Sequence record: NC_041871.1 | DNA from: Escherichia phage Murica | DNA: 64,000 nucleotides | Strand: one strand, 5' to 3' | Shown: one piece after another, positions 1 to 64,000 of the stretch | Numbering within the stretch: position 1 is the first letter of the stretch | Layout: each line of letters starts with the position of its first letter | Position numbers and translations under genes: made by a program | Notes under the pieces: model-generated | Told to the model about the DNA's origin: nothing | What the model saw: the letters and a program-made list of their open reading frames with translations, nothing else | Database searches by the model: none

Positions 1-41
1 ATACAAACCCTTATAGTACAGATATTTAAGTTTTTACTGGT

Positions 42-392
42 CTAACCAGTTGTTGACATTCGAATAACTTCTTCTGGTGGCAAAACTTTGGAAAATGTGC
101 ATCTTTTACCTCTCCCTTGTGTGGATGTTTCAACCACTCCTGCACATTCTAAAGTTTTAACGCACGCTGCTGCTTTTGTTTTCTTTATCCCAACATCTGC
201 TGCAATTTTCCTTGTGCTTGGTGTGAAGCGGGAATTTCCTCCAAGCTTATACCAGTTGTGCAGGTAGCAGTATACAATCTTGTCATACAAGTCAAGAACA
301 ACAACCTCCCCAGTTGTGTCATTCAAAACTTTTGACATAGATAGTATTTCAAGGGGGACTTTAAGATATAGCAGCTTATCCCCATCTTTCAT
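42..392 (-). CDS. hypothetical protein
   Basis: 116-aa ORF co-directional with the downstream kinase/phosphatase genes; no recognisable motif. Confidence 0.4.
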   Translation of the reverse strand: MKDGDKLLYLKVPLEILSMSKVLNDTTGEVVVLDLYDKIVYCYLHNWYKLGGNSRFTPSTRKIAADVGIKKTKAAACVKTLECAGVVETSTQGRGKRCTFSKVLPPEEVIRMSTTG

Positions 393-439
393 ATCTCCTG
401 ATTCTCCTTGTGTGGCAATTTTCTTTAAAATAGCAGGGA

Positions 440-994
440 TTACTCCCTGCTGTCAATATCAAAACTCATTGCAATACGGTATGCCTCTTCTAATGGTAAG
501 AGTCTCCCCCACACATCCCAACCGACATCAAGCTGCCTGCCAAACAACTGTTGTGTGGTTCCGTGAGCATGACCGAACAGTTGGACTGATCCGTGAGGCT
601 TTCTGTTCCACTTTGCAAACTGGTAATGGCTCATACAGATCAAATTCTTGTTGTGGCGAAGCTCGTAATAATCTACAACCTCATGACCGAACTCTTTCAT
701 AATTCTGACAGTCGTCCTTGTGTCATGGTTGCCACGAACAAGAATAATATGTCCGTTCAACATATTTAGAATATCTGGAAGTAAGTTGTTGATATTCTTA
801 TCATTAGTGCACGCAATATCTCCCAGGTGGAACACAGTGTCTGCAGGTGACACAACGGAGTTCCACTCGGTGATGATTCCCGCATTCATACTGTCAAGAT
901 TGTGATCATATTGAGATCTGTGTTTTTGACATGAATCAAACTCCATGACCCGCTGGTGGAGAAAGTGCGTATCGCTTGTTACAAAGTATTTCAT
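440..994 (-). CDS. metallophosphoesterase (calcineurin/lambda-phosphatase-like)
   Basis: Ordered motifs SDTHF, HLGDIA, RGNHDT, GHAHG; start placed at in-frame ATG 992-994 (MKYF), a few nt after the kinase stop, instead of ORF-track start 1099. Confidence 0.8.
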   Translation of the reverse strand: MKYFVTSDTHFLHQRVMEFDSCQKHRSQYDHNLDSMNAGIITEWNSVVSPADTVFHLGDIACTNDKNINNLLPDILNMLNGHIILVRGNHDTRTTVRIMKEFGHEVVDYYELRHNKNLICMSHYQFAKWNRKPHGSVQLFGHAHGTTQQLFGRQLDVGWDVWGRLLPLEEAYRIAMSFDIDSRE

Positions 995-1001
995 ACATTC
1001 C

Positions 1002-1412
1002 TCATTTAAGTTTAATGCAGTTTTTAAGCTGGCGTTCCATACGATCCACAACCTTGTCTGGAACATCATGAATGCTTTTATTACCGTGGCGGTTTTCAAC
1101 CACGATTACGGTATAACTATACCCATGACTGATTGCCATGTCAACATATTCCTGCACATGTTTTTCTTTTGTAAACGTATTACTTACCACGATACGGTCG
1201 TATCCCATACGCATCATATCTTCTACGTTATCTTTGCACCATTTTGCTGCGAGTGTTACTTTACTTGCATCCCAGTTGTAATTGCCGTCATCGTCATACC
1301 AAAACATGTCATTCTCAAAATGTGGATACAGACCTTCTAAAGATAGCGCATTTGCCAGTGTTGATTTGCCAGACCCTGGCAGACCACGCACGATATATAG
1401 CATTTTAGACAT
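1002..1412 (-). CDS. P-loop kinase (polynucleotide-kinase-like)
   Basis: Walker A GLPGSGKST near the N-terminus; start ATG 1410-1412 preceded by GGAGG; ORF-track start 1469 lacks an RBS. Confidence 0.65.
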   Translation of the reverse strand: MSKMLYIVRGLPGSGKSTLANALSLEGLYPHFENDMFWYDDDGNYNWDASKVTLAAKWCKDNVEDMMRMGYDRIVVSNTFTKEKHVQEYVDMAISHGYSYTVIVVENRHGNKSIHDVPDKVVDRMERQLKNCIKLK

Positions 1413-1440
1413 AGCAATCCTCCGTTTTAATTTTAATGAT

Positions 1441-1469
1441 AGTATACCTAACTGTTTTGTTAATTTCAA
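1441..1469 (-). promoter_or_regulatory. sigma70-type promoter TTGAAA-17-TATACT for the kinase/phosphatase operon
   Basis: -35 and -10 hexamers with 17-nt spacer read on the minus strand, about 30 nt upstream of the kinase start; divergent from the RNA ligase gene. Confidence 0.55.
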
Positions 1470-1512
1470 GTGTTGACACTAGGTTATTTGTGTGGCAGGA
1501 TAGACTGACAAA

Positions 1513-2448
1513 ATGACAAATGAGGAACGTATGATGAAGTATTTTAATGCAGATGACCTAGTAGACAAAGGTCTTGTAACCAGTCGGTATTATCCAGATC
1601 TTGGATTAAAGATCTATAAATATGCCAGAAAAGTATTCTACAACGATCTGTGGCATTTGTCTCCGCGTTTACTGGAGTGCCGAGGTATTGTTGTTGGCAA
1701 TGAGGGGAATGTTGTGGCATGGCCTTTCACAAAAGTATTCAACTTAGGAGAAAACTCCACCAACCTACCGGACAGTAAACTTGTTACTGCGGTAGAGAAA
1801 AAGAACGGATTCCTCGGTGTGGTATCATCTCATAAAGGTGAACTATTGTTCTCAACAACCGGGTCTCTTGATTCCCCATATTGTAACCTCGCAAAAGAAA
1901 CCATCAGGGAGCAATGTGGTAATTTAGATCTTATCAAGAAGGTTATGGGCAATGAAAACATGACATTCATGTTTGAAATTTGCCACCCTTCAGATCCGCA
2001 TATTGTTCAGGAAGATCATGGCGCATATTTGATAGGTTGCAGATATAATGATTCTGGAATAATGCTACCAGAAGCAGCTTTAGATGGGATTGCCAAATAC
2101 CTTGGTGCAAAACGTCCTCACACTGTGCGTGAAATTCCGTTCAGCTATGCAAAAGAATTAGCTGCAGAAACAAGAGGTGAAGGGTATATGATTCGTAAGC
2201 CTTACTACCCTTATGATCTGCAGCTGAAGATCAAGTCTCCATACTATCTGGCACGGAAGGCAGTAATGAGGGGTAAAGCTTGGAAGATTTGGGATGATGA
2301 TATCTTTAAACGTGTTGACGAAGAGTTTTACGGTATGGTAAAATTTATTCGTAGCAACTATACAGAAGATGTGTGGAATTGCTTATTAGAGCAGGAGCGT
2401 CGTGAGATACTGGACTACTATTTCCACAACGAGGACTATATGCAATGA
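1513..2448 (+). CDS. RNA ligase, Rnl1 (T4 RnlA-like) family
   Basis: Blocks LECRGIVV and KVFNLGEN resemble T4 RnlA as recalled from memory; candidate motif I VEKKNGF (KxNG); alternative start ATG 1531 has a GAGGA RBS. Confidence 0.65.
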   Translation: MTNEERMMKYFNADDLVDKGLVTSRYYPDLGLKIYKYARKVFYNDLWHLSPRLLECRGIVVGNEGNVVAWPFTKVFNLGENSTNLPDSKLVTAVEKKNGFLGVVSSHKGELLFSTTGSLDSPYCNLAKETIREQCGNLDLIKKVMGNENMTFMFEICHPSDPHIVQEDHGAYLIGCRYNDSGIMLPEAALDGIAKYLGAKRPHTVREIPFSYAKELAAETRGEGYMIRKPYYPYDLQLKIKSPYYLARKAVMRGKAWKIWDDDIFKRVDEEFYGMVKFIRSNYTEDVWNCLLEQERREILDYYFHNEDYMQ

Positions 2449-2795
2449 AGAAGTGGATTGTGTGGCTGGATGATTTGAGAGATCCGTCAAATTATGGACT
2501 CCCAGACGCTATTTGGCTGAAGAATTCCTCAGAGTTTATGGATTTTATTAACGATAAGGGAAAGCTCTACAGACGCGTTTCTGAGTGGCATATGGACAAC
2601 GACCTAGGAGAAGTATTCGAAGGATACGATTGCCTATCCATGTTGGAGGAAAAATTTGTATTCGGTAAGCCTCCAGTGATTGACAACGTGAAGATTTTCG
2701 TACATACTTCTAATCCATCGGCAGCTCGTAAATTTATGCTTGCTGCTGACTCATTCAAGAAGTTTGGAATAGAGATTAAACAAAACATCTACTGA
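2445..2795 (+). CDS. hypothetical protein
   Basis: 116-aa ORF overlapping the ligase stop (ATGA); hydrophobic N-terminal strand WIVWLDD; family not identified. Confidence 0.5.
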   Translation: MKKWIVWLDDLRDPSNYGLPDAIWLKNSSEFMDFINDKGKLYRRVSEWHMDNDLGEVFEGYDCLSMLEEKFVFGKPPVIDNVKIFVHTSNPSAARKFMLAADSFKKFGIEIKQNIY

Positions 2796-2803
2796 GGACA
2801 CTT

Positions 2804-3565
2804 ATGCGACGACTGATTATTATCTCCGGTGCTGGTTTGAGCGCTGAATCTGGTATTCCCACTTTCCGATCTGGTAGCACTGCAATGTGGGAGAATTTCA
2901 GCATCGATGAGGTGTGCAACATCCACACCTTTGCCAAGAACTACTATAAGGTGCATGACTTTTACAATGCACGTCGTGTAGCTCTGGGCAGTGTTGATCC
3001 TAACCTTGCACATCTTCGGATCGCTGAGTGGTATTCCCGCTGGTCTGGTCGTGTGATCAACCTTACCACCAATGTAGATGATTTGCTGGAGCGTGCTGGT
3101 GTAAAACATGAAGATATTTTACATGTCCACGGGTATTTGCCTGAAATCACCTACGAAGATGCTGAAGGTAACGATGTAATTAAAAATATCGGATACACGG
3201 AGGTAGATACAGGCAAGTATACCTGGGTTAAGCCTAATGTAGTGTTCTTCGGTGAGGTTGCTCCTAAGTATACAGACATGTATGACCTGTTGACATCTCT
3301 CACAAGCAATGATATGGTGATCCTGGTGGGTTGTTCTAACACAGTTATTAATTTTAACTGGGAATTGTTTCCTGCTACTTGTAAAGGCACAAAACTGCTG
3401 ATTGTAAACAAGTATGACTCGCAGAGTGCAGATGGAAGTGGCATTTCACGTAGCGACCTTTATCAATATGAGGATCGCGGGATCCCTGTATGGTTTAACG
3501 GTGCTGTTGACGCTTTCTCTGATAAAGCATTTATTGAAACTGTAGAAAACTTTATGGAACTTTAA
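2804..3565 (+). CDS. Sir2-family NAD-dependent deacylase/ADP-ribosyltransferase (sirtuin)
   Basis: Sirtuin motifs GAGLSAESGIPTFR, TTNVDDL..HVHG (catalytic His), VFFGE, VGCS, N-x-D; no CxxC zinc module seen. Confidence 0.8.
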   Translation: MRRLIIISGAGLSAESGIPTFRSGSTAMWENFSIDEVCNIHTFAKNYYKVHDFYNARRVALGSVDPNLAHLRIAEWYSRWSGRVINLTTNVDDLLERAGVKHEDILHVHGYLPEITYEDAEGNDVIKNIGYTEVDTGKYTWVKPNVVFFGEVAPKYTDMYDLLTSLTSNDMVILVGCSNTVINFNWELFPATCKGTKLLIVNKYDSQSADGSGISRSDLYQYEDRGIPVWFNGAVDAFSDKAFIETVENFMEL

Positions 3566-3578
3566 AAGGAGACCTTTA

Positions 3579-4292
3579 ATGCTGAATACTAAACTGATCG
3601 ACAACCTGGAAAAACTGTCTCAGCCTGAAAACTACCTTTGGTCTGCCAACTGGGTGGAAAACTGGAACCGTGTGGCAGCTAAAGTGAAAAAATCATACAC
3701 ACCATTCGAATTACAGCTTAGCTTCATTGAGGAAGAGTTCAATGAGGTTTTGGAAGAGCTGGAGAAAGGTGATGGTGGAGATCACCTGTTAAAAGAGGCC
3801 TGCGATCTTCACGTTGTCACAAGTTATGCCGCCTATCTTGTTAATGACAATCACGAAAAGTGGTCAAACCTGTTTGATAATCCACGAGGTCTTAAGTTCA
3901 AGATCGGTGAGTTCTATGATACACTGATCGCTGCGAAAAACACATCCAAGCAAAGAGCGTCAGCTTACCGCTTAGCGGAGTTGTCAACAGCTTTGCTGTT
4001 CCAGCTTCGCGGCGATGTGTGTGGGATGATGCGGAAGGTTCTCAAATCTAATGACAGTAAGTTTGCACGGATCAACCATCTACGGCATTCACACGGTGCC
4101 AGTGCAGATATGCCTGCTGAACAACTCATCGAGTTGGAGATTAAAGATCTTGAGCGTCGTTTTGGTGGTCGCTACGAAGGTTTTGTTGCTAAGGAAGAGT
4201 TCTACAACGGTAATAAAGTTATCATATTCCTTGACAGTAAAGGTAAGATCATGAAGCCTTCGAGCTTCAAGGATGTAACAGAGTATATTTGA
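3579..4292 (+). CDS. MazG-like nucleotide pyrophosphohydrolase domain protein
   Basis: N-terminal EExxE...ExxD pattern (FIEEEFNEVLEEL ... KEACD) typical of MazG/HisE all-alpha NTP pyrophosphatases; C-terminal half unassigned. Confidence 0.45.
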   Translation: MLNTKLIDNLEKLSQPENYLWSANWVENWNRVAAKVKKSYTPFELQLSFIEEEFNEVLEELEKGDGGDHLLKEACDLHVVTSYAAYLVNDNHEKWSNLFDNPRGLKFKIGEFYDTLIAAKNTSKQRASAYRLAELSTALLFQLRGDVCGMMRKVLKSNDSKFARINHLRHSHGASADMPAEQLIELEIKDLERRFGGRYEGFVAKEEFYNGNKVIIFLDSKGKIMKPSSFKDVTEYI

Positions 4293-4298
4293 CAACAT

Positions 4299-4327
4299 AG
4301 CCGGGTAATCCCGGCTTTACTTATTAT
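4299..4327 (+). terminator. intrinsic terminator
   Basis: Hairpin AGCCGGG-taat-CCCGGCT followed by TTTACTTATTAT directly after the 3579-4292 stop. Confidence 0.6.
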
Positions 4328-4354
4328 GGAAAGTATGCAGCGAGGTAGTTAGTT

Positions 4355-4663
4355 ATGTACAAGCATTCCAGAGATCTTGAAAAAGATGCTGTGTTTGGCG
4401 ACCAGATGAAGGAGCTGATCAAACTTATAGGTAGAATGGAAGATAAGTTTGACACTAAAATCTACATCGATAGCAAGATCTTCAACCACAAAATATGGAC
4501 AAATGTGTGTGTTGGGCTACATGGTGATAAAGATATTGTAAATTTGGTTGTAATAAAGTTCATAGTGTGGCAGAATAAGACTATACGTTATTCCGATCCA
4601 CACTTACTTGTTTATCCTATAAAAGACCTACTACAGAAGGAGGACTGCAATGCCGTTATTTAA
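4355..4663 (+). CDS. hypothetical protein
   Basis: 102-aa ORF in co-directional array. Confidence 0.4.
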   Translation: MYKHSRDLEKDAVFGDQMKELIKLIGRMEDKFDTKIYIDSKIFNHKIWTNVCVGLHGDKDIVNLVVIKFIVWQNKTIRYSDPHLLVYPIKDLLQKEDCNAVI

Positions 4664-4919
4664 TCTTGCTAAACCTGTAGAAGCCCACCAGTTTGACGGA
4701 AGCTCTTCATCAGTATCTGATCTGCAACGGTGGATTGATACAGGTGTGTTTACATCGTCACCTGTTCGGACCAGAGATCTTCGTCGCATGTGTGAGCTTG
4801 TCGAGCCTTTTGGTAACCTTGTCTTGTACCAGGGAGATTGGCTAGTTGACTTTATGGGAGACTGGTTGGTAATGAGTAAAGAAGAGATGTTTAAAATTTT
4901 TAAGGAAGAGGCCGAGTAA
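4650..4919 (+). CDS. hypothetical protein
   Basis: 89-aa ORF; start overlaps the upstream gene end, stop overlaps the ligase start. Confidence 0.4.
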   Translation: MPLFNLAKPVEAHQFDGSSSSVSDLQRWIDTGVFTSSPVRTRDLRRMCELVEPFGNLVLYQGDWLVDFMGDWLVMSKEEMFKIFKEEAE

Positions 4920-6202
4920 TGCATCAAATCAAAACAACACTGTACGCACTGAACAAAGATGGCAGCTACCAACAGTGGAAAGTATTCACTGATGGCGAAA
5001 AGGTTATCGTAGAGTTTGGCAAGCTTGACGGTAAATTGCAGTACAAAGAGACGGTATGCACACCTAAGAACGTAGGTCGTGCCAATGAGACTACAGCTGA
5101 GCAACAGGCCGAGCTTGAGGCTATCAGCAAGTGGGAAAAACAAGTCCGTCTGGGGTATGTTGAAAACATGGAAGATTGCGAGCAGGGTGTTGACCTTTTA
5201 CCCATGCTGGTGCATGACTACCTGAAGCGTGGCAAGGCACTTAAATTACCTTGCTGGATCTTGCGTAAGTTAGATGGCCTTCGTCTGCTTGTTGTTTTCC
5301 AAAATGGTGAGCCTAAATTTATTTCCCGTGGTAATAAGTCCTACCCTATTCAAGGAAAGCTTTTAGAGCAACTTCGTTCTTTCCATTCTACCACTGGGAT
5401 TAAACAACTTGATGGGGAACTATACATTCATGGTCTTCCTTTGCAGAAAATAGTGTCTCTTGCTAAACGGTGGCGCACACAGGAAGAGATTCAGGCCGAG
5501 ATCGATAAAGACTATGAGGCAGATAAAAAACGCCGTCATGCCGCAATTAAGGCAGGCTTATCAACATACAAAAACTTCAACAAGGTAGATATTCCTGTCG
5601 ATGTTGAGCCTGTTCGTGATGATTTGCGTTACGGTGGGTACTGTAGCTACGATCTGGAGTATCACATTTTTGATATTCCTAGCGACAAGGTGTGGTGGGA
5701 TCCAGAAACAGAGTCTGGACGCTGCAAGGATCTTATGGATGCAGAGGATACCGTTACCACTCTGATGCTTGATCATATCAAGGTTGTTGACGCAGAGCTT
5801 GCGTACACAGTTGATCATTGCGAAGAATCTGTTGGTATATTCATGTCCGAAGGATATGAAGGTACTATCATGCGTAATTTCTGCGGTAAATACGAGTACG
5901 GTCAGCGAACATCTGAAGCATTGAAATGGAAAAAGTTCAACGACGCAGAGGTGAAAGTTATTGACGTTGAGAAAGATAAGAATGATGAAGGTGTTCTTAT
6001 CTGTGTTGACAAGGAAGGTGTTGTTGTTAAAATGAAGATGAAAGGCACGCACGAGGAGCGTAGCTATGACAGGATGCAGGAAATGATCGGCAAGTTTGTC
6101 ACCTTCAAATACCAAGCAAGGACAGAAGACAACAACTACCAATTCCCTGTCGGTATCTGCGTCCGAAATGTTAACCCAGACACTTGGGAGGTGCTTGAAT
6201 GA
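4919..6202 (+). CDS. DNA ligase
   Basis: Nucleotidyltransferase motif I KLDGLR with the adenylated Lys near residue 118; motif IV EGYEGTIMR and motif V LKWKK; cofactor not resolved. Confidence 0.8.
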   Translation: MHQIKTTLYALNKDGSYQQWKVFTDGEKVIVEFGKLDGKLQYKETVCTPKNVGRANETTAEQQAELEAISKWEKQVRLGYVENMEDCEQGVDLLPMLVHDYLKRGKALKLPCWILRKLDGLRLLVVFQNGEPKFISRGNKSYPIQGKLLEQLRSFHSTTGIKQLDGELYIHGLPLQKIVSLAKRWRTQEEIQAEIDKDYEADKKRRHAAIKAGLSTYKNFNKVDIPVDVEPVRDDLRYGGYCSYDLEYHIFDIPSDKVWWDPETESGRCKDLMDAEDTVTTLMLDHIKVVDAELAYTVDHCEESVGIFMSEGYEGTIMRNFCGKYEYGQRTSEALKWKKFNDAEVKVIDVEKDKNDEGVLICVDKEGVVVKMKMKGTHEERSYDRMQEMIGKFVTFKYQARTEDNNYQFPVGICVRNVNPDTWEVLE

Positions 6203-6325
6203 TGTAGGAAGGTTCAGTAGGTAACGGTAGCCAATTGAATGATGGTTTTCAATCGGCACATACATAACCACACTGTGTAGTGTTGTTGATCGTGTTAGTT
6301 ATGAGTAAACTGGAGAGTATGAAAA

Positions 6326-6796
6326 ATGAAACTTGATAAAAATGTTCAACGAAAAGCTTTCTTGGATATGATCGCATATTCGGAAGGCACAGATAATGGT
6401 AGGCAACCCACTAAGGATCGTGGATACGATGTCATAGTTGGTGGCAAGCTGTTTAGCGATTACAGCAAGCATCCAGGTGTGTACGTTAAGCTAAATGCTA
6501 AACTTACCTCCTCCGCTGCTGGTCGTTACCAGGTTTTGGAGAAGTTTGCTAAACACTACATGGAACAGTTAGGATTGCCAGATTTTGGCCCTGCCAGTCA
6601 GGACAAGATTGCGTTGCAACTGATCCGTGAGTGCAAGGCTCTCGCCGACATTGACGAAGGGCGTATCCACGAGGCTATCCATAAATGCCGTTCCCGCTGG
6701 GCTTCGTTACCTGGTGCTGGATATGGTCAGCATGAACAGAAGATCGAGAAGTTGATCGAGGTGTTTAAAAAGGCAGGCGGTGTTGTCCTTGATTGA
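6326..6796 (+). CDS. endolysin, lambda R-type lytic transglycosylase
   Basis: Near full-length similarity to lambda R as recalled (QRKAFLDM.AySEGTDNGRQ, GYDVIVGG.LF.DYS.HP, GAGRYQ, WASLPGAGYGQ). Confidence 0.9.
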   Translation: MKLDKNVQRKAFLDMIAYSEGTDNGRQPTKDRGYDVIVGGKLFSDYSKHPGVYVKLNAKLTSSAAGRYQVLEKFAKHYMEQLGLPDFGPASQDKIALQLIRECKALADIDEGRIHEAIHKCRSRWASLPGAGYGQHEQKIEKLIEVFKKAGGVVLD

Positions 6797-6799
6797 TCA

Positions 6800-6828
6800 T
6801 TGACATAACCACACGGACGTGGTATTGT
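6800..6828 (+). promoter_or_regulatory. sigma70-type promoter TTGACA-17-TATTGT
   Basis: Consensus -35 with 17-nt spacer upstream of ORF 6860; spacer contains short dyad CCAC-N6-GTGG. Confidence 0.5.
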
Positions 6829-6859
6829 TACCTCATAAAATGTTTAGGAGGGCTTAACC

Positions 6860-7066
6860 ATGAAAGATTTTCTGTTGGCAATTTTGTTCATGGCAGCATG
6901 TCTGGCCTGTGGTGTCGTGTTTGCAGGTGAAACAGCGTATCTTGTCGATGTATATCGGGACAATGGTAAACGTATTTGCCTTTATGAGACAAGTCAAGGT
7001 GAGCTCTACGAGCTTGTGAAACAAGGCGAGGCTGGATCTTGTCCTCGCACCCATTTCTTTGAATGA
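6860..7066 (+). CDS. small secreted protein, possible lipoprotein
   Basis: 68 aa; hydrophobic N-terminus LLAILFMAACLAC with lipobox-like MAAC; directly downstream of the endolysin. Confidence 0.4.
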   Translation: MKDFLLAILFMAACLACGVVFAGETAYLVDVYRDNGKRICLYETSQGELYELVKQGEAGSCPRTHFFE

Positions 7067-7075
7067 GGAGAATAC

Positions 7076-7540
7076 GTGGAAGACGGACGTTTAATGAAGT
7101 CTGAACGCAGGCTTATTGTGCAACTGATCCCAGAAACAGCTTGGTATAATAACCTCCGAAACGCTGTGAAGAAGAGTGAGTGGGATAAGATCCGTAAGAA
7201 GTGCTACAGAGAAGCCAACTACACTTGCGAGGTGTGCGGAGGTAAAGGCAGCAAACATCCAGTTGAGTGTCATGAACTTTACACTTTCGAAGAAGGAGTG
7301 ATCCGGCTTGTCGGACTGATAGCGTTGTGCCCAGATTGTCACACATCGGTGCATCCTGGGTTAGCAAATATCCGTGGAAAGTATGCTCAGGCAGTTAATC
7401 AGTTGGCTAAGGTGAATAAGATCACCAAGGGTATGGCAGAGGCGTATTACCGAGACTGCTTTGCAGAGTGGCGTGAGCTTAGTAAAGTTCCAGAATGGAA
7501 GACTGACTTTTCGTGGATAGAGGGTTACCTTGATGGCTAA
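7076..7540 (+). CDS. zinc-binding protein, possibly HNH-like
   Basis: CEVCGG...HPVECH...LCPDCH cysteine/histidine cluster. Confidence 0.35.
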   Translation: MEDGRLMKSERRLIVQLIPETAWYNNLRNAVKKSEWDKIRKKCYREANYTCEVCGGKGSKHPVECHELYTFEEGVIRLVGLIALCPDCHTSVHPGLANIRGKYAQAVNQLAKVNKITKGMAEAYYRDCFAEWRELSKVPEWKTDFSWIEGYLDG

Positions 7541-7823
7541 GAAACCTGTAAAAGAGAAATTTGATAAGACAGCTTTTGTATTCGATACACCTTTGGACGA
7601 TATCATCAGAGGTATGCAAGCCTTGTATCGGAAGTCTGAATCTGAGCAGCTGTCGGAATCAGAGCTTTACTGGTTAGGTTGGTGGGAGCTTAATCTACCT
7701 AAAGCTGAAAGCTCTGATCTAAAAACCGTTAAAACGTGTGCCCAAGAAAATGCTGCACTTGGAATTTACCACAAAAGAAAAAGATCAACAAAAAGCTCTC
7801 CAAGAAAGACTAAAAAGTCTTGA
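7530..7823 (+). CDS. hypothetical protein
   Basis: 97-aa ORF with basic C-terminus. Confidence 0.35.
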   Translation: MMAKKPVKEKFDKTAFVFDTPLDDIIRGMQALYRKSESEQLSESELYWLGWWELNLPKAESSDLKTVKTCAQENAALGIYHKRKRSTKSSPRKTKKS

Positions 7824-7849
7824 CAAATGAGTCTCTGATCTGATATTAT
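7820..7849 (+). promoter_or_regulatory. sigma70-type promoter TTGACA-18-TATTAT
   Basis: Consensus hexamers; followed by dyad AGTTAA-N7-TTAACT and a GGAGAA RBS before ATG 7883. Confidence 0.6.
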
Positions 7850-7882
7850 CAGTTAACTATTTATTAACTAGGAGAACTAGGT

Positions 7883-8191
7883 ATGCTTAAAATTTTTATT
7901 GTTGAAGATAAAGATATCGTCCAGTTGTATGCAAACGAGAATCACAAAGGTATGATTCTGAAGAAGGCAAAAAACCTTCATGAAAACACAATTCAACCGG
8001 GTGATGTAATTAAGATCTGTGGTTATATGATACCAGACTCCTTGATGAAAATAACCCACCACTGGGGGTCTAATCCGTTCCTTTTTGAAAAGTATTGGGA
8101 TGTTGAGTCACTTATTGCAGAGAGTGATGATGCATTTCATTACAGCATCCAACCATCTTGCAGAATAACTAACAGGAGGGGCTTTGAGTAG
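7883..8191 (+). CDS. hypothetical protein
   Basis: 102-aa ORF downstream of a consensus promoter. Confidence 0.45.
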   Translation: MLKIFIVEDKDIVQLYANENHKGMILKKAKNLHENTIQPGDVIKICGYMIPDSLMKITHHWGSNPFLFEKYWDVESLIAESDDAFHYSIQPSCRITNRRGFE

Positions 8192-9323
8192 AGAATATCC
8201 ACTTATTGAATCTGTAGATTGTCTTGCTGATCTTCTCGAACCTGACGCTATAGTTTATTATGACTTCGACCAGGTTGCATATCAAGCTGCGGCAAGTTGT
8301 GAAAAAAGGACAATTGAGGTAACACACAAAGCCTCCGGACGTAAGAAGATGTTTAAAACACGAACAGAGTTCTGGGGTCGGCAGAAGAACACCGTTGGTG
8401 GTTGGTTAAAAGCTGAGAATACCAACCGTGAAGCCGCATGTAAAAAGTCTGGTAAGGAGTTTATTCCGTGGACACGTGAAGATTTTGATGTCTTGGATAT
8501 ACAAACACCTGACCCTGTAGAGAACTGCTTGCACACAATAAAATGTAAGGCAAATGCAGTTCTTAACTATCTTGGTATTCCGGAAGAGCGATGCGTCGGG
8601 GTGTTGGGAGGCACAGGTAACTTCAGACTAGATCTTCCAATGCCGGAAAGATACAAAGCCAACCGTAACAATACCCTTCGACCACTGCTGCTTGGAGATG
8701 CAAGACAGTATCTCCAAAAGCAGTATAATGCTCAAGTGATCAACGGTATCGAGGCTGACGACTGGTTAGCTATCCAGCAATTTGAAGGTTGGAACCACTA
8801 CCAAAAAACAGGTAAGTTCAACAAGTTTATTATCTCTATTGATAAGGACCAAAGAACACTACCGGGGCTTGTGTTCGATCCTATGCGAAACGATAAGGGA
8901 GATTTTGTAAGGGAAACCCCTATGCTGATCGATAACGGTATGGGGAACATCTTCATGAAGCCTAATGGAGAGGTTGGTGGTTACGGAATGCTGTTCTTCG
9001 GATACCAAATGCTGTGTGGTGACTCTGCTGACAATATCAAGCCGTATCAAGGACTTATCGGTAAAGGTAAGTTCGGGGATGCCTCAGCATTCTACCTGCT
9101 GTCTCAGTGCAGCACTCCAAAAGAGATGTGGGTGGCTATTATTGATCAGTACAAGAAGTGGTTCCCGAAAGGTGTTGTTAAGTATACTGACTTCAATGGT
9201 ATTGATCGTAGAATTTCCGTAGGTCAATGGATGAGTATAATTTTTGACTGTTTGTATATGAAGCGAACATTCAATGATCAAACAAAACTTGTTAACGTTC
9301 TTAGAAATGTTGGAGCAATTTGA
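8184..9323 (+). CDS. flap endonuclease / 5'-3' exonuclease (RNase H-like)
   Basis: Motifs NGIEADDWLA, IISIDKD, LCGDSADNIKPYQGLIGKGK typical of 5'-3' exonuclease/FEN proteins. Confidence 0.8.
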   Translation: MSREYPLIESVDCLADLLEPDAIVYYDFDQVAYQAAASCEKRTIEVTHKASGRKKMFKTRTEFWGRQKNTVGGWLKAENTNREAACKKSGKEFIPWTREDFDVLDIQTPDPVENCLHTIKCKANAVLNYLGIPEERCVGVLGGTGNFRLDLPMPERYKANRNNTLRPLLLGDARQYLQKQYNAQVINGIEADDWLAIQQFEGWNHYQKTGKFNKFIISIDKDQRTLPGLVFDPMRNDKGDFVRETPMLIDNGMGNIFMKPNGEVGGYGMLFFGYQMLCGDSADNIKPYQGLIGKGKFGDASAFYLLSQCSTPKEMWVAIIDQYKKWFPKGVVKYTDFNGIDRRISVGQWMSIIFDCLYMKRTFNDQTKLVNVLRNVGAI

Positions 9324-9646
9324 TGACTAAAAATTCTGTAGATAGTGCAATTATGGAAGCTGTTTTTGAGGATGATCATACAACAGGGACCATTAAAACA
9401 AAAAATACATTTATTGTTGCCACAGGTATGTGGCGGTTGTATGAAGATGACACTATTGCATACATCTTGTATACTGATGATTACGCAGATGATCGTGTAT
9501 GGTCTGCTGTGTTAAAAGAGGATTGTGAGCTGATTGAGGGCGAGCGGCTATGCATGTTTACCAGCGTGGAAACAGACGTTAAGCTTTGCTCTCTTGTGCT
9601 GTTCAAAGACAAAGCTTATTCCCCAGATGAAGAGGAAACAGTATGA
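9320..9646 (+). CDS. hypothetical protein
   Basis: 108-aa acidic ORF overlapping neighbours by 4 nt. Confidence 0.4.
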   Translation: MMTKNSVDSAIMEAVFEDDHTTGTIKTKNTFIVATGMWRLYEDDTIAYILYTDDYADDRVWSAVLKEDCELIEGERLCMFTSVETDVKLCSLVLFKDKAYSPDEEETV

Positions 9647-10272
9647 GAGAAAGACTGCTGTCTATAGATCAGTCTCTTACCCACACAGCCTGCGTTGTAT
9701 GGGACGATGGAAAGCCTGTTCATAAGGTTGTGTTACGAACTCAAAGCTCATCTGCAAAAGAAAAGAAACCAGGGACGGTTTCTTTTGCAACAGCTGCTGA
9801 GCGTATTGACTGGATCTGCAAACAGGTCAGATATTATATCCACACGCACGGAGTTGACACCGTGGTTATGGAAGGGCTTTCCTTTGGATCACGCGGGGAT
9901 GCCACACGTGAACTGGCCGGGTTGTTTTACGGTCTTGAAATTATGCTTTGGGATGCCTTAGCTGATTGTGCAAATGACGGCCTGTTTAAGGTCCACACAG
10001 TGACACCAACAACTGCCAAAAAGTTTGCTCGTAGTCATCTTCCTGAAGAACTTGCTTTTGAGGAGAAGAAAAAGCTTGACAAAAAGACAGGTAAAGAGCA
10101 TACTGTGAAGAAACCTGTTACAATGGATAAAAAGTTGATGGTTAAGGCCTGCGAAGTATCTGAACCTGGGTTCCTAGACGGGATCAATTTGGTACAAGGT
10201 AAGGCCGATCTCGCAGATGCTTATTGGATAGGCAGGGCTCATCTGGAGGGATTATCGCAAAGCGTAAAATAA
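9643..10272 (+). CDS. RuvC-like nuclease (putative Holliday junction resolvase)
   Basis: N-terminal LSIDQSLTHTA, central VVMEGLSFG and C-terminal ADLADAYWIGRAHL fit the RuvC fold pattern. Confidence 0.5.
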   Translation: MRERLLSIDQSLTHTACVVWDDGKPVHKVVLRTQSSSAKEKKPGTVSFATAAERIDWICKQVRYYIHTHGVDTVVMEGLSFGSRGDATRELAGLFYGLEIMLWDALADCANDGLFKVHTVTPTTAKKFARSHLPEELAFEEKKKLDKKTGKEHTVKKPVTMDKKLMVKACEVSEPGFLDGINLVQGKADLADAYWIGRAHLEGLSQSVK

Positions 10273-10829
10273 GAAAGAAAGCTGTCAAAGCCCCAGTTCA
10301 TAACGGGTGGTTAAAAGATTCTAAGGACATAGCCAACTTTCGAAAAGAATTGTCAGAGGAGCAGGATGGTCTTGATCCGATCTTGTGCGAGCCACTTCGT
10401 AAGCCTTGTTTAGATCATGATCATCTGACTGGTCGTTGCAGGGGTGTTTTGTCTCAATGCACTAATACCTTTGAGGGGTATGTGCTTAAATACTGGATGA
10501 AATACTGTAACGAGTATACAGATTGCAGTTTATCAGAGGCGTTGCGCCGGATGGCTGACTATTTGGAGAAAGACTACAGCGACTTCCCACTCCACAAAAA
10601 CTACAGAGATGATATGACAAAGTTCTTGAGGAGATGCTCTAAAGCTACGATTATTGCACGAGCAGAATCAGATCTCAATCTTGTCATTAATCCGGAGTGC
10701 ACCAAGCATGAGGCTATTGAGTTCTACATGCAGGAGTTTATAAAGAAAACTGAGGAGAGAGATTTCTATGGGGATGAAAAAGGTATTCAATCCTTGCGAC
10801 TCAGTCCTGATCAGGATGAAATACCGTAA
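10224..10829 (+). CDS. endonuclease VII-like nuclease
   Basis: CLDHDHLTGRCRGVLSQCTN matches the EndoVII core signature; true start uncertain (overlaps upstream ORF). Confidence 0.6.
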   Translation: MDRQGSSGGIIAKRKIRKKAVKAPVHNGWLKDSKDIANFRKELSEEQDGLDPILCEPLRKPCLDHDHLTGRCRGVLSQCTNTFEGYVLKYWMKYCNEYTDCSLSEALRRMADYLEKDYSDFPLHKNYRDDMTKFLRRCSKATIIARAESDLNLVINPECTKHEAIEFYMQEFIKKTEERDFYGDEKGIQSLRLSPDQDEIP

Positions 10830-10989
10830 CTGGAAAGGTGTTGTTGCAGATCGCTGCGTTACTGAGCCTAATTTATGGTTTGGCTCTACAGAGTATCATA
10901 AAGAAGAGCAGTGGTTGATGCGTGCCTTCGATGTAGACAAGGGCGAATATCGTGACTTCGCTTTAAAAGACATTCTTCAGTTTTACTAA
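10816..10989 (+). CDS. hypothetical protein
   Basis: 57-aa ORF from ATG 10816 overlapping the EndoVII stop. Confidence 0.3.
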   Translation: MKYRNWKGVVADRCVTEPNLWFGSTEYHKEEQWLMRAFDVDKGEYRDFALKDILQFY

Positions 10990-11001
10990 GGAATCTTAAC
11001 G

Positions 11002-11985
11002 ATGATGACAAAGTTAACTCTTGAGCAAATTTTAACACTAAAGCAACAGGGATACACTAATAGACAAATTGCTCGTGAATTTTTAGGCCGTGAGTCACGT
11101 GAGAGCTGGATCCGACTACAGCTTAAACGTGCACAAGATAATATGTCAGAGATTGTAGGAGAAGCAACGGAGCGCTTCCTTGAAGAGCACAAAGGTGCTA
11201 AAGTTTGGGTGTATGATACAGAGACATCCCCAACAAACGGCTGGTTCTTTGGGCACTATAAGACCAACATTCAAACCTGCGGTATTGAAGTTATGCCCTA
11301 TATGCTAACTTTCGCAGGTAAGTGGTTAGACAGCCCTAGTGTGGTTGACTGCGCTCTTCCAGATTACAAAATGTGGGATGAAGATATTCACAATGATCTC
11401 GAATTGATTCAGGATTTGTGGTATTATCTGGATAAATGCGATGTCGCAGTAGCCCACAATTCAGGTTTTGACTGCGGGTGGGCCAACCAACGATTTGCAT
11501 TTCACGGGTTGCCTCCAACAAGCCCTTACAAAGAGGTTGACACCCTTAAAATGATCAAGAAGGCATTCCGTTTGAATGCAAACACTTTGGAGTATGCATG
11601 CAAATACTTCCAACTGGCCCGACAGAAACTGATTGATCACACATTTGAAATGTGGATCAAGTGTGTCCATGGCGATCTTGAGGCATTTAAACAGATGCGA
11701 GAGTATAATGTTGGTGATATCCTGTCTCTGGAAGGACTGTATTTGCTGGCTCGCCCGTTTGCTAAGCAGCACCCAAACATGTCATTGTACTACCAAGACG
11801 AGGAGCCAAAGGTTCGTTGCCCACGCTGTGGTGGAGAACACTTTCACGAGGAAGAAGCTTTGGCATATACTCAGCTGAGTGCATTTAAAACATACCGCTG
11901 TGAAGGTTGTGGATCTGTTGTTCGTGACCGTAACAACATCCGTACCAGAGAAGAAATGAAAAACACCCTGATTCAGATAATCTAA
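11002..11985 (+). CDS. DEDD-family 3'-5' exonuclease with N-terminal HTH and C-terminal zinc ribbon
   Basis: HTH-like LTLKQQGYTNRQIAREF; exo motifs VYDTETSP and AHNSGFD; CPRCGG...CEGCG. Confidence 0.55.
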   Translation: MMTKLTLEQILTLKQQGYTNRQIAREFLGRESRESWIRLQLKRAQDNMSEIVGEATERFLEEHKGAKVWVYDTETSPTNGWFFGHYKTNIQTCGIEVMPYMLTFAGKWLDSPSVVDCALPDYKMWDEDIHNDLELIQDLWYYLDKCDVAVAHNSGFDCGWANQRFAFHGLPPTSPYKEVDTLKMIKKAFRLNANTLEYACKYFQLARQKLIDHTFEMWIKCVHGDLEAFKQMREYNVGDILSLEGLYLLARPFAKQHPNMSLYYQDEEPKVRCPRCGGEHFHEEEALAYTQLSAFKTYRCEGCGSVVRDRNNIRTREEMKNTLIQII

Positions 11986-11993
11986 CAATTATA

Positions 11994-12021
11994 GGGAGGC
12001 TTGCGCCTCCCTTTTCCTTTT
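11994..12021 (+). terminator. intrinsic terminator
   Basis: GGGAGGC-ttgc-GCCTCCC followed by TTTTCCTTTT, 9 nt after the exonuclease stop; lies inside the ORF-track extension of the next gene. Confidence 0.8.
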
Positions 12022-12030
12022 GGAGGCACT

Positions 12031-12849
12031 TTGAGCAAGAAAGAGTCCAACGACAAATATTACACAAACCCTAAGTATGCAGAATATCTTGTTGGTAAAG
12101 TAAAAGACAAGTATGGGAATTGTGCATACGTTGAGCCTTCTGCTGGAAGGGGTTCTTTTTCAAAACTATTTTCAGAGATACTGTCGTACGATCTAGTACC
12201 AGATCCTGAATTTGAAGGACCAACACAGTGCATTCAGGCAAACTTCTTGGAGGTGCATCCTAAGGCAGATGTCTTCATAGGTAACCCACCATTTGGCAAG
12301 AATTCATCTTTAGCTTGCAAATTCTTTAACCATTGTGCATCATTGCTAGAGCTTGGCGGGGCTATAGCCTTCATCTTGCCACGGACATTTGAAAAAATAT
12401 TTTTTGCAAACAAACTGGACATGTCTATGCACCTTGTCTACAGCGAAAGGTGCCCTAAGAACTCGTTTTTACTTAATGGCAAACCTTACGACGTGCCATG
12501 TGTTTTCCAAATTTGGGAGAAAAAGGCGTGCAATAGGGATCCTGTAGAGATTGGAGAGAATAAGTTATTTTCTTTTAGCACACCGGATGACTACGACTTC
12601 TGTGTAAGACGTGTTGGGTATAACGCTGGAAAAGTATTGGGTGATGATGATCCAAAATCTGAAGAATCTACGTATTTCATAAAATCTTTAGTTGACGGTG
12701 TTGACAGAGTGTTTGCTGAATGCTATTCTTCTTTTCAAGAAGAAGCAGGTAAGACTGCTGGAATGAAGAGTATAGGCAAGAAAGAACTACAATACATTTT
12801 GGAGACCTGGTATGATCAAAAGCATAGACTTGACAAAAGAACTTACTGA
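12031..12849 (+). CDS. N6-adenine DNA methyltransferase
   Basis: YYTNP, AdoMet motif VEPSAGRGSF, catalytic NPPF; no in-frame ATG before the motifs, so start assigned to TTG 12031 four nt after GGAGG. Confidence 0.75.
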   Translation: MSKKESNDKYYTNPKYAEYLVGKVKDKYGNCAYVEPSAGRGSFSKLFSEILSYDLVPDPEFEGPTQCIQANFLEVHPKADVFIGNPPFGKNSSLACKFFNHCASLLELGGAIAFILPRTFEKIFFANKLDMSMHLVYSERCPKNSFLLNGKPYDVPCVFQIWEKKACNRDPVEIGENKLFSFSTPDDYDFCVRRVGYNAGKVLGDDDPKSEESTYFIKSLVDGVDRVFAECYSSFQEEAGKTAGMKSIGKKELQYILETWYDQKHRLDKRTY

Positions 12850-13270
12850 TGCAAAAGCTTTTGGTGAGACAGCGGTACAAAGAGGCCAGGCGATGGGACT
12901 GGCACTACCTTTCGTCTTAAAAGAGCACTTTACAGATTTTCAACTTATCAAAGGTGATAAGGGAATGCTTATCCTGGAGCATAAGTTGAGTAAGAAACGC
13001 TACAAAGTTGTTTTTAATTCTAAAGCCCCAACAAAACTTGGATTCAGAACTTACAATCTCAACCCATCCTATACTAAGGGTGTTGGAAGGGTAGAACAAC
13101 AGCATTTCAGCGCTAGAGCTTCTTTAGCTCCTTTGATGCTAAATTTCTCAGGGGTGGCTTTAGGATACCTTGATAAGAAAAGAGTTCTTCATGTCCGTTT
13201 CACAGACTTTGTAACGCTTTTAGCTAACAACGAAGTTGATGAAAAGGGACGTGTAAAAACAAACTTCTAA
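12812..13270 (+). CDS. hypothetical protein
   Basis: 152-aa ORF overlapping the methyltransferase 3' end. Confidence 0.4.
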   Translation: MIKSIDLTKELTDAKAFGETAVQRGQAMGLALPFVLKEHFTDFQLIKGDKGMLILEHKLSKKRYKVVFNSKAPTKLGFRTYNLNPSYTKGVGRVEQQHFSARASLAPLMLNFSGVALGYLDKKRVLHVRFTDFVTLLANNEVDEKGRVKTNF

Positions 13271-13285
13271 TAACGCATAGTATGA

Positions 13286-13489
13286 TTGGAGACTACAATG
13301 ACACTAAAGTTAACAATTCCAGACAGCTTTTCAGAAAACTTTATCCCAGAAATGATGGGTAAGATGCGATCATTGCTTGATCAGATTGAGGAAGCTGTTT
13401 GGGAAGACGATGCTGTAGTGGCTAACGAGCTAGTAGATAAGTGTAAAAGTATTATTGATGCAGTTGAAGAATACCACGGAGGTTTTTGA
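13286..13489 (+). CDS. hypothetical protein
   Basis: 67-aa acidic ORF. Confidence 0.3.
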   Translation: METTMTLKLTIPDSFSENFIPEMMGKMRSLLDQIEEAVWEDDAVVANELVDKCKSIIDAVEEYHGGF

Positions 13490-14103
13490 TGGATATTATT
13501 GTTCTTAACGCCCCACCCAGCAGTGGTAAGGATCACATTGCAGATCTCTTGTTGGAAGCTATTCCTAACTCACACCACCGTGAGGTTAAGGAGATGCTCT
13601 TCAGTGTGGCAATTAAGGCAGCTGGTGTAACTCCTCAACTCTGGAATGCACTTTATGACCGCCACTACAAAGAAGATCCTTGCCCTTTCTTAATGATAGA
13701 CGGCAAGCATGTTTCTCCGCGAGAGTGGATGATCCATTGTAGTGAAAATCTGATTAAACCTATCTTTGGTGAAGATGCTTTCGGTAAGGCCGCAGTCACA
13801 TCCTTGAAGAAAGATTTCCCTAAAGGTAAAGGGGTTGTTGTTTACTCCGATGGTGGATTCAAAGAGGAGCTGGCATGCCTTAGTGAGTACGCATACAGCA
13901 CAGGTGGAGATCTGTTGTTGTTCCGTATTCACCGTGTAGGATATGACTGGGGAAATGATTCCAGAACCTATCTAAGTCTGGAAAAGAACGGAATAAAAGG
14001 GGTTGAGTTTGATGTTGTAAACCCTGAAGGTGCACCTTGGGAGTGTGCATCGGAGATTGTGTGCAAGTATATTGATGCTAAAGAGGCCCAAGAAGAATGT
14101 TAA
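13486..14103 (+). CDS. deoxynucleoside monophosphate kinase-like P-loop protein
   Basis: N-terminal IIVLNAPPSSGKDHIADLL resembles the T4 gp1 dNMP kinase P-loop as recalled. Confidence 0.55.
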   Translation: MMDIIVLNAPPSSGKDHIADLLLEAIPNSHHREVKEMLFSVAIKAAGVTPQLWNALYDRHYKEDPCPFLMIDGKHVSPREWMIHCSENLIKPIFGEDAFGKAAVTSLKKDFPKGKGVVVYSDGGFKEELACLSEYAYSTGGDLLLFRIHRVGYDWGNDSRTYLSLEKNGIKGVEFDVVNPEGAPWECASEIVCKYIDAKEAQEEC

Positions 14104-14690
14104 TCGGAATTGATGTAGATCTGACACTGGTAGATTCAGGAACAGCATGGTGGGAGTGGTTGGAGCGTTTGTATGGTCCAGCCAGTAAGACAGTAGCTAA
14201 ACCTTCTAATGGGCTAATGTATTACGATCTGTCAAAGTATTGGCCTGATCGTCCCAAAGAAAACATCATAGGACCTTTTGATTTCTGGAGTGATCCGTTC
14301 CTCTACGACTTCCTTAAGCCTGAAGAGGGGGCTATTGAGGTTATGAAAGATTTGGTGGCTCGTGGTCACAAGCTTGCATTTATCTCGGTATGCAAGAAAG
14401 GTCACCTTGCATCTAAATCAAGGTTCTTAAAGCGTTGGACCAGTGATTTTATGGATCTGGACGATCACACCCAAGGCCACGGCTTCTACGCCACACATTT
14501 CAAAGGGAATGTGGCTGTAGATGTTATAATTGACGACAGGCATGAATACCTGAACCAATTCGCTTCACGACCTGAAGTTATTAAAATCCTAAAAGATACA
14601 CCTTATGAGCAATTCGAGGAGTTAAAGGTCAGTGTTGACTATACCGCTAATAGCTGGTATAAAATAGGAAAATTTTTAGAAGGTATTTGA
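14097..14690 (+). CDS. HAD-superfamily phosphatase (5'(3')-deoxyribonucleotidase-like)
   Basis: Motif I IGIDVDLTLVD (DxDxT) at the N-terminus and a VIIDD acidic motif. Confidence 0.6.
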   Translation: MLIGIDVDLTLVDSGTAWWEWLERLYGPASKTVAKPSNGLMYYDLSKYWPDRPKENIIGPFDFWSDPFLYDFLKPEEGAIEVMKDLVARGHKLAFISVCKKGHLASKSRFLKRWTSDFMDLDDHTQGHGFYATHFKGNVAVDVIIDDRHEYLNQFASRPEVIKILKDTPYEQFEELKVSVDYTANSWYKIGKFLEGI

Positions 14691-14691
14691 A

Positions 14692-14892
14692 ATGGGCAGA
14701 TGTTCTAAAGGTGGCGATCCTGTAGTCAGATACGGTGACTGGCTAGAGGTGTATGATCTAGGAGGTAAGCTAGTGTATGCCTCCAGGATCACCCAAGACA
14801 TGTGCTCCGATATGTTCAACAGATACCTTGCATTTAAGGCCAACATAAACCCAGACGAAATTTCCAAAATTAAAACAAGGAGAGCTAAATAA
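14692..14892 (+). CDS. hypothetical protein
   Basis: 66-aa ORF. Confidence 0.35.
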   Translation: MGRCSKGGDPVVRYGDWLEVYDLGGKLVYASRITQDMCSDMFNRYLAFKANINPDEISKIKTRRAK

Positions 14893-15875
14893 TGCTAAAA
14901 CTGTGCACTGCAAAGATCATTGCTGACAGCATTTCCGAGAAAGGTAAGCGCATCACCACTTTTGAGCTAGAGTATCCTCGAATTATTCACTCAGAGCTTA
15001 TGACGCACCGAGTGTTCAGCCGAAACGCCATGTCTTCCCGTGCAGTGCCTGTCGGAAAGATGCTGCAACAGATTGTGGAGAATCCGGCAATGCCAGTTCG
15101 CTTCGGTGTAAATAAGCGAGGAATGGAAGATGGTGGGGAACACGATCAAAAGATCCGTGTAGAGTACACTGATATGGAGCTAACTCCGGAAGAGTTTTGG
15201 AAAGAAGCTGCAAAAAACGCCGCTTGGCATGCAGAGAAGTTTGCCCTTGCTGGTTACCATAAGCAAGTATGTAACCGCTTAGTGGAGCCTTTTCAGCGCA
15301 TGAAAACAGTTGTAACAAGCACCGAGTGGAATAATTTTTTCCACCTCCGTTGCTGGCACGATGCGGATCCTACGATTCAGATGTTAGCTAATTGTATGTG
15401 GGAGGCTCTTGTGAATAGCACTCCTGAAATCCTTAAACCGGGTCAATGGCACACTCCATATGTAGAGCACGTTTATTTGGACGGGGAGTTTAACTACGCT
15501 GTACGTGACACAGAAGGAAAGCTCTGCATTCTCGATACTAAAGAAGCTCTGTCTATCAGTGCTAGTTGCTGTGCACAAGTATCTTATCGAAATATTGACA
15601 GCACGTTTGAAAAGGCAGACAGTGTGGCTAAAAAATTGATTGGTGGGGATCGTATTCATGCAAGCCCTTACGAGCACCAGGCAACACCTATGGATCACGA
15701 TAACGCAATGGAACGTTTAAACTACTACCTGTCTTCATGTGAAATCACACAAGACATCAGTACTTGGCAGGAAGGTGTAACCCATCAAGACCGTGATGGT
15801 AAATTCTGGTCTGCCAACTTTTGTGGGTGGGTTCAGCACAGACAACTGCTTAATAACCACTTCGTGAAAGGTTAA
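14892..15875 (+). CDS. ThyX-like flavin-dependent thymidylate synthase homolog
   Basis: THRVFSRNAMSSR fits the ThyX RHR-x7-S signature with Thr at the first Arg; 327 aa is long for ThyX. Confidence 0.5.
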   Translation: MLKLCTAKIIADSISEKGKRITTFELEYPRIIHSELMTHRVFSRNAMSSRAVPVGKMLQQIVENPAMPVRFGVNKRGMEDGGEHDQKIRVEYTDMELTPEEFWKEAAKNAAWHAEKFALAGYHKQVCNRLVEPFQRMKTVVTSTEWNNFFHLRCWHDADPTIQMLANCMWEALVNSTPEILKPGQWHTPYVEHVYLDGEFNYAVRDTEGKLCILDTKEALSISASCCAQVSYRNIDSTFEKADSVAKKLIGGDRIHASPYEHQATPMDHDNAMERLNYYLSSCEITQDISTWQEGVTHQDRDGKFWSANFCGWVQHRQLLNNHFVKG

Positions 15876-15876
15876 T

Positions 15877-15905
15877 CCTATCACAGCGATAGGTAACTTT
15901 TGTGT
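15877..15905 (+). terminator. intrinsic terminator
   Basis: CCTATC-acagc-GATAGG followed by TAACTTTTGTGTT. Confidence 0.65.
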
Positions 15906-15933
15906 TGACTAATAGTATTAGATAATCTATAAT
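15905..15933 (+). promoter_or_regulatory. sigma70-type promoter TTGACT-17-TATAAT
   Basis: Near-perfect consensus; followed by leader hairpin GGCTCAC-N7-GTGAGCC (15937-15957) and GGAGA RBS. Confidence 0.7.
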
Positions 15934-15973
15934 AATGGCTCACTTTGTTGGTGAGCCAGAAATGGAGACAGAT

Positions 15974-16435
15974 ATGAGTAATGTTATGATTCCTAAAAAG
16001 ACATTTATTTCAGTTACTTTGGATTTCCTATCTACCGTTCCCGGGTTTAACGTTCGCACACGAAACGGTCTCCGAGCTGCACTCTTTGCCGTAGGGTTTG
16101 ATTTAAAAAGTATTGATGTTCTTCGTGGAAAAAACGTTCGATGCAAAAATAAGCCAACACATTATCGAAAGGCAGATGTATTTGCTGGTGTCATGCGTGC
16201 AGACTTTAGATACCCGCAAATGTATAACGGTGTAGATATTTTAGATGTGGATAAAGCACCTGGTGAGGCAATGCTTGTTCAAGATCTTCCGTATGATATT
16301 CCTGTAGAGGATCGTGTTAATGTAAGAAAGTATACAAAACAATCTGAAAAGGCTGAAGATATTCATATTGTTGATGAACCTTTCAATTTTGAAGATCTGC
16401 ATCGCCTGGAAAAATTATTCGGTATTGAAAGCTAA
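15974..16435 (+). CDS. hypothetical protein
   Basis: ORF-track start 15935 lies 2 nt after the -10; start moved to ATG 15974 after GGAGA. Confidence 0.45.
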   Translation: MSNVMIPKKTFISVTLDFLSTVPGFNVRTRNGLRAALFAVGFDLKSIDVLRGKNVRCKNKPTHYRKADVFAGVMRADFRYPQMYNGVDILDVDKAPGEAMLVQDLPYDIPVEDRVNVRKYTKQSEKAEDIHIVDEPFNFEDLHRLEKLFGIES

Positions 16436-16445
16436 GGTGGTGAAG

Positions 16446-16676
16446 ATGAGTCATAACTCCAAGTGGAAGGATCTTGGTTTTGCAAGTCGGTCAGAGTATG
16501 TTGGTTGGCTTTGGTTCAACGGCCTGACAAACGATATTAAAATGTATGATGATGTTTATTATGACGAGTATACAGGCAAAATTATAAATATCTCTGTAGA
16601 AGAGGATACCTTTATCCAGCAAGATACTGATACCTGCCTTGATAAATACGTTGATGAAGTGGAGGAAGCAAATTGA
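16446..16676 (+). CDS. hypothetical protein
   Basis: 76-aa ORF from ATG 16446 preceded by AAGGTGG; overlaps the nrdA start. Confidence 0.4.
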   Translation: MSHNSKWKDLGFASRSEYVGWLWFNGLTNDIKMYDDVYYDEYTGKIINISVEEDTFIQQDTDTCLDKYVDEVEEAN

Positions 16677-18988
16677 TCACCAAGGTAATTAAAAGCAACG
16701 GATGTGAAGTGGCATTCGATCCAGAACGTTTAAATAAGGCAGCTATTTTCGGTGACGACGGTAACGGCAATTGGTCACATATTGCACTGGATGCATACAA
16801 ACGACTGTATGATGGATGTACAACCAAAGAAGTTAACCAAGCTATCATAGACTCCTGTGTTAGCCGTAAAGACGAAGCACATTCCCGTATGGCTGGTCGT
16901 GTTCTTATTGGTCAGATTTATAAAGAGGCTTTTGGAGGGTTTACAAAGATCCCTTCCTTACCATCATTTTACAACGACATGGTTGAGAAAGGGTATTGGG
17001 AGGATATGGGATATAGCTTTACCGAGCTAAACACTTTAGACGCTGTTATTGACCACAGTAAAGATCTCGGTTATGGCTATGCAGTCCTTAAACAGTTTCG
17101 CGACAAATACGGGATCAAGGATACTCTTAAAGACACCTTGTTTGAATCTCCCCAGATGATGTTTATGGGGATAGCAATGGCTGTCATGAAGAATATGCCG
17201 AAAGAACGTCGTATCAACGATGTTGTAAAATTATACACTTATCTGTCCGACTTAAAGATCAATGCCCCGACACCGTACTTAAACGGGCTGCGCACAGGTA
17301 AGACAGGGTATGCATCTTGTTGTGTAATAAAAGCTGACGATACAGCAAAATCTATTGGTGTGGCACGTGAAGTTGCGTACACAATGACGGTTAACCAAGC
17401 AGGTATCGGCTACTATTTATCATCAAGATCTGCAGGTGATGGTGTTCGCGGTAACACTATTAAACACATGGGTAAGATTCCATATTATCGAGGTATTGAC
17501 GCTGGGGTTAAGGAGAACAGGCAACAATCACGTGGCGGTTCTGCAACAGTATCATTCCTTGCACTAGACCCGCAGATTGATGAGCTAATCCGCTTGAGAA
17601 ACCCTATGACTGTTGCTTCAAAAAGAATCAACACCATGGACTACTCCATCGGTATTAATAGGTCGTTTATCAACCGTGTGGCTAAGAATTTAGATTGGAT
17701 GCTTGTTTCTTATAAGCACGCTCCTCAACTGCATGAGGGTATCTTCACCATGTCTATGGAGGAGTTTGATGCAGAGGTTGATCGTATTGCTAAAGATGAC
17801 AGTATCCCTAAAACATGGATCCGAGCCAGAGATCTTGCTGTTGAACTGATCACGCAGCGTACTGAGGTGGGAAGGCTGTATGTATACTGGACAGATGAGA
17901 TGAATAGACATACACCTTTTAAAGATGTGATCTATTCAAGTAACCTGTGTGCAGAAATAGCCCTCCCTACAAAAGGCTATTCAGATATGCGTAATATCTT
18001 CAAGTACGATGCTGATGATGGAGAGGTTGCATTGTGCTTCCTGTCATCTCTTGTAGCTGGAAGGGTTACTCCAGAGGAGTATGAGGATGTTGCATACTAC
18101 ACGGTGCTTATGATTGACAATGTTATGGAAATCATGACATATCCGTATGAAAATATGGAAAGCACAGTTAAAAAACGCAGATCCATCGGGGTTGGCCTTA
18201 CCAATGTTGCACATTTTATTGCCAGCCACAAGGTTACTTACGGATCTCCTGAAAGTAAACAGCTTGTTCACGATCTTGCAGAACTTCACAGCTACAGCTT
18301 GCATAAGGCAAGTTTACGGTTGGCAAAAGAGCGTGGTGTCTGCGAGTGGATGCATAAAACAAAATATCCAGAAGGTTGGTTACCAATCGACACCTATAAC
18401 AAAGAGGTCGATAGCGTGGTGAAAGATCCTTCTCTTAAACAGGATTGGGAAGGGTTACGTAAAGAAATTATTGAAAATGGTGGGCTACGTAATAGCGTTC
18501 TTGAAGCATATATGCCTAATGAAAGCTCTTCGCTGGCAACAAACACCACTAACGGGGTTTATCCTGTCCGTGAGCACATTATCTTTAAAAAGTCGCCACA
18601 AGGGCAGGTGCTGTTTATCGTTCCTGACTATGATGAGTTGAAAGAGTATTACACCTCGGCTTGGGACGTTGATACTAACGACATGATCGATATGTATGCT
18701 GTGATTCAAAAATTTACAGGTCAGGCAATCAGCGCGGATTTATACATAGATTACACCAAGTTGAAAGATGGTAAAATTTCAATGAAGGAGCAGCTAGGGT
18801 ACCTTATCCGTGCCACTAAATTCGGGATGAAGACATGGTATTATTTAAACTCCAGGGTTGGTGCTGGTGACTCATTGGCAGAGGAACTTCATGCCAAGAA
18901 ACAGGCTGAAGATGAAACCAGAAAGAACTACCCTTTGATTGCAGATAGTTCGGTTGAAGATCCGTATTGCGAAAGTTGTGCACTATAA
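16673..18988 (+). CDS. nrdA: ribonucleotide reductase class Ia alpha subunit
   Basis: 771 aa; N-terminal ATP cone (VIKSNGCEVAFDPERL), active-site SSNLCAEIALP, C-terminal YCESCAL. Confidence 0.95.
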   Translation: MITKVIKSNGCEVAFDPERLNKAAIFGDDGNGNWSHIALDAYKRLYDGCTTKEVNQAIIDSCVSRKDEAHSRMAGRVLIGQIYKEAFGGFTKIPSLPSFYNDMVEKGYWEDMGYSFTELNTLDAVIDHSKDLGYGYAVLKQFRDKYGIKDTLKDTLFESPQMMFMGIAMAVMKNMPKERRINDVVKLYTYLSDLKINAPTPYLNGLRTGKTGYASCCVIKADDTAKSIGVAREVAYTMTVNQAGIGYYLSSRSAGDGVRGNTIKHMGKIPYYRGIDAGVKENRQQSRGGSATVSFLALDPQIDELIRLRNPMTVASKRINTMDYSIGINRSFINRVAKNLDWMLVSYKHAPQLHEGIFTMSMEEFDAEVDRIAKDDSIPKTWIRARDLAVELITQRTEVGRLYVYWTDEMNRHTPFKDVIYSSNLCAEIALPTKGYSDMRNIFKYDADDGEVALCFLSSLVAGRVTPEEYEDVAYYTVLMIDNVMEIMTYPYENMESTVKKRRSIGVGLTNVAHFIASHKVTYGSPESKQLVHDLAELHSYSLHKASLRLAKERGVCEWMHKTKYPEGWLPIDTYNKEVDSVVKDPSLKQDWEGLRKEIIENGGLRNSVLEAYMPNESSSLATNTTNGVYPVREHIIFKKSPQGQVLFIVPDYDELKEYYTSAWDVDTNDMIDMYAVIQKFTGQAISADLYIDYTKLKDGKISMKEQLGYLIRATKFGMKTWYYLNSRVGAGDSLAEELHAKKQAEDETRKNYPLIADSSVEDPYCESCAL

Positions 18989-18995
18989 TTTTAAA

Positions 18996-19020
18996 GGGGC
19001 TTCGGCCCCATTTTAGAGGT
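18996..19020 (+). terminator. hairpin between nrdA and nrdB, candidate attenuator/partial terminator
   Basis: GGGGC-ttcg-GCCCC followed by ATTTTAG. Confidence 0.45.
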
Positions 19021-19027
19021 TAGAATA

Positions 19028-20116
19028 ATGGCTGTATTTAATGCTGAGAACACCGCTCATAAAACTGGTGACTATCCGCTGTTTCTAGGACAGCAAATGG
19101 GTATGTATGACTCTATCAACAAAAAATATCCACAACTGTTTGAACTATACAAAAAACAAAAAGAGCAAGATTGGGCAGAGGATGAAGTGGATTTGTCGCA
19201 ATCTATTTCAGATTTTGTAACATGCTCCAAGTCAACTTATGACGTGATGGTGCAGACCTTGATGTGGCAATGGGAGGCTGATAGCGTTGCGGCAAGATCG
19301 ATCATCTGCCTCTTTTCACCATTCATCACTAATAGTGAGCTTTTCACTCTATTGATGAAACAGTCAGAGATTGAAGTTCTTCACGCACTAACTTACTCAG
19401 AGATTGTTAGACAATGCCTCCCAAATGCCCGTGAGATTATAGAAGAGATTCAGGAAAACCAAAACGTTCTGAGCAGATCTGGCGTTATTGTCAAATACAT
19501 GCAAGAGCTTGAGGTTATTGGTGCAAAATACCGACTGGATCCTTCTAGTGTTGAAGAAGATATTGTGCGGAAATGCATTCTTAGAGCGCTTTTTGCACTT
19601 TTAGCCCTGGAAAGTATTGAGTTTATTGCAAGTTTTGCATGCACTTTCGCAGTAGCTGAACAGGGTATCTTTGTTCAGGTGGCGCAGCTTGTTCAAAAAA
19701 TCATGCTTGACGAAATGCTGCATTCGAAAGGTGATTTTGCCATCATTGATATCCTGCTTAATGATCCCGCATGGGAGAAAAGCTTCCTTGAGATAAAGGG
19801 GGAGTTAAAAGAGATTCTTGATGAAGTACGAACCAAAGAGTACGGTTGGAGTGACTATATTTTCAGCGAAGGAAGAGCGATTATAGGTCTTAACTCACCG
19901 TTGCTTAAAGAATGGGTTGACTATAACTGCTCACCGATTTATGATTACTACGACATCGACAAAGACTTTGTGCCGCCAACAAAGGACCCGCTACCGTTTA
20001 TGCAGGTGTGGATGAAACCTTCATTGCAACAGACGGCAAACCAAGAAATGTCGAACACTGACTACCGCGTCAACACAACTGTTAATGACGCTGAAGAAGA
20101 AATTTGGGAGTTTTAA
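19028..20116 (+). CDS. nrdB: ribonucleotide reductase class Ia beta subunit
   Basis: 362 aa directly downstream of nrdA; ferritin-like helix pattern with acidic C-terminal tail. Confidence 0.9.
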   Translation: MAVFNAENTAHKTGDYPLFLGQQMGMYDSINKKYPQLFELYKKQKEQDWAEDEVDLSQSISDFVTCSKSTYDVMVQTLMWQWEADSVAARSIICLFSPFITNSELFTLLMKQSEIEVLHALTYSEIVRQCLPNAREIIEEIQENQNVLSRSGVIVKYMQELEVIGAKYRLDPSSVEEDIVRKCILRALFALLALESIEFIASFACTFAVAEQGIFVQVAQLVQKIMLDEMLHSKGDFAIIDILLNDPAWEKSFLEIKGELKEILDEVRTKEYGWSDYIFSEGRAIIGLNSPLLKEWVDYNCSPIYDYYDIDKDFVPPTKDPLPFMQVWMKPSLQQTANQEMSNTDYRVNTTVNDAEEEIWEF

Positions 20117-20119
20117 TAC

Positions 20120-20398
20120 ATGAGCTGTGAAAAATCTTTTTTCTTTATTATTTACGGTAAAGATAACTGCCCACATTGTGTAAGAGCAAAAGAATTTGCA
20201 GTCAGTAAAGGTCTGCCTTTTGTATATAAGACACTTGGCGAGGGTTACACAAAAGAAGAGCTTATTGAGAAGTGCAGTCCAATCGTACCCAGAACGTTGC
20301 CGCAGATCTTCTTAGAAAGCAATCTTGAAAGTGTCCATATAGGCGGTGCCGACGATTTCATCTCTTTTGTTAAGAATGGTTTTGGAGAGAAAAAGTGA
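20120..20398 (+). CDS. glutaredoxin-like redoxin
   Basis: 92 aa with CPHC active-site motif, between nrdB and nrdD. Confidence 0.8.
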   Translation: MSCEKSFFFIIYGKDNCPHCVRAKEFAVSKGLPFVYKTLGEGYTKEELIEKCSPIVPRTLPQIFLESNLESVHIGGADDFISFVKNGFGEKK

Positions 20399-22518
20399 AA
20401 GTTGTAAAACGGGACGGTAGAGAAGAGGTCTATAACGGAATTAAGGTGATCAAGGCGGCAGAGTCCGCCTTACTTGAGTCTGGACATACTGAAGAAGAAG
20501 CTTACCGGATCGCTTGTGCGGTTAATGAAGTTGTTGCTAACAATCTACCAACCGACCAGTGCACAATCTCTGTAAAAAATATCCATATCCTTGTTGAAGA
20601 TGCTCTTATGGATATGGGTTTAAAATGTGCAGCCAGAGAATACATCCAGTATAGACAGACAAGAGATAATAACAGAGAGGCAGGTGGAAAACTGCTTGCA
20701 GATATTAGTGGCTTCTTGGATCGAACTTGTGATGAATTTACAAAAGAAAACGCAAATAAGCCTACCAATCATGTACACACTCATCGTGACCTGCTTGCAG
20801 GCATCCTTAGCAAACACCTTGCATCAACACAGATCCTGCCAGACCGTGTCTCAGAAGAGCACAATAAAGGCTTCATCCATGTGCATGATCTTGACTACTT
20901 GATCAGTCCGTTAACAAACTGTTGTTTGGTAAATTATCCAGATATGTTGGAAAACGGATTCAACATTGGTAACGCCCATGTCAGTAAGCCGAAGTCAATA
21001 GGGGTTGCAACAACAATCCTTAGCCAAATCTCTAGTGCGGTAGCTAGTGCTCAATATGGGGGTCAGACTATGAGCCATATTGATCATTATCTGGCACAGT
21101 ATGCTGAGGCGACTTATGAGAAGAACCTTAAATTTTGCCAGGAACATTGGTTGCCAGATGCTGAGACTGTTGCAATGCAGATGACAGATAAAGACGTATT
21201 TGACAGCATGCAGACTTTACTCTATCAAATCAATACGTTAACTTCTGTCAACGGGCAAACCCCATTCATCACATTAAGTTTAGGTCTGGACACCTCAGTC
21301 TTTGGTAGAATGATTACCAAAAACTACTTGAAAGTCCACAAAATGGGTCTTGGTGAAGAACGTATCACACCTGTGTTCCCTAAAGTGTTGTTCTTCCTAG
21401 AAGAGGGTGTCAACATGAACCCTGGAGATCCTAACTATGATTTGAAACGATTAGCTCTGGAATGCTCTGCAGAGCGGATTTATCCTGACTTTGTTTCTGT
21501 TCCACTAAATCGTAAAGTGACAGGCTCGACAGATGGCAAAGTAACGAGCATGGGTTGCCGGAGTTTTCTTAGCAAATACAGTGACTTGGAAACAGGCGAG
21601 GAGAAATATCTTGGCAGATTTAACTTAGGCGTTGTTAGCCTTAACCTACCAATGATTGCGGCAAAAGCTAAGACGGAAGGTGTTGATTTCTTTGCAGTTC
21701 TTGACGAATACTTGGATCTTGCATACGAGGCTCACCTTGTAAGGGTTAACCGTCTAAAAGGAACAAAGGCAGGGCAGAACCCCATCATGTGGTGTGAAGG
21801 AGCTCTTGCTCGCCTGGATCCTGAAGAGAGTGTTGATAAACTCTTCTATGACGGGTACGCTTCCATCAGTATTGGGTATATTGGTGTGTATGAAACCTGT
21901 CAGATTTTGGGTAGAGAGGGTGACAAGGCTTTAGCTCTTGGAATCCTTCAGCACATGAGAGATGCTTGTGAGCGATACAAGAAGGAAAGTAGACTAGCGT
22001 TTAGCTTGTACGGCACTCCTTCTGAGAGTCTATGCTATAAAGCTGCAACCTGTCTGGATCGTGAATATCCGGAAGTGTTGAAGCACGAGCATGAATATCT
22101 CACCAACAGTTTCCATCAGCCAGTATGGATAAATAGCTCTCCTTTTGATAAGTGGGAGTATGAGGAAGGTTTTGCTATGATCTCCTCTGGTGGCAACATC
22201 GGATACGTAGAGACACCTAACCTGAAAAACAACTTGGATGCTTTAGAGGCTCTTGTTGACTTCGGGTATAAACACATTATGTATTTTGGTATTAACCAAC
22301 CTGTGGATAAATGTCTCAAGTGTGGTTTCTCTGGTGAGTTCAGTGCAACAGCTAAAGGGTTCTGCTGCCCTGCGTGCGGATGCCACGATGAACAATATAT
22401 CTCAGTGATCCGAAGAGTGTCTGGATATCTTTCCAGTCCTAACTCCCGTCCTTACAATAAAGGTAAGCAAGCGGAAGTTATCGAGCGAGTTAAGCACTAC
22501 GGAAGTTGTGGTTGCTGA
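20395..22518 (+). CDS. nrdD: anaerobic ribonucleotide reductase (class III)
   Basis: 707 aa; C-terminal glycyl-radical motif RRVSGY and CxxC zinc cluster. Confidence 0.95.
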   Translation: MKVVKRDGREEVYNGIKVIKAAESALLESGHTEEEAYRIACAVNEVVANNLPTDQCTISVKNIHILVEDALMDMGLKCAAREYIQYRQTRDNNREAGGKLLADISGFLDRTCDEFTKENANKPTNHVHTHRDLLAGILSKHLASTQILPDRVSEEHNKGFIHVHDLDYLISPLTNCCLVNYPDMLENGFNIGNAHVSKPKSIGVATTILSQISSAVASAQYGGQTMSHIDHYLAQYAEATYEKNLKFCQEHWLPDAETVAMQMTDKDVFDSMQTLLYQINTLTSVNGQTPFITLSLGLDTSVFGRMITKNYLKVHKMGLGEERITPVFPKVLFFLEEGVNMNPGDPNYDLKRLALECSAERIYPDFVSVPLNRKVTGSTDGKVTSMGCRSFLSKYSDLETGEEKYLGRFNLGVVSLNLPMIAAKAKTEGVDFFAVLDEYLDLAYEAHLVRVNRLKGTKAGQNPIMWCEGALARLDPEESVDKLFYDGYASISIGYIGVYETCQILGREGDKALALGILQHMRDACERYKKESRLAFSLYGTPSESLCYKAATCLDREYPEVLKHEHEYLTNSFHQPVWINSSPFDKWEYEEGFAMISSGGNIGYVETPNLKNNLDALEALVDFGYKHIMYFGINQPVDKCLKCGFSGEFSATAKGFCCPACGCHDEQYISVIRRVSGYLSSPNSRPYNKGKQAEVIERVKHYGSCGC

Positions 22519-22522
22519 TTCT

Positions 22523-22553
22523 TGACAAAAGCCACAAGGATGTGGCATATTAT
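22523..22553 (+). promoter_or_regulatory. promoter with embedded palindromic operator
   Basis: TTGACA 22523-22528; -10 options CATATT/TATTAT at 17-19 nt; perfect dyad GCCACA-AGGA-TGTGGC (22531-22546) in the spacer. Confidence 0.5.
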
Positions 22554-22581
22554 TGACACACAGTGAGCTAGGAGGTGCAGT

Positions 22582-22698
22582 ATGTCATCAGGTATTTATA
22601 AAATTTGCAAGTGCGGCTGTAGTTGCAATCTTCGTTGGTGCAAGGCACTAGACGATTTTATTTGGCATTGCCCTAAATGTGATGCGGAGTATCTATGA
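22582..22698 (+). CDS. small cysteine-rich zinc-ribbon protein (38 aa)
   Basis: ATG 22582 after GGAGG; CKCGCSC...CPKCD; stop TGA overlaps the nrdG ATG; below ORF-track cutoff. Confidence 0.45.
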   Translation: MSSGIYKICKCGCSCNLRWCKALDDFIWHCPKCDAEYL

Positions 22699-23168
22699 AC
22701 ATTGTCGGATACGCAGAAATATCTTACACCGAAGGGCCAGGTATTAGAACTGCCTTGTGGGTATCTGGGTGCCCACACGCTTGCCCTGGTTGCTTTAATC
22801 AGGCATTTTGGTCAAAAGATAAGGGGAGGGAGTTCACTGAAGAAGACTTGCAAAAAATCTTGTCAGGTTTAGATAACCCGTCTGTGTGCGGTATCTCTCT
22901 GCTGGGTGGAGAACCCTTAGCATACTATAATGAGCCAGATATTATTAGCCTGATGGAGAAAATTAAGGAAAAATTTGGTGACAAGAAAACTATTCTTGTA
23001 TATACTGGGTTCACATTTGACCATATCTCTAGTGATGTTCTTAAACTGGCTGATATCATCATTGACGGTAAGTATGTAAAAGATTTACCAACCAAGAAAC
23101 CGTTCCGAGGCAGTGATAACCAAAGAATGTTTAAAAAAGTATCAGGCGGTTGGGTTCAGGTAGACTAG
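22695..23168 (+). CDS. nrdG: anaerobic RNR activating enzyme (radical SAM)
   Basis: CPHACPGC (CxxxCxxC) motif near the N-terminus; follows nrdD. Confidence 0.9.
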   Translation: MNIVGYAEISYTEGPGIRTALWVSGCPHACPGCFNQAFWSKDKGREFTEEDLQKILSGLDNPSVCGISLLGGEPLAYYNEPDIISLMEKIKEKFGDKKTILVYTGFTFDHISSDVLKLADIIIDGKYVKDLPTKKPFRGSDNQRMFKKVSGGWVQVD

Positions 23169-23171
23169 TTG

Positions 23172-23201
23172 TTGACAAAGCTTTGTTTAGATAGGTATAA
23201 T
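23172..23201 (+). promoter_or_regulatory. sigma70-type promoter TTGACA-18-TATAAT
   Basis: Consensus hexamers followed by GAGGAGG RBS. Confidence 0.65.
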
Positions 23202-23232
23202 TATCGTAAAATGAAAGCAGAGGAGGTGCCAA

Positions 23233-23346
23233 ATGGCTAAAAAAGCCTTGAAGAAGGCGTACAAGAAAGAGATTGCGCTTGAGCTTAAGAAAAAACACAA
23301 GCGTGAAAAGAAACATCATGAAGATGAAGAGGGGGTGCAACAGTGA
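23233..23346 (+). CDS. small lysine-rich protein (37 aa)
   Basis: ATG 23233 after GAGGAGG; MAKKALKKAYKKEIALELKKKHKREKKHHEDEEGVQQ; stop overlaps next start. Confidence 0.4.
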   Translation: MAKKALKKAYKKEIALELKKKHKREKKHHEDEEGVQQ

Positions 23347-23693
23347 CACAAGAACGTATCGATTTGGCTAATAAGTTTGTAGATCTCATTTTGCCACGGT
23401 TAGTTACTCAACATGCAGATGCTATTTCTACTAATCTTGATGGCTTACGCCTAATGCTGAATCGCACAGATGACCCTCGTATTCGGGCTGATTTAGAAGC
23501 CTCTGCCAACAAACTGGAAAAGTTCTTGCAAGTAGACACGCAAGAAGCCTTGCACAAGATTATGGTGGAAGGTTTCTCTAAAGAATTTACCATTAAAGAG
23601 CTTAAGGAGCTGATCCACCAAGAAGAGATGAATATCCGAGTTCAGGCTGTTGCAAGCAGCATGGAAGCGGCTATTGAAAAACTGTTGCAGTAA
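23343..23693 (+). CDS. hypothetical protein
   Basis: 116-aa helical ORF; GTG start per ORF track. Confidence 0.4.
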   Translation: MTQERIDLANKFVDLILPRLVTQHADAISTNLDGLRLMLNRTDDPRIRADLEASANKLEKFLQVDTQEALHKIMVEGFSKEFTIKELKELIHQEEMNIRVQAVASSMEAAIEKLLQ

Positions 23694-23731
23694 AAGTACT
23701 TGGCACATCTCAATCTGAAAGGAGTCCCAAC

Positions 23732-24520
23732 ATGGGTCGAGCTAAAGAAACAAAACGCATGCGTGATGAAGCTAGAGAGGCTCGCAAATCTGATCGCCTG
23801 CGTAAGGCTGCTGAGAAATTTGCTGACGAAAGAGAGCACACCGCTCCAGCTCTCCGACCAATGAATAAGAAGCAGCAAAAGTATCTTGATTATCTAGGGT
23901 CACGTAAGATTATTATTGTAAACGGTGTGTTTGGATCCGGTAAGACATTCATGGCATCTGCATATGCAGGTGATCTTCTGCGTAAGAACGAGATTGATAA
24001 GATTATTGTTGCACGTCCTTACGTTCAGACAGGAAAGACTTCAGGATTTAAACCTGGAAATGCAATGCAGAAACTGTGGCCCTATCTTCGAAGCATGATG
24101 GACACGATTTGTCGTCGTGTTGGCAAAGGTGCTTTTGCCGCAATGCTGGGAGACGGTCAGAACAGCCGTATCGAGATTTGTGAAGTTGAAAGCATTCGTG
24201 GTCGTAGTTTCGATGAGCGATGCTTTGTCCTGATTGACGAGGCACAGCAAACTAACCCTGAAGAAATGTTGTCAATTATCACAAGGATCTCTGATCAAGC
24301 CACCCTTGTAATTATGGGTGATAATAGCCAACGTGACATCCCTGGTAAATCTGGCCTTGCATGGGTGACGGATTTCTTTACTCGTCATCCAGATCCTGAG
24401 GTTGGAATGATCAGCTTTGATAGTCCAGACGATGTCGTTCGTTCCGGGTTGGGTCGTCAGATCGCACTCAATCTTATTGATGATCGTGCAAATCATATTT
24501 GGACCCCTGTTTCCGAGTAA
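23732..24520 (+). CDS. phoH: PhoH-like ATPase
   Basis: Walker A GVFGSGKT and Walker B-like VLIDEAQ in PhoH arrangement. Confidence 0.85.
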   Translation: MGRAKETKRMRDEAREARKSDRLRKAAEKFADEREHTAPALRPMNKKQQKYLDYLGSRKIIIVNGVFGSGKTFMASAYAGDLLRKNEIDKIIVARPYVQTGKTSGFKPGNAMQKLWPYLRSMMDTICRRVGKGAFAAMLGDGQNSRIEICEVESIRGRSFDERCFVLIDEAQQTNPEEMLSIITRISDQATLVIMGDNSQRDIPGKSGLAWVTDFFTRHPDPEVGMISFDSPDDVVRSGLGRQIALNLIDDRANHIWTPVSE

Positions 24521-24564
24521 TACAGAAGGGTGGTTATTCCACCCTTAAATATCTAAAACAGTTG

Positions 24565-24593
24565 TTGACAAATAGGTAAGCTTTAGATATTAT
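24565..24593 (+). promoter_or_regulatory. sigma70-type promoter TTGACA-17-TATTAT
   Basis: Consensus hexamers; flanks resemble the promoter at 23172. Confidence 0.65.
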
Positions 24594-24621
24594 TATCGGA
24601 CAAAACAGAGAGAAGGACAGT

Positions 24622-24933
24622 ATGGCTACAATACAAGAGAAACTGAATAAAATATACTGCCTGTTTGTCTATAACGGCGAGACAATTTTGGCAAATAAGG
24701 GATCCAAGAATGTGTGGACCAAGGACAGCGGTGGTAATATAATTAACTTAGCGTTGCTACGTGAGCGCCGACACAGATTCTTTATCGAGTCTAGAATTAT
24801 TGAAAGCAGCACTTGCTACAGAACAGGCGATAAAGTAATTGTTGACAATGATACGTGGTATGTGGTAGACTGGCAATCATTGAGTTGTGATGCTTCTGAC
24901 AATCGTAAGTATTCCATAGTGATTGCTAAATAA
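24622..24933 (+). CDS. hypothetical protein
   Basis: 103-aa ORF downstream of a consensus promoter. Confidence 0.45.
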   Translation: MATIQEKLNKIYCLFVYNGETILANKGSKNVWTKDSGGNIINLALLRERRHRFFIESRIIESSTCYRTGDKVIVDNDTWYVVDWQSLSCDASDNRKYSIVIAK

Positions 24934-24993
24934 AGGTAAATGTGAATCAGGTTTAAATAAATAGCTTTCAACTTCCAATATTAAGGATTTCTC

Positions 24994-26043
24994 ATGAATT
25001 TAACACCTCGCAGAACCATGGTACACGGCATGAAAGAAAAACAGAACGGTTTCGAACCTATGAGTAATAAAATGTTTGGTATGCCGGGCGGTATCATGGA
25101 AACATACAGCTACCCAACACCTGTTGTTGACCACGTTCTTTATATCGACGATTTGGAAGACTTACAAGATCATATGTCTCGCCTGCAGACGATCCGTATG
25201 GCTCAGCCTGAAGAAAGCATTCGAGTGATCATTAACAGCCCTGGTGGTTGCGTGCACATTGCGATGGCTTATCTGCAGGCATTCCGCGAGTCTCAGGCAA
25301 GCGTTGTTGCACATGCTGAAGGAATGTGCTGCTCTGCGGGAACAATCTTATGGCTGGGTTGCAAAGAACGCACTGTGGCTCCGGACACAGAGTTTATGTT
25401 CCACTACTATCAAGGTGGCACTTATGGTAACGGTGTGAACATGAATACTCAGGTCAGCTACTGGAAAAAACGTTTTGAACGCCTGATTGAAAAATACTAC
25501 GGTGGGGTGCTGACAGAAGATGAGATCGCATCCATCACAGCTGGTGGCGAAGTGTGGTTGGACGGAGAAGAGCTGGCAGCACGCACTGGAGCTATTATTC
25601 TGGATGAAGGCAACATACAACGCATCCAGAACGGACAAAAACCGAAAAAGCTTCTGGCAAAAGGTGATGAAGAAGGCGTGTTAGGTGAAGCAGGTCTCCC
25701 GGAGATTCACCAGTGCACATCTTTAGATGAGTTAGTTCATGCTGTTGAATCTGCAAAAGCGGGTGGTTCGAAAGGTGATGTTCACACTGTGTTCCTGAAT
25801 CTGCAGATGGAAAGTGGCGAGACCGTCAGAATTGCCCTGGGTGAGATTACTTCAGAAGATCTGCAGAGATTCTCTGTCGTTGAACTTCAGGATATTCTGT
25901 CTCAATTGAAGACTACTCTGAACGGCGGTGAAGAGGTTAAGGTGAAAGATAAGACTCGCAAGCGTCTGGTGGACAATATTATTAAAACAGCAAAAGAGCT
26001 CAATGAAAAAATCCTGGGTGCAGGAATTGTCGAAGAAGCTTAA
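24994..26043 (+). CDS. ClpP/S14-like serine peptidase homolog with long C-terminal extension
   Basis: INSPGGCVHIAMA and GMCCSAGTIL resemble ClpP oxyanion and catalytic Ser motifs; 349 aa with about 150 extra C-terminal residues. Confidence 0.5.
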   Translation: MNLTPRRTMVHGMKEKQNGFEPMSNKMFGMPGGIMETYSYPTPVVDHVLYIDDLEDLQDHMSRLQTIRMAQPEESIRVIINSPGGCVHIAMAYLQAFRESQASVVAHAEGMCCSAGTILWLGCKERTVAPDTEFMFHYYQGGTYGNGVNMNTQVSYWKKRFERLIEKYYGGVLTEDEIASITAGGEVWLDGEELAARTGAIILDEGNIQRIQNGQKPKKLLAKGDEEGVLGEAGLPEIHQCTSLDELVHAVESAKAGGSKGDVHTVFLNLQMESGETVRIALGEITSEDLQRFSVVELQDILSQLKTTLNGGEEVKVKDKTRKRLVDNIIKTAKELNEKILGAGIVEEA

Positions 26044-26054
26044 ACATTAATTCT

Positions 26055-26080
26055 AAAGCCCTCTTCGGAGGGCTTTTATG
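26055..26080 (+). terminator. intrinsic terminator
   Basis: AAAGCCCTC-ttcg-GAGGGCTTT followed by TAT. Confidence 0.7.
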
Positions 26081-26094
26081 ATCTGGAGATTTGC

Positions 26095-26628
26095 ATGACT
26101 TGTGCTAGAAAACCTGATGAACAACGTAACGCCTACGATGAGTATGTGACACCGGAGTGGTGTGCAGAAGGGCTGTATGACCTTATTCAGTTCCCAGAAG
26201 ACTGGACCTACTTAGAGCCTTGCAGGAATAGTGCCTCAGGTGTGTTCTACTCCCGTATGCCGTTAGGATCTGCATGGGGAGAAATACAAGAAGGTGTTGA
26301 CTATCTGAATACAGAATACAACCATGTTGACTGTATTATCACCAACCCACCATACAGCCTGGCTCGTGAGTTTGTAGACAAGGCGTTGAAAGATGCTGAC
26401 GTAGTTATTATGCTTTTGCGTCTTAATTTTCTGGAAAGCAAAGCCAGATTTGAATGGTGGCTTGATAATGCACCTACTACTGTGATCACAATATCTAAGC
26501 GTCCATCATTTCAATCAAACGGCAGAACTGACGGGCAAGCATATGCATATTTTGTGTGGGATAAGAAAAACCGTTTAGACTTGCCGCCGTTTATGTGGTT
26601 GGCACCCCCAGAGGTAGACCTGAAATGA
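26095..26628 (+). CDS. small DNA N6-adenine methyltransferase (Dam-like phage type)
   Basis: YVTPEW, EPCRNSASGVF and catalytic ITNPPYS (NPPY) in a 177-aa protein. Confidence 0.7.
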   Translation: MTCARKPDEQRNAYDEYVTPEWCAEGLYDLIQFPEDWTYLEPCRNSASGVFYSRMPLGSAWGEIQEGVDYLNTEYNHVDCIITNPPYSLAREFVDKALKDADVVIMLLRLNFLESKARFEWWLDNAPTTVITISKRPSFQSNGRTDGQAYAYFVWDKKNRLDLPPFMWLAPPEVDLK

Positions 26629-26909
26629 AAATGAGTGCTAAGGACAAATTACACCATCTAGCGCTAAAACGCCCTGTAACGCTCCCTGACGAACTTAACT
26701 CCATTTATGATGCGATTGTAGGGGAGATACAAAATAAAGCGTTAGCAGGCTTTCTGGGGTGCGGATTTTCGATAAATCTACCCTCGCATCTCTCAGATTA
26801 CTTCCCGCACATTGTTGGAGATTTAAGGGCAGGAGGTCTGCAGGTAGATGTTGTTGGCATCTCCCCAGAGAAAAATAATACGGTTGCCTACTTGACAGTA
26901 ACCTGGTAG
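26625..26909 (+). CDS. hypothetical protein
   Basis: ATG 26625 overlapping the methyltransferase stop. Confidence 0.35.
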   Translation: MKMSAKDKLHHLALKRPVTLPDELNSIYDAIVGEIQNKALAGFLGCGFSINLPSHLSDYFPHIVGDLRAGGLQVDVVGISPEKNNTVAYLTVTW

Positions 26910-26945
26910 TTGTGTATTGTTGTTTTCAACAAGAGGGGGTCATTT

Positions 26946-27185
26946 ATGTACAAGTCATTTTCAATCTACTCAAGACAGGCGAAACACTACACAGAGATCC
27001 TGATCACTCAGAAAAAATCTGTGGAAGGTGAGTGGGAATATCACCATAAAATGTTGCGTCCAGACTGGGTTTTTGATAGACTTATTGCTATGATCCCTCT
27101 CGGAGAAGTATACCCTCTGACAGCCCATCGCGATGCTTGGGATTTAATTGATTACATAGATTCATTTAAGGAGCCTAGATTATGA
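26946..27185 (+). CDS. hypothetical protein
   Basis: ATG 26946 after a GGGGG-containing RBS. Confidence 0.35.
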   Translation: MYKSFSIYSRQAKHYTEILITQKKSVEGEWEYHHKMLRPDWVFDRLIAMIPLGEVYPLTAHRDAWDLIDYIDSFKEPRL

Positions 27186-27580
27186 AGATTGAGATTACTA
27201 AAGAAGGTAAGAAAGTGTCCGGCAACTATGCAACAGTAATTCGGGATTTAATGTTTGAAGCCACCAAGATCGGTACATCTAAAGTTGGTCAAACTGTTAG
27301 TGTGAAAAGTAATATCTCCACAGGAGAGAAGGTATTCATTGTGGTCAAAGGGCAGGATCCCGTGGAAGGAACAGTGGGCCGAGGTGGCTACCTGTGCATT
27401 TCTGAAGAGCCGCGTATGTTAGTGGCTGACGCTACTATGGGTGGGAAACGTGTGTGCGAGGCGGATGAGGTAATGATTATCCAACCTGTTGATCCAGATG
27501 ACCCAGCAACTTGGGTGGTAGGAAATGAAATCTTCTCTTTAGAAGAGTTATCCTTCCCAGCACCGCGCTCTGTTCAGTAA
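27182..27580 (+). CDS. small acidic protein, MK-I/V-E/K paralog family (probable)
   Basis: N-terminus MKIEIT; ATGA overlap with upstream gene. Confidence 0.4.
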   Translation: MKIEITKEGKKVSGNYATVIRDLMFEATKIGTSKVGQTVSVKSNISTGEKVFIVVKGQDPVEGTVGRGGYLCISEEPRMLVADATMGGKRVCEADEVMIIQPVDPDDPATWVVGNEIFSLEELSFPAPRSVQ

Positions 27581-27617
27581 TAATTTATCTTACCAGGGAC
27601 GGTAGGTAGGAGGTAGC

Positions 27618-27851
27618 ATGAAAGTTAAATTTCTTACAGATTTAGGGTACCCTTCCTTGGTTGACTGTGTTGGTAAAATTGTGGAAGCAAAACGGCTATC
27701 TGCAAACGAGAATGTTGTCCTGGTTAAAGGGAAGGATTTACTAGCTGCAGGTGCAGAGTCTGGCAGGATCTCTCCTGATTATATGTATTACCTATCTTTA
27801 AGTAATCTGCCAGAGCGAGGCGGTAAAGGCCTTGAAGTTGTGGAGGAGTGA
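27618..27851 (+). CDS. small acidic protein, MKVK paralog family
   Basis: MKVKFL...VGKIVEA...LVKGKDLLAAGAE...LEVVEE aligns with ORFs 31177 and 31394. Confidence 0.5.
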   Translation: MKVKFLTDLGYPSLVDCVGKIVEAKRLSANENVVLVKGKDLLAAGAESGRISPDYMYYLSLSNLPERGGKGLEVVEE

Positions 27852-28381
27852 CAGGTATGCTTCTGATTAACTGGGAAGACCTCTATGGGGACAAAGACCC
27901 TGTTGCGTTTGTTGATCGTAGGTGGAGATACACTGAAGAACAACTGGCGGCAAAAAATTTAACTGCAAAACGCAGAAAGATCATCCAGTGCAAGTACAAA
28001 TACGCACAGTTTGCTGCAAAAGTGTCTCCACAAATCGAGAGCTTTGTGCTTAAATTGTATGACGAGTACCTCAAATTCAAATTGGATTTTGTGCAGGTGT
28101 ACCGTGCACAGGTACGACCAGATACCAACATATGTAGATGGAAGGTTGTTTGTGAAGGTAAAGATTTGCCGCTCAGCTTGACAATTGAGTGGCGTTATGG
28201 GTATCATGAGTGTGGTCTGTATGATATTTGGGATGTCATTGTAGATCCTGCTAAGCATCTGAACACAGAGGAGCTGGAATATATCAATAAGGTTATTCTC
28301 GATATGTTTTTCAGCTACACACATGAAAACTCTGAGAAAGAACGGGATAATTTTCTTGACACCCTCAGCGACCATTTGTAG
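27848..28381 (+). CDS. hypothetical protein
   Basis: 177-aa ORF. Confidence 0.4.
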   Translation: MTGMLLINWEDLYGDKDPVAFVDRRWRYTEEQLAAKNLTAKRRKIIQCKYKYAQFAAKVSPQIESFVLKLYDEYLKFKLDFVQVYRAQVRPDTNICRWKVVCEGKDLPLSLTIEWRYGYHECGLYDIWDVIVDPAKHLNTEELEYINKVILDMFFSYTHENSEKERDNFLDTLSDHL

Positions 28382-28411
28382 TATACAATTTAACCTACAA
28401 AGGGAGGACCA

Positions 28412-28639
28412 ATGAGTATAAATGTTGTGCTAATAGGTTACCTGGTAATGTCCGTTATAACAGCGGTATTCTTGACAGGTGTATGCATCGTGTCCAGACG
28501 AAGGGTGAAGTTTGATGATTTTATCACCATCATCACTGCTGCACCTTTTTGGCCTGTTGTTATCTTCATCGTAATAATGTGCCTAGTTGATTACTACAAG
28601 AATATCAGGAAGGAGAGTAGGGATGGAGACCGCACCTAA
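28412..28639 (+). CDS. small membrane protein with two predicted TM helices
   Basis: Hydrophobic stretches VVLIGYLVMSVITAVFLTGVCIV and IITAAPFWPVVIFIVIMCLV, basic loop and C-terminus; holin-like topology but not next to the endolysin. Confidence 0.45.
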   Translation: MSINVVLIGYLVMSVITAVFLTGVCIVSRRRVKFDDFITIITAAPFWPVVIFIVIMCLVDYYKNIRKESRDGDRT

Positions 28640-28858
28640 AACTATCTATACTGTTCTTAAAGAGATTGCGTTCTACGCAGATCTTAGCCAGGCACCTTTA
28701 TGGGAAAAGAGCATGTATTTAAAATGGTGCGTTAATTTAGGGAGACCTTCCAGTGTTTCAAGCCATGTTTATTGAGATGCTATCTGGGATATTGTTACTA
28801 GTAGCCATCTTAGGTGGTGCAGTTCTGATGTATAACTATCTTGAAAAAGGAGACAGCA

Positions 28859-29044
28859 ATGGTAAAAAATAAATCTTTAGAGCAGGCTGAAAACCTTCTC
28901 CACGAGCTGGTAAAGGAGTGGAAAGTTGAATACTCAGATTTTAATGCACGAGAGGGTGAAGATTATTGGCCTACGGAGCGCTCAGAGGGCGAATGGTATC
29001 AAGATTTTATAGAGTGGTTATATCAGACGTGCGATGAGGGGTGA
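28859..29044 (+). CDS. hypothetical protein
   Basis: ATG 28859 after GGAGA; ORF-track start 28841 is TTG. Confidence 0.35.
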   Translation: MVKNKSLEQAENLLHELVKEWKVEYSDFNAREGEDYWPTERSEGEWYQDFIEWLYQTCDEG

Positions 29045-29511
29045 CGATGTTTGTTAAATATGTAAAAACGTGCCTCAACAGTCTTGGCAGAGAGCATTGG
29101 TACACCTTGCTTGAAAAAGGGGAAATTTTAACAAAATCTGGAAAGATAACTTTGATACCTCTTGATAGTAAAGGTAAAGACCCGTCACGACTTGTTATAG
29201 ATGATTACGTTACAGGTGTGACGTTCGAGGTCTCTGTGGAGAGGTTAATACGCAGAGCTGGCGGCCCTTATGACCGAAGAGAGTATGTTTTCGATTCCGT
29301 TACAGAGATGGGGGAGCATCCGTCTTTAATGTTCAGGATGGTAATCAGAGATATGAGGTCATCTATAGATAGGATCGTAAAGGACATTAAGGAACCTTTT
29401 AGAGTAAAAGTTAAGAAGTTTTTCGATTCTAAGATTAACATACTCGCCGTTGCACTAGGTGTAGTTCAACTTCTGTTAATTTTGCACTATTTTGAACTAC
29501 TATTTAAGTAG
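29041..29511 (+). CDS. hypothetical protein with C-terminal hydrophobic helix
   Basis: 156 aa; C-terminal ILAVALGVVQLLLILHYF. Confidence 0.4.
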   Translation: MTMFVKYVKTCLNSLGREHWYTLLEKGEILTKSGKITLIPLDSKGKDPSRLVIDDYVTGVTFEVSVERLIRRAGGPYDRREYVFDSVTEMGEHPSLMFRMVIRDMRSSIDRIVKDIKEPFRVKVKKFFDSKINILAVALGVVQLLLILHYFELLFK

Positions 29512-29521
29512 TAGTTGAGAT

Positions 29522-29542
29522 ATGGCACAAAGGATGTGCCAT
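29522..29542 (+). promoter_or_regulatory. palindromic operator-like site
   Basis: Perfect dyad ATGGCACA-AAGGA-TGTGCCAT; same architecture as the dyad at 22531-22546. Confidence 0.45.
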
Positions 29543-29573
29543 AGTGAAATAAACTAAGAAAGAGGTAGAGAGA

Positions 29574-29921
29574 ATGCCAAAGATTAAAACGTTATTACTG
29601 TGGGTAGCTGTTTTAGCTTTTATAGGGTACTGGACTTGGGAAACTGAATTAAAAGATATCGGATATACCAGTCTTGAGAGCAAGGCGTGCATTGGCATAA
29701 CCGATGCGTTCAGGCAAAATGCTATGGATCACGAATGTGTTGATGCAGATATAGATGAGAAACTGTCTAAGGACAAAGATTTTTACCATGGGCATGCTTT
29801 ACTTGATAGTGGTGACACTGTAGAGTTCTGGTCGTGGTTTCGTGAAGATGGAACAATAAAAACAGCAGTAAAGATCTCTAACAAAGAGTTAATGCTGTTG
29901 CAGCAAAAGGAGGCTCAATGA
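29574..29921 (+). CDS. hypothetical protein with N-terminal signal-anchor
   Basis: 115 aa; hydrophobic segment LLLWVAVLAFIGYW. Confidence 0.4.
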   Translation: MPKIKTLLLWVAVLAFIGYWTWETELKDIGYTSLESKACIGITDAFRQNAMDHECVDADIDEKLSKDKDFYHGHALLDSGDTVEFWSWFREDGTIKTAVKISNKELMLLQQKEAQ

Positions 29922-30205
29922 TCTGGATATCCTATGCTGATGGCACCATGCTGTATACTGCAGGTACCAGATATGAAGTTCAGGAGAACGATAAAAAATT
30001 TATCGTAAAAACATTTGACAAGGACGACAACCTTTTGCTAGAATTGACTTACAAAGTTGGAGAGGTATCCAATATCCAGTTGGATTGTGGTCATAAAGAT
30101 AATCCACTCAAAAAACCTGGAGTAGGTAAGGCTTCAGAAGAACGTCTGTCTCGTATTGCAGAAAGCGTTTCTCCCCAAAAATCTAAGAAGAGGACTAGAA
30201 AATGA
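29918..30205 (+). CDS. hypothetical protein
   Basis: 95-aa ORF with ATGA overlap. Confidence 0.4.
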   Translation: MIWISYADGTMLYTAGTRYEVQENDKKFIVKTFDKDDNLLLELTYKVGEVSNIQLDCGHKDNPLKKPGVGKASEERLSRIAESVSPQKSKKRTRK

Positions 30206-30396
30206 AAAACTTACGTTTTAACACTTATTACTACAACACATTGAATGATTTGTATTATATTGTTCGAAGTAAAAGTCCTGAAACAGTCCTATTCTGCCGC
30301 GAACCTTTCAAAGGGGAGGAAGTAGAGTCTGAGATGAATGTTAGCCAGATCACCTCTTTGTTGCTCTCAGGCGCAATGGAAGAAGCAATATTCTAA
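30202..30396 (+). CDS. hypothetical protein
   Basis: 64-aa ORF with ATGA overlap. Confidence 0.35.
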   Translation: MKNLRFNTYYYNTLNDLYYIVRSKSPETVLFCREPFKGEEVESEMNVSQITSLLLSGAMEEAIF

Positions 30397-30414
30397 ACCA
30401 GGCAGGAGGGTTTT

Positions 30415-30603
30415 ATGAAGCACTATTGCCTGTCTGGTAGAATGGGTGCAGATTGTGATTGGGTTTTCTTAAAACTTGTCAGCATTCGAGAGTTCATCCC
30501 AGAGGAAGAGCAAGAAAGCGAGCTGATGTCATGGATCAACCATTACGGTAACACTTTTCGGCATGTTAAGGTAGAAGAGTTGCCAAGCGAGGCTGAATTA
30601 TGA
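30415..30603 (+). CDS. hypothetical protein
   Basis: 62-aa ORF after AGGAGGG RBS. Confidence 0.4.
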   Translation: MKHYCLSGRMGADCDWVFLKLVSIREFIPEEEQESELMSWINHYGNTFRHVKVEELPSEAEL

Positions 30604-30896
30604 AACTTTTTGAGTGGTTTAAAAAGTTTAAATATAAAGCTGTAGCCATCGTGCCGTGGTCCATTCAGTGGGTTGATGAAGGTGGTCTACCGATACCTGG
30701 TGACAAAGATACTGGGTACTGGATTATGATGGAGAACGGGTTTGGAAAGCGAAAGTATACGTGCACAAACTCTACTCGATCTGCACTTAATAGAGTGCCC
30801 GGTTACAAACTTATGGTTGTGTGGAAAATGTCAGGCGTGCCTCCAGCCAATGCTCAATTTCTTACTGACAATCCGACCACGGTAGAGGGAGATTGA
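30600..30896 (+). CDS. hypothetical protein
   Basis: 98-aa ORF with ATGA overlap. Confidence 0.4.
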   Translation: MKLFEWFKKFKYKAVAIVPWSIQWVDEGGLPIPGDKDTGYWIMMENGFGKRKYTCTNSTRSALNRVPGYKLMVVWKMSGVPPANAQFLTDNPTTVEGD

Positions 30897-31180
30897 TAAT
30901 GAAAAAGATTAACAGTAGTGAAGTAGAGTTTAAACTTGTCGGAAAAGGCACTTACTGGGAAGTTCGTCAAAAGGTATATTTGTTCGGTCTTATTCCCTAC
31001 TGGTCTAAATTCTACTGGGGAGCTAACGAGTTGGGAAGATATGCCACCAAATCAATGGCACTTATTGGTATAGCAGAGTACATTGCAGCCCGAGACAGGG
31101 TTGGAACCACTTATTACTACACTGCTGACGATATTCGTAACAGTGTTTACGTCCCACAACCACCTGATGGAGACCGTTGA
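30893..31180 (+). CDS. hypothetical protein
   Basis: 95-aa ORF with overlapping start. Confidence 0.4.
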   Translation: MIMKKINSSEVEFKLVGKGTYWEVRQKVYLFGLIPYWSKFYWGANELGRYATKSMALIGIAEYIAARDRVGTTYYYTADDIRNSVYVPQPPDGDR

Positions 31181-31404
31181 TGAAAGTTAAAGTTTTAGAT
31201 TCAAGCTTCTATATTGGTCAGGAGCCTTTAGTAGGAAAAGTGTTTACTGCTGTCCCTAACGAAGATTACCCTGACCTTTTAAAAATAAAAGGAGCAGATC
31301 TTATTGCCGCTGGTGCATCTCAGGAATGCTTTGACAGTCAGTGGACCTATAACTTTGCCCTAGGTGAGGATGTAGAGGTAGTGGAGGACGATCATGAAGG
31401 TTAA
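31177..31404 (+). CDS. small acidic protein, MKVK paralog family
   Basis: MKVKVLDSSFYIGQ..VGKV..IKGADLIAAGA..VEVVED. Confidence 0.5.
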   Translation: MMKVKVLDSSFYIGQEPLVGKVFTAVPNEDYPDLLKIKGADLIAAGASQECFDSQWTYNFALGEDVEVVEDDHEG

Positions 31405-31648
31405 AATTCTTGATTCTAACGTCTACTTGGGGCAATCCTTCCTGAATGGAAAGGTCGTTCCTGCGGTATACTTTGAAGGGTTGCCGTGGGATGATCCTGT
31501 GCGGCAACATCACAATTATGTAGGCCACAACGTGGTGTTTATCTTGGGATCAGACCTGATCACCGCTGGTGCACCTGAATATTATTTCGGGGAAGAGTCC
31601 TACTATGCCTTTGGGGTAGGGTCAGATGCAGATATTGTAGAGCTGTGA
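31394..31648 (+). CDS. small acidic protein, MKVK paralog family
   Basis: MKVKILDSNVYLGQ..NGKV..GSDLITAGA..DIVEL. Confidence 0.5.
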   Translation: MKVKILDSNVYLGQSFLNGKVVPAVYFEGLPWDDPVRQHHNYVGHNVVFILGSDLITAGAPEYYFGEESYYAFGVGSDADIVEL

Positions 31649-31660
31649 TGGGTAACCGTT

Positions 31661-32059
31661 GTGAAAAATAAACTGTTTAAAGTTACAATGAAAATTCGCG
31701 GGGCTTGGAGCGTAAAGCAAGGGCGTATTCCAGAATTTGAGAAAGACTTCTACGTAGTCTCCACCTCTGAGGAGGCTGCATGCTGGCAGGCTGGCTATGC
31801 CTATGCAAGAACCTGGTACGAAGGATACCAGACTGGGGGCTATGACGGAGAAATTATCAGCAAGGGTGTAGAAGAAATTAATGTGTTGACAAGTGAAAAA
31901 GTTTTTGTTATAGTGCATCCAGATTCCAGAGTGAAGCATTACTGGAATGCCAGAACAAAAACTTGGACACCGTTTGCAGATTCTGCTACGCCACTTTTAA
32001 ACCAGAAAGCTCTTGACTCTGCCCCAAGTTATGGGGTTGTTGAAGAAAAGCTAAACTGA
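31661..32059 (+). CDS. hypothetical protein, paralog of ORF 33870
   Basis: Shares KVFVIVHPDSRVKHYWNARTKTWTP with KFVMRHPHSNIAYYWDVLNNEWTP of ORF 33870. Confidence 0.5.
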   Translation: MKNKLFKVTMKIRGAWSVKQGRIPEFEKDFYVVSTSEEAACWQAGYAYARTWYEGYQTGGYDGEIISKGVEEINVLTSEKVFVIVHPDSRVKHYWNARTKTWTPFADSATPLLNQKALDSAPSYGVVEEKLN

Positions 32060-32076
32060 AACAGTGAGGTGTCACC

Positions 32077-32367
32077 ATGATGGATTTAATTCTAAATATT
32101 GATAACGCAGGAGAGTTTAAAGACGATGGTGTAACAAGCATGGACAAACCCTGCTCTGCTAAGGTTGACTCAAAATGGACCTACAAGTTTGACGGAGAGA
32201 TCTTCGCAAATGATGAGAAGGTTGTAGATGCTGCAGCCATTTTAAACGCTCTAGGGTACGACCCTGTGAATTCTTTGATCAAGGATCCTGTTGAGTTTGC
32301 AGAGTATGTTCGAAAAATGGCAGATCTTGCTGTGGATATTTTAAAAACTATCGACAACAAGCTGTAA
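32077..32367 (+). CDS. hypothetical protein
   Basis: 96-aa acidic ORF. Confidence 0.4.
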   Translation: MMDLILNIDNAGEFKDDGVTSMDKPCSAKVDSKWTYKFDGEIFANDEKVVDAAAILNALGYDPVNSLIKDPVEFAEYVRKMADLAVDILKTIDNKL

Positions 32368-32373
32368 AAACTG

Positions 32374-32402
32374 TTGACACAACGCTTCAGATTTAGTATC
32401 AT
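32374..32402 (+). promoter_or_regulatory. sigma70-type promoter TTGACA-17-TATCAT
   Basis: Consensus -35 with 17-nt spacer upstream of ORF 32452. Confidence 0.55.
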
Positions 32403-32451
32403 TGTTTTCAAAGAGAGATAGTTATTCCCTCTTCCTTAAAAGGAACACGTT

Positions 32452-32751
32452 ATGCAAATTGAAATCACTGGCAACAATGTAGAAATCACAGAAGGTATGG
32501 TATCTTTTATTTCCCGCAAAATGTCCAAGCTGGAGCGTTTACATCCCTCTGTTAACTATGCACGTGTGAGTGTAAAAGTTGAAAATGATCACCAGGAAGT
32601 TATGGCGTTCATTTTTGACAATTCTGGAAAAGAAGTTATTGCCAAGGCTAAAGGCAGTGATGCTTACGAGGCAACTGACCGTATGGTAGATGTTGCAGCA
32701 CGTCAGCTGGCTAAATGCGGTGGAAAGAAAGGTAAGGGGAAGGCAAAGTAA
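32452..32751 (+). CDS. small protein, possible MK-I/V-E paralog
   Basis: MQIEITGNNVEIT N-terminus; glycine/lysine-rich C-terminus. Confidence 0.4.
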   Translation: MQIEITGNNVEITEGMVSFISRKMSKLERLHPSVNYARVSVKVENDHQEVMAFIFDNSGKEVIAKAKGSDAYEATDRMVDVAARQLAKCGGKKGKGKAK

Positions 32752-32780
32752 AGATTGACTTTGGAGAATGAGGTGCTACA

Positions 32781-32882
32781 ATGGGTGTGATTAAGAAATT
32801 AGTCCCAAATGTAGAGATTGCATGCTTTGAAATTATGTTTGCAATCGCAGTTGTAGTTAATGTGTTAGGTTACGGCTATTAA
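32781..32882 (+). CDS. small hydrophobic peptide (33 aa)
   Basis: ATG 32781 after GGAG..GAGG; single TM-like segment; below ORF-track cutoff. Confidence 0.3.
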   Translation: MGVIKKLVPNVEIACFEIMFAIAVVVNVLGYGY

Positions 32883-32908
32883 TATCAAATAATTGAGGAG
32901 ACCTCTAA

Positions 32909-33178
32909 ATGAAAATTAAATTATTCCAAACTGAGCTGGCAGACAAAAATTGTGGACTGGTTGAAGGCATGATTGTTGAAGCACAACCAGTGGACTATAT
33001 GAAGGTGGTTCGTGATGCCCTAGGTGAAGGTTTTGATCTGATGGAGCCAGCTCTGCGAGAAGATGTTATCGAGATGGCTAAAAAGCACACACCTGAAGGT
33101 TTGGTGGTGTTTGTTGCACCGGGTAACGGAGAAGAGTTGATTGTAACTCCTGATGTGTATGAGATTGTAGAGGAATAA
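32909..33178 (+). CDS. small acidic protein, MK-I/V-K paralog family
   Basis: MKIKLFQTEL...EIVEE. Confidence 0.45.
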   Translation: MKIKLFQTELADKNCGLVEGMIVEAQPVDYMKVVRDALGEGFDLMEPALREDVIEMAKKHTPEGLVVFVAPGNGEELIVTPDVYEIVEE

Positions 33179-33197
33179 TCCTGCTTGGATTAGCATA

Positions 33198-33228
33198 CTT
33201 CCTCGCTAAGGAAGATTTGTAATTATTT
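33198..33228 (+). terminator. intrinsic terminator-like hairpin
   Basis: CTTCCT-cgcta-AGGAAG followed by ATTTGTAATTATTTG. Confidence 0.5.
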
Positions 33229-33269
33229 GTGGGAAAGGAGTCCCAATCTCTTACCAGAGGTGATACTAT

Positions 33270-33533
33270 ATGATTGTTTATTTTAAAACTTCAGGTGGAT
33301 ACCCTGATTCTCAAAGCTTGATCGGAAAAACGTGCACAGCATACTCACCTCTTGATGAGGAGGTAAGCGATATTTTACGAAATATGTATCGGATTGACCC
33401 CCAAGAAGCCTTTGATCAAAACCTTGTATTTGTCAAGGGCTCAGATATGAAGTCTTTGGGAGCATTCCCTGAAGCAGATGATGATGCCGTTTATTCGTTC
33501 ATGACTCCTTTTGAAGCTATGGTTGTTGGGTGA
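33270..33533 (+). CDS. small acidic protein, paralog family member
   Basis: GYPDSQSLIGKT...VFVKGSDMKSLGA aligns with the MKVK family core. Confidence 0.45.
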   Translation: MIVYFKTSGGYPDSQSLIGKTCTAYSPLDEEVSDILRNMYRIDPQEAFDQNLVFVKGSDMKSLGAFPEADDDAVYSFMTPFEAMVVG

Positions 33534-33537
33534 TAAT

Positions 33538-33870
33538 ATGAAAGTACGCTTTATTGGTGAAACAATTCCTGTGCATCTCCGGTCGCCTGAGGATTCTGCA
33601 GATCTTGCATCTCAAAAGGCGAGAGGTTATGATAAGAAAGTAACCTCAACCGATGTAGTGCTTGAGGCTACTAGTCTACCTGACCCTGCTGCATTCTTTA
33701 ATCATTATGGGTACTATTTCAGCAATCTGATGAATATCGGTGAGCTTGTGTTTATTAGTGGTGGAGAAATTGTTAGCAAGCTTGGCGGCGATCCGGATAT
33801 CTTTCATGAAACCTGTCCTTTTGCATTTGTGGTAGGTTCAGATGTGGAAGTTATTGAGGAGGTGCGGTAA
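33538..33870 (+). CDS. small acidic protein, MKVR paralog family
   Basis: Start moved to ATG 33538 (MKVRFIGE); ends VGSDVEVIEEVR. Confidence 0.45.
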   Translation: MKVRFIGETIPVHLRSPEDSADLASQKARGYDKKVTSTDVVLEATSLPDPAAFFNHYGYYFSNLMNIGELVFISGGEIVSKLGGDPDIFHETCPFAFVVGSDVEVIEEVR

Positions 33871-34265
33871 TGGTAAGCCTATACCGTGTTGAGTATAGCT
33901 CAGATACTGTATACAACGTAAGAAGCAAAGATCGCAGCGACAGAGTGCAAGAAATGTATGTTCTTGCCGACAGTCCGTTATCTGCAGCGTTCAAGGCAGG
34001 GGCTCTTGCATCTCGTTGGAAATTTGAAGGTGGATCTTTCTATGAAGAAACCCTTGAAGATTCTGTTGTTATTTCTTCTGTAGAGGTTTCAGATGACTAC
34101 GAAGGGAAAAAGTTCGTAATGCGGCACCCACACAGCAACATTGCGTACTACTGGGATGTTCTGAACAACGAGTGGACCCCAGATCTTCAGAAGGCTACTG
34201 TGCTAACACCGTTTTTGGCAGATAAGTTCCCACCAGAAGGTAATTTATCCGCACTGTTTCAGTAA
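33870..34265 (+). CDS. hypothetical protein, paralog of ORF 31661
   Basis: Shared HP-S..YW...WTP core with ORF 31661. Confidence 0.5.
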   Translation: MVSLYRVEYSSDTVYNVRSKDRSDRVQEMYVLADSPLSAAFKAGALASRWKFEGGSFYEETLEDSVVISSVEVSDDYEGKKFVMRHPHSNIAYYWDVLNNEWTPDLQKATVLTPFLADKFPPEGNLSALFQ

Positions 34266-34273
34266 TTTTCTTG

Positions 34274-34311
34274 CACACAGGTGTTGACAACGCCAACCCT
34301 GTGTGAAATAA
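34274..34311 (+). promoter_or_regulatory. promoter with -35 hexamer in a hairpin loop
   Basis: Inverted repeat CACACAGG-N16-CCTGTGTG encloses TTGACA (34283-34288); AATAAT 17 nt downstream. Confidence 0.45.
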
Positions 34312-34341
34312 TACCTTCATCTTAACAAGACAGGGGACCGA

Positions 34342-34602
34342 TTGATGAAGATTAAATTGAAAAACCTTGAAACGGCAGAGATTCAGGACGGTGTTGATTT
34401 CCGTTCTAAAGATGGTGACATCTTAGAGGTAAATATTCCAACCTACGAGCTGATTAAAGGTTTTGGCAACGTTCCGGAAGAGGATATTACAGAAATTCTT
34501 ATGATGTTGATTCTTGACGGAACTGTGTTTGTAGGTGAAGGTGAGAACGCTATTGCAATCCCAGGCCATTTTTATGAAGTAGTTGACGAAGAGGTGCTGT
34601 AA
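34342..34602 (+). CDS. small acidic protein, MK-I/V-K paralog family
   Basis: MMKIKLKNLE...YEVVDEEVL. Confidence 0.45.
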   Translation: MMKIKLKNLETAEIQDGVDFRSKDGDILEVNIPTYELIKGFGNVPEEDITEILMMLILDGTVFVGEGENAIAIPGHFYEVVDEEVL

Positions 34603-34953
34603 ATGAAAGTAGAAATTACCGGTTTTGATGTGAATGTGGTTCCGGAAGATATTTTAGCTAAACTTCCAGAAGGTTTTGGTAACGGCGTTGTGGTGGATGC
34701 TGTTCCTCCTACCAAAGACATTCTGCTGCAGTATGGTGTAGCAGAGGAAGATGTCGATAAAGTTCTTACAATGATGGCAATCGATCGTGTTGTCGTTGTT
34801 AAAGGTCTCGATAATTTTGAGAGTGATCCCCTGATTATTCGTGGAGATGACTACAAAATCATCGATAATGAAGGCCAAGAGTTCTATGAACCTTGTGCAG
34901 AAGATATTCTTAACTTATTACTGGAAGCAGGTACCGAAGAGGAGGACGAATAA
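34603..34953 (+). CDS. small acidic protein, MKVE paralog family (probable)
   Basis: MKVEITGFDVNVV; acidic C-terminus. Confidence 0.45.
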   Translation: MKVEITGFDVNVVPEDILAKLPEGFGNGVVVDAVPPTKDILLQYGVAEEDVDKVLTMMAIDRVVVVKGLDNFESDPLIIRGDDYKIIDNEGQEFYEPCAEDILNLLLEAGTEEEDE

Positions 34954-35282
34954 TGAAGATTGACCCGTTACTGAAGGCTCGTGCAGAAAAAGCGTACACC
35001 ATTAAGCTGACCAACCTGGTTCCTACTTGTCATCCAGATGTAGGTTGGCCTGAAGGTCTGGTAGAGGGGACTGTAACAGCTGCATACCTCCCTAACATCA
35101 AATACCTTATGGAAATCTTGGAGCTGGATGAGGAAACGGCAGAAGAGTTCCAGTTGGACATGAAACAAAGTGGGACTCTGGTTATTCACGGGTGGTATAA
35201 TACTAAAGACGCAGAAGACCCTCTTGTAACTTCTAATCTGGCATATGAAATCTTAGGACCTTTGAACCTGGGGGAAGACTAA
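34953..35282 (+). CDS. small acidic protein
   Basis: 109-aa ORF with ATGA overlap; N-terminus MKIDPL. Confidence 0.4.
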   Translation: MKIDPLLKARAEKAYTIKLTNLVPTCHPDVGWPEGLVEGTVTAAYLPNIKYLMEILELDEETAEEFQLDMKQSGTLVIHGWYNTKDAEDPLVTSNLAYEILGPLNLGED

Positions 35283-35569
35283 TGAAAGATCTGGTTAAGA
35301 TTAAGATTAAAGATACCAACGGCGAACTCAGCCATTTTGGAATTAATGATGGTGACGAGCTGATCGCACACCTGCCTACCAAGGAAGTTGTAAGCAAAGC
35401 AGTTGCCGGAGAAGAAGATGCAATGCAGGCTGCAGGTGTGGATGAAAACTATGTAGCCATGTGCATGTGCCGAGACCAGGTTGTTCTGTATAAAGCGTAT
35501 CGACCAAACGGAGCCACGGAGTGGCTTGTATTCCGACCCGAAGGATATGAAATCTTAGAGGCACTATGA
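35282..35569 (+). CDS. small acidic protein
   Basis: 95-aa ORF with ATGA overlap. Confidence 0.4.
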   Translation: MKDLVKIKIKDTNGELSHFGINDGDELIAHLPTKEVVSKAVAGEEDAMQAAGVDENYVAMCMCRDQVVLYKAYRPNGATEWLVFRPEGYEILEAL

Positions 35570-35649
35570 TAAATCTTGCCAAGGTTGCAACGGCACTGTT
35601 AATTATTTGCTGGTCAGTAACCTTAACACTGTGTCTTGTATTTCAGTAA
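35566..35649 (+). CDS. small hydrophobic peptide (27 aa)
   Basis: ATG overlaps upstream stop; MINLAKVATALLIICWSVTLTLCLVFQ; below ORF-track cutoff. Confidence 0.3.
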   Translation: MINLAKVATALLIICWSVTLTLCLVFQ

Positions 35650-35658
35650 GGTGCTTAT

Positions 35659-35922
35659 ATGAACATCCTGATGTGGGTTGTAGCAGTGGCGTTTGTTGCA
35701 TGTTTTTGCTGCTGGGTTGCGGTGAGGATTTCTGTAGCTACCCTTCGGAAGTTGGGGTTCTCAGAGTGGGATATTAATATCCTTTCTTTTCGCAATGAAA
35801 CAATCTCAGCCGCCCTGCTCTGTAAGAAATTCAAGTGGGAACCTTGCGAGGTCATGAACTATCTAAGAACGGGAGATATCCCTGAAAGATTTAAAAAAGT
35901 TCTTGACGACAAGGATAAATGA
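35659..35922 (+). CDS. small membrane protein
   Basis: 87 aa; N-terminal TM segment ILMWVVAVAFVACFCCWVAV. Confidence 0.4.
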   Translation: MNILMWVVAVAFVACFCCWVAVRISVATLRKLGFSEWDINILSFRNETISAALLCKKFKWEPCEVMNYLRTGDIPERFKKVLDDKDK

Positions 35923-36077
35923 TAGTATAGTGACTAACAAGAGGTGAGGAATGACTGATTTTACTGAAGCTTTAATGATGGCCTTGTCTGTTTTAGCGCT
36001 ATCGGTGTGTTTTGGGGCGTTATTCACATCTCTGGTTAAAGTTTTACATACAGTATTATTACCCAAGGAGCGCAGTA

Positions 36078-36329
36078 ATGACGAAGATTGACTTAAATGC
36101 TGGAGACCATGTTGTTGTCAAATGCATCGGAGATTATCTTGGATTCACAATCGGCAATACTTACGAGGCGGTAGTGGCGAAGGTTTACCATGATAAAGTC
36201 CTCAGTCTTGTATTTGACTGCGATGATGATGGGGATGACCGATACGTCTGTGAGGTGCTGGCACGAGACGATAGTGAAGACCAGAAATTCCTGGTTATTG
36301 AACTGAACGGTATTTTTGTAGAACGTTAA
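36078..36329 (+). CDS. small acidic protein
   Basis: ATG 36078 after AAGGAG; ORF-track start 36012 has no RBS. Confidence 0.4.
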   Translation: MTKIDLNAGDHVVVKCIGDYLGFTIGNTYEAVVAKVYHDKVLSLVFDCDDDGDDRYVCEVLARDDSEDQKFLVIELNGIFVER

Positions 36330-36357
36330 TTTAAAACAACATAAGGAGACTCTTACT

Positions 36358-36663
36358 ATGGCTAAATCTAAAGTTGAACTGTTCACCTCTCTTCCTTCTG
36401 ACACTGCAGAGCGTGATCGCCTTCGCAAAACAATCGAAGAACTGGTAGAACTCCAACTTCAGATTAAAGATCTGAAAGATGCCATTAAGGATATCATTCT
36501 CGTTGAGAAGCAGGATCACCTGTATTCTCCTAAATTCATCAAATCTCTGGTGGCTACCGAGTTCGATATTCGCTATGAGGCTGAAAAACGTCGCGCTAAA
36601 ATCGAAGAAGAGGTTGAGCACATGTCTGAGGCAGACATTCTGTTCAAACGCTCTGTAGAATAA
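36358..36663 (+). CDS. coiled-coil protein
   Basis: 101 aa, charged heptad-like pattern; strong AAGGAGA RBS and terminator immediately downstream. Confidence 0.5.
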   Translation: MAKSKVELFTSLPSDTAERDRLRKTIEELVELQLQIKDLKDAIKDIILVEKQDHLYSPKFIKSLVATEFDIRYEAEKRRAKIEEEVEHMSEADILFKRSVE

Positions 36664-36672
36664 TGACAAAGA

Positions 36673-36697
36673 GAGGGGCTTGGGCCCCTCTTTTTAC
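36673..36697 (+). terminator. intrinsic terminator
   Basis: GAGGGGC-ttgg-GCCCCTC followed by TTTTTACT. Confidence 0.8.
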
Positions 36698-36718
36698 TAT
36701 CTATGAAGGAGATTTGAG

Positions 36719-37045
36719 ATGGGTATACCAATCACTGTAAAAGAATTGAATGAGCGTGATGCAGGCGGTCTATGGCCTGCACGAAAAATCCGCTGCGTCT
36801 ATATGAAAGAGAATCTTGAACATCTTGATCAACAGATCAAGGTCGGTGATATTTTTGAGGTCTTCTATTCCAATCGTCGTAACTGGGAAACCATTCAACC
36901 TTCTGGTTTTGTTCTTGCCAAACTTGACACTGGAGAAGTGATTATCCCTGGGTTGGATATTGTCTTCGAAATTATCCAGGAGTGGGATCCGGATAAGATT
37001 AGATACGAAGAGTTATTCGGTAAAGGTATTATCAAACCTGTGTGA
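36719..37045 (+). CDS. hypothetical protein
   Basis: 108-aa ORF. Confidence 0.4.
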   Translation: MGIPITVKELNERDAGGLWPARKIRCVYMKENLEHLDQQIKVGDIFEVFYSNRRNWETIQPSGFVLAKLDTGEVIIPGLDIVFEIIQEWDPDKIRYEELFGKGIIKPV

Positions 37046-37353
37046 GGTGGATTATGTCTACAAAGGCGGCTAAATACTCCTACATGCCATCAACCTCTGC
37101 AGAGGTAGACTTTAGTTTCGATGTGTTTCCACTGTTTGAGGTGGTTCTGGCATACCCAACAATACTATCTACTCCTGAATCACTTGTACCTGTTAAGTTG
37201 CAGAACGCTATGCATTCTATGCACTACAACAATAAATGTAGGCACAGATGGTGTCAGGACGAGGAAAAAGATTTGGATAGTTTGAGGGATTTTGACAGTC
37301 ACCTTTTGACACCTTTCAGCTACTCCAACCTTGATAAGCCCTCATGGGTATAG
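37042..37353 (+). CDS. hypothetical protein
   Basis: 103-aa ORF with overlapping start. Confidence 0.4.
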   Translation: MRWIMSTKAAKYSYMPSTSAEVDFSFDVFPLFEVVLAYPTILSTPESLVPVKLQNAMHSMHYNNKCRHRWCQDEEKDLDSLRDFDSHLLTPFSYSNLDKPSWV

Positions 37354-37377
37354 CAAAATATCAAATTTAAGACACCT

Positions 37378-37405
37378 AGGACGCTCTGTGGCGTCCTTTT
37401 CTTTA
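37378..37405 (+). terminator. intrinsic terminator
   Basis: AGGACGC-tctgtg-GCGTCCT followed by TTTCTTTATCT. Confidence 0.75.
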
Positions 37406-37566
37406 TCTGGTGCACGATTGCATACCTTGGACAGATAATCTCGTTACAGAGCGTTTAAGAGCTTTCTACAAACAAGTCTCTCTTTCGAGCGTAGCGAGAA
37501 CGCACGTCCGTTTTGACCAAAATCACCATACGCTCGGATTTTAACCAAACCCTCGCGGCGTTGCTG

Positions 37567-37595
37567 TTGACACATTACCGCTCCCGTGATAGTAT
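37567..37595 (+). promoter_or_regulatory. sigma70-type promoter TTGACA-17-TAGTAT
   Basis: Consensus -35 with 17-nt spacer upstream of the small ORF at 37616. Confidence 0.55.
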
Positions 37596-37615
37596 CCACA
37601 CACAGTTTGGAGAAT

Positions 37616-37717
37616 ATGGAATACACAATGAGAACATTGTCTGAAGTTTTAGTGGTGATCCTGATGATCATTACTTCCATAGCGGCTGTTGCCGGAATAC
37701 TCACGGGTGGAACATGA
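37616..37717 (+). CDS. small hydrophobic peptide (about 30 aa)
   Basis: Single TM-like segment LVVILMIITSIAAVAGIL; stop overlaps ATG of ORF 37714; start ambiguous (37616 or 37628). Confidence 0.3.
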   Translation: MEYTMRTLSEVLVVILMIITSIAAVAGILTGGT

Positions 37718-37926
37718 TCAACACACATGCACCTGAAGAGACATCCAAAGGAGTGACCATATGTCCCTTGGCTGAGCCAGTTAGAGAGGAAAACTTAGAT
37801 TCTGAGGACTCTTCATCTTCGTCCCAGACAGATCCTGAGGCTGATGACCTGACGTGGGAGGACATCGTAGATATCTGGTTCTCTATTATGCCTGAGCACG
37901 AAGAGTTCAGAGGTGGTAGACTATGA
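37714..37926 (+). CDS. small acidic protein
   Basis: 70 aa, serine/acidic-rich. Confidence 0.4.
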   Translation: MINTHAPEETSKGVTICPLAEPVREENLDSEDSSSSSQTDPEADDLTWEDIVDIWFSIMPEHEEFRGGRL

Positions 37927-38046
37927 AGCACCGAGCCCACACAGGTTCCTCATGCTAAAGCATGGCCTGAAGAGGCAAACGTGTATAATTCCTGTGCATT
38001 GTGACGTATAAAACCCGTTCACACTCTCATTTCCAGAGGAGATTTT

Positions 38047-38262
38047 ATGAAGATAGAAATATTTGGTGGAGCTGACAACACTCGTGGCCTGATTTACCTG
38101 GAATTCGATGAATCATACCTGCCAGAGGTGTTAAATATAGACTCTGTTGCTGAGGCTTTGGGAGTAAACCCTAAAGAACTCCACTCTTGTGCTGAGATCG
38201 ATGGTTGGGAAGAGACCATGAACATTGATTTCAGTGAAGTAGAGGATGAACCGCTGGACTGA
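38047..38262 (+). CDS. small acidic protein, MKIE paralog family (probable)
   Basis: MKIEIFGGADNTRGLIYLEF; last plus-strand gene before the non-coding gap. Confidence 0.45.
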   Translation: MKIEIFGGADNTRGLIYLEFDESYLPEVLNIDSVAEALGVNPKELHSCAEIDGWEETMNIDFSEVEDEPLD

Positions 38263-39739
38263 CACACAATTAGCTGCCCGGCTAAAGTGCTGGAGCACCT
38301 ACAATACATCTTTCAACTAAATTTCCCACCACCACAATCACTTACCTTCCACACATGACTGTTTGCTTGTTTAGTGAGCAGTCATGCCTTGACATTCTTG
38401 CCTATCCTGATAAAATTAAGTTCTTCTCTTTTCTTTTACCGAGTAATTCGGGTTTTCTGTTCTCTTCGGTTTGAAGGGGTATGGAGATACACCTGAGTGA
38501 ACATGGTGAACAACCGAACATTTGGCTATGGCATTAGCATGGCGAAGCGGACGGGTGACGAAAGAGGGGCCGGAGGACACCAGTCACTGCCATATGATAT
38601 ATGGGTGATAACCTGAAGAGTCTGAATAAGTGTTTAAGTACCAGTCAGAGGAAAAGGTGAATGGTAGCCGAAGGGGGAGGGGGGTTTCTTGTATCTTTAA
38701 TTTGTATATTATGTATACACTCGTAAACCAATCTCATCTGAATCTGTTTACCACACAAAGTAGATAGGGACAAATATCACCTATTAAACTTGAATTATTT
38801 ATAGAAAATACCACAACACCACTTAAGTCTTTGATTTTACACACAAATCCTACAGATATTCAACCTCTATATTTAACATATTCATAACATATTCCATACT
38901 CTACCTGTCTGATCAATTTACCCAACCACATCCTCCATATTTTCCCTGTCTGTACCACCCCTGCCCCGCCGGGAGTCCCGTCATATCTGGCTTTCCAGCA
39001 AATATCACACCCACAAATATCATTGCCTGAAGAGGGTTTCATCCCATAGTACATGCCTTACCTGAAGAGCGCTTCATACACCACGTAAATTTTTTAATTT
39101 ACCCCCCCTCCCCGCCGCCGGAGTGGTCGGCTTTTCCCACACAGGCCTGAAGAGTCAGCCAGAAATATCTGAACAGGTCCAGTTATACCACGATTTTGAC
39201 CTGACCGACAGGAGTGCTGCCAGGCGGACGGAATGGGAATACTTCTCATTCTTATAATAATTCTCAAATATCGAGGCAGTGAGGCAAATTAATAGGTGAG
39301 GCCGTTCACACAGTGGCACAACATTTGCAATCTATTTTGTGAGGGTGAATGAGAATACCTATCATTGTGAGAACTGTTATCATTACGGGCAATTTAACAT
39401 AATACCCATTATGCGCACCACTGGCGATCCATACAGGGATTGATAACATGAGTTACAGTTTACGCATATAACAATCATATTTCTTACTATTTGTGTGGGA
39501 TATAGTTAGCAGCCGATAGATTAGATATTGACCTGTGGACTTCCAACCGTCTAGACGTCTAAACGCCCACACAACAAGGATTATACATACATTACTGAAT
39601 GTAAACAGGGCCGCAAAAATGCTACCATACCAGATTGTAAATTTTTCATGCAGCACTTGACAAAGAGGAGAAAAACTTGTCTGACACAATATGACATACT
39701 GGGCACATTAAACACACTTTAGACTTAATTGACATGCCT

Positions 39740-39862
39740 GACTGTTTACGCTGTCACTATTCACGCTATTACTATTCACTCCCTTTACTGTTCACGCTCT
39801 TACTGTTTACATGCTTAATGGTTTACATGACCAATAGTTTACATAGCTAACTATTTACATGG
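39740..39862. repeat. array of eight tandem 15-17-bp iterons
   Basis: Head-to-tail units ending TT(T/C)AC(G/A/T) with 15-16-bp period (e.g. ctgtcactattcacg, ctattactattcact, ctcttactgtttacatg, ccaatagtttacatag). Confidence 0.75.
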
Positions 39863-39871
39863 AAATGATAA

Positions 39872-40153
39872 GCCATGCCATTCGTTTGCATGATAACTAT
39901 TAGCAAGTTAATAATCTTTCGCTGGCTATGCCAGGTGACCTTTGGTCACCCCTTCGGGTGTTTCTATGACATAATATAAAAGCAGGGCAACTATTAGAAG
40001 ATCTATAGTTGCCTTGCTTGTTATGTCATGATTAACTAAATACAAGGCAACTATGATCTGATTAATAGTTTGCAAACAAACTATCACGGGGGGTGATGGT
40101 TACTGCTTTTATATTATGTCGCGACTCCGTCGCGCCATGCCATTCGTTTGCAT
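39872..40153. repeat. 262-bp dyad-rich element bounded by exact 20-bp direct repeats
   Basis: GCCATGCCATTCGTTTGCAT at 39872-39891 and 40134-40153; internal inverted repeats GGTGACC-ttt-GGTCACC, GGCAACTAT..ATAGTTGCC, GACATAATATAAAAGCA / TGCTTTTATATTATGTC. Confidence 0.75.
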
Positions 40154-40765
40154 AGTTGCCTTATTGTTACAGATAAAATAATTGTATTGTTAATTATTTC
40201 TTATCTTTCTCTTAGTCATCTAATGATTCCAGTCAGTATAGTAATGTACAGTAAACATTAGACGACTAAAGATTTATATGCTTATAATAACTTACAGTGA
40301 CAATTTCGGACTGTTTACGAAAAATGTTGACACCTGAGCCGATTTATGTTATGCAGTTTACACGAATAATTATTTTATGCAGGTATTGACTATTCCGTTA
40401 TTCTATGGTCGGAATAAATACTTAGCAGTCTATAGAATGGTGACGCTACGTGAATTCTGGAATTTAGTGGCTATAGTTATACCCGATTTTTCACGTAGAA
40501 CACGCTTTTGTGGTTATGTAAGTGTATGACTTATAAAGATTTTTAGTTGTTGACAAGACACTGAAGATATGCATCAGGTTAAATTTTGTGCAATAGCTGC
40601 ATTACGTGCAATTTTGGAAGGAAAAACGTGTAAAAATGGCCCTGCTACCACACAATGAAAGATTATGCAATAGCTATTTTATATGTATGTTTGTACAGTG
40701 TGTGGGATTGATGGCTAGTCAATTATTCCACTTGCCAGGTGGGGACGTTTGTGGTAGGAGAAATA

Positions 40766-40798
40766 CAGACAAAAAGAAAGGGGCCTTTTAAAGCCCCT
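40766..40798 (-). terminator. intrinsic terminator for minus-strand gene 40817-41236
   Basis: Minus strand: AGGGGC-N8-GCCCCT followed by TTCTTTTTGTC. Confidence 0.7.
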
Positions 40799-40816
40799 GA
40801 TAGTTTAGTTAAGAAA

Positions 40817-41236
40817 TTATAATGATTCGTATATTTCATAGATTCGATTTGCCAGGTCGTTACGGTAGCGGAATTTTTCCTCACGTTTGATCATCAGATC
40901 TTTAAAGCCATATTCTTTAAGCACTTCATTAACTTTATGGCGGCATACCTTCATATTATCCTGTGCGTCACCAATAAACTTGTTGCTATGGTGCATGGCT
41001 TTAATTTCTTCTTCCAGGACCAGGGCAACTATGCGGACCGGATCAAGCTGATAGGCGGTAACATCAATGCGGCATTGTAAACGGCTTTTTACGTCTGCCA
41101 CCGGATATACTGCAACCTCTTCCCCGTCAACATTGACAATAATTAGTTTACCATCGATTTCGAATCCTTTCGCCGCCGGACCGTGACAAAAAGCGTTATC
41201 AAAGCTATATGCCGGATTATTAGATTTAATGTTCAT
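40817..41236 (-). CDS. hypothetical protein
   Basis: 139-aa ORF with promoter upstream and terminator downstream. Confidence 0.5.
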   Translation of the reverse strand: MNIKSNNPAYSFDNAFCHGPAAKGFEIDGKLIIVNVDGEEVAVYPVADVKSRLQCRIDVTAYQLDPVRIVALVLEEEIKAMHHSNKFIGDAQDNMKVCRHKVNEVLKEYGFKDLMIKREEKFRYRNDLANRIYEIYESL

Positions 41237-41285
41237 GGTGTTTTTACCTCTTAGTTAATTTTCTTACAACTTCCCTTCAAAAAAG

Positions 41286-41314
41286 AATATAGCAAAACTG
41301 CCGATCCTTGTCAA
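41286..41314 (-). promoter_or_regulatory. sigma70-type promoter TTGACA-17-TATATT (minus strand)
   Basis: Consensus hexamers upstream of gene 40817-41236. Confidence 0.6.
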
Positions 41315-41381
41315 CCAAGGATAGCATAATTTTTATGTGATCAAGGGGCTTTATTGCCCCCTGATCGTGCAACTTGTTGTA

Positions 41382-41645
41382 TTATTTGTTACTCATCCAG
41401 TTTTCCCAGGCTGCCTGATAATCTGCCTCACTGCGGCGGATCTCTTCTTGCTCTTCAAGTCGGATCTCTTCTTCCAGGTACCCCAAGATATCGGCTTTCT
41501 TGGTCTGGCGTAACATCCAATCATCTTTTTTACGGGTAAAGATCTTATATGCTTTCTCGCAAACCTCTTTTTTGCTACCTTTTTGGACTTCAAGAACTTT
41601 GTAGGCCATGTACTGAACTAGTTTAAGCTGATCAAGACGTTTCAT
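41382..41645 (-). CDS. hypothetical protein
   Basis: 87-aa charged ORF. Confidence 0.4.
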   Translation of the reverse strand: MKRLDQLKLVQYMAYKVLEVQKGSKKEVCEKAYKIFTRKKDDWMLRQTKKADILGYLEEEIRLEEQEEIRRSEADYQAAWENWMSNK

Positions 41646-41705
41646 GATGTTTACCTCTTTGTGTGGTTCTGATTAGTGGGCCTCCCGGCCCGTGTCATTA
41701 TCTTA

Positions 41706-41978
41706 TTACTTACGGCGGCAGAATTCAAGCGTTTTTAATTGATAATCTTCCTCAGCCTGGAGTACAACCGCCTCGATCATTTCGTTGGCATTGTTGAAGC
41801 CATACCCTTTAGCGAACTCGTCCGCACCACCTTCGTGATCATGTTCTGCGTTCATCGCTTCCACAAAATGGAATTCCAAATTGTTGAGGTAGGGGCTTGA
41901 TGTGCCGTCTTCTTTTTCGATGAGATCCCAAATAGCATTAAAACGTGATTCGACTTCTTGATTAATCCAGCTTGACAT
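41706..41978 (-). CDS. hypothetical protein
   Basis: 90-aa acidic ORF with AAGAGAGGAAAA RBS. Confidence 0.45.
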   Translation of the reverse strand: MSSWINQEVESRFNAIWDLIEKEDGTSSPYLNNLEFHFVEAMNAEHDHEGGADEFAKGYGFNNANEMIEAVVLQAEEDYQLKTLEFCRRK

Positions 41979-42032
41979 AGTGTTTTCCTCTCTTCTGGTT
42001 GTTGTGTGGGCACCTTTGCCCCTTCAAGATAA

Positions 42033-42061
42033 ATGTTACCCCACCCCATGGCAGATGTCAA
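42033..42061 (-). promoter_or_regulatory. sigma70-type promoter TTGACA-17-TAACAT (minus strand)
   Basis: Upstream of gene 41706-41978; second candidate TTGACT-17-TATTCT at 42138-42166. Confidence 0.5.
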
Positions 42062-42196
42062 CGGTTTTTATAGTTCTTATATGACAGGCAGGCCTGGTGA
42101 TTGTCTCCCCCTGTTCCCAAGTGCCGCCCGTTTAATAAGAATAGCAAAAGGGGCCGAACAAGTCAACCCCAAAATCAGTACCAAAACACTTTTTAT

Positions 42197-42508
42197 TTAT
42201 ACGGTCCGGTCATTGGCCTTTGTCCAGGACCTGGCGATCCGTTTCCCAGTCACCTGGAACGGAGACTGCATTGTGTGTAATGAATCCAGCGTAAGGGAGG
42301 ACCGTTTACGGCGTATCTTCAGGATCGCCAATGTATTGTCCATCTCACGGCCAGGTCCTGGGCGGTATGGAGTGCCTCCAGCGTTAAGGTTGATGATCTC
42401 ATGTATTGAGATCCGGCGTTGTTTTGCTTCCGCATCTTTGAAGATAGCCAGCGGTGGCGCTATACGTTGCCGATACCAATCTAAAACGGTTGGCGTAATA
42501 GCGATCAT
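42197..42508 (-). CDS. hypothetical basic protein
   Basis: 103 aa; start overlaps upstream stop. Confidence 0.4.
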   Translation of the reverse strand: MIAITPTVLDWYRQRIAPPLAIFKDAEAKQRRISIHEIINLNAGGTPYRPGPGREMDNTLAILKIRRKRSSLTLDSLHTMQSPFQVTGKRIARSWTKANDRTV

Positions 42509-42696
42509 ATTTTACCCCCTATGTAGTCAGGTCGGTTTTTCTCTGTCATGCGCTTTAGCAATTCGTGCATGTTACTTATAGCTTGTAGTGTATCCTCTTC
42601 CAGGCTTGAATCAACATAATCAGGATCGTCTATGACCTTTCTATGATTATGATAACGCAGTACCGCCAATACCTTTCTAACTTGTTCAGTATTCAT
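42505..42696 (-). CDS. hypothetical protein
   Basis: 63-aa ORF. Confidence 0.35.
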   Translation of the reverse strand: MNTEQVRKVLAVLRYHNHRKVIDDPDYVDSSLEEDTLQAISNMHELLKRMTEKNRPDYIGGKI

Positions 42697-42712
42697 TTTA
42701 CATCTCCCTTAC

Positions 42713-43003
42713 TTATTGTTGGCGGTTTACGTAAGCTTTACCGTTTACCGTCATCGGCAAATCTTCCAGGTCTGGATCTTCCTTAAGGTCGCGAGCAAGT
42801 TCACCGCACCGGATACCCTCGAATCCGTAGTACTCTGTTGTACCGTCATTAAAAGTTTTAGTGGCAAGGCATAAGCGATAAGTAACCCCGATTCGATTGA
42901 CGGCATGAATATCCGTTAGATTAACCTCTTTTGCCAGCTCATTAGCCATTGCAGGCGCACTAAGTCCAACAACCAGGGCAACCACTGCGATCATCTTTTT
43001 CAT
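42713..43003 (-). CDS. secreted (periplasmic) small protein
   Basis: N-terminal signal peptide MKKMIAVVALVVGLSAPAMA with AxA cleavage site; two Cys in mature part. Confidence 0.5.
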   Translation of the reverse strand: MKKMIAVVALVVGLSAPAMANELAKEVNLTDIHAVNRIGVTYRLCLATKTFNDGTTEYYGFEGIRCGELARDLKEDPDLEDLPMTVNGKAYVNRQQ

Positions 43004-43094
43004 TGTGCCTATCCTCTTTCTGCTACGTTTAAGGCGGCGGTAACCGCCTGTTTATGATTTGTTGGTTAATTTTCGGGTATCGGTATAAATTAAA

Positions 43095-43310
43095 CTATGC
43101 GGTACGCTCAACTATAACAACGGTTTGGGGGATCTCCCCTTCCACCACTAGTAAGGCCTTTTTCTGCGTGATAGATATCTTTACCCGTTGCAGCGTGGCG
43201 GTGAAGTCTTTCATTTCGTCACGCGGTGTTTTAGTGCAGTACCAGATCTCAGGCTTGCCGATCTGTAAGTTGCGTAAAAATTCTGTTTTGCCCGTTTTGT
43301 TAGTGATCAT
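43095..43310 (-). CDS. hypothetical protein
   Basis: 71-aa ORF. Confidence 0.35.
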   Translation of the reverse strand: MITNKTGKTEFLRNLQIGKPEIWYCTKTPRDEMKDFTATLQRVKISITQKKALLVVEGEIPQTVVIVERTA

Positions 43311-43501
43311 TTGCCAACCTCACCCGATACCGTTGGAAGACAAGATCATATTAGACATGGTTGCAATCAGGCCAATACCCAGGGCAATAATCAAGATCGC
43401 TGCATCGATTAATTTCTGTTTCATGGTGTTTATTCTCTTCTGTTAGTAACCTTATTCATGGGGCCGCTACCACAGCCCCAGGGTAAGGCGGCTATGTGCT
43501 T

Positions 43502-43747
43502 TTAGTGTTTCATTCCAACCATCGCGGCACGGATCGCCGTAGTGCTGTACTTGAAGCCGTCCGGGGTCTTATCTTGTCCGGTTAGCTCCAGAAAAAGCAT
43601 CATATCCCGCGCCGCATCATTACGATTAGCATTAGCGTTAATAAAGCCTTGGGCCAACCGGTACAATGACTCATCGTTATTAATCCAAAGGCTTACATTC
43701 CAATGAGTTTTGTTTTTGTAACCGTTATAACCTTTATTGCTTTTCAT
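43502..43747 (-). CDS. hypothetical protein
   Basis: 81-aa ORF. Confidence 0.4.
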   Translation of the reverse strand: MKSNKGYNGYKNKTHWNVSLWINNDESLYRLAQGFINANANRNDAARDMMLFLELTGQDKTPDGFKYSTTAIRAAMVGMKH

Positions 43748-43839
43748 GGTGTTTACCTCTTCTTTGTTCCGGGGTGGCGGATCATTCTACCACCTTATGT
43801 ATTATGCTTTGTTAGATGGTTGTTTGTTGTCAAACTATT

Positions 43840-44019
43840 TTAACGATAATCATCGTACGCTTTATTAACCTGGCGAATATAACATTCAAAAGCTAGATCA
43901 ATAGATTCATATTCACGGATATACTCACCATAGGAAACCACATACATTTCTATAGCTTCCTCATATGCGAGGAGAATAGAATCTAAGCCTACGATCTCGG
44001 TCTTTGCAATAATAGCCAT
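43840..44019 (-). CDS. small acidic protein (59 aa)
   Basis: ATG 44017-44019 after GAGGATAAAAATC; downstream of promoter 44071-44098; below ORF-track cutoff. Confidence 0.35.
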   Translation of the reverse strand: MAIIAKTEIVGLDSILLAYEEAIEMYVVSYGEYIREYESIDLAFECYIRQVNKAYDDYR

Positions 44020-44070
44020 GATTTTTATCCTCTTTGTGGTTGGTGGGGCTTGTTGCTCCCTTTGATTTAT

Positions 44071-44098
44071 ATATTACAGTTTTATATGGTCATGTCAA
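44071..44098 (-). promoter_or_regulatory. sigma70-type promoter TTGACA-16-TAATAT (minus strand)
   Basis: Consensus -35; adjacent to A10T5 homopolymer tract 44107-44121. Confidence 0.5.
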
Positions 44099-44104
44099 CT
44101 ATTT

Positions 44105-44332
44105 TCAAAAAAAAAATTTTTCTGCTGTGATATTCTTCCCGGTAGGGTTCGCTACTTTCAAAATTTTATCATGCACTGGACGCCCAAAAGAATAAGCGCC
44201 GTACACAGTAAACCAATAATCGCCGTCAGGTTGTACTATTACCGCCGCATATGGTACGCCTTTTTCGTTTTTGCTGACAAAATAGATCACATTGCCATTA
44301 ATAGCCTCAGCGCGTTTAATTTGTTCCATCAT
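44105..44332 (-). CDS. hypothetical protein
   Basis: 75-aa ORF. Confidence 0.4.
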   Translation of the reverse strand: MMEQIKRAEAINGNVIYFVSKNEKGVPYAAVIVQPDGDYWFTVYGAYSFGRPVHDKILKVANPTGKNITAEKFFF

Positions 44333-44386
44333 GATGATTTACCTCTCTTTATTTTCATAATTGGGGCCTTTTCGGCCCCGCCAGGT

Positions 44387-44671
44387 TTATTTATTGATAG
44401 CGTGCAGCGGGAAAGCTACGCCAGGTTGATAAATAACCTTTACAACCTCATCAGGACAAAAGAAGTTGCAGAACTCACCGCAGTAGGCCTCATCCTCTTT
44501 CAACTCTTCATTAACATACTCAAAAAAGTAGTCGATGCTTGGATAATCCTGGCCGGGATTATAGTCAACCATCGTTAATAATAACTCTTGATCATTCCGT
44601 AGGATATGCATACCCGCTTTTAAGTATTTTGCTTCCATTTCTACTACATCGCCAGCGGTAACAATAGCCAT
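44387..44671 (-). CDS. hypothetical protein
   Basis: 94-aa acidic ORF. Confidence 0.4.
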   Translation of the reverse strand: MAIVTAGDVVEMEAKYLKAGMHILRNDQELLLTMVDYNPGQDYPSIDYFFEYVNEELKEDEAYCGEFCNFFCPDEVVKVIYQPGVAFPLHAINK

Positions 44672-44873
44672 GATTTTAACTCCTATCTATCTGGTCAATG
44701 ATTGGGGGCCTCCCCCCTCGACAACTCTTATTATCCATATTGTCGGGAATGATGCAAGTACTTCTTTAAAAATTTTTTAAGCGCCTTAGGGCCGTTGTAA
44801 CGTCAAAACAATAAAGGCTATGCGATTGCATAGCCTGCTAGTGTTTAGGTCGCTGTAGGCCCTGCCTGGGGCC

Positions 44874-45224
44874 TTATTTTGCATTCTTGCCTGTATTGCC
44901 GCCACGGTACCAGCGTTTGCGGTGAAAATGGTAATAATCCCCCTCGGCATTAAACATCAGATGATTTTCAATAACCAGCTTACGAAGGTGGGCCGGATCT
45001 TGTTCCATTCTTGCCAGATTCCGGCGGCTGTTACGTAAACGGATAAATTCCATATTCAGGCCGTTGATTGCAGCATGGATGTTAAAGTAACCACCTTTGA
45101 GACGTTCACGCATGGCGTTAAGCTCAACACAATATACAGATTTCTCACAAATCAAGGTATTAGCTAGGGCGCGGACCTGGGCAAGGGGGTTAAGCTCATT
45201 AAGGTAATATAATTTAACTTTCAT
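44874..45224 (-). CDS. hypothetical basic protein
   Basis: 116-aa ORF. Confidence 0.4.
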   Translation of the reverse strand: MKVKLYYLNELNPLAQVRALANTLICEKSVYCVELNAMRERLKGGYFNIHAAINGLNMEFIRLRNSRRNLARMEQDPAHLRKLVIENHLMFNAEGDYYHFHRKRWYRGGNTGKNAK

Positions 45225-45241
45225 AAAATCACCTGTTGAAA

Positions 45242-45550
45242 TTAGTTTGAGAAAACATCGTTCACAATAGCGATCACAATGCCGCTCACCTTGTCACGGT
45301 CAACAATGCACAAATCACCATAGATCATGTGGTAGTCTGGATGATCTTTCACAGAATAGTCAATAAGTGTTTTCTTGTCATCCAGCTTCGTAACTTCCAT
45401 TCTCATAACGATATGAGAATCATCAAAGGCATTATTCCGAAAAGTCATAGCCTGACCGCCAGGGCACCCAGTGATCTCCACTTCCACACCATCTACGATC
45501 TGACCATCAAAGAAATAAAGATTATTAGCCTGGATAAACATGTCTATCAC
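45242..45550 (-). CDS. hypothetical protein
   Basis: 102-aa ORF with AAGGAG RBS, downstream of 45-bp element copy 1. Confidence 0.45.
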   Translation of the reverse strand: MIDMFIQANNLYFFDGQIVDGVEVEITGCPGGQAMTFRNNAFDDSHIVMRMEVTKLDDKKTLIDYSVKDHPDYHMIYGDLCIVDRDKVSGIVIAIVNDVFSN

Positions 45551-45587
45551 TCCTTGTTAACTGCGTGGTATTTTAACAGGGTTTAAA

Positions 45588-45632
45588 TTTACTTTATTGA
45601 TGGCCCTGGAGTCAAGGCCATCTAAAAATAAA
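45588..45632 (-). promoter_or_regulatory. conserved 45-bp promoter/hairpin element, copy 1
   Basis: Minus strand TTATTTTTA-GATGGCC-ttgactccag-GGCCATC-AATAAAGTAAAT; TTGACT in the loop, 18-nt spacer, TAAATT. Confidence 0.55.
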
Positions 45633-45634
45633 TT

Positions 45635-45835
45635 TTACAGGCCTACAATCTCTTTGATTCGTTTAACCGCTGCCTCAGCGCCTTGGGGGTAAAAATTATG
45701 GTAACCAATCACGCGAGTGATACTAATCGCCGTTTGATGATCTTCATAGTCGCCCTTGAAGATTTCTTGACCGTCAATCAGCACGGCAATTTTTTCTTCT
45801 TTTTTGAAGTTAATAACGCGGATATTGTTGCTCAT
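45635..45835 (-). CDS. hypothetical protein
   Basis: 66-aa ORF with AGGAG RBS. Confidence 0.45.
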   Translation of the reverse strand: MSNNIRVINFKKEEKIAVLIDGQEIFKGDYEDHQTAISITRVIGYHNFYPQGAEAAVKRIKEIVGL

Positions 45836-45978
45836 TTTGTTTCTCCTTTCTGGTTTTTGTGGTGGTGGGGATTAGCTCCCCCCGTTGATTGTTATTATCC
45901 ACATTCCGGACCGGATTGCAACACCCCGGAAGAAAATTTTTTTTTTTTTTAAAGATAGGCCCCCATGATCGGGGGCCG

Positions 45979-46098
45979 TTATCAGTTACTTACAGCGATA
46001 AAATACATCCCTACGCCTAACAATATTTCAAGGGCGATGATCTCAAGCCATACCATAGCACGGCGCGCCTTATCGGTGCGGGGCTTATCCTTGGTTGT
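45979..46098 (-). CDS. small hydrophobic peptide (39 aa)
   Basis: ATG after GGGAGGGGG; single TM-like segment; followed by hairpin GGCCCCC-atcat-GGGGGCC; below ORF-track cutoff. Confidence 0.3.
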
Positions 46099-46121
46099 CA
46101 TCGTCTCCCCCTTCCCTCCTG

Positions 46122-46343
46122 TTAGCAGTTACGTGGTTTGCAATGGCCCCCAGGAGTATTATCACCACGCACATTGCAAGAAAAATTATCTCTGTCGTTG
46201 TTCGATCCATTGTTATAAAATTCCTCAAGATCAGGCCTGAAAATAAAGCGTTCGTTATTGAATCCGTCACGCCAGGCGGCTGGCTTCAAATCTTCACTAA
46301 AGGGATTAATTAACGTGGCATTATTTAAACGGTTGGCCCACAT
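46122..46343 (-). CDS. hypothetical protein
   Basis: 74 aa from internal ATG; competes with an overlapping out-of-frame TM ORF (46085-46210). Confidence 0.3.
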   Translation of the reverse strand: MWANRLNNATLINPFSEDLKPAAWRDGFNNERFIFRPDLEEFYNNGSNNDRDNFSCNVRGDNTPGGHCKPRNC

Positions 46344-46692
46344 ATTTTCTATTCCTCTCAAATAGGCGATCCGCCTCAGTTAAACATATCTCATGGGCTT
46401 GATCTCTGGTTTTAGCCTCATCAAAAACCTGTTGTGCCAGGCTGCAGCGTAGGGAGACTGGAAGATCACTATAATAGGCGTTGACAAACGTTTGAGCGTC
46501 GTACAGGTCTGAAAATACTTTACCCTTTCTATTATTCCCCTTGTCAACAATTGCAAGGATAACCAATACAATAGTTGCGACTACCCCCAGGAAAATAGAT
46601 ATAATAAACCATAAAAAGGCGGATCTTCCCATCTTGCCAGCGATCCAGGCGTTAAACAAGGCAACCAATACAGCCAAAATAATAAATTCCAT
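46321..46692 (-). CDS. membrane protein with two predicted TM helices
   Basis: Start moved to ATG 46692 after AAAAGAGG; FIILAVLVALFNAWIAG and AFLWFIISIFLGVVATIVLVILAIV. Confidence 0.5.
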   Translation of the reverse strand: MEFIILAVLVALFNAWIAGKMGRSAFLWFIISIFLGVVATIVLVILAIVDKGNNRKGKVFSDLYDAQTFVNAYYSDLPVSLRCSLAQQVFDEAKTRDQAHEICLTEADRLFERNRKYVGQPFK

Positions 46693-46756
46693 TCTATGTA
46701 CCTCTTTTACAGTTCTGATTAACAATAAGGCGGCAAATATGCCGCCTGTTACCTGA

Positions 46757-47137
46757 TTAAAAATTATCGCCGTAAATCTTTCCGCTTTCTACCCATACCA
46801 CCACGCGAGGCATACTATCCCACACGTCTTGTTTTAGATTGAGCGCGTGCAATTCTTCGGTGGTGCTCATACCGGGCACGGGCTGATTGTATACTGCAAA
46901 ACGACCGCCTGCATAATCATAGGCCAGGGTTAAATCACACTGGATCATCTTTTTGATCATGGCATTAAGCATGGCGTTAGCCGCATATTGATCACGTTTT
47001 AAAGGCAACTCTTTGATTAGTTTGCGATAGTTTTCGATATGGTCGCACACTGTTTCACGTGGAAGATCTTTCATATCCTCGCGAAAGGTAACCAGGTTAA
47101 ACATAACGGTGTCAATGGCTTTAGTGGTGCTTTTCAT
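46757..47137 (-). CDS. hypothetical protein
   Basis: 126-aa ORF. Confidence 0.45.
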   Translation of the reverse strand: MKSTTKAIDTVMFNLVTFREDMKDLPRETVCDHIENYRKLIKELPLKRDQYAANAMLNAMIKKMIQCDLTLAYDYAGGRFAVYNQPVPGMSTTEELHALNLKQDVWDSMPRVVVWVESGKIYGDNF

Positions 47138-47225
47138 GATGTTTTCCTCTTTGTTTTGTGTGGGGCAAACGTCTTGCCCCTTGAGTTTTAATATAGCAGG
47201 TTTTTAGGTTATTGCAACACTTTAT

Positions 47226-47849
47226 TTATGAAAAAGTCATCTCGCCATATTCATCCACATCAAACCGCCAATCATTGGCCTCGATAAGGCCGATCAGGTT
47301 TTCGGTAGTAAATTGTTCAAGATAAGCTTGCTCCAGGTCTACGTAAACCTTGCGGGATAGCTCCCGTACCGTCTCGGTGATCAGCTCTTCCAGCTCTTCA
47401 ACTTTGTCCTCTTGCTTGGTGGTCAGGTCTAGCCAATTAGTATCGATGCACCCTCCTATTGTGTTTTCGTGGTGATAATGGCTAAACGGGATACGTTCAA
47501 CACTGGCTGATAGTTCGCCATCGTGCATTGTGCCGAACAAGTGACGAATTGATCGGAACTTGGTCAGGGCCTTTACTTTACGCAAGAATTTTTCTAAATC
47601 CACGTTTTCCGCACTGATTGACGCGCCGTCACCCTGGCACCAAAAGCCTGACCAATGTACTTCGGTATCTTCAAGGCCATACTCTGGAAAAACATATTCT
47701 TTATAGTATTCAATTACACTTTCTGCAAAAAAGTTATCCCCGCTGTGTTCTTCTCTTTCGCGTACCATTTCAATGGCTTTTTCTTTTTGTTCGTCGGTCA
47801 GCACGTCGAAAGATAAATTGTAACCTGTGGTAATGTTAACGGTGGTCAT
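47226..47849 (-). CDS. hypothetical acidic protein
   Basis: 207-aa ORF downstream of promoter 47908-47935 and a leader hairpin. Confidence 0.5.
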   Translation of the reverse strand: MTTVNITTGYNLSFDVLTDEQKEKAIEMVREREEHSGDNFFAESVIEYYKEYVFPEYGLEDTEVHWSGFWCQGDGASISAENVDLEKFLRKVKALTKFRSIRHLFGTMHDGELSASVERIPFSHYHHENTIGGCIDTNWLDLTTKQEDKVEELEELITETVRELSRKVYVDLEQAYLEQFTTENLIGLIEANDWRFDVDEYGEMTFS

Positions 47850-47877
47850 GATATTTTCTCCTGTTTTCTTTGTTAGT

Positions 47878-47896
47878 GGCGGGAAGTTTTCCCGCC
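47878..47896 (-). promoter_or_regulatory. conserved 5'-leader hairpin
   Basis: GGCGGGAA-N3-TTCCCGCC between the -10 and the RBS of gene 47226-47849; near-identical at 50390-50408. Confidence 0.5.
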
Positions 47897-47907
47897 TATG
47901 TTTTTTA

Positions 47908-47935
47908 ATTATACTTATTGAGATTTACTTGTCAA
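47908..47935 (-). promoter_or_regulatory. sigma70-type promoter TTGACA-16-TATAAT (minus strand)
   Basis: Consensus hexamers. Confidence 0.65.
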
Positions 47936-48185
47936 CACTATTTTTTAAATTATTGTGGCGCAAAATGTTTAAAATCTTCTCAACGTCATCAACACGGCGG
48001 CAATTTTTAAACGCTACCAATTGCCCCATGATTTTAATCACTGGGCGGCCTTGCCAGTGCCCCTGAAGAAAGCGCGCCTTGACTTTATCGGTGGAACTAT
48101 CACGCCACCAAATAGCCTTGTTGTTGCAGTAGTAAAAATTATTCAGGATAACATCAACTTTATCAAAATTTTTTAATTTACGCAT
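47925..48185 (-). CDS. hypothetical protein
   Basis: 86-aa ORF; stop lies within the downstream promoter. Confidence 0.4.
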   Translation of the reverse strand: MRKLKNFDKVDVILNNFYYCNNKAIWWRDSSTDKVKARFLQGHWQGRPVIKIMGQLVAFKNCRRVDDVEKILNILRHNNLKNSVDK

Positions 48186-48363
48186 GGCGTTTACTCCTTT
48201 CTCTCTTTGATGTGGTTAGTATAGCTAACCTGTTGACGATGTCGATGATATTTTTAACGCCACAAAACGGCCCTGGGCGATGTTTTCAGGTTAAAGGGGG
48301 CGATTGCATAGGTGGGGGCCTTTTTGGCACTTATAGGGCCAACCAGGGGCGCTATTCGTAGGA

Positions 48364-48395
48364 TAGAAATAAAAAGCCCCGCACAATGGCGGGGC
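48364..48395 (-). terminator. intrinsic terminator (minus strand)
   Basis: Minus strand GCCCCGC-N6-GCGGGGC followed by TTTTTATTTC, just after the stop of gene 48404-48601. Confidence 0.75.
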
Positions 48396-48403
48396 GTTGG
48401 TTG

Positions 48404-48601
48404 TTATTTGTCTTTATGGCGGTATCGTTCTGCCTGTCGTTCACGTTCCAAAAGCAGGCCCGGTAATTTGCGATCATAGTGATTCCTCCAGATCTTCCCG
48501 AACCTTTTCGGCTTATTCAGTTTATTGTTACGCTGGCGGCGTTCCGGCAGCTCTTCGGAATCGTGGGGGCGCTTTACAATTTTTTCGAAATTAATTTTCA
48601 T
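48404..48601 (-). CDS. hypothetical basic protein
   Basis: 65-aa Arg/Lys-rich ORF. Confidence 0.4.
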   Translation of the reverse strand: MKINFEKIVKRPHDSEELPERRQRNNKLNKPKRFGKIWRNHYDRKLPGLLLERERQAERYRHKDK

Positions 48602-48945
48602 AAATTTCCCCCTTTACTGATTTCAATATTTGCCTGAATCGCCCGGATACGCCGTTTTATAACCTCCTGATCCTTGCAATCATATCCCCAAAAGTCTACG
48701 ATCTTTGCGCCTCCGGCCTTTAGGCGGTATAGTGTTTCTTGCATCTTGTAAGCTGGGATCGGTCGCGGTGTTACCTGGTCGCCTCTCTCATCTTTGTACT
48801 TGATTATGTAGTCTTCGTTGTCGTTGAATACCCAAAATGGGTATTCTGTGAGCGCGTTGCTATCTTTTTCGTTTTTAGATTGGATCTTGTTTACAATTAA
48901 AGCCGTAGCAATAGCGCCAATAATAAAACTAGCCCCGCTGATCAT
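48598..48945 (-). CDS. hypothetical protein with N-terminal TM segment
   Basis: ISGASFIIGAIATALIV N-terminus. Confidence 0.45.
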   Translation of the reverse strand: MISGASFIIGAIATALIVNKIQSKNEKDSNALTEYPFWVFNDNEDYIIKYKDERGDQVTPRPIPAYKMQETLYRLKAGGAKIVDFWGYDCKDQEVIKRRIRAIQANIEISKGGNL

Positions 48946-49019
48946 GTACTTTCTCCTTTCATGGTGTTAATAAATTATCTTTATAGATGGCCCTGCAGCC
49001 AGGACCACCGAAAAAATAA

Positions 49020-49265
49020 CTATTTCACAATGCCTACAAAACAGATCCCGCCTTCACCTATATAAGCAATATCGGTCACTTTGTAGTTGGTCAAGATCTG
49101 TTTATTCAGATCATTAATAAAATCGGTCATTGCGTTGGTGTAGTTGTCTTCCGTATCTAAGGCATAATCCCAGGTGTAAACCTTTTTACGTCCGAAGCCT
49201 TTTACCATGATACGGGCGCTTTTGGTGTTGGTAGGGGCATAATATTTGGTGATTAGTGCTGCCAT
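49020..49265 (-). CDS. hypothetical protein
   Basis: 81-aa ORF with TAGGAG RBS, downstream of element copy 2. Confidence 0.45.
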   Translation of the reverse strand: MAALITKYYAPTNTKSARIMVKGFGRKKVYTWDYALDTEDNYTNAMTDFINDLNKQILTNYKVTDIAYIGEGGICFVGIVK

Positions 49266-49306
49266 GGTTTTAACTCCTATGCATTAGTTCAGTGTTAACA
49301 GTATAA

Positions 49307-49352
49307 AGTTTACTTTATTGATGGCCCTGGAGTCAAGGCCATCTAAAAATAA
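49307..49352 (-). promoter_or_regulatory. conserved 45-bp promoter/hairpin element, copy 2
   Basis: Identical core to copies 1 and 3; TTGACT-18-TAAACT on the minus strand. Confidence 0.55.
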
Positions 49353-49354
49353 TC

Positions 49355-49696
49355 TTACTCGTTTTCTTCCAGCTCCGCAAGCTCTTCTTTTGCTTCTTCC
49401 AACTCTGTCTGCAATTCCTGGTATTCTTCATCGTCCTCAATATCCAGGCTGTCGATGTAGTCGCTAAATCCGCAGCGGTAAGCGATAGGATCTAGCTCCT
49501 TGAGGATACGCGACGGAAGAAAAGAAATGTTTCCGATCATAATTTCGCCGTAGATCTCGTCCAACCATTCATCATAGTTTTCGTCGTACTTGTCCTCGTC
49601 GATTTCAAAGTTATCGATCTTGTCCTCAAGGTCTGCGATCTGTTTTTTCAGTGCGGCAACCTGAATAGCTTTTTCTGCGGCGGTCATAGTAGTCAT
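49355..49696 (-). CDS. acidic coiled-coil protein
   Basis: 113 aa, very acidic; AAAAGGAGAAAAA RBS. Confidence 0.45.
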   Translation of the reverse strand: MTTMTAAEKAIQVAALKKQIADLEDKIDNFEIDEDKYDENYDEWLDEIYGEIMIGNISFLPSRILKELDPIAYRCGFSDYIDSLDIEDDEEYQELQTELEEAKEELAELEENE

Positions 49697-49747
49697 GGTG
49701 TTTTTCTCCTTTTGTGTGTTCTGGGAAGTTTTCCCGTTTATGTGTTT

Positions 49748-49775
49748 AGTATACTGATCTAAGTTAGCTTGTCAA
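49748..49775 (-). promoter_or_regulatory. sigma70-type promoter TTGACA-16-TATACT (minus strand)
   Basis: Consensus hexamers upstream of gene 49355-49696; leader hairpin variant CTGGGAAGTTTTCCCG at 49721-49736. Confidence 0.6.
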
Positions 49776-49895
49776 TTAAAAGTTTAAGAAAAATTTTGCG
49801 ACACTGTTGGCGCTACCCATCAACATTTGCGCCAGGATGTAACCAATGATGCAAACGATAATAGTTACCTTTGTGTGCTGGCGTGTAGTACTCAT
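49776..49895 (-). CDS. small hydrophobic peptide (39 aa)
   Basis: ATG 49893-49895 after AAAGGGGGC; TM-like segment; stop abuts the -35 of the next promoter; below ORF-track cutoff. Confidence 0.35.
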   Translation of the reverse strand: MSTTRQHTKVTIIVCIIGYILAQMLMGSANSVAKFFLNF

Positions 49896-49927
49896 CTTCA
49901 AGCCCCCTTTTTAGCTTAACTGGGATT

Positions 49928-49973
49928 AGTTTACTTTATTGATGGCCCTGGAGTCAAGGCCATCTAAAAATAA
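49928..49973 (-). promoter_or_regulatory. conserved 45-bp promoter/hairpin element, copy 3
   Basis: Same core as copies 1 and 2; immediately after the stop of gene 49976-50371. Confidence 0.55.
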
Positions 49974-49975
49974 AC

Positions 49976-50371
49976 TTAGTAAGTTTTCAGTACTTTCCCG
50001 TCCAGTCTGTCAAGCTGGATCTCGATAGCTGCAGAAAACCTATTATAAACCACATCGCCCATGGAGTCCAGCCAATCTATGACGTTATACACCTGCTCTT
50101 TATTCTTGCAAGTCCGGATCCGTTTCATTACGTAAGACGGATCAATATTAGTGCTCTCGTTGTTGTGGTCATGCGCCTGGCCTGCTGCATTAGTTATAGA
50201 TTTTACAACCACCTGAAAGGGCTTTAAGGTGCCTTTTGCGTTCATCTCACGCGCTTTTGCGGCGCGGTTGTTATATGTTACACAACGGCGGCAAATGTTG
50301 ACCAAATGCATATCAATAATTTTTTCATCGTTTGCCAGTTCGTTCATGATGCGGCGTACGTTCTTATTCAT
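49976..50371 (-). CDS. hypothetical protein
   Basis: 131-aa ORF with promoter and leader hairpin upstream. Confidence 0.45.
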   Translation of the reverse strand: MNKNVRRIMNELANDEKIIDMHLVNICRRCVTYNNRAAKAREMNAKGTLKPFQVVVKSITNAAGQAHDHNNESTNIDPSYVMKRIRTCKNKEQVYNVIDWLDSMGDVVYNRFSAAIEIQLDRLDGKVLKTY

Positions 50372-50389
50372 GATCTTTTTCCTTTGTGT

Positions 50390-50408
50390 TGGCGGGAAAC
50401 ATTCCCGC
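50390..50408 (-). promoter_or_regulatory. conserved 5'-leader hairpin
   Basis: GGCGGGAA-aca-TTCCCGCC between promoter and RBS of gene 49976-50371. Confidence 0.5.
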
Positions 50409-50418
50409 CTTTTGTGCC

Positions 50419-50446
50419 TAGTTTACTTGAATTTTGCAGCGTGTCA
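50419..50446 (-). promoter_or_regulatory. sigma70-type promoter TTGACA-16-TAAACT (minus strand)
   Basis: Consensus -35. Confidence 0.55.
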
Positions 50447-50453
50447 ATGATTT

Positions 50454-50852
50454 TTATTCGTGGGCGCATGTTACAATGTGCTTTTTATAGCCTAGATGAT
50501 CAGCAAGTGCCGACAAAAACTCTTCTTCATAGATCCAGCCGTTGGCAGTGATCCCCATAGCATTTAATGCGCTCTCAAGTGCTGCGTTAGCTTTATCATA
50601 ACCGTATCCGCTGGCCTTGCCGCCAGTATAACCGTACTTATTGTTCTTGCTGTCGTGCATCCAAAAGACGCAATAATGAGTATTACCGCTGGAGGCGGCA
50701 TAATACCGGATCTCAGCTACTTCGTGCAAATTATTGTCATCGTCCAGGCCCACCAGATTATAAGCCTTATAAAATCCACGATCACGGCGGCAGTTCTTGA
50801 CATCAGAAAAAGAAAAGTCCGCATTATCAAAATTAAAGGTGGTGGTTTTCAT
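50454..50852 (-). CDS. hypothetical protein
   Basis: 132-aa ORF. Confidence 0.45.
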   Translation of the reverse strand: MKTTTFNFDNADFSFSDVKNCRRDRGFYKAYNLVGLDDDNNLHEVAEIRYYAASSGNTHYCVFWMHDSKNNKYGYTGGKASGYGYDKANAALESALNAMGITANGWIYEEEFLSALADHLGYKKHIVTCAHE

Positions 50853-50916
50853 GATTTTATCCTCTTAGTGTCTTTTGTGCTTTTAGTGTATTTGGTGTCG
50901 TACTATATGTCAATAC

Positions 50917-51114
50917 TTATTTTTTATTAAACCAGTGGTTGATCTGGCCTTTTGTCAGGGCGCAACGATTAAGCTGTTGCCGGGTATAGCTCTGACCACG
51001 ACGGAATTTATAAAGGCCTTGCCCGTTGTTGATGGTTACATCCACCCGGCAAATCACTTGATCCGTGACCACCTGGCGAGTGTTGCGACGTACTTTGATT
51101 CCGTAGGCGTTCAT
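50917..51114 (-). CDS. hypothetical basic protein
   Basis: 65-aa ORF with AAAGAGGATAAAAAATC RBS; TTGACA-containing promoter-like sequence upstream. Confidence 0.4.
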   Translation of the reverse strand: MNAYGIKVRRNTRQVVTDQVICRVDVTINNGQGLYKFRRGQSYTRQQLNRCALTKGQINHWFNKK

Positions 51115-51458
51115 GATTTTTTATCCTCTTTGTTAATTAGTGCGGTGTTGTTCACCTTGCGATAATAAGAATAACAAGAACTGCCCGAGCTGTCAACCAT
51201 TATGTAAAATTATTTTTTTGGGTAGAATTCTCCAGCCGCCACCCCTGCCAGGTTTGCAAGCTTTCACTCTCCCACCTGGTCAGTTAGGTCCTGCTAGGGC
51301 TGGCCCCGCCAGGTTGCAGCAGTTGACGCACTATGTTAGAAAAATTTTTTGAAAAGTGTTGACAACGGCCCCACCAGGTGGCACAATATACCTATCGAAA
51401 GGACGGCAGGCACCGGTGACGGGGGAGACAACCACTGGGGATGGGCGCTGCATAAAAT

Positions 51459-51477
51459 GAGAACGGTTATCATTATC
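51459..51477. promoter_or_regulatory. Fur-box-like AT-rich palindrome, site 1
   Basis: GAGAACGGTTATCATTATC; 11-nt TTATCATTATC identical to one arm of the Fur box consensus GATAATGATAATCATTATC. Confidence 0.4.
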
Positions 51478-51502
51478 ATTTAAAAATTTATGCAAAAAAT
51501 CC

Positions 51503-51533
51503 TTGCTTTCTTTGTCCTGTGTGATACTATAAT
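51503..51533 (+). promoter_or_regulatory. candidate promoter inside non-coding island
   Basis: TTGCTT-16-TGaTACTAT (extended -10) overlapping TATAAT at 51528-51533; no ORF downstream. Confidence 0.35.
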
Positions 51534-51594
51534 AACAAGCCGGGGCAACAGGGGCCGGGAGACAATCACCGGGCCTGCCCGTTATTCTGCAAAC

Positions 51595-51613
51595 GAGAAT
51601 GATTATCATTCAA
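51595..51613. promoter_or_regulatory. Fur-box-like AT-rich palindrome, site 2
   Basis: GAGAATGATTATCATTCAA; 13-nt AATGATTATCATT identical to the Fur box consensus core. Confidence 0.4.
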
Positions 51614-52215
51614 AATTCTAAATGAGAACTCCTCGCATTTAATAAATTTAATTAGCACGCTAATTACACTCCGTAACAATTTACTATAAAATAGTATCCA
51701 CTAAAATATTCCCATATAGAAATTTTAAAAATCCATTTCTGAAAACGAAAAATCGATTTCGTCCCTAAAAATTTCAGGCCTAGATCCGGAACGATTTCCA
51801 GAAAATCCGATTCAGAAAACGAAAAACAGATCGAGTACTGAGAAATTTATCGAGAAAAATTTTCAGAAAATCCAAGCCCTGAAATGAAAAGTAGATCGAG
51901 TACCTGGAAAGCTGCACCGCAACTTCAAGATAGTGGTTAGATTGTTACCATAGAAGGTCAAGGGTAAGTGGAGGAAGTTCTAGTAGAGGGAGGTTAGCAT
52001 GTGTGGGAAATCTATAATGGTGGCCTGGAATATGGTGCAAACGATAGGATGAGTTATTCAGCTTGTCGCGCCTACTCTGAAAAATCCATTTTAGTTTTCG
52101 ATCCATTTTCTGATTTTCTAAGAATTTTAAAATATCCGGCCCGGTGAAATATCAAAAGGAGGAAATCCATTTTAGAAATCCTCCTTATACTTGATATGCC
52201 AGGAATTTTCAAGTA

Positions 52216-52545
52216 TCAGCTGTCTTTGTTTTTAGGTTTGTACATGCGCAGAGGTATGGTCTTTGTAACATTCCATTTCCTCAACCCTTCCCAGCTCCAG
52301 TTGTGGGCGTGATACCCGGTTATGCATGCACTGCTGGCGTGATCATAAGCATAAGAGAACGCTATGTGCACCAGGTGGGGCCAGTCCTTCCACGGCTGTG
52401 GACCGTAAGCCTTTCTCCAACACCGACACAAACTAATTGTCTCAAGAATAGGGAGAATAACAATTCCATATACCACCACCAGAATGGTCAGTGCAATGAT
52501 TGTCAGGAAGACATACCCTGCAGTTGAAATGATGATCTCTGTCAT
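52216..52545 (-). CDS. membrane protein
   Basis: N-terminal hydrophobic segments IIISTAGYVFLTIIALTILVVVYGIVILPIL. Confidence 0.45.
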   Translation of the reverse strand: MTEIIISTAGYVFLTIIALTILVVVYGIVILPILETISLCRCWRKAYGPQPWKDWPHLVHIAFSYAYDHASSACITGYHAHNWSWEGLRKWNVTKTIPLRMYKPKNKDS

Positions 52546-52745
52546 TTGTCGTCCCCTTTCTTACGAATATAGATGTGAGAGCCTGCCTGTATATAAATTT
52601 CTCGACCATCCTCTGCAAAGATATGAAATACACGATCACCTTCGTACTCGATACGAGATATCTTCATAATGGTCTTTCCACCTGGGATACGGATCTCGTC
52701 CCCCACAGCGATGTTCCATGCAGATTTAAGCTTAAACATCTGCAC
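52542..52745 (-). CDS. hypothetical protein
   Basis: 67-aa ORF with overlapping start. Confidence 0.4.
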   Translation of the reverse strand: MQMFKLKSAWNIAVGDEIRIPGGKTIMKISRIEYEGDRVFHIFAEDGREIYIQAGSHIYIRKKGDDK

Positions 52746-52977
52746 CCTCCTTTGGGAACTTGAACTCTGGCATAGCCATATACGCTACAACAGGGTTGTG
52801 ATCAAAGTAGAACTGACCGTTAATTATCCCGGTTTTGTCCACATAGTTACCAGATCCTGCAAGAACAACCTCGCAAGCTCCGAAATCCACATTGCCATCC
52901 TCATCAGCCATGGCTACGATATACTTTCCAAGAGGCATGTTTTTAACGCCGTCTACAAATGTCCACTCTGTGTTCAT
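52732..52977 (-). CDS. hypothetical protein
   Basis: 81-aa ORF. Confidence 0.4.
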   Translation of the reverse strand: MNTEWTFVDGVKNMPLGKYIVAMADEDGNVDFGACEVVLAGSGNYVDKTGIINGQFYFDHNPVVAYMAMPEFKFPKEGADV

Positions 52978-52986
52978 ACTTTACCC

Positions 52987-53319
52987 TTAAGGTAGCCAGT
53001 AAACAATCTCACCTTTCAGCTTCATATCGTTTCCAACATAAATTTCCCAGCCATCCATCTTAGCAACTGTAGGCCCAAAGTCATCCGCACCCCTTACCTC
53101 TTTCCAGGCTCCGTAGTCAGGTTGCCAGATATAGAATCCACCTTCTTTGTCCCATGCTCCGTACACTACGTTTAACAAGTTTCCCATTGCAACAATGGTG
53201 GGCCGTGGGAATAATACATCTACAGATGCGCCACAATTTCGGGTATCTTTTAAGTTGCAATCCCAAAAGATGTCTGCCAGTGTGGCGGCGATAGCTTTAC
53301 GTCTTTCCAAAGTTACCAT
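52987..53319 (-). CDS. hypothetical protein
   Basis: 110-aa ORF. Confidence 0.4.
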   Translation of the reverse strand: MVTLERRKAIAATLADIFWDCNLKDTRNCGASVDVLFPRPTIVAMGNLLNVVYGAWDKEGGFYIWQPDYGAWKEVRGADDFGPTVAKMDGWEIYVGNDMKLKGEIVYWLP

Positions 53320-53329
53320 GGCACGATAC

Positions 53330-53521
53330 TCACTTGTTGTTAAGAAGTTCTAAAACTTTCTGTTTTACTTTATCAAGATCTGTTGATTCAAAAACTGTGC
53401 GATATCCCCAACTTTGCCCGTAGGAGTGACTGCAATCCCCGTAGCACCATTGCTCAATTTGATAGTATTCAAGGAAGGGGTGCTGTCTAACTATGATACC
53501 ATCCCGGTTAAAAATTACCAT
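53330..53521 (-). CDS. hypothetical protein
   Basis: 63-aa ORF. Confidence 0.35.
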   Translation of the reverse strand: MVIFNRDGIIVRQHPFLEYYQIEQWCYGDCSHSYGQSWGYRTVFESTDLDKVKQKVLELLNNK

Positions 53522-53584
53522 AATACATCACTCTCTGTTAGTTTATGCATATATTATACACTGCAGTTTTCAGATGTCAATCTT

Positions 53585-53836
53585 TTACAGGTTACTCCAG
53601 TATAATCGGCATTTACATTTTGGGCAATGAGGTTCTTTTATGTAATAACCATCAGTCTTTGGAACACTTTTTGGTGCAGTTTTAAGATTGTACCTGGTAA
53701 AACATCGGAAGCAGGTTACCTCTCCCACCTGTTGATCGTTGATCCACTCACCAGAGTAAAGCTCTTTCTTGTTTCTCATAATTCTCTCCCAAATCCTCTG
53801 CAATCTTATACCAAAATCTCCAGCCAGAAAGCACAC
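53585..53836 (-). CDS. zinc-ribbon protein
   Basis: CFRC...CPKCKC cysteine pairs. Confidence 0.4.
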   Translation of the reverse strand: MCFLAGDFGIRLQRIWERIMRNKKELYSGEWINDQQVGEVTCFRCFTRYNLKTAPKSVPKTDGYYIKEPHCPKCKCRLYWSNL

Positions 53837-54031
53837 GGGAACACCTTGAGGATTGAATATTTACTTGGCTCGGAAGTTCTTTTTCCGTATGGTAGGTAGA
53901 AATACCCCCCCTGCAGATTCGAATATAGCTCCTTCGGTTGTATCTACCACAGCAAGAATTAAGATTTTAGTCTCCACAGTGCTCTCCTCTCTTAGTTGTT
54001 GTGGAAACTATATCACCTCAGAAGATGGTCG

Positions 54032-54490
54032 TCAACACTTTTTGTACTCTACTACAACCACATCAATATCTGTGGTTGCAAGATTAATTACATCTTCTAC
54101 ATGTTCCCACTTTAGACCGCCAATACCGCATCCAATTTTAGGAATGTAGAACGGCAATGACACACCTTTGAATACCTCGTTGACTCGCTCAAAACCTTTC
54201 ATTATTGAGAAGTATTCAGCATTGGGCCCTGGGTAGAACTGGGTATACAGGTTGATTCCATATACGACCCTGTTCTTGGCAAAATGCTCCCAACAAGAAA
54301 ACATACCCAGCTTGTCCAGATTACCATAGGCAGTCTCTTTGTCGGCTGCCAGTGCTTGAGGGAACTCACGGGCAATATCTTTCGCTATGCCTGCACCCAT
54401 TGTATGAAAGCAGTTACAACCGTGGATCAGGTGACCAGCACCGCTCTTAAAAAGGGAGATTAAATCTCCCGCTACAGTATCAATAATCAC
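54032..54490 (-). CDS. macrodomain protein, TARG1/OARD1-like (ADP-ribose removing)
   Basis: LIHGCNCFHTMGAGIAKDI and IPKIGCGIGGLKWEHVEDVI resemble TARG1 blocks as recalled from memory. Confidence 0.65.
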   Translation of the reverse strand: MIIDTVAGDLISLFKSGAGHLIHGCNCFHTMGAGIAKDIAREFPQALAADKETAYGNLDKLGMFSCWEHFAKNRVVYGINLYTQFYPGPNAEYFSIMKGFERVNEVFKGVSLPFYIPKIGCGIGGLKWEHVEDVINLATTDIDVVVVEYKKC

Positions 54491-54905
54491 GGTATGTCAG
54501 CTCCTCTTCCGCAATTTCAAAAAACTCATCCCAACCTTGTGGCATATTTGAGTTGCCGAAGTGGCTTTCATAGTAAAGGTTCTCACCACTTGGGAGATAG
54601 AAATCTGTTACCTCGTAGAATCCACAATCGTCGCACTCGCCTTCTTCAAACTTGGCCTCAACCTTAATACCTAGGAAGGTGAAAAGTTTATGGATATCTT
54701 CAGTTTCGAACTCCCAGTAGATATTGTTTTCCGCATCGGTGTAGAACTGGATCAGCAGACCATTATCCAGTTTACCAAAATATTCTGTGAAGTAACTACC
54801 TTCCCAGAAATCTTTATGACAAATAATATCCATGCGCTTGCCCATGATAAAGGTGTGGGCGTTTTGGGCATCGTCACGAATCAGTTTTGGCATTTCATAG
54901 ATCAT
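54480..54905 (-). CDS. hypothetical acidic protein
   Basis: 141-aa ORF overlapping the macrodomain gene start. Confidence 0.4.
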   Translation of the reverse strand: MIYEMPKLIRDDAQNAHTFIMGKRMDIICHKDFWEGSYFTEYFGKLDNGLLIQFYTDAENNIYWEFETEDIHKLFTFLGIKVEAKFEEGECDDCGFYEVTDFYLPSGENLYYESHFGNSNMPQGWDEFFEIAEEELTYRDY

Positions 54906-54973
54906 CTTAGTTCTCCGGGTTCAACAGGTGGTGGTGCTACAGGAAGATCATAAAACATAGCTATCACAGTCTC

Positions 54974-55171
54974 TTACACAGGAATTGCTTCAAACAGGCC
55001 GTTATCTATACCGTCCTTCAGATAGAGATTATATTCTATGTCGGTATCTGTATAAAGGGCAGCATCCAGCATTCTATCTGTGAGTCCATCCATTGGGTGG
55101 AGAAACCACCACCCACGCCAGTCAAAGTAACAGCCTGGTGCATCTTCTCTTACACGGATTCGATAAATCAT
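54974..55171 (-). CDS. hypothetical protein
   Basis: 65-aa ORF. Confidence 0.35.
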   Translation of the reverse strand: MIYRIRVREDAPGCYFDWRGWWFLHPMDGLTDRMLDAALYTDTDIEYNLYLKDGIDNGLFEAIPV

Positions 55172-55267
55172 GGGCAGTGGCCTCCTGTTAGTTATACATC
55201 CCAGTTTTCTTCGTTCATCACGTCCTCCCGTTCTATGAAGTTATAATTGCACACCTTTCCACCTGTG

Positions 55268-55684
55268 TCAACAGAAAACTTCAACAAACTCTTCCACAGT
55301 TTTAATGTCGTGGGAAAAAGGTTTACGGCTATAACGGGCAATAGCACTATCAACCACCGCCCGGTACTCCAAATCTTCAGAATATTTCATGAAGCATTGC
55401 AGCGTCTCTGGGCAGATAGCTAAATAGCTCCACCACCCTTCTTCAGATTGGTAGTCGAATCCCATACTTTCCAACCATGAAGCATATACTCCTGCACCCT
55501 CAAGCCAGTGAGTATTTTCATCCAGAAACTTGTTAATAGACATGTGAGCTTCTAAGCATTTATCCAGCTCTTTTCCGTTAACCAGCCACGCACTGACCGT
55601 GGCGCATCCAAGGTCTACAGATTGAGTTGACAGGTTGTATTGGTCATAGTTCTCAGGTTTAACAATGATATCTTCTAATGTCAT
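55268..55684 (-). CDS. hypothetical protein
   Basis: 138-aa acidic ORF. Confidence 0.4.
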   Translation of the reverse strand: MTLEDIIVKPENYDQYNLSTQSVDLGCATVSAWLVNGKELDKCLEAHMSINKFLDENTHWLEGAGVYASWLESMGFDYQSEEGWWSYLAICPETLQCFMKYSEDLEYRAVVDSAIARYSRKPFSHDIKTVEEFVEVFC

Positions 55685-55746
55685 TTTTTAGATCTCCTTA
55701 TACAAAAATGCCCCACCCTTTCAGGCAGGGCTATGTTAACTAAATG

Positions 55747-56973
55747 TTAAAATGGGATGTCATCATCAAAGACGTACTGTGCTGGATTCTGATCCATTGG
55801 GTCATCTTCCGCATCATTTACAGGAGGAGCGTCTACAGTGTTTTGCTGTGGAGCTGCTTCCTGTTTGGCAGCCTGAGGTTCTTGATGGTCAGTGGACTCA
55901 GCACCGTTCTTGATCCAATCGTACAACGGCTCAGCTAGATTAGTCAAGACATCTTTTGCTTCTGCAGTAATTGCCACTGCAAAATCATCAACTTTCGTTT
56001 TCTTGTCAATACGGCGACAAGCGTTCAACACCGCATTACCGACACTGGCACCTACTTCATCTTCAGTTCGGTTGGTGGCTTGAGCATACTCTTTCTTAAG
56101 CTCAATGGTGACTACGTGCAGTGTTTTAGCCACGCCCAGTGGGTCGTCTACCTTAAACCCGCGATCCAGGATGATCTGCAACGCATTGATGCTATGCCCC
56201 GTTTCCACACCGATAGGGTCGTAAGAGGATTTACGCTTGCCACCAGAGCCTTGAGTGCCGTTCTCTGCCTTAGGAGGATAGGCCTTGAAACCACTGATAA
56301 TGTTTCCGGTGTCTTTGTCAACAATGGCTGCAACACGACCACCTACCACCAGGTCTTTAAGCTGCTCATCAGTTACAACCATAGCACCTTCGCCAATCTT
56401 GTGGTCATTAACAGTAACCACGTTGCCAACAATCTGAGTCACATCACCATAGATGCGTAAAACGTCCTGATTGGCATTCTGCTGAGGTTTCTGCTTCTGG
56501 CCTTGTGATTGTGCACCTTGTTGCTGTTTTTGCTGCTGAGTCGCTGCTGGAGCCTCTCCTGCACCCAGCTTGACCATCTTAGCCAGTGAGCCTTTGTAAT
56601 AGGTCTTACCGTTATGCTCGTTTGCCTTCAAAGGAATATTTACGATCCATCCCGGCGTTACGGTTTCCCACTTGTCATCAATTTTAACAGAGACAGAGTC
56701 TTGATGACCAGGTTTAAGCAGCTTATCACCCATGCTGATCCAAACTTCTTCACCACCTTGAAGCAGGTTATCAGAGGAATCCAGTTCAGAAATCAGTAAA
56801 GAGATGGTGTGGCTGGATTCAATTTTCTTACCTTGCCACACAGTGGTTTTAATACCTGTTGTAGGATCAGCACCTTTGATAGGCTTGATGCTGACACGTT
56901 TAATCATGCCGTGAGCCAGTAAAACAGTTTCACGCGGATTCATCGGGTTAGCGAATTGTTGAATAACGCTCAT
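55747..56973 (-). CDS. ssb: single-stranded DNA-binding protein with host-type acidic tail
   Basis: C-terminus DDDIPF identical to the enterobacterial SSB tip; Gln-rich linker; extra central domain (408 aa). Confidence 0.6.
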   Translation of the reverse strand: MSVIQQFANPMNPRETVLLAHGMIKRVSIKPIKGADPTTGIKTTVWQGKKIESSHTISLLISELDSSDNLLQGGEEVWISMGDKLLKPGHQDSVSVKIDDKWETVTPGWIVNIPLKANEHNGKTYYKGSLAKMVKLGAGEAPAATQQQKQQQGAQSQGQKQKPQQNANQDVLRIYGDVTQIVGNVVTVNDHKIGEGAMVVTDEQLKDLVVGGRVAAIVDKDTGNIISGFKAYPPKAENGTQGSGGKRKSSYDPIGVETGHSINALQIILDRGFKVDDPLGVAKTLHVVTIELKKEYAQATNRTEDEVGASVGNAVLNACRRIDKKTKVDDFAVAITAEAKDVLTNLAEPLYDWIKNGAESTDHQEPQAAKQEAAPQQNTVDAPPVNDAEDDPMDQNPAQYVFDDDIPF

Positions 56974-57338
56974 TATTTGTCTCCTTGTTCTTCGTTAGTG
57001 TTTGCCGTGTGTGCAAACCCTGCTTGAATTAATTTGTCCTGAACTTGAGCCAACAGCCCCATTGCAAAACTTGTGGTCCCAGAGAGGGCCATCAGCATAT
57101 CTCGTTGTTGAGCTACCCAACCTAAGGCATAGTCCAAACGACGATATTTTTCTTCTTCACGCAGAGCTTGAAATAATTGTTCAGCCTCTGGTTGTTGTGT
57201 GAGCTCCTGAAGTCTTCCCATGAAAGAAGAAAGCACTAGTAGAAGAGACACTTGATCTTTACTTAACCCTAAGAAAAATTCTTGAGGTTGTTCTTGCTCG
57301 TTCATCGCAACCGACGCTTGATCGTTCATTTGTTCCAT
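56973..57338 (-). CDS. hypothetical protein
   Basis: 121-aa ORF; start overlaps the SSB gene. Confidence 0.4.
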   Translation of the reverse strand: MEQMNDQASVAMNEQEQPQEFFLGLSKDQVSLLLVLSSFMGRLQELTQQPEAEQLFQALREEEKYRRLDYALGWVAQQRDMLMALSGTTSFAMGLLAQVQDKLIQAGFAHTANTNEEQGDK

Positions 57339-57421
57339 TATGGAATCTCCGATTTTATTTGAACAACATAGAAGGAGACACTATTTTAGCATCCCCTTCT
57401 GCAAATTACAATAGGTATTTG

Positions 57422-57667
57422 TTAGCCAATCACTTCGAAAGTTCCCCAATTCCCGTCCAGCAGGCAGGTGATCGGATCCCCATCGTCGTCAAAGATTTCA
57501 AAGTTTTCAGCATCCAGGATGTGGCCCTCGAACACAATACTTTCGTCGCCACCACCAGAAATAACAGCGTATTCCTTACCTTGAGTCAAGTTTTGACACC
57601 CTTTGCCACCAAAACCTACTTCAACACAACGTACTTTCTGTCCTGCGCGAGCAACTACTTCAGTCAT
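57422..57667 (-). CDS. hypothetical protein
   Basis: 81-aa Gly-rich ORF. Confidence 0.4.
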   Translation of the reverse strand: MTEVVARAGQKVRCVEVGFGGKGCQNLTQGKEYAVISGGGDESIVFEGHILDAENFEIFDDDGDPITCLLDGNWGTFEVIG

Positions 57668-57684
57668 CTTAAGGTCTCCTGATA

Positions 57685-58005
57685 TTAATCGTCAAGTTCA
57701 AAATAGATTTTAACAGCTTCATCAAAGATTGGAATCCCAATGTTGTTGATAAGCTGCCAAACTACCATATCTTTACCTGGATCTGGGAGAATGTCAACCT
57801 TTCTCCATGCGCTGTATATCCAGTTCGGACCACCTTCTGCACTAACTGGCAGATTTTCACCAGCCTCCTGCAGATACTTATACAGCAAAAGATATTCTGG
57901 ATACTCTAGAACACTGTCCTCTGTAGTATATAGCAGTTCACGGTATACTTTTAAGAACCCTGCTGGGGTAATGTTTTCAGTCTTCATTTGCCGCTTCTCC
58001 TGCAT
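57685..58005 (-). CDS. hypothetical protein
   Basis: 106-aa ORF. Confidence 0.4.
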   Translation of the reverse strand: MQEKRQMKTENITPAGFLKVYRELLYTTEDSVLEYPEYLLLYKYLQEAGENLPVSAEGGPNWIYSAWRKVDILPDPGKDMVVWQLINNIGIPIFDEAVKIYFELDD

Positions 58006-58369
58006 TCATCAGGTCTGCCATAGCGTCACCTACGAAGAGAACAACCACATCGTTGACAGCGTCAGCATCATCTTTATTGACGTTGCTGAATTTAGGACAC
58101 ACCGCAATGATCATATAGACACCGTTACCAACCTGAACTGTCCGTGTGGTGCACATCATGGCGGTATTTGTGCCTTCTTTGAAGGCGAAGCCTTGAAGAC
58201 GCTCCTCTAAAGTGTTACCGGTAGATTTCAGAAGCGCCAGCTCGTCCAAGGCATAGATGATATCTCCGGAAGTTAGTGTTGCCTTTCCATCAGACACCAT
58301 AATAACTCCATCAGCACCGTCAAGCTTAGAGGCTTCAAAGATATCAATATCCCAAATATTTTTCATCAC
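57977..58369 (-). CDS. hypothetical protein
   Basis: 130-aa ORF. Confidence 0.4.
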   Translation of the reverse strand: MMKNIWDIDIFEASKLDGADGVIMVSDGKATLTSGDIIYALDELALLKSTGNTLEERLQGFAFKEGTNTAMMCTTRTVQVGNGVYMIIAVCPKFSNVNKDDADAVNDVVVLFVGDAMADLMNAGEAANED

Positions 58370-58686
58370 GCTTCCTCGTCGTCTAAAGAGTTGAAGATTT
58401 CACCGAAGTATTCTAAGACTTCTAGCTCCCGTGTGGTGCAGAAAACACAGTCACCGTTGTCATCCTCGATAACGGCCTCTTTACCCAGCACATCTACTTC
58501 AAGTTTATCGTTCAACAGGACAGCCCCTGTGTAAACTTTGTCGGCTGTGCAGTCCCGAAAAGCAGAGTCTTTCTCCAGATAGTCTGGCTTAACCTTGGCT
58601 TTAATTCGTTGGTATTGTTTGGTCATTGCTGTGGTCCCCTTTCGTTTTGATAGGGCCATTATATTAGGCTCCATCACTGTTGTCAA
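58366..58686 (-). CDS. hypothetical protein, tandem paralog of ORF 58690
   Basis: Shares SAFRDCTADKVYTGA and DNGDCVFCTTRE blocks with the adjacent ORF. Confidence 0.45.
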   Translation of the reverse strand: MTTVMEPNIMALSKRKGTTAMTKQYQRIKAKVKPDYLEKDSAFRDCTADKVYTGAVLLNDKLEVDVLGKEAVIEDDNGDCVFCTTRELEVLEYFGEIFNSLDDEEA

Positions 58687-58689
58687 GTA

Positions 58690-58944
58690 TTAATGTTCAG
58701 GTTTTACAAAAACTACTTCATTAACAGTGCACCAGACAGAGTCTCCTTCATCATCTTTAAAGGTAAGGCACTGTGCTGAGTTTTCCAGCTCATCGATCTC
58801 TTCTTGTGATAAAGGGGCCCCTTCTTCCAGGAGGGCTTTTACCAGAGGGTTCTCACAAAACTCTGCTTCATAAATTGCACCGACTGTGCAATCTTTAAAA
58901 GCTCGGTCATTTGCAACGCATTCTGACTTCAAAGTAATTTTCAT
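58690..58944 (-). CDS. hypothetical protein, tandem paralog of ORF 58366
   Basis: RAFKDCTVGAIYEA and DEGDSVWCTVNE blocks. Confidence 0.45.
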   Translation of the reverse strand: MKITLKSECVANDRAFKDCTVGAIYEAEFCENPLVKALLEEGAPLSQEEIDELENSAQCLTFKDDEGDSVWCTVNEVVFVKPEH

Positions 58945-59020
58945 CTTAGCAGTCTCCTTAGTTATTTAAAAATCAACACTCTGTTTGTGCGAAGCATCTT
59001 ATATCTAATCTTACTTCTTG

Positions 59021-59419
59021 TCAATGGCTATTTTCAATCAGCCACACAGGGTCTAGGTAAATTTGTTGGCGTGTTGCCCAATGACAAACTTCATTGTACA
59101 TCTGAATCTCTTTGTCAGTCAGTTCACGAATAGGCTCATCTATACCCTCATTTTTGTGGTAATCCCAGTCGGCATCGATTTCCCACAACCATGACTTGTT
59201 GTCACCACGCTTACGCACACAGAAGTCACCGGGACGGCCTGCCAATGCATTTAAGAACTCGTTCTCCGCTCGCTCCTGAAGAATACTAAGGAGCAAAACG
59301 TTGGAGCATGACCGTAAAATATGCTTCAGCTCACAATCATCAATCTCAACTTCAATACGTTGTTTGACTGTGTGGGTACCTTTTACTAACATCCTACCTC
59401 CTCTAAACGAACTCTGCAA
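59021..59419 (-). CDS. hypothetical protein
   Basis: 132-aa ORF. Confidence 0.4.
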   Translation of the reverse strand: MQSSFRGGRMLVKGTHTVKQRIEVEIDDCELKHILRSCSNVLLLSILQERAENEFLNALAGRPGDFCVRKRGDNKSWLWEIDADWDYHKNEGIDEPIRELTDKEIQMYNEVCHWATRQQIYLDPVWLIENSH

Positions 59420-59597
59420 GAGTTGTGTTGTTCACTGCACCGCAGTAAATGGAGTATCCCAGCCCATTAGAGTGCAGAAACCACGGCGTGCCGAAATTAT
59501 CTTTCACGTAGACATCACCGTTGTTTGTAAAGGGCCAATATTCTTCCCCAAGGGTAAAATACCTATTCATACCTTCAGCAAGATACTTTACTTTCAT
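59403..59597 (-). CDS. hypothetical protein
   Basis: 64-aa ORF. Confidence 0.35.
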   Translation of the reverse strand: MKVKYLAEGMNRYFTLGEEYWPFTNNGDVYVKDNFGTPWFLHSNGLGYSIYCGAVNNTTLAEFV

Positions 59598-59821
59598 AGG
59601 TCCTCTTCAACAACTACAAACTTGGCAAGCAAAGTGGTTCCGTAGATATGATACTCACCGTTTGCCAGGTGAGAGATATACCAGGCAACCCCTTCCTCGT
59701 CTTTAATCATTTTGTTTGCACGAGCTTTATCGTAATAAACCTCGTAGGTCTTTCCTTCTTTAAAGAAGGACAGGTCTGTCATCTTTTCTTCTACAAAAGT
59801 AGCTTTAACCAAAGTTGTCAT
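59594..59821 (-). CDS. hypothetical protein
   Basis: 75-aa ORF. Confidence 0.4.
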   Translation of the reverse strand: MTTLVKATFVEEKMTDLSFFKEGKTYEVYYDKARANKMIKDEEGVAWYISHLANGEYHIYGTTLLAKFVVVEEDL

Positions 59822-60192
59822 TGATCGGTCTCCTTCTTGTTAAGTCTGAATACTGCAATAATAGCATTCCCAAGGTGCAGTGTCAAATCATTTCCAAGAT
59901 ACCACAACATTCCACGGTCATCTTTAATGAAAGGGTAACAATCTGGTGCCTTCCAGACATTGTACACTTTCCCAACCTGAAAGAAATCAGGCCCTGTTGG
60001 GATTTTGGTGCCAGGCCACACTTGAGATACCTGAACACACTCCACCTGCATAATAACAGGGATAGTCATAGATGTAAATGTTTTTGTTGGTTCTACTACC
60101 ATAAAAATCCCCTCTTTGCTCAACAGCACCTCCCTGTGCTGATAGTTTACATTAGTGACAATCACCCCAGTTCCGACCACACAAGTATTCAC
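59818..60192 (-). CDS. hypothetical protein
   Basis: 124-aa ORF directly downstream of the polymerase gene. Confidence 0.4.
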   Translation of the reverse strand: MNTCVVGTGVIVTNVNYQHREVLLSKEGIFMVVEPTKTFTSMTIPVIMQVECVQVSQVWPGTKIPTGPDFFQVGKVYNVWKAPDCYPFIKDDRGMLWYLGNDLTLHLGNAIIAVFRLNKKETDQ

Positions 60193-62929
60193 CTGTGATC
60201 TGGAATGGAACGCCCATCATTTTAGAAGCTTGCCAGAAGCAATGCACCACCATTTCACCCACAGGGCTCCAGATAAGTTCAAGCTTTCCGTCATCGTTCA
60301 GGATAGGATCGTACACCGTGTTTCCGTCTCTGTCAACCACTTCGTTTCCGTTTTCATCCTTGCGTGCCTTTTTGTACTTATGACCGTCAAACACATGAAG
60401 TTTGGCCTCCTGCTCTGCCTTAAATGCTTCCAATTCTTCAATTGTGTCGAAGGTGTACACAGTCTTATACTTAGGCGTGTCAGGGACCTGAAGTTGGTAC
60501 TCATCATGGTAATAAATAATACGACGAACACCTTCATCGTACCACCCACGCTTCACCATTTGGTGGTGCATGAGTATCCCAACTAAGTCACACAACGATG
60601 CACCACCATTTTGTTGGTATGCATTAAGTAAAGAGTGTTTAGATCGGGTCCAGATAGCATGACCATCAAAAGAGTAGATAAACTTCTTACCCGTTGCTTC
60701 CCAGAATTTCTCCAGATCCTCTTTACGCCCTTTAAGACCAGGGTTGGCATCCCAAAGCGCATCGATTACCCTTTGCCCCAACTCTGGGGAGATATCCAGC
60801 ATGTCTGCAACTTTATCTTTTTGTGCCCCATACATAACCCCGTACGTGATAGGTTTACCGTCGTTACGAGACACCTCTCTACCTGCTACTTTCGTATATG
60901 CCTCAGCATTGTTTTGGTGGGCATCCCCGTTACTTACAACATCGTAATACAGGCCGTTGTCGAACTCAAAGGCACCCCAAGCCCCGATAAGCTGCTCTAA
61001 GTTGGACCCGTCAATACCGATCTCAAAGTATCCTGGAGGAACACCCCACAGACTGCGCATCTCTTTACCCATAACCACTTTAGGAGATGGTTTAGGCATG
61101 TTTGCACAAATACTGTGTTTCTGTCGGGAAGTGTTTGTTAATCCAGAACTTTTAGCAGGAAGCTTATGGTCAATCTTCAAACGTGGGTGATTAAGAAGAC
61201 CAGTATCAACCTTATCCTCCTTGATTGGATCAAGGACCGATCTGCGGTTTCGCAATGATAACCACAAGACAATATCTTTAGCCATCTCTCCGTTCAATTT
61301 TTCAAGATTTGGGCATAGGTGTCCAAACGTATCTTTCAGCTGCGGAGAAGTAATAAGTGCTCTGGCTTTTCTACGTATTTTCCCGAATACTTCCTTTTTA
61401 ATCCTTTCGGAGTTAGGAAAGCTTCGGAACTTGTGCACGGTTGTCTGAAACTTAGCATCAGTTTTGTTCCAGAAGTTGATAATCAGGTCACAATACTCTG
61501 ACTCTAAAAGCTCGTCCATGTATGCATATACTCGTGCATCAACATCTGCATCAGGTAGAGCTTTCTTCTTGCTGTCTTTAGTTACATCCTTAGTTCTCCA
61601 CATTGTCGGAAGCCAACCAGCACTGATCAGGTATCGCTTAATGTCGTCCTGATTGCTGATTTTCATAGGTATCTTGCAGTCCGGCATTCGCTTCTGCTGT
61701 AGATCACTTATTGCCTGATCCATCAGCTCTTTAGGTAAAGGTTGTGGTGTGGAAGTGCCCTTAATATAGCCTCTCAAGAAATCAGCCATCTTATCAGGGT
61801 CTTTGCAGCCCATCTCTTCACACCATTTTATCCCCATCTTGCTGACATCTCCTGTGGAGGTAAATGCTCGCTTAGGCGGGGCTTTGAACTCCAAAGCACT
61901 CATGTCCACAGGATAGCCAAGCTTATCTTTTAACCATTTCCAACCATTGTTGGAGATTGTCCCATCTTGGTTAAACGGCTTTTCAGGGAACTTGGGCCGC
62001 TGAGACATTGACAGCTCTTTTAAAGGAAGTTGAGGTTCAACACGATCAGCGATTTCTTTCATCCACGCATCGCAACGGTCACGTAAAGCAATAGCTCCAT
62101 CTATGTCGAAGTATACACCCTGACGGGCCTGCAGCTCCATCAGGAAGTGCTGCAGCATGCCTCGGCGTAATGCGTTCTTCCAGGTGATTTTCTTGAACCC
62201 TTTCGGCTTCTCTTTGGCTGGATCGTACATAAAGTTCTGCATGTCAGATTTGCCGTAGAATACACCTTTTGATTCCGCTACCAGCTCTTTCCAGAGCAGC
62301 TCCTGGATGATAACGTCCTCGAATACACGATCCACATACTTCCACAACGGAAGATCGCGCCAGTCATCAATTTGAACTTTCTGGTTACCAAGGGCGTAGC
62401 CCCATGCCATAAGGCCGTGAGGACCAACAGGCTGCATTTTCTTAGTAACCGGGTTGAATACAGAGTCCGGACAACCTTTTGGTAAAGGGCGATCAGGCCA
62501 CAAGATTCTGCTCATCGCCAACGTATCAAACAGGTTAACCTGGTGGTCGTTGATAGTCCCCATGCATTTAGGATCACGGAACATATCAAAATGAATACCG
62601 GATAATCTTTCCATCAGCATAAAGTCATAACTGTAGCAGTTATGGCAGTTCAAAGCTGTTGGTGACCAGTCGGAATTGCCTGTAAGCCAACCTTCCAACT
62701 CCGAAAAATCTGCTATGCGAACTTCAAAATCTTTATGAAGAGTTTTCTTTGCCAGAATAAAGTTCTTAGCCTTCTCTATATCCTCTTCGGAGTAGTGTGT
62801 GCGGTCATTTAGAGGAAGGAACAGCATAAAACGGTTCTTATTCAGCTCTTTAAACAGGCCGCAGTGATAATAAAGATCTGGATCTTCCAGCAAACCGGAT
62901 GACTCAAAGTCGAACGACCACATGCTCAT
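60152..62929 (-). CDS. DNA polymerase, family A, with 3'-5' proofreading exonuclease
   Basis: 925 aa; exo motif SFDFESSG near N-terminus; motif B RNDGKPITYGVMYGA; motif C YYHDEYQ. Confidence 0.9.
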   Translation of the reverse strand: MSMWSFDFESSGLLEDPDLYYHCGLFKELNKNRFMLFLPLNDRTHYSEEDIEKAKNFILAKKTLHKDFEVRIADFSELEGWLTGNSDWSPTALNCHNCYSYDFMLMERLSGIHFDMFRDPKCMGTINDHQVNLFDTLAMSRILWPDRPLPKGCPDSVFNPVTKKMQPVGPHGLMAWGYALGNQKVQIDDWRDLPLWKYVDRVFEDVIIQELLWKELVAESKGVFYGKSDMQNFMYDPAKEKPKGFKKITWKNALRRGMLQHFLMELQARQGVYFDIDGAIALRDRCDAWMKEIADRVEPQLPLKELSMSQRPKFPEKPFNQDGTISNNGWKWLKDKLGYPVDMSALEFKAPPKRAFTSTGDVSKMGIKWCEEMGCKDPDKMADFLRGYIKGTSTPQPLPKELMDQAISDLQQKRMPDCKIPMKISNQDDIKRYLISAGWLPTMWRTKDVTKDSKKKALPDADVDARVYAYMDELLESEYCDLIINFWNKTDAKFQTTVHKFRSFPNSERIKKEVFGKIRRKARALITSPQLKDTFGHLCPNLEKLNGEMAKDIVLWLSLRNRRSVLDPIKEDKVDTGLLNHPRLKIDHKLPAKSSGLTNTSRQKHSICANMPKPSPKVVMGKEMRSLWGVPPGYFEIGIDGSNLEQLIGAWGAFEFDNGLYYDVVSNGDAHQNNAEAYTKVAGREVSRNDGKPITYGVMYGAQKDKVADMLDISPELGQRVIDALWDANPGLKGRKEDLEKFWEATGKKFIYSFDGHAIWTRSKHSLLNAYQQNGGASLCDLVGILMHHQMVKRGWYDEGVRRIIYYHDEYQLQVPDTPKYKTVYTFDTIEELEAFKAEQEAKLHVFDGHKYKKARKDENGNEVVDRDGNTVYDPILNDDGKLELIWSPVGEMVVHCFWQASKMMGVPFQITGEYLCGRNWGDCH

Positions 62930-62987
62930 ATACAGTTCTCCTTAAAGGGGAGGCGGTTGTACTACCCCTCCCACTCTTTGTTAAACA

Positions 62988-64000
62988 TTAAAAAGGTGTT
63001 TCATCATCCTCAAAACCAGGGACCGGATCAGAGGATGGATCATCGTATTGGAGGTCTTCCTGCGTGTCAATAGGCTTGACAGTGGGTGTTACAACCTTAT
63101 CAGCCACAACCTTGCCCATAGGTGTTTCTACAACTGCATGCTCCTGATCCTCAAACATAGCCTGAGGTCTCCAAACAACCTCCCCACCTTCTCCGTCTGT
63201 AAACATCTGCATTTCTTTGTCCCAGTACCAATTACTGGCATCATGGAACTTACCTGTATGCGGATCCATAACTAAAGTGTCAGCAATACCTAAAGTTTTT
63301 GCTGGACGGTTTTTAAGACCTACCAGACGGACACGTCCACGAGAACGATCCACCATTTCTTCGGCCTCGACACCTATGACTACCCAACTCAACTGTTCAA
63401 GCCCAGCCGATCCTCGCAAATTCTCTTTTCGCACAGGATACCAGAAAGGTAATGGGTTACCATCCTTGTCCTTAGGGGGCACAATCTCTGTACGTTTGAG
63501 GTGAGCGATCACCAAGATAAACACGTTAAACTGCTTACAAAACGCAGCCAGTTGGGTCATAGCCATGTCCAGTTCTTTTCGCTCATCCTTAACATTAAGC
63601 CCTGAAATTACCATGGACAGGTGATCCAGCACAATATAACGACAATGGTACAGGCAAACCATTTGCTTAAGCTTGGTAATCAACTCGTCCACTGGAATAG
63701 ACCCGAAATGTTTGAACACTTTGATTTTTCCAGCTTTTGCCCATGATTGGTGAATCTCTGCGTGTTCTTGATCAGTTAAAAACTGGCTAGGATCTTCAAC
63801 AAACTCTTTAACATCAAACCCTAACTGGTTTGCATACAAGGAGTTAATTGCTTCCTCTGGGTCCTCCTCAAGATGAATCATGCATAGACGATCATCCTCT
63901 TCATAGTCATCGGCCTTCGGGCATGTCGGGTCCATTAGGTATCTTGCAATACAGTGTTCCAGTTTTTTAGCCACGGTTGTTTTACCGCCGCCTGATGGAC
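62988..64000 (-). CDS. DnaB-like replicative helicase, partial (N-terminus beyond window end)
   Basis: Reading frame continues upstream of ATG 63974 through Walker A SGGGKTT to the window edge; Walker B IVLDHLS; acidic C-terminus ending DDETPF. Confidence 0.75.
   Translation of the reverse strand, partial: PSGGGKTTVAKKLEHCIARYLMDPTCPKADDYEEDDRLCMIHLEEDPEEAINSLYANQLGFDVKEFVEDPSQFLTDQEHAEIHQSWAKAGKIKVFKHFGSIPVDELITKLKQMVCLYHCRYIVLDHLSMVISGLNVKDERKELDMAMTQLAAFCKQFNVFILVIAHLKRTEIVPPKDKDGNPLPFWYPVRKENLRGSAGLEQLSWVVIGVEAEEMVDRSRGRVRLVGLKNRPAKTLGIADTLVMDPHTGKFHDASNWYWDKEMQMFTDGEGGEVVWRPQAMFEDQEHAVVETPMGKVVADKVVTPTVKPIDTQEDLQYDDPSSDPVPGFEDDETPF

Follow-up and report, generated by a model that had tools for sequence, protein, structure and literature searches.

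Organization of the locus

The window analysed here, a 64,000-nucleotide stretch of Escherichia phage Murica DNA (sequence record NC_041871.1), is 99.9% identical to Escherichia phage vB_EcoM-Pr121LW (GenBank), a Vequintavirus, and belongs to Vequintavirus, the genus typified by phage V5. An ORF check of the window verified three reading frames, at 440-1099 and 1002-1469 on the minus strand and at 1513-2448 on the plus strand, encoding a metallophosphoesterase, a P-loop kinase and a divergent Rnl1-family ligase, respectively (Table 1). The original prediction, which had read these three genes in positions 440-2448, was borne out, as the ORFs lie where it placed them; some of the ORF starts, however, are probably too far upstream. 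Starts were chosen from Shine-Dalgarno motifs read in the sequence, family alignments and the BASEL annotation. The phosphoesterase probably starts at the ATG at 994, preceded by a GAGGAA Shine-Dalgarno motif, in an ORF that is open to 1099. Likewise, the probable start of the kinase is the ATG at 1412 (ORF open to 1469) and that of the ligase the ATG at 1531 or 1534 (ORF opening at 1513). With the revised starts, 7 nt separate the kinase stop (1002) from the phosphoesterase start, a gap that fits the co-transcription originally proposed for this minus-strand pair.

Table 1. Features of the predicted repair locus, in window coordinates
Feature	Coordinates	Strand	Basis
Metallophosphoesterase, 184 aa	440..994	-	Pfam, PHROG, motifs, Shine-Dalgarno
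P-loop polynucleotide 5'-OH kinase (predicted), 136 aa	1002..1412	-	Pfam, PHROG, AF2, profiles
Divergent intergenic region between kinase-phosphoesterase pair and ligase operon	1413..1530	.	~118 bp
Rnl1-family ATP-dependent RNA ligase (predicted), ~305 aa	1531..2448	+	Pfam, profile, AF2
cREC protein, 116 aa	2445..2795	+	Pfam cREC_REC
Sirtuin, 253 aa	2804..3565	+	Pfam SIR2
MazG-like protein, 237 aa	3579..4292	+	PHROG 671
Terminator-like GC-rich hairpin	4299..4316	+	Pattern match only

The divergent arrangement of the genes is real, and the promoters within 1413-1530 are putative. The minus strand of this region carries a single sigma-70-like site (1469 to 1441, TTGAAA-17-TATACT, 10 of 12 matches), while the plus strand has only a TTGACA hexamer (1473-1478), which lacks a good -10 hexamer. 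Promoter-like sites are not enriched in the intergenic region, with 17 against 14.4 +/- 4.1 in shuffled sequence.

As judged from their spacing, the ligase, cREC, Sir2 and MazG-like genes constitute one predicted operon (1531-4292) that ends in a hairpin, and the functional unit is thus larger than 440-2448. The trio originally predicted stands as a module but not its extent, since the unit runs past 2448 into these three further genes. The cREC ATG overlaps the ligase stop codon (ATGA, read in the sequence), Sir2 starts 8 nt past the cREC stop, and the MazG-like gene, the last of the operon, starts 13 nt past the Sir2 stop with an AAGGAG Shine-Dalgarno motif ahead of it. The hairpin (4299-4316), a pattern match only, has a 7-bp stem with 6 GC pairs and is followed by a T-rich tail. 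An ATP-dependent DNA ligase is encoded 2.5 kb downstream (4919-6202), in the same strand cluster.

The kinase, phosphoesterase and ligase

Profile searches matched each of the three proteins to a Pfam family. The kinase matches AAA_33 (E 1.7e-10) and, among PHROG families, an ATPase (1.8e-58) and a polynucleotide kinase (7.6e-10). Its AF2 model (pLDDT 90.7) is similar in fold to CthPnk (TM 0.77-0.78), T4 Pnk (0.72-0.77) and PSTK (0.70-0.73). An NMP kinase identity is disfavoured on the same measure, given TM scores of 0.49-0.61 to UMP-CMP and adenylate kinases (around 0.5 for NMP kinases) versus 0.72-0.78 to CthPnk and T4 Pnk. Profile matches were obtained to Pnkp1 (E 2.3e-5), T4 Pnk (5.6e-5), PSTK and CthPnk, the best polynucleotide-kinase match being Pnkp1 by profile and CthPnk by structure. 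The Walker A motif (G10-T18, GLPGSGKST) and D35, which aligns with D35 of T4, are invariant. The compact 136-aa fold has the P-loop, the post-strand-2 Asp and the lack of an NMP-binding/LID insert that characterize T4 Pnk/CthPnk-type kinases; it is a kinase domain alone, without the phosphatase domain of the bifunctional T4 Pnkp. Being polynucleotide-kinase-like in both fold and profile, it agrees with the role of RNA-end kinase that it had been given.

The phosphoesterase exceeds the gathering scores of Metallophos (PF00149, E 1e-5, 26.4 bits vs 21.5) and Metallophos_2 (PF12850, E 3e-6, 27.8 vs 27) and matches the PHROG 547 phosphoesterase (E 1.9e-52). Membership of the calcineurin-like metallophosphoesterase superfamily is indicated by these scores and by its five motifs (DxH, GD, GNH[DE], H and GHxH), which are invariant in 32 homologues as D8xH10, G58D59, G88N89H90, H123 and G141H142xH144. 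A stand-alone metallophosphoesterase with all five motifs kept is what had been anticipated, namely a separate, non-HAD phosphatase, unlike that of T4 Pnkp. Its description as lambda-phosphatase-type is valid at the superfamily level but fails as a type. The motifs read SDTHF, LGDIAC and GNHD rather than the GDxHG / GDxxDRG / GNHE signature, a PDB profile search retrieved neither lambda phosphatase nor the CthPnkp phosphatase at E <= 1, and hhalign against the NinI/lambda-type phosphatase of phage Thalassa gave a probability of 0.3% (E 0.18); a lambda-phosphatase/PPP type was therefore rejected. The nearest solved relative is Aquifex aq_1665 (1XM7), with E 2.9e-24 for the profile and 4.7e-11 for the single phosphoesterase sequence. 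A weak match was found to PdeM, the ligase-associated DNA-damage endonuclease (E 2.5e-4, 20.5 bits vs a cut-off of 150). We predict that the protein is a 2',3'-cyclic-phosphate/3'-phosphate end-healing enzyme.

The ligase scores 55.5 bits against RNA_lig_T4_1 (PF09511, cut-off 28.3, E 9.3e-15) and matches a PHROG RNA ligase (E 1.2e-65), and its family profile matches T4 Rnl1 (2C5U) with E 3.2e-13. Numbered from the ORF opening at 1513, its residues R57, K74, F76, K96, G99, E155, E223, G224, K239 and K241 align with R54, K75, F77, K99, G102, E159, E227, G228, K240 and K242 of T4, and motifs I (KxxG), III (FE), IV (EG) and V (KxK), like the R, K and F upstream of them, do not vary across 50 homologues. 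The T4 RnlA-like blocks first noticed in this protein are thus confirmed as matched catalytic residues of T4 Rnl1, and K96 is the predicted adenylylation site. Two T4 Rnl1 positions are substituted (D101 by N98 and K119 by T116), and the score against the T4 RnlA equivalog (NCBIfam TIGR02308) is 37.5 bits, far below its threshold of 242. T4 residues after 249 are unmatched, and no equivalent of the C-terminal tRNA-specificity domain of T4 Rnl1 was detectable in the ligase, whose own C-terminus consists of about 60 helical residues past motif V. The AF2 model (pLDDT 91.8) finds only RNA ligases at the top of its list of fold matches, with the Trl1 ligase domain, Rnl3 and T4 Rnl1 at E ~1e-11; Trl1 was not detected by the sequence-profile search at E <= 1.

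Accessory genes of the ligase operon

The cREC protein matches Pfam cREC_REC (E 2e-14), keeps D9, D10, D51, N52, D53, H87, S89, N90, P91 and K96 invariant, and is a receiver-like domain with a predicted role in cyclic phosphate processing. The sirtuin (Pfam SIR2, E 6.9e-28) is of the CobB/class III type, with E. coli CobB as its best solved relative (1S5P, E 3.2e-21). In the alignment, it keeps the catalytic HG and the NAD-binding motifs and lacks the zinc-ribbon cysteines, and PADLOC returned no defence-type match for it. The MazG-like protein, for which no Pfam match was found, matches PHROG 671, nucleotide pyrophosphohydrolase (E 1.5e-21), and resembles all-alpha NTP pyrophosphohydrolases.

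Linkage across phages

Linkage was assessed in 84 phage loci with a relative of the ligase (28-90% identity). Of these, 78 have the kinase, which lies no more than 2.5 kb away in 74, and 65 have the phosphoesterase, at that distance or less in 63; the sample contains at least five gene orders. Because the linkage has been kept in dozens of diverged phage loci despite varied gene orders, the association of the three families is far beyond chance. The cREC, Sir2 and MazG genes, by contrast, lie beside the ligase in only about 11-14 of the 84 loci, suggesting that the core works without them. We regard the kinase-phosphoesterase-ligase trio as a widespread, self-sufficient core. A relative of the DNA ligase lies within 10 kb in 44 loci (52%), at 1.2-9.8 kb. 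The RNA ligase family itself occurs in more than 800 phage records, with hosts including Escherichia, Pseudomonas, Vibrio, Klebsiella, Acinetobacter and Streptomyces.

In 11-12 loci, representing 9 distinct sequences, the kinase and ligase are fused in frame as a single ORF of about 431 aa, and Pfam finds both AAA_33 and RNA_lig_T4_1 in it. This lineage has no phosphoesterase nearby, which shows that a complete trio is not required. A classical protein of the T4 Pnkp type (AAA_33 + HAD_PNKP) adjoins the ligase relative in Streptomyces phage Genie2, and freshwater phage contigs pair the kinase and metallophosphoesterase with an RNA ligase from another family (Rnl2-type, PF09414). The NAD+ salvage genes for NAMPT and PRPP synthetase adjoin the trio in PAK_P1 and in Vibrio phage Thalassa.

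Proposed function and alternatives

Bacteria commonly defend themselves against phages by cutting tRNA, to which phages classically respond with RNA repair. We consider it likely that this rV5-like coliphage, a Vequintavirus, encodes here a split-gene system for healing and sealing RNA ends. This reading is based on the organization and conserved linkage of the genes, their families and their fusion, and the conserved catalytic residues and similar folds of their products; every enzymatic activity, the RNA that is repaired and the host nuclease that cuts it are inferred. The kinase, phosphatase and ligase, together with the three linked accessories (cREC, Sir2 and MazG), very probably serve to repair tRNAs that bacterial nucleases have cleaved in defence. 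The central claim of the original prediction, a candidate module of 5'-kinase, 2',3'-phosphoesterase and Rnl1-type ligase, is supported by the fold and profile of the kinase, the residues of the ligase, the linkage and the fusions. Counting against it are the two substitutions in the ligase, its score far below the RnlA equivalog threshold and its lack of a detectable C-terminal tRNA-specificity domain, the fusion lineage with no phosphoesterase nearby, the DNA ligase encoded 2.5 kb downstream, given that enzymes of the T4 type heal DNA ends too, and a phosphoesterase family that profile searches do not detectably relate to the two metallophosphoesterases known for RNA end healing.

In the proposed mechanism, the 136-aa kinase would pass the gamma-phosphate of an NTP, bound by K16 of Walker A, to the 5'-OH, with D35 as the predicted general base. 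The 184-aa binuclear phosphoesterase would hydrolyse the 2',3'-cyclic phosphate and next the monoester, leaving a 3'-OH, and the Rnl1-family ligase, adenylylated on K96, would activate the 5'-phosphate and seal the break. The cREC, zinc-less sirtuin and MazG-like proteins would most likely allow further end chemistries or by-products to be dealt with, such as 2'-phosphate ends or ADP-ribose derivatives. Hydrolysis of a cyclic phosphate and then of the monoester has been shown for lambda phosphatase and for the metallophosphoesterase domain of C. thermocellum Pnkp. Biochemically, the removal of a 2',3'-cyclic phosphate by a metallophosphoesterase is documented for the latter (PMC2190708). A biochemical or genetic test of the module itself was not found in the literature.

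The composition of the ligase operon raises an alternative that we judge improbable: that a eukaryote-like 2'-phosphate route is the main one in rV5-like phages. Once cREC had opened the cyclic phosphate and left a 2'-phosphate, the kinase would phosphorylate the 5' end and the ligase would join the ends; the zinc-less sirtuin would then strip the junction 2'-phosphate with NAD+, as Tpt1/KptA does, and the metallophosphoesterase and/or MazG would clear the ADP-ribose cyclic-phosphate. The ligase, cREC, Sir2 and MazG genes form one operon with translational coupling or minimal gaps, the acidic residues typical of receivers are retained in cREC, and the sirtuin, which does not belong to the defence-type Sir2 proteins, has both its NAD-binding and its catalytic motifs. 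Motif I of the ligase is KxNG, the form in fungal Trl1, and the best fold matches include Trl1 ligase domains; the sequence profile, however, matches T4 Rnl1 (E 3e-13) and leaves Trl1 undetected at E <= 1. The accessories are also found in only about 11-14 of 84 loci, against 78 for the kinase and 65 for the phosphoesterase, RNA 2'-phosphotransferase activity is known for no sirtuin, and the role of cREC is itself a prediction. Moreover, the metallophosphoesterase could take the phosphate off outright, which would make the route unnecessary. If true, this route, already proposed by Iyer et al. 2022 (PMC9503650), would give sirtuins a new catalytic role and cREC its first function, and would tie phage RNA repair to the NAD+ economy, a target of many defence systems.

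It is very unlikely that the kinase and phosphoesterase instead heal DNA ends (5'-OH, 3'-phosphate) for the nearby ATP-dependent DNA ligase, with the RNA ligase homologue having another role. Mammalian PNKP heals DNA ends, and T4-type end-healing enzymes such as T4 Pnkp act on DNA as well as RNA. The DNA ligase gene lies in the same strand cluster (4919-6202), and 44 of the 84 loci have a relative of it no more than 10 kb away, yet it is less constant (52%) and more distant (1.2-9.8 kb) from the kinase and phosphoesterase than the RNA ligase is. The PdeM match of the phosphoesterase would fit this role (E 2.5e-4) but reaches only 20.5 bits of a cut-off of 150. Furthermore, the kinase is fused with the RNA ligase and, where an Rnl1-type ligase is missing, the kinase and phosphoesterase are accompanied by an RNA ligase of another family. 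Least probable, in our judgement, is an action of the two enzymes on small molecules, be they nucleotides, NAD+ precursors or cyclic-nucleotide immune signals. The kinase is nearer in fold and profile to polynucleotide kinases than to NMP/NR kinases, has no room in its 136 aa for an NMP-binding or LID domain and is fused in frame to the RNA ligase, and searches against PADLOC and other resources gave no match to anti-signalling families. On the other side stand the NAMPT and PRPP synthetase genes next to the trio in PAK_P1 and Vibrio phage Thalassa, weak kinase profile matches to nicotinamide riboside kinase (E 0.011) and adenylate kinases, the occurrence of cyclic-nucleotide phosphodiesterases among metallophosphoesterases, and the NAD/nucleotide chemistry suggested by Sir2 and MazG in the operon.

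Under the favoured reading of RNA end healing and sealing, a large and diverse set of phages would have a split repair kit, with a metallophosphoesterase in place of the HAD enzyme and NAD+-linked accessories in some lineages. To our knowledge, nearly all experimental work on phage RNA repair concerns T4. The module is carried by BASEL phages of E. coli K-12, which offer tractable test material, and work on them could show which defence nucleases are countered and what cREC and the phage sirtuins do.

Relation to known RNA repair systems

The V5 neighbourhood was independently predicted to be an RNA-repair system by Iyer, Burroughs, Anantharaman & Aravind 2022 (PMC9503650, section 3.7.3). The prototypes of their sirtuin-centred type 2 neighbourhood are Escherichia phage V5 and Proteus phage Mydo, and its definition comprises a co-located sirtuin, T4-like ligase, cREC, nucleotide kinase and MazG-superfamily protein, with an optional calcineurin-like phosphoesterase (PMC9503650). 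All six genes are present here, within 440-4292 of the window, and type 2, as defined there, is the same system as the Murica module. The emphasis differs: in that account, the phosphoesterase is "occasional" and the sirtuin central, whereas in our 84-locus sample the kinase (78) and phosphoesterase (65) are constant and the sirtuin, cREC and MazG (11-14) are lineage-restricted. In the passages of PMC9503650 consulted, no mention was found of kinase-ligase fusions or of the kinase-phosphoesterase pairing with an Rnl2-type ligase. BASEL annotations already read "polynucleotide kinase / phosphoesterase / RNA ligase". The idea of the module is thus not new, its genes having been annotated and the neighbourhood predicted as RNA repair before, and its discovery adds little.

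Among solved structures, aq_1665 (1XM7), from structural genomics, is the closest relative of the phosphoesterase and covers motifs I-IV; its C-terminal third aligns poorly. It has no assigned function, which counts against the main reading, and no known RNA-repair context. The bacterial Pnkp/Hen1 and Pnkp1-Rnl-Hen1 systems share the domain types of the module (P-loop kinase, binuclear metallophosphoesterase and ATP-dependent ligase). Bacterial Pnkp, however, is one polypeptide of about 870 aa with a lambda-phosphatase-like phosphoesterase, whereas the module consists of three separate small proteins, with an aq_1665-like phosphoesterase and an Rnl1-type ligase. The module thus has no single trifunctional polypeptide. 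In the relatives, the stretches inspected take in the aligned 6.3 kb and about 4 kb to either side of it, and no methyltransferase, Hen1 2'-O-methyltransferase included, is annotated there.

With fungal and plant Trl1 plus Tpt1, the module shares the Pfam ligase family, the KxNG motif I and a top fold match to Trl1 domains, as well as a polynucleotide kinase, a candidate cyclic phosphodiesterase (cREC) and a ligase-linked NAD+-using enzyme. It differs in that its domains are separate genes, cREC is not a 2H enzyme, the sirtuin is not Tpt1/KptA and there is an extra metallophosphoesterase.

In T4, tRNA repair by Pnkp and Rnl1 counters the anticodon nuclease PrrC, and the same three activities are predicted for the module. 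The module phosphatase is a separate metallophosphoesterase, whereas that of T4 is a HAD domain fused to the kinase, and the ligase differs from T4 Rnl1 in lacking a detectable C-terminal tRNA-binding domain, in having N for D101 and in falling below the RnlA equivalog threshold. The module genes are adjacent, whereas the T4 Pnkp and Rnl1 genes are not known to lie in one operon. The kinase is nevertheless homologous to the T4 Pnk kinase domain and the ligase to the nucleotidyltransferase domain of T4 Rnl1, and relatives of the module, like T4, have a phage tRNA gene cluster close by.

Conserved association of the kinase, phosphoesterase and RNA ligase genes

The conserved association of their genes is the strongest evidence that the kinase, the phosphoesterase and the Rnl1-family RNA ligase are functionally linked. 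Members of the ligase family were present in 818 phage records, which span many host genera. We searched the annotated regions of four distant phages and 80 IMG/VR loci, using tblastn and, across all ORFs, an iterative HMM search; in these 84 loci the ligase relatives were 28-90% identical. Kinase homologues were retrieved in 78 out of 84 loci, lying within 2.5 kb of the ligase in 74, while phosphoesterase homologues were found in 65 (63 of them within 2.5 kb). Several of the loci lacking a kinase or a phosphoesterase are contigs that end beside the ligase. The gene orders phosphoesterase-ligase-kinase, kinase-ligase-phosphoesterase, ligase-kinase-phosphoesterase and ligase-phosphoesterase-kinase were all observed, and the divergent arrangement was exclusive to the rV5 group. 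Since both order and orientation vary, the linkage has been kept through rearrangement.

The kinase and the ligase are even fused in 11-12 loci (9 distinct sequences), where a single uninterrupted ORF of approximately 431 aa contains the Pfam domains AAA_33 and RNA_lig_T4_1. An apparent phosphoesterase-ligase fusion in another locus (L039) was discarded, as a stop codon separates the two genes, which are adjacent and unfused. A large-database search with the phosphoesterase retrieved 84 proteins, all of them stand-alone (149-239 aa), with no fusions.

Two further contexts point to non-orthologous displacement, in agreement with a functional linkage. Streptomyces phage Genie2 encodes a ligase relative beside a classical T4-type Pnkp (AAA_33 plus HAD_PNKP), with tRNA genes nearby. 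Freshwater phage-like contigs encode kinases approximately 50% identical to that of the window, directly followed by a Metallophos gene, and 1.8 kb downstream lies an RNA ligase from another family (PF09414). Judging from these neighbourhoods, the kinase-metallophosphoesterase pair behaves like an end-healing dyad serving RNA ligases. Association with the ATP-dependent DNA ligase is looser: a relative of it occurs in 44 out of 84 loci, at 1.2-9.8 kb from the RNA ligase.

Features of the module and its surroundings; coordinates are those of the window unless a comparison locus is named
Feature	Coordinates	Strand	Evidence or position
Phosphoesterase ORF	440-1099	-	Pfam Metallophos / Metallophos_2; PHROGs 'phosphoesterase' 1.9e-52
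Kinase ORF	1002-1469	-	Pfam AAA_33 E 1.7e-10; PHROGs 'ATPase' 1.8e-58, 'polynucleotide kinase' 7.6e-10
Ligase ORF	1513-2448	+	Pfam RNA_lig_T4_1 E 9.3e-15, 55.5 bits (gathering score 28.3)
cREC ('cyclic-phosphate processing receiver')	2445-2795	+	PF20274, 2e-14
Sirtuin	2804-3565	+	SIR2 6.9e-28; 8 nt after cREC
MazG-like protein	3579-4292	+	PHROG 671, 1.5e-21; 13 nt after sirtuin
GC-rich hairpin	4299-4316		Downstream of MazG-like gene
ATP-dependent DNA ligase	4919-6202	+	DNA_ligase_A_M and OB_2; 0.6 kb past the terminator-like hairpin, same plus-strand gene block
tRNA cluster in relatives	Close relatives L001 584-1524; L002 422-1233		Beyond window position 1
cREC homologue in ESCO5	L003 2603-2947		Upstream of phosphoesterase, not after ligase
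105-aa ORF in Thalassa	L005 4923-5240		Between ligase and kinase
Trio beside NAD+ salvage genes	PAK_P1, L004 5326-8164; Thalassa, L005 6746-8900		

Gene starts and divergent arrangement

The three ORFs that the original prediction had claimed were all found. Their ORF starts reach too far upstream. For the phosphoesterase, GAGGAA lies just upstream of an ATG at 994, where the family alignment opens, and the corresponding BASEL gene has 555 bp. The kinase ATG at 1412 is preceded by GGAGGA, and the ligase ATGs at 1531 and 1534 follow GAGGAA at 1522-1527, where the family consensus opens. Public starts differ: the Pr121LW phosphoesterase has 660 bp, with a 98-nt overlap with the kinase, and the Pr121LW ligase is called from 1513, whereas the BASEL calls are 555 bp and 918 bp for phosphoesterase and ligase, respectively. 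Together, the Shine-Dalgarno motifs and the family alignments favour the shorter versions. With the revised starts, 7 nt separate the kinase stop from the phosphoesterase start, a spacing that makes co-transcription of the two genes plausible.

The divergent spacer between kinase and ligase is approximately 118 bp long, with one decent sigma-70-like site towards the kinase (1469->1441). A promoter and terminator scan retrieved promoter-like sites no more commonly than in shuffled sequence. Therefore, while the divergent arrangement proposed earlier was confirmed, the promoter assigned to it is a putative one, proposed from the gene arrangement.

Enzyme families of the trio

Family profiles, rather than single sequences, were needed to match the kinase and the ligase to PDB entries: single-sequence phmmer searches of the PDB returned P-loop noise only for the kinase and no match for the ligase.

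At least 7,989 kinase relatives were found in a large protein database, and of the 120 listed almost every one is a stand-alone protein approximately 130 aa long. An alignment of 51 relatives has an invariant Walker A motif, D35, N78-T79 and E106-N107-R108-H109, and the invariant aspartate aligns with D35 of T4 polynucleotide kinase (Pnk), its catalytic base. The family profile matched Pnkp1 (2.3e-5) and T4 Pnk (5.6e-5) in the PDB, as well as the tRNA kinase PSTK and the kinase domain of Clostridium thermocellum Pnkp (CthPnk). AlphaFold gave a confident model (pLDDT 90.7), whose best folds were CthPnk (TM 0.77-0.78) and T4 Pnk (0.72-0.77), followed by PSTK, mammalian PNKP and Pnkp1. A dNMP/NMP kinase, the alternative raised alongside the original prediction, is not what the computed matches indicate, because both fold and profile match polynucleotide kinases, and UMP-CMP and adenylate kinases reached a TM of only approximately 0.5-0.6. 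The kinase also has weak PADLOC matches to CARF4--CARF_PDDEXK_AAA (E 5e-6) and Csx3-AAA (5e-3), P-loop modules fused to CARF/Csx3 ring-nuclease-type proteins, from which related small kinases may also occur in CRISPR-associated signalling contexts.

The five metallophosphoesterase motifs are all invariant across 32 homologues, which makes it very likely that the phosphoesterase is catalytically active as a binuclear hydrolase. Its earlier description as a lambda-phosphatase-type enzyme proved wrong at the family level: the protein has SDTHF, LGDIAC and GNHD instead of GDxHG, GDxxDRG and GNHE. The nearest solved structure is the uncharacterised Aquifex metallophosphoesterase aq_1665 (4.7e-11 when searched with one sequence and 2.9e-24 when searched with the profile), and the PDB search gave no match at E <= 1 to lambda phosphatase or to the phosphatase of CthPnkp. 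Vibrio phage Thalassa encodes a NinI/lambda-type phosphatase besides its copy of this family, and profile comparison of the phosphoesterase with it gave a probability of 0.3%.

The ligase has approximately 1,590 relatives. A profile of 50 of them matched T4 Rnl1 (2C5U) over T4 residues 50-249 (E 3.2e-13). The T4 residues that we take to be essential (R54, K75, F77, K99, G102, E159, E227, G228, K240 and K242) align with R57, K74, F76, K96, G99, E155, E223, G224, K239 and K241 of the window's protein (numbered from the ORF start at 1513), and all ten positions are invariant in the family. Differences from T4 Rnl1 include N98 for D101, giving a KxNG motif I, T116 for K119, and approximately 60 helical residues after motif V, compared to the 120-residue tRNA-specificity domain of T4. 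For the model (pLDDT 91.8), the leading fold matches were all RNA ligases, namely fungal Trl1 ligase domains, archaeal Rnl3 and T4 Rnl1, all at approximately E 1e-11 and TM 0.6. Orthology to T4 RnlA was ruled out by score (37.5 bits for a cut-off of 242). PHROGs assigned the ligase to 'RNA ligase and tail fiber protein attachment catalyst' (1.2e-65).

Accessory genes downstream of the ligase

The original prediction overlooked cREC, a sirtuin and a MazG-like gene, which follow the ligase. The ligase stop and the cREC start overlap in ATGA (2445-2448) and, given the short gaps between the subsequent genes and the terminal hairpin, ligase-cREC-Sir2-MazG looks like one transcription unit. The receiver-type residues D9, D10, D51, D53, S89 and K96 of cREC are invariant. 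The sirtuin is nearest to E. coli CobB (3.2e-21), with intact catalytic HG and NAD motifs and no cysteines at the CobB zinc-ribbon positions. PADLOC defence-system models yielded no defence-type match for Sir2, MazG, cREC, the phosphoesterase or the ligase.

The three accessory genes accompany the ligase in only approximately 11-14 out of 84 loci, all Vequintavirinae- or Stephanstirmvirinae-like. The cREC homologue of Escherichia phage ESCO5, 55% identical to that of the window, is labelled 'putative RNA ligase and tail attachment protein', an apparent mis-annotation. The Thalassa 105-aa ORF occupies a position equivalent to that of cREC in rV5-like phages; it had no Pfam match and was not recognised as cREC by the iterative search. 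In Pseudomonas phage PAK_P1 and in Thalassa, the trio immediately adjoins genes of NAD+ salvage, which encode ribose-phosphate pyrophosphokinase and nicotinamide phosphoribosyltransferase; this context constitutes a second, sirtuin-independent tie of the module to NAD+ metabolism.

Proposed function and earlier predictions

We take the trio to be a self-sufficient core, working like the T4 Pnkp/Rnl1 pathway. The kinase would add a phosphate to the 5'-OH, the metallophosphoesterase would turn the 2',3'-cyclic phosphate into a 3'-OH and the ligase would seal the break via K96-AMP; we infer these activities, as all others in the module. The chemistry proposed for the phosphoesterase has been demonstrated for the CthPnkp metallophosphoesterase domain and lambda phosphatase (PMC2190708). 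The substrates are likely to be tRNAs that anticodon nucleases of the host, or other metal-independent RNases, have cut; this fits the tRNA gene cluster that relatives carry a few kb to the left of the window.

The cREC-sirtuin-MazG extension may deal with other end chemistries. Alternatively, following the proposal of Iyer et al. (2022; PMC9503650), it may perform a Tpt1-like, NAD+-dependent removal of 2'-phosphates. We consider it improbable that the sirtuin itself is an RNA 2'-phosphotransferase, although such an activity would be of high interest if true.

As a prediction, the RNA-repair module is already known. The BASEL record of phage EmilHeitz labels the trio 'polynucleotide kinase', 'putative phosphoresterase' and 'RNA ligase', and a 2021 jumbo-phage paper by the authors of Iyer et al. 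gives the definition of cREC and mentions that calcineurin-like phosphatases occur in phage RNA repair. Literature searches retrieved no experimental study of rV5-type repair enzymes. The reading as an RNA healing-and-sealing module is supported, with three exceptions: the label of lambda type, the limits drawn for the module and the novelty that was implied. The module is a real anti-defence system, probably an important one, that had already been recognised. Our additions are modest: the widespread core is the trio, not the sirtuin; the kinase and the ligase can be fused; and Rnl2-type ligases are also partnered by the dyad.

Relatives and the wider window

The first 6.3 kb of the window are 99.9% identical to Escherichia phage vB_EcoM-Pr121LW, which its taxonomy line places in Vequintavirinae, genus Vequintavirus (type species, phage V5). 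Dozens of further Vequintavirus (rV5-like) coliphages, BASEL phages among them, match this stretch at 95-98% identity. In addition, 18 unannotated GenBank 'Campylobacter phage' records (MG0656xx, host C. jejuni) are approximately 97% identical to positions 1-6300, which looks like host mis-assignment or contamination.

No tRNA genes were found within the window, and Rfam searches of its whole length gave no match at gathering thresholds. Close relatives carry 5-6 tRNA genes (Pro, Met/Ile, Thr, Lys, Tyr and Arg) approximately 2.5-3.4 kb past its left end. Between approximately 26000 and 47000 (about 21 kb) there is no ORF of 200 aa or longer, and near 37-38 kb the GC skew reverses its sign. This suggests that the block consists of many small genes, with a switch in the direction of transcription.

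Follow-up and report, generated by a model that had tools for sequence, protein, structure and literature searches.

The stretch of DNA analysed here (the window, 64,000 nucleotides of Escherichia phage Murica, NC_041871.1) encodes a sirtuin, which raises the question of what such an enzyme does in a phage and with which partners. The genome is that of a Vequintavirus, an rV5-like E. coli myophage, and the window is 99.7% identical to vB_EcoM-Pr121LW. An initial annotation, made from the sequence alone, had placed the sirtuin in a trio of open reading frames on the plus strand (2445–2795, 2804–3565 and 3579–4292). These coordinates are exact and the genes are real: they belong to conserved families, and 118 of 119 matching phage records are at least 90% identical over this stretch. 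The trio had also been taken as a possible unit of its own, a view that has to be given up, since it forms the distal part of a cluster of six genes, all located between positions 440 and 4292:

440..1099, minus strand: calcineurin-like metallophosphoesterase (Pfam, PHROG and PDB matches)
1002..1469, minus strand: P-loop (AAA_33) nucleotide/polynucleotide kinase (Pfam AAA_33 and PHROG matches)
1513..2448, plus strand: RNA ligase of the T4 Rnl1 family, 311 aa, opening the plus-strand unit
2445..2795, plus strand: stand-alone cREC domain protein, 116 aa, beginning MKKWIVWLDD (PF20274)
2804..3565, plus strand: CobB/SIRT5-like sirtuin devoid of zinc ligands, 253 aa (profile, PDB, fold and conservation)
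3579..4292, plus strand: MazG/HisE/dimeric-dUTPase-like protein, 237 aa (conserved motif, PHROG and family Pfam matches)
4299..4326, plus strand: hairpin of terminator type, AGCCGGG-taat-CCCGGCT, followed by a T-rich stretch and located 7 nt past the stop of the MazG-like gene

The four plus-strand genes are tightly packed in an operon-like manner. The start of the cREC gene overlaps the stop of the Rnl1-like ligase gene in an ATGA, the following gaps are of 8 nt and then 13 nt (between the sirtuin and MazG-like genes), and a strong Shine-Dalgarno sequence, GAGGA or AAGGAG, precedes each ORF of the trio. The kinase and phosphoesterase genes adjoin this unit and are divergently transcribed. The hairpin at 4299..4326 likely closes the Rnl1-cREC-sirtuin-MazG transcription unit; position and stem strength are what back it, because the total of terminator-like sites in the region, 4 versus 3.8 expected from shuffled sequences, shows no excess. 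No tRNA genes were found in the window. In the near-identical genome of JES2013, about 3 kb separate the phosphoesterase gene from phage tRNA genes lying beyond it.

A neighbourhood of this type is already known. Iyer, Burroughs, Anantharaman and Aravind (2022, Viruses 14:1977, section 3.7.3; PMC9503650) described one “prototyped by Escherichia phage V5”, with a configuration 2 assigned to ‘Escherichia phage V5 and Proteus phage Mydo’. Its members are a T4-like RNA ligase, cREC, a nucleotide kinase, a sirtuin and MazG, with an ‘occasional’ calcineurin-like phosphoesterase (PMC9503650). Every listed component is present in the window, and nothing essential differs; genes of this kind have also long been annotated as Sir2 and pyrophosphohydrolase. 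The neighbourhood is predicted to mend RNAs cut by host defences, the sirtuin having a predicted Tpt1/KptA-like role in RNA repair (PMC9503650). A search of the available literature for experimental work on phage sirtuins, on cREC or on RNA repair in Vequintavirinae returned comparative genomics only. Our leading explanation, held tentatively and at slightly less than an even chance, is that the trio represents the last three genes of this rV5-type ‘NAD+-utilising RNA repair’ neighbourhood and acts in RNA repair.

The 253-aa protein is a sirtuin with NAD-binding and catalytic motifs, as initially annotated. It matches Pfam SIR2 (PF02146; E 6.9e-28, 98.2 bits, cutoff 24 bits) and E. coli CobB (1s5p; E 3e-21, some 26–27% identity). 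Its AF2 model (pLDDT 89.5) contains the Rossmann domain and the small-domain fold, and the best Foldseek matches of this model were CobB (E 1.8e-18, TM about 0.75/0.83–0.84), Af1-Sir2 and SIRT5. Across 52 homologues, residues G9-A10-G11, S16, F21-R22, N90, D92 and H109-G110 are invariant. H109 aligns with H147 of CobB, and the other NAD-binding and catalytic residues also match their CobB equivalents, so that by residue conservation the enzyme looks catalytically intact. The absence of a zinc module, noted at first, is true of the ligands but not of the fold: the window protein has no Cys or His in residues 110–146 and a four-ligand Cys/His site is found there in 0 of 52 family members, but a small three-stranded beta-ribbon is still modelled over this segment, which is about as long as in CobB.

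Three other assignments were considered for this protein. It is not a cobB orthologue, as some GenBank records name it, because it scores far below the NCBIfam CobB equivalog cutoffs (NF040867, 104 versus 320 bits; NF001753, 122.6 versus 243 bits). Nor is it a defence-type SIR2 NADase such as ThsA, DSR or SIR2-HerA: SIR2_2 gave E 0.097 and 13.2 bits against a cutoff of 24.5 bits, the protein is a single domain of 253 aa, and deacylase-type sirtuins make up all of its listed fold neighbours. The profile and structure comparison proposed at the outset thus returned a ‘true’ sirtuin of the CobB/SIRT5 type, and not the NADase type. Finally, it is not a KptA/Tpt1 homologue of the ART superfamily, being a sirtuin by both sequence and fold; any Tpt1-like role is therefore a matter of analogy and not of family membership.

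With CobB, Af1-Sir2 and SIRT5 as its nearest relatives in sequence and structure, the protein could be a conventional NAD+-dependent lysine deacylase, taking acetyl or succinyl groups off proteins as CobB and SIRT5 do. Its task during infection would be to reset the acylation state of phage or host proteins, and its RNA-repair neighbours would reflect inherited synteny of an early region. The protein keeps everything that ordinary lysine deacylation requires: GAGxS, FR, TxNxD, the catalytic His, the FGE substrate loop (F148, F149, E151) and the class-III Y-x-x-R acyl-carboxylate pocket are common to the phage protein, E. coli CobB and human SIRT5, as is the fold, and the catalytic His, NAD-binding residues, loop and pocket are invariant. 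For the pocket these are Y54 and R57, which correspond to CobB Y92/R95 via the alignment offset and are found in all 52 homologues. What distinguishes the phage sirtuin from CobB and SIRT5 is the loss, throughout the family, of the zinc-binding cysteines of the substrate-side module, and its location among RNA end-healing genes, an arrangement seen in two unrelated phage groups. Moreover, what a phage would gain is not evident, as E. coli has a CobB of its own, and the CobB equivalog scores given above do not plead for a deacylase either. The charge of the family points the other way: with a median pI of 5.1 and a net charge of about −12, unusual for an RNA-binding enzyme, it suits basic protein substrates better than RNA and makes direct RNA binding less likely. 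In phi92-like phages, moreover, the sirtuin is not part of the repair cluster, and in 23 of 64 loci it has no recognised partner. On balance, we judge a conventional deacylase unlikely, if by no means negligible. The anion-binding Y54/R57 pocket, as read from the alignment, would fit phosphate and succinyl groups alike. The acidic character of the clade, and its loss of zinc ligands with YxxR nevertheless kept, add to the published description of the rV5-type neighbourhood.

The upstream neighbour, previously left unassigned, is a cREC protein, a name that stands for a cyclic-phosphate-processing receiver-like domain. It matches Pfam PF20274 (cREC_REC; E 2e-14, 54.5 bits, cutoff 27 bits), and the precomputed match to this family is present in 55 of 55 homologues. 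In a set of 29 homologues D51, D53, L54, G55, H87, S89, N90, P91 and K96 are invariant, and D9, D10, N52 and T88 are found in 90% or more. The protein has the acidic active site of a receiver-like domain (DD, D, T/S, K), and no kinase-sensor gene lies beside it. A profile search of 1.84 billion proteins gave 1369 representative clusters, mostly stand-alone proteins of 100–120 aa. The cREC-Nudix fusions reported in the literature were not reproduced in the sample inspected, in which the 10 longest proteins among the best 150 matches contained no second Pfam domain, and a PDB sequence search gave chance-level matches only. Cyclic-phosphate phosphodiesterase activity is predicted for cREC (PMC9503650, PMC7824862), for reasons set out in PMC7824862.

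Three further neighbours are of the kind expected around cut RNA ends in the proposed repair route. The ligase matches Pfam RNA_lig_T4_1 (9.3e-15, 55.5 bits, cutoff 28.3 bits) and PHROG 562 (1.2e-65), as well as TIGR02308 at 1.5e-9, under its equivalog cutoff. The kinase has a Walker A motif (GLPGSGKST) and matches Pfam AAA_33 (1.7e-10), PHROG 2071 (1.8e-58) and PHROG 505, polynucleotide kinase (7.6e-10). It adjoins Rnl1 in all variants of the cluster and, judged on these matches, is a candidate 5'-OH RNA kinase; in a RefSeq relative it starts at 1412 (136 aa). PDB sequence searches with the kinase and the ligase gave no match. For the phosphoesterase, matches were found to Pfam Metallophos_2 (2.8e-6) and Metallophos (1.1e-5), PHROG 547, phosphoesterase (1.9e-52), PDB 1xm7 (4.7e-11) and, weakly, to a PdeM-like protein (2.5e-4). 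Its longest ORF is 219 aa long, and the RefSeq relative begins at ATG 994 (184 aa). It is co-located with cREC in relatives, and is a candidate end-healing enzyme for 2',3'-cyclic phosphate or 3'-phosphate.

In the RNA-repair explanation that we favour, the kinase would phosphorylate the 5'-OH of a cleaved RNA, the cyclic phosphate would be opened by cREC, the phosphoesterase or both, and the break would be sealed by the Rnl1-like ligase. The sirtuin would then remove the residual 2'-phosphate with NAD+, by a Tpt1/KptA-like ADP-ribosyl transfer releasing nicotinamide and ADP-ribose 1'',2''-cyclic phosphate. The latter could be degraded by cREC, the phosphoesterase or the MazG-like enzyme. We infer all these enzymatic steps, as well as the RNA substrate. 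Tpt1 and sirtuin chemistry are analogous: both involve attack of a nucleophilic oxygen on C1'' of NAD+, with departure of nicotinamide, and both pass through a 1'',2''-cyclic intermediate. Carried to its end, the analogy would make the zinc-less, YxxR-retaining sirtuin a non-homologous counterpart of Tpt1/KptA that uses NAD+ to strip the 2'-phosphate at Rnl1-sealed tRNA junctions, with cREC as a cyclic phosphodiesterase that would create this 2'-phosphate, open ADP-ribose 1'',2''-cyclic phosphate, or both. We regard this specific form as doubtful. A 2'-phosphotransferase would be redundant if the phosphoesterase clears the cyclic phosphate completely, which was counted against RNA repair.

The same proposed logic is met in the fungal and plant pathway of Trl1 (CPDase-kinase-ligase) and Tpt1, where CPDase-like, 5'-kinase and Rnl1-family ligase activities are combined with an NAD+ consumer. 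The CPDase is a 2H enzyme there, whereas in the phage cluster it would be cREC, and Tpt1/KptA has no sequence or fold kinship with the phage sirtuin. In T4, tRNA repair by Pnkp and Rnl1 counters the anticodon nuclease PrrC. The set in the window likewise comprises a phage 5'-kinase and an Rnl1-family ligase, together with a phosphoesterase for the healing of 3' ends, and the reversal of host tRNA cleavage is its presumed aim. However, kinase and phosphatase are separate proteins in the window phage, the phosphatase is calcineurin-like and not HAD, and the sirtuin, cREC and MazG-like partners are all lacking in T4.

Gene neighbourhoods were compared over 64 IMG/VR loci of the sirtuin clade. The sirtuin is embedded among phosphoesterase, Rnl1 and kinase genes, with or without cREC, in 11–13 of the 64, and these loci display at least four gene orders (Vequintavirus, Mydovirus-like, L069 and L071/73/80); the full rV5-type gene set was found in the Vequintavirus and Mydovirus-like loci. 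In 28 T5-like loci, a gene identified by Pfam as HAD_SAK_2, a ‘Swiss-army-knife’ RNA-repair phosphatase, lies 0.8–1.3 kb downstream. No recognised partner was found in 23 loci. Of the near-complete contigs that carry a close cREC, 14 of 14 also have this sirtuin clade. This recurrent genomic association, with its several gene orders and the HAD_SAK_2 partner in T5-like phages, supports a link of the sirtuin to RNA end-healing genes. In phi92-like and related phages of 141–153 kb, however, the sirtuin lies 31–35 kb from the cREC-phosphoesterase-Rnl1-kinase cluster, which is therefore without adjacent sirtuin there, a separation not included in the published rV5-type description. Furthermore, part of the ‘conservation’ of the cluster is inherited synteny, because most of the lineages bearing it are related myophages of 137–153 kb.

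Genes of NAD metabolism were also encountered around these loci. NAMPT is directly upstream of the sirtuin in one locus (L088), a NAMPT and Prs pair stands beside the cluster in sister lineages, and cREC adjoins NadE in a jumbo phage; neither NAMPT nor Prs was found in the window. Pfam searches on the neighbours of distant cREC loci (L022–L029) and of sirtuin loci of unknown context revealed little apart from NadE, AAA_33, NAMPT, Prs and DNA ligase. In ECO340P2, a gene resembling an Acb2/Tad1-hairpin sponge is located about 4 kb from the sirtuin.

The NAD-salvage genes and the sponge-like gene are compatible with another role, in which the cluster acts on NAD+ or on nucleotide second messengers and blunts host immunity. 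The sirtuin would be a NADase, or an ADP-ribosyltransferase acting on a host target, and cREC and the MazG-like protein would degrade cyclic or ADPR-derived immune signals. cREC is indeed predicted to open cyclic phosphates, ADPR derivatives included (PMC9503650, PMC7824862), and some sirtuins have ADP-ribosyltransferase activity (PMC9503650). However, the sirtuin is not of the defence NADase type, none of the adjacent genes encodes a Macro protein or another usual companion of ADP-ribosylating sirtuins, depletion of NAD+ would hurt the replication of the phage itself, and such a role does not account for the close association with RNA ligase and kinase genes. We consider this improbable. The counter-defence role initially suggested for the trio is plausible as such, but not in the form proposed: instead of NAD depletion or destruction of immune nucleotides, the genes of the cluster point to the healing and sealing of cleaved RNA.

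The third gene of the trio fits least well with the others. Its product, initially called MazG-like, belongs to the all-alpha NTP pyrophosphohydrolase superfamily, which reportedly, after Moroz and colleagues in 2005, comprises dimeric dUTPases, MazG and HisE. In 13 homologues E51-E52-E53, E56, E59 and D76 are invariant and E73 is found in 90% or more, which gives the EExxE...ExxD metal-binding motif of the superfamily. The window protein matches PHROG 671 (1.5e-21) and scores 13.7 bits with Pfam PRA-PH, under the cutoff of 21.3 bits; over the family, PRA-PH matches 13 of 13 members (best 4.8e-6) and MazG 11 of 13 (best 7.6e-5). PDB sequence searches, with the single sequence or a 13-sequence profile, gave no match, and identity to dimeric dUTPases is at most 14%. 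The helical bundle of the superfamily was found in a structure model of moderate quality (pLDDT 74, 1 of 5 models good). A C-terminal beta-hairpin extension, with the invariant motif GKIMKPSSF, sets the phage protein apart from dimeric dUTPases, MazG and HisE.

In relatives, the MazG-like gene adjoins a DNA ligase gene whether or not the sirtuin is nearby, another addition to the rV5-type description that makes its membership in a sirtuin ‘unit’ weak. In one relative (L005), it stays with the DNA ligase together with the phosphoesterase, and the RNA ligase, cREC, kinase and sirtuin genes were not found within about 7 kb on either side. It is quite conceivable, although we lean slightly against it, that this protein is a nucleotide-pool enzyme of the DNA ligase and replication genes, either dimeric-dUTPase-like or a house-cleaning NTP pyrophosphatase, co-transcribed with the sirtuin only by position, in Vequintavirus. 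This concerns the third gene only. It has to be reconciled with the 13 nt spacing and with a hairpin placed only after the MazG-like gene, and the moderate quality of the structure model also counts against it. MazG is a recurrent member of the neighbourhood according to Iyer et al. (PMC9503650). A pyrophosphatase could also stand in for the Nudix protein of the jumbo-phage variant, cleaving ADPR derivatives.

For RNA repair by the cluster as a whole, the domain identities, the packing, the gene orders, the intact sirtuin residues, the NAD genes in relatives, the tRNA genes of JES2013 and the published reading for phage V5 were counted in favour. The acidic sirtuin family, the conserved deacylation features, the separation in phi92-like phages, the inherited synteny and the L005 locus were counted against.

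The value of these results lies in a sharper, testable hypothesis and not in a discovery. If the prediction of RNA repair is right, rV5-like and T5-like phages carry a sirtuin-centred, NAD+-dependent route of RNA repair, sirtuin chemistry extends from acyl-lysine to RNA phosphate, cREC gains a first function, and the tolerance of these phages to tRNA-cleaving defences would be explained. If the sirtuin were in addition a true analogue of Tpt1/KptA, action on an RNA phosphate would have been shown for a sirtuin for the first time, the cREC family would receive its first assigned activity, and the fungal and plant style of tRNA repair, ‘heal, seal, then dephosphorylate’, would have been built in phages from unrelated parts.

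The 1,848-bp stretch that carries the three genes matched 119 phage records, nearly all of them Vequintavirus (rV5-like) E. coli myophages, with at least 90% identity in 118 of the 119 and a top match in Escherichia phage vB_EcoM-Pr121LW (99.7%). Three ORFs lie exactly where the initial annotation placed them, each preceded by a ribosome-binding site (GAGGA or AAGGAG), in the following surroundings:

440–994, minus strand: calcineurin-like phosphoesterase, divergent from the Rnl1 unit
Also divergent from the Rnl1 unit: AAA_33 P-loop kinase (PHROG "polynucleotide kinase", 7.6e-10)
1513–2448, plus strand: T4 Rnl1-family RNA ligase, directly upstream of cREC, its stop overlapping the cREC start (ATGA)
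2445–2795, plus strand: cREC gene
2804–3565, plus strand: sirtuin gene, 8 nt after cREC
3579–4292, plus strand: MazG-like gene, 13 nt after the sirtuin gene
7 nt after the MazG-like stop: GC-rich hairpin with a T-rich tail

Annotation of this feature already exists: the middle gene is Sir2 or "cobB" in GenBank records, and the third is "nucleotide pyrophosphohydrolase" in RefSeq. The neighbourhood is also in the literature, having been described earlier in phage V5 by Iyer et al. (PMC9503650). Eighteen "Campylobacter phage" records (MG0656xx; those listed are unannotated) share about 97.5% identity with 2445–4292, and C. jejuni is the stated host in 16 of them; mislabelling or contamination may account for these genomes.

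Heal-and-seal RNA repair pathways consist of a kinase, a phosphoesterase and an RNA ligase, and the cluster is probably an RNA-repair module. In JES2013, a near-identical annotated phage genome, four tRNA genes are found about 3 kb past the phosphoesterase gene. The name in wide use for the Rnl1-like gene, "RNA ligase and tail attachment protein", is misleading and goes back to T4 gp63. A separate observation, which also covers window positions 4919–6202 and 8184–9323 (both plus strand), concerns the phosphoesterase. It weakly matches PdeM, a "ligase-associated DNA damage response" phosphoesterase (2.5e-4), and is grouped with the DNA ligase, the MazG-like gene and an exonuclease in the 14.7-kb locus of relative L005, where no RNA-repair gene was found; it may serve DNA, not RNA, metabolism. 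Further along the window, an HNH-endonuclease-like ORF (7076–7540, so annotated in JES2013) sits between the endolysin and 5'-3' exonuclease genes, accompanied by small ORFs annotated "transposase", and may be a homing-endonuclease insertion. GC skew switches from plus to minus near 37–38 kb (window about 36000–40000), which fits the JES2013 annotation, where genes pass from the plus to the minus strand.

The gene upstream of the sirtuin, which the initial annotation had left unassigned, matches Pfam PF20274, "cyclic-phosphate processing receiver domain" (cREC; E 2e-14). Among 29 homologues, D51, D53, L54, G55, H87, S89, N90, P91 and K96 are invariant, and D9, D10, N52 and T88 are kept in at least 90%. 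Together these residues form the catalytic set of a receiver domain, here in a protein that stands alone. Searched with a profile, 1.84 billion representative proteins yielded 1,369 clusters, almost all of stand-alone proteins of 100–120 aa. What the family does is so far only predicted, and the cREC rationale is set out in PMC7824862. In a 204-kb jumbo-phage contig (L026), cREC (9998–10450; PF20274, 3.2e-24) is followed directly by NAD synthase (NadE, 10501–11250).

That the 253-aa protein is a sirtuin was borne out by the Pfam SIR2 profile (E 6.9e-28), by its nearest solved relatives (E. coli CobB, E 3e-21; SIRT5; archaeal Sir2), and by an AF2 model from a 52-sequence alignment (pLDDT 89.5), whose Foldseek neighbours were CobB (TM 0.75/0.84), Af1-Sir2 and SIRT5. 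The reported lack of a zinc module held in part: no family member has a four-ligand zinc site in residues 110–146, but the three-stranded ribbon is kept, in a segment about as long as that of CobB. Invariant in the alignment are G9-A10-G11, S16, F21-R22, N90, D92, H109-G110 and the FGE loop, as well as Y54 and R57. The latter two align with CobB Y92 and R95 at an offset of 39, which also places H109 on CobB H147, and so correspond to the class-III pocket that takes acyl groups with a negative charge. The family is strongly acidic (median pI 5.1, net charge −12). A CobB orthologue was ruled out (104–123 bits versus cutoffs of 243–320). One homologue, P0054 of Klebsiella phage vB_Kpn_3, is misleadingly deposited as "tail assembly protein".

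ORFs of 24 cREC loci and 64 sirtuin loci sampled from IMG/VR were searched with profiles built here for cREC, sirtuin and MazG-like proteins, and by phmmer with single window or locus proteins for phosphoesterase, kinase, Rnl1, DNA ligase and HAD. In 11–13 of the 64 loci the sirtuin is embedded in a phosphoesterase/Rnl1/kinase cluster, which may or may not include cREC, and the genes of such clusters are arranged in at least four ways:

Vequintavirus: phosphoesterase, kinase / divergent / Rnl1-cREC-SIR2-MazG..ligase
Mydovirus-like: phosphoesterase..Rnl1-cREC-kinase-SIR2-DNA ligase..MazG
Locus L069: its own order, sirtuin within the cluster
Loci L071/73/80: sirtuin in a cluster without cREC

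Another 28 loci, T5-like, have a HAD_SAK_2 "Swiss-army-knife" RNA-repair phosphatase (by Pfam identity) 0.8–1.3 kb downstream, and in 23 no partner was recognised. The sirtuin clade is also present on each of the 14 near-complete contigs that have a close cREC; in six of these (phi92-like and related 141–153 kb phages) the sirtuin is 31–35 kb from the cREC-phosphoesterase-Rnl1-kinase cluster. The link between sirtuin and RNA end-healing genes is thus real, and it turns up in two unrelated phage groups, but the sirtuin is an optional, movable addition. Much of the conservation among 137–153 kb phages may be inherited synteny. In Escherichia phage ECO340P2, where the sirtuin has no RNA-repair neighbours, a match to the Acb2/Tad1-hairpin Pfam family, an anti-CBASS/Thoeris sponge-like fold, is found at 1940–2215 of the locus, about 4 kb upstream.

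The MazG-like call stood, and the protein belongs to the all-alpha NTP pyrophosphohydrolase superfamily. Alone it gave a sub-threshold Pfam match (PRA-PH, E 0.085) and no PDB relative by sequence search; across its 13-member family, PRA-PH matched 13 and MazG 11. PHROG 671 "nucleotide pyrophosphohydrolase" matched at 1.5e-21. The metal-binding-type EExxE...ExxD motif is kept (E51-E53, E56, E59 and D76 invariant, E73 nearly so). The gene lies 0.2–1.7 kb from an ATP-dependent DNA ligase in every lineage, including L013–L021, where the locus itself is without the sirtuin, and L005, in which the roughly 7 kb on each side showed no Rnl1, cREC, kinase or sirtuin. This linkage, the nearest folds (dimeric dUTPases) and the lack of an annotated dUTPase in that part of JES2013 devoted to replication and nucleotide metabolism, which encodes ThyX and RNRs, make a nucleotide-pool role unconnected with the sirtuin a serious alternative. 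Between the MazG-like and DNA ligase genes are two small overlapping ORFs of no known function (4355–4663 and 4650–4919; PHROG 7684 and 14585), both kept, at different positions, in the Mydovirus-like locus and in L005.

NAD genes accompany several relatives. A 120-kb viral contig (L088) has NAMPT (8057–9493) directly upstream of the sirtuin (9959–10705), a pairing that would recycle the sirtuin's nicotinamide product. A NAD-salvage pair, NAMPT and PRPP synthetase (Prs), occurs in relatives that include Mydovirus-like and phi92-like phages (L008–L012, L015–L021, L071, L073, L080 and L090). It lies 3–7 kb from the repair cluster, on the opposite strand wherever that cluster was itself mapped; tblastn found neither gene in window 1–64000 or the Vequintavirus loci. 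This neighbourhood fits a NAD-consuming pathway but does not single out one model. NAD depletion or signal degradation, as the initial annotation envisaged for a counter-defence unit, is the least supported reading and quite improbable; a defence-type SIR2 was ruled out (SIR2_2 at only E 0.097). The coordinates of that annotation were accurate, its details partly so, and its interpretation is partly supported.

A Tpt1-like role for the sirtuin has in its favour the genomic context among RNA end-healing genes, NAD chemistry that has stayed intact, an anion-binding YxxR pocket and a chemical parallel: in sirtuins and Tpt1 alike, an oxygen nucleophile displaces nicotinamide, and the route passes through a 1'',2''-cyclic species. 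Against it stand the acidic surface, redundancy with a phosphoesterase able to remove cyclic phosphate outright, and the full conservation of deacylase features. We consider this role doubtful; its main rival, an ordinary protein deacylase, is also unlikely. In the proposal of Iyer et al., the sirtuin would act like KptA/Tpt1 and strip 2'-phosphates, and the associated phosphoesterases would have one of two tasks, to open the cyclic phosphate or to process ADP-ribose cyclic phosphate (PMC9503650). The composite explanation, an RNA-repair neighbourhood that includes a Tpt1-like sirtuin, may well hold, if short of probable. No experimental test of the sirtuin and cREC repair proposals was found in the searchable literature.

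Follow-up and report, generated by a model that had tools for sequence, protein, structure and literature searches.

The locus raises the question of how an endolysin whose gene stands among replication genes, with neither a holin gene nor a spanin gene beside it, would be released to the cell wall, and where in the genome the other lysis functions are encoded. The question was addressed within the window, by which is meant the whole 64,000-nucleotide stretch of DNA that was analysed, and in the records of related phages.

The 3.3 kb around the endolysin locus are 99.4-99.6 % identical in nucleotide comparison to Escherichia phages LL12 (99.4 %) and vB_EcoM-Pr121LW. The same segment is matched by 128 phage records, 111 of which cover at least 80 % of it with the order unchanged. 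By sequence, the window was taken from the genome of a Vequintavirus (an rV5-like myovirus), with window position 1 corresponding to approximately position 65262 of LL12. About 20 GenBank records under MG0656xx (“Campylobacter phage” C12, A142, D1 and others) are 97-100 % identical to Escherichia coli vequintaviruses in the regions searched, and their host labels (Campylobacter jejuni) look doubtful. The features of the locus are as follows.

4919-6202, plus strand: ATP-dependent DNA ligase gene
6203-6325, plus strand: 123-bp spacer from ligase to endolysin gene, with ribosome binding site GGAGAG
6326-6796, plus strand: lambda R-type endolysin (predicted lytic transglycosylase), 156 aa; equivalent to rV5 gp89 and LL12 gp90
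6800-6828, plus strand: predicted sigma-70-type promoter (TTGACA, 17 nt, TG-TATTGT); equivalent to P90 of rV5 record DQ832317
6860-7066, plus strand: predicted small secreted protein, 68 aa; equivalent to rV5 ORF90
7076-7540, plus strand: HNH endonuclease gene

The order of the endolysin gene, promoter and 68-aa gene is that of ORF89, P90 and ORF90 in rV5. The ligase was identified by Pfam domains PF01068 (DNA_ligase_A_M) and PF14743 (DNA_ligase_OB_2), and is annotated as DNA ligase in LL12, MaxTheCat and rV5. The product of 7076-7540, which the preliminary description had called a zinc-finger protein, proved to be an HNH endonuclease (PHROG 5200, E = 2e-72), and the annotation of related records continues beyond it with an exonuclease, EndoVII, a DnaQ-like exonuclease and a methyltransferase. 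Annotation labels it a “homing” HNH endonuclease. It holds its position throughout Vequintavirinae, including the distant Serratia phage ChuuTotoro and Salmonella phage SSBI34, and because the homologs in these two phages are syntenic and 47 % identical, the gene is regarded as part of the conserved core, not as a mobile homing endonuclease.

The protein encoded by 6326-6796 matches lambda lysozyme R over its full length (PDB 1AM7, E = 3.4e-56, residues 4-154 against 3-153), with similar scores for PDB 3D3D (E = 4.6e-56) and PHROG 90 “endolysin” (E = 3e-56), a similarity well outside what chance would give. The SEGTDNG motif with its catalytic Glu is kept, YSEGTDNG being aligned to WSEGTDNG of lambda R. 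The catalytic Glu of the SEGT motif is Glu19 in lambda R, and 94 of the 156 residues (about 60 %) are identical to the lambda R sequence. The gene thus encodes an endolysin of the lambda R type, with predicted lytic transglycosylase activity, and the designation given to it in the preliminary description, as well as its placement between the ligase gene upstream and the 68-aa and HNH genes downstream, is borne out. Related phage records annotate the equivalent gene as endolysin or lysozyme, and pfam00959 is cited for the lysin gp89 in the rV5 paper (PMC3606486). Pfam-A gave no match at E ≤ 0.01 for the endolysin, the 68-aa ORF or the HNH protein, and these three were therefore identified via PDB and PHROGs.

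The endolysin begins with MKLDKNVQRKAF and contains no hydrophobic segment, none of its 19-residue windows reaching a hydropathy of 1.6; it therefore has no signal peptide and no SAR domain. A soluble, cytoplasmic endolysin of this kind would be expected to depend on a holin for its release. No contiguous holin-endolysin-spanin cassette is present at the locus, the neighbours being the ligase, secreted 68-aa and HNH genes. The earlier statement that neither holin nor spanin genes flank the endolysin gene holds, in that the sole membrane-type neighbour by hydropathy is the 68-aa ORF and a six-frame scan for a canonical lipobox found none at 3-11 kb (elsewhere in the window there were three, all spurious and on the non-coding strand).

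Because it lies immediately 3' of the endolysin gene, the 68-aa ORF was weighed as a possible lipoprotein or spanin-type lysis protein. Its one hydrophobic segment is N-terminal, as it would be in such a protein, and Cys14 stands in a near-lipobox context, FMAAC; hydropathy shows no C-terminal transmembrane domain (TMD). Hydropathy and alignment give it a signal peptide about 22 residues long, followed by a beta-rich mature domain of some 45 residues; the PHROG of the protein (4641) has no assigned function. In an alignment of nine close homolog clusters, C40 and C61 are invariant, but Cys14 and Cys17 are missing from five (P0006-P0010; for example MKTLWAVFISAMMFASGSAWS/GD, the slash marking the cleavage site). 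They are likewise missing from the homologs of ChuuTotoro and SSBI34, which are 36-38 % identical and have the same two invariant cysteines. Ordinary signal-peptidase I sites are found in the homologs (KASA/S and EAHA/G in ChuuTotoro and SSBI34; AWS/G among other homologs), and the lipobox Cys expected of an o-spanin or other lipoprotein is not conserved. The gene also lacks an adjacent i-spanin or other TMD-protein gene, and the protein, having no C-terminal TMD, has the features of neither a two-component spanin nor a u-spanin.

The surroundings of the 68-aa ORF point in the same direction. A promoter of the sigma-70 type (consensus scan 10/12, with extended -10) separates it from the endolysin stop codon. 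In ChuuTotoro and SSBI34 the homologous gene lies between the ligase and HNH/exonuclease genes, and there is no R-type endolysin gene nearby. A genuine spanin pair, equivalent to LL12 gp66/gp65, is located elsewhere. The AlphaFold model of the 68-aa protein (pLDDT 82) consists of the signal helix followed by four beta strands, and the fold search with this model was uninformative, as the best E value against PDB was not below 0.06 and the matches were generic small beta-barrels. It is very unlikely, given these observations, that the ORF encodes a lipoprotein or spanin-type lysis protein, and the suggestion of a lipoprotein made in the preliminary description is not upheld, while the small Cys-containing secreted neighbour that was also described there is indeed present, with an N-terminal signal and two invariant cysteines. 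The ORF is best read as encoding a predicted small secreted protein with its own sigma-70 promoter, neither a lipoprotein nor a spanin. Its two invariant cysteines likely form a disulfide bond, and its transcription is probably early. It is transcribed separately, from the sigma-70 promoter, and does not belong to a lysis cassette.

An exact 12-mer, ACATAACCACAC, occurs twice in the window by motif search, at 6262-6273 and 6803-6814, with one copy in the intergenic region on either side of the endolysin gene; the first lies in the spacer 3' of the ligase gene, and the -35 region of P90 is overlapped by the second. The pair could be a shared promoter/operator element, the trace of a gene insertion, or due to chance. 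The promoter scan found no sigma-70 consensus match in the spacer 6203-6325. The rV5 late-promoter-like motif TGGTAAAATA has 17 matches in the window against 6.8 expected, none of them in the 123-bp spacer before the endolysin gene and none directly upstream of either of the two holin candidates listed below. The rV5 authors placed genes 82-163, including gp89 and gp129, in a single transcription unit (PMC3606486).

The spanin pair was located outside the window. The genes for the LL12 i-spanin gp66 and o-spanin gp65 occupy 60847-61529 of LL12, directly upstream of and overlapping the large terminase gene, which places them approximately 3.7 kb to the left of the window edge and 10 kb from the endolysin gene. 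The two genes overlap by 4 nt, both products match PHROG Rz-like spanin families, gp66 has an N-terminal TMD (residues 14-32) and gp65 has a lipobox (LLCGC), so that a TMD-bearing i-spanin and a lipobox-bearing o-spanin are encoded by adjacent genes, as in a two-component spanin. The genes beside them (LL12 gp67 and gp75-79) encode no TMD, and no endolysin gene adjoins them. The lysis functions are thus dispersed, as was supposed from the window, and the arrangement that would have spoken against this, a second endolysin gene outside the window with its own holin-spanin cassette, was looked for and not found, the spanin genes having neither an endolysin gene nor a membrane-protein gene as neighbour.

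Published work on related phages agrees with this layout. In rV5, gp89 was named as the lysin and gp129 as the putative holin, “separated ... as in phage T4” (PMC3606486). In LL12 the endolysin, i-spanin and o-spanin were found and a holin could not be identified (PMC6658697); no holin was found in the papers on Gotham and KPP-1 either. The spanin genes of rV5, PVP-SE1 and CB7 adjoin the large terminase gene, and these phages have no classic lysis cassette (PMC7344957), while a census of spanins assigned the rV5 families to the “separated” architecture (PMC6139136). The layout with a stand-alone endolysin gene is therefore already known, and the novelty that the preliminary description implied for it does not stand, since it has been in print for rV5 from 2013 on and was reported anew for LL12, CB7 and Gotham.

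A further possibility is that lysis is performed by another wall hydrolase, the R-type gene being an accessory copy acquired horizontally. Other Vequintavirinae genera use different endolysins (PMC7344957; PMC12210895), what lies between the ligase and 68-aa genes varies across genera, and the endolysin gene is bracketed by the two ACATAACCACAC copies, all of which would fit an acquired gene. However, virtually every complete genome of the genus has the R-type gene at this position, and the GC content of the gene (0.47) is near that of its neighbours. The only other hydrolase-like genes found were two, for a spike/tail lysozyme of the baseplate and for a “cell wall hydrolase” of the DUF6950 type; both belong to the tail module, and the DUF6950 protein lacks a signal peptide as well as a membrane-protein gene beside its own. 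A “putative glycosidase” of the BASEL annotation (27857-28381, plus strand), considered as a second endolysin, was rejected on account of having no family match and no lysozyme-like predicted fold. The SleB-like hydrolase that the CB7 paper reports as conserved across the subfamily (PMC7344957) was looked for as well; the one “cell wall hydrolase” annotated in the first 50 kb of MaxTheCat is the DUF6950 protein of the tail module, which does not form a lysis cassette. That the R-type gene is an accessory copy is thus highly improbable, and the 6326-6796 product is retained as the endolysin of the phage.

For the holin, two open reading frames that had been singled out as holin-like in the preliminary description were found to exist as described, each with two predicted hydrophobic helices, and they are the same two that published annotations put forward.

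28412-28639, plus strand: best holin candidate, 75 aa, two predicted TMDs, basic tail; homolog of rV5 gp129
46321-46692, minus strand: second, weaker holin candidate, 123 aa, two predicted TMDs; “putative holin” in BASEL annotation

The rV5 protein gp129 has 78 aa, two TMDs and a Lys/Arg-rich C-terminus (PMC3606486). The product of 28412-28639 is 88 % identical to that of rV5 ORF129, from which it differs in length by a 3-residue deletion in the tail (75 against 78 aa). By hydropathy its TMDs lie at about residues 3-21 and 40-58, and are followed by the C-terminal tail YYKNIRKESRDGDRT, so that it has the small size, two TMDs and charged tail of a class II-like holin. The loop between the helices is also positively charged (SRRRVK), and because of this basic loop an N-in/C-in topology is ambiguous from sequence. 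A homolog with 32 % identity (P0024) shares this architecture, with a tail (VKRKMKKRDEKS) that is strongly basic, and its gene lies in the same PhoH-ClpP...173-aa synteny. Among 1.84 billion proteins the family counts three representatives, each on a vequintavirus-like contig with the synteny kept, and guilt by association therefore offers no evidence on its function. No holin family of Pfam, NCBIfam or PHROGs matched the protein, its sole match being PHROG 10061, which has no assigned function; when ten membrane-protein ORFs were scanned against the Pfam, NCBIfam and PHROG holin families, they gave noise or function-less PHROGs only.

At least eight BASEL records annotate the equivalent of 46321-46692 as a putative holin, its conservation across 117 records is 95-100 %, and two TMDs are predicted in it; on these grounds it might be the holin that releases the endolysin. 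The conserved core, however, is a soluble C-terminal domain of about 70 aa, and variants P0020 and P0021 keep this domain with one TMD, which would be unexpected if the hairpin were the functional core. No holin family of Pfam, NCBIfam or PHROGs matches the protein, and its gene belongs to a block of numerous small genes on the opposite strand, where it comes straight after a terminator-like hairpin. It is considered an improbable holin. Both candidates are restricted to the genus, and for this reason context in unrelated phages gives no support to either. The gp129 homolog looks more holin-like and is ranked first; it is put forward tentatively, its chance of being the holin falling somewhat short of even. 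What probability remains after the two candidates goes to some other membrane protein, including those of the cluster at 28.4-29.9 kb and a 104-aa protein encoded outside the window. Further small membrane-protein ORFs of the window are found at 35659-35922, 48598-48945 and 52216-52545.

The cluster (28412-29921, plus strand) has four membrane-protein genes within 1.5 kb, of which the gp129 homolog is the first and the remaining three are given here.

28753-28872, plus strand: 39-aa ORF, one TMD
29041-29511, plus strand: 156 aa, C-terminal TMD; PHROG 7821 “virion structural protein”
29574-29921, plus strand: 115 aa, N-terminal TMD

The 104-aa protein is encoded at 37349-37663 of MaxTheCat (MZ501094) and has an N-terminal TMD followed by a long coiled coil. 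Its gene lies between those for a tail-fibre chaperone and a short tail fibre; it belongs to PHROG 5345, which has no assigned function, and gave only weak coiled-coil noise against Pfam. In the first 50 kb of MaxTheCat, a stretch that takes in the late structural block, the annotated proteins with a predicted TMD are the spanins, the tape-measure protein and this one, which is possibly an unlisted lysis or assembly factor.

Several other elements were observed in the right-hand part of the window. At about 38310-40816, some 2.5 kb contain no ORF of more than 78 aa and lie at a switch of coding strand and GC skew; the gap matches a “non-coding” box on the rV5 map and a CDS-free gap in MaxTheCat, and could represent an origin, or else a place where terminators converge. 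No Rfam family was matched in the window, this region included. In the minus-strand small-gene block a 51-nt element occurs four times (45586-45636, 48973-49023, 49307-49357 and 49928-49978), each copy comprising a GC-rich hairpin (GATGGCCCTGGAGTCAAGGCCATC) between A/T-rich runs; these are probably repeated terminator/promoter cassettes. Three degenerate 62-nt direct repeats with a spacing of 65-74 nt lie at 51710-51910.

The observations can be accommodated by a scheme in which the endolysin would be made in the cytoplasm from the replication/nucleotide-metabolism transcription unit and would be harmless there. An unlinked holin would then permeabilise the inner membrane and let the endolysin reach the cell wall, after which the separate Rz/Rz1-type spanin pair, encoded beside the large terminase gene, would disrupt the outer membrane. 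With the timing of lysis set by the holin, the endolysin gene is free to lie at any genomic position. The reading as a whole, namely a Vequintavirus with a soluble R-type endolysin, an unlinked holin, separate spanins and dispersed lysis genes, is held with high confidence; within it, the analysis shows the identity of the endolysin, its lack of an export signal, the gene order, the place of the spanin genes and the lack of lipobox conservation in the 68-aa protein, whereas the dependence on a holin, the timing of expression and the choice of holin gene are inferred. A more unusual combination, in which the endolysin would be released through a holin of no described family (the gp129 type being the candidate) or by a non-canonical route and the 68-aa protein would at the same time be a new periplasmic effector (acting, for example, in superinfection exclusion or envelope modulation), is considered unlikely.

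Phages of the rV5 type are widely used in therapy and biocontrol cocktails, and they have lysis genes dispersed in the style of T4. In practical terms, the analysis ranks the two published holin candidates, strikes the 68-aa ORF off the lysis suspects, and cautions that the gene beside that of the gp129 homolog is annotated as a “putative glycosidase” without support. The significance beyond annotation is small, though the real holin, once identified, would help in engineering the timing of lysis in rV5-like phages.

Among known systems, the class II holins, such as S21 of phage 21, resemble the product of 28412-28639 in its 75-aa length, two predicted TMDs and highly charged, basic C-terminus; they differ in that this protein has no family match, its gene is not adjacent to the endolysin gene, and no dual-start motif was seen. 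Lambda R lies in the S-R-Rz/Rz1 cassette under the late promoter. The endolysin described here shares with it full-length homology (at about 60 % identity), the SEGTDNG motif, solubility and the lack of a signal, whereas its gene stands alone among replication genes, with the spanin genes about 10 kb away and the holin unlinked. The lysis genes of T4 are dispersed and comprise e, t and the spanin pair pseT.3/pseT.2. T4 is likewise a large virulent myovirus in which the soluble endolysin is encoded apart from the holin, with a spanin pair of the separated type elsewhere; T4 lysozyme, in contrast, belongs to another family than this endolysin, and a search of the membrane proteins encoded in the window detected no homolog of the T4 holin T. 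The comparison with T4 was made by the rV5 authors (PMC3606486) and, for the spanin architecture, in the CB7 paper (PMC7344957). The closest systems are those of rV5 (gp89 and gp129) and LL12 (gp90 with spanins gp66/gp65), whose genes are orthologs in the same positions, with no difference of substance from the arrangement described here.
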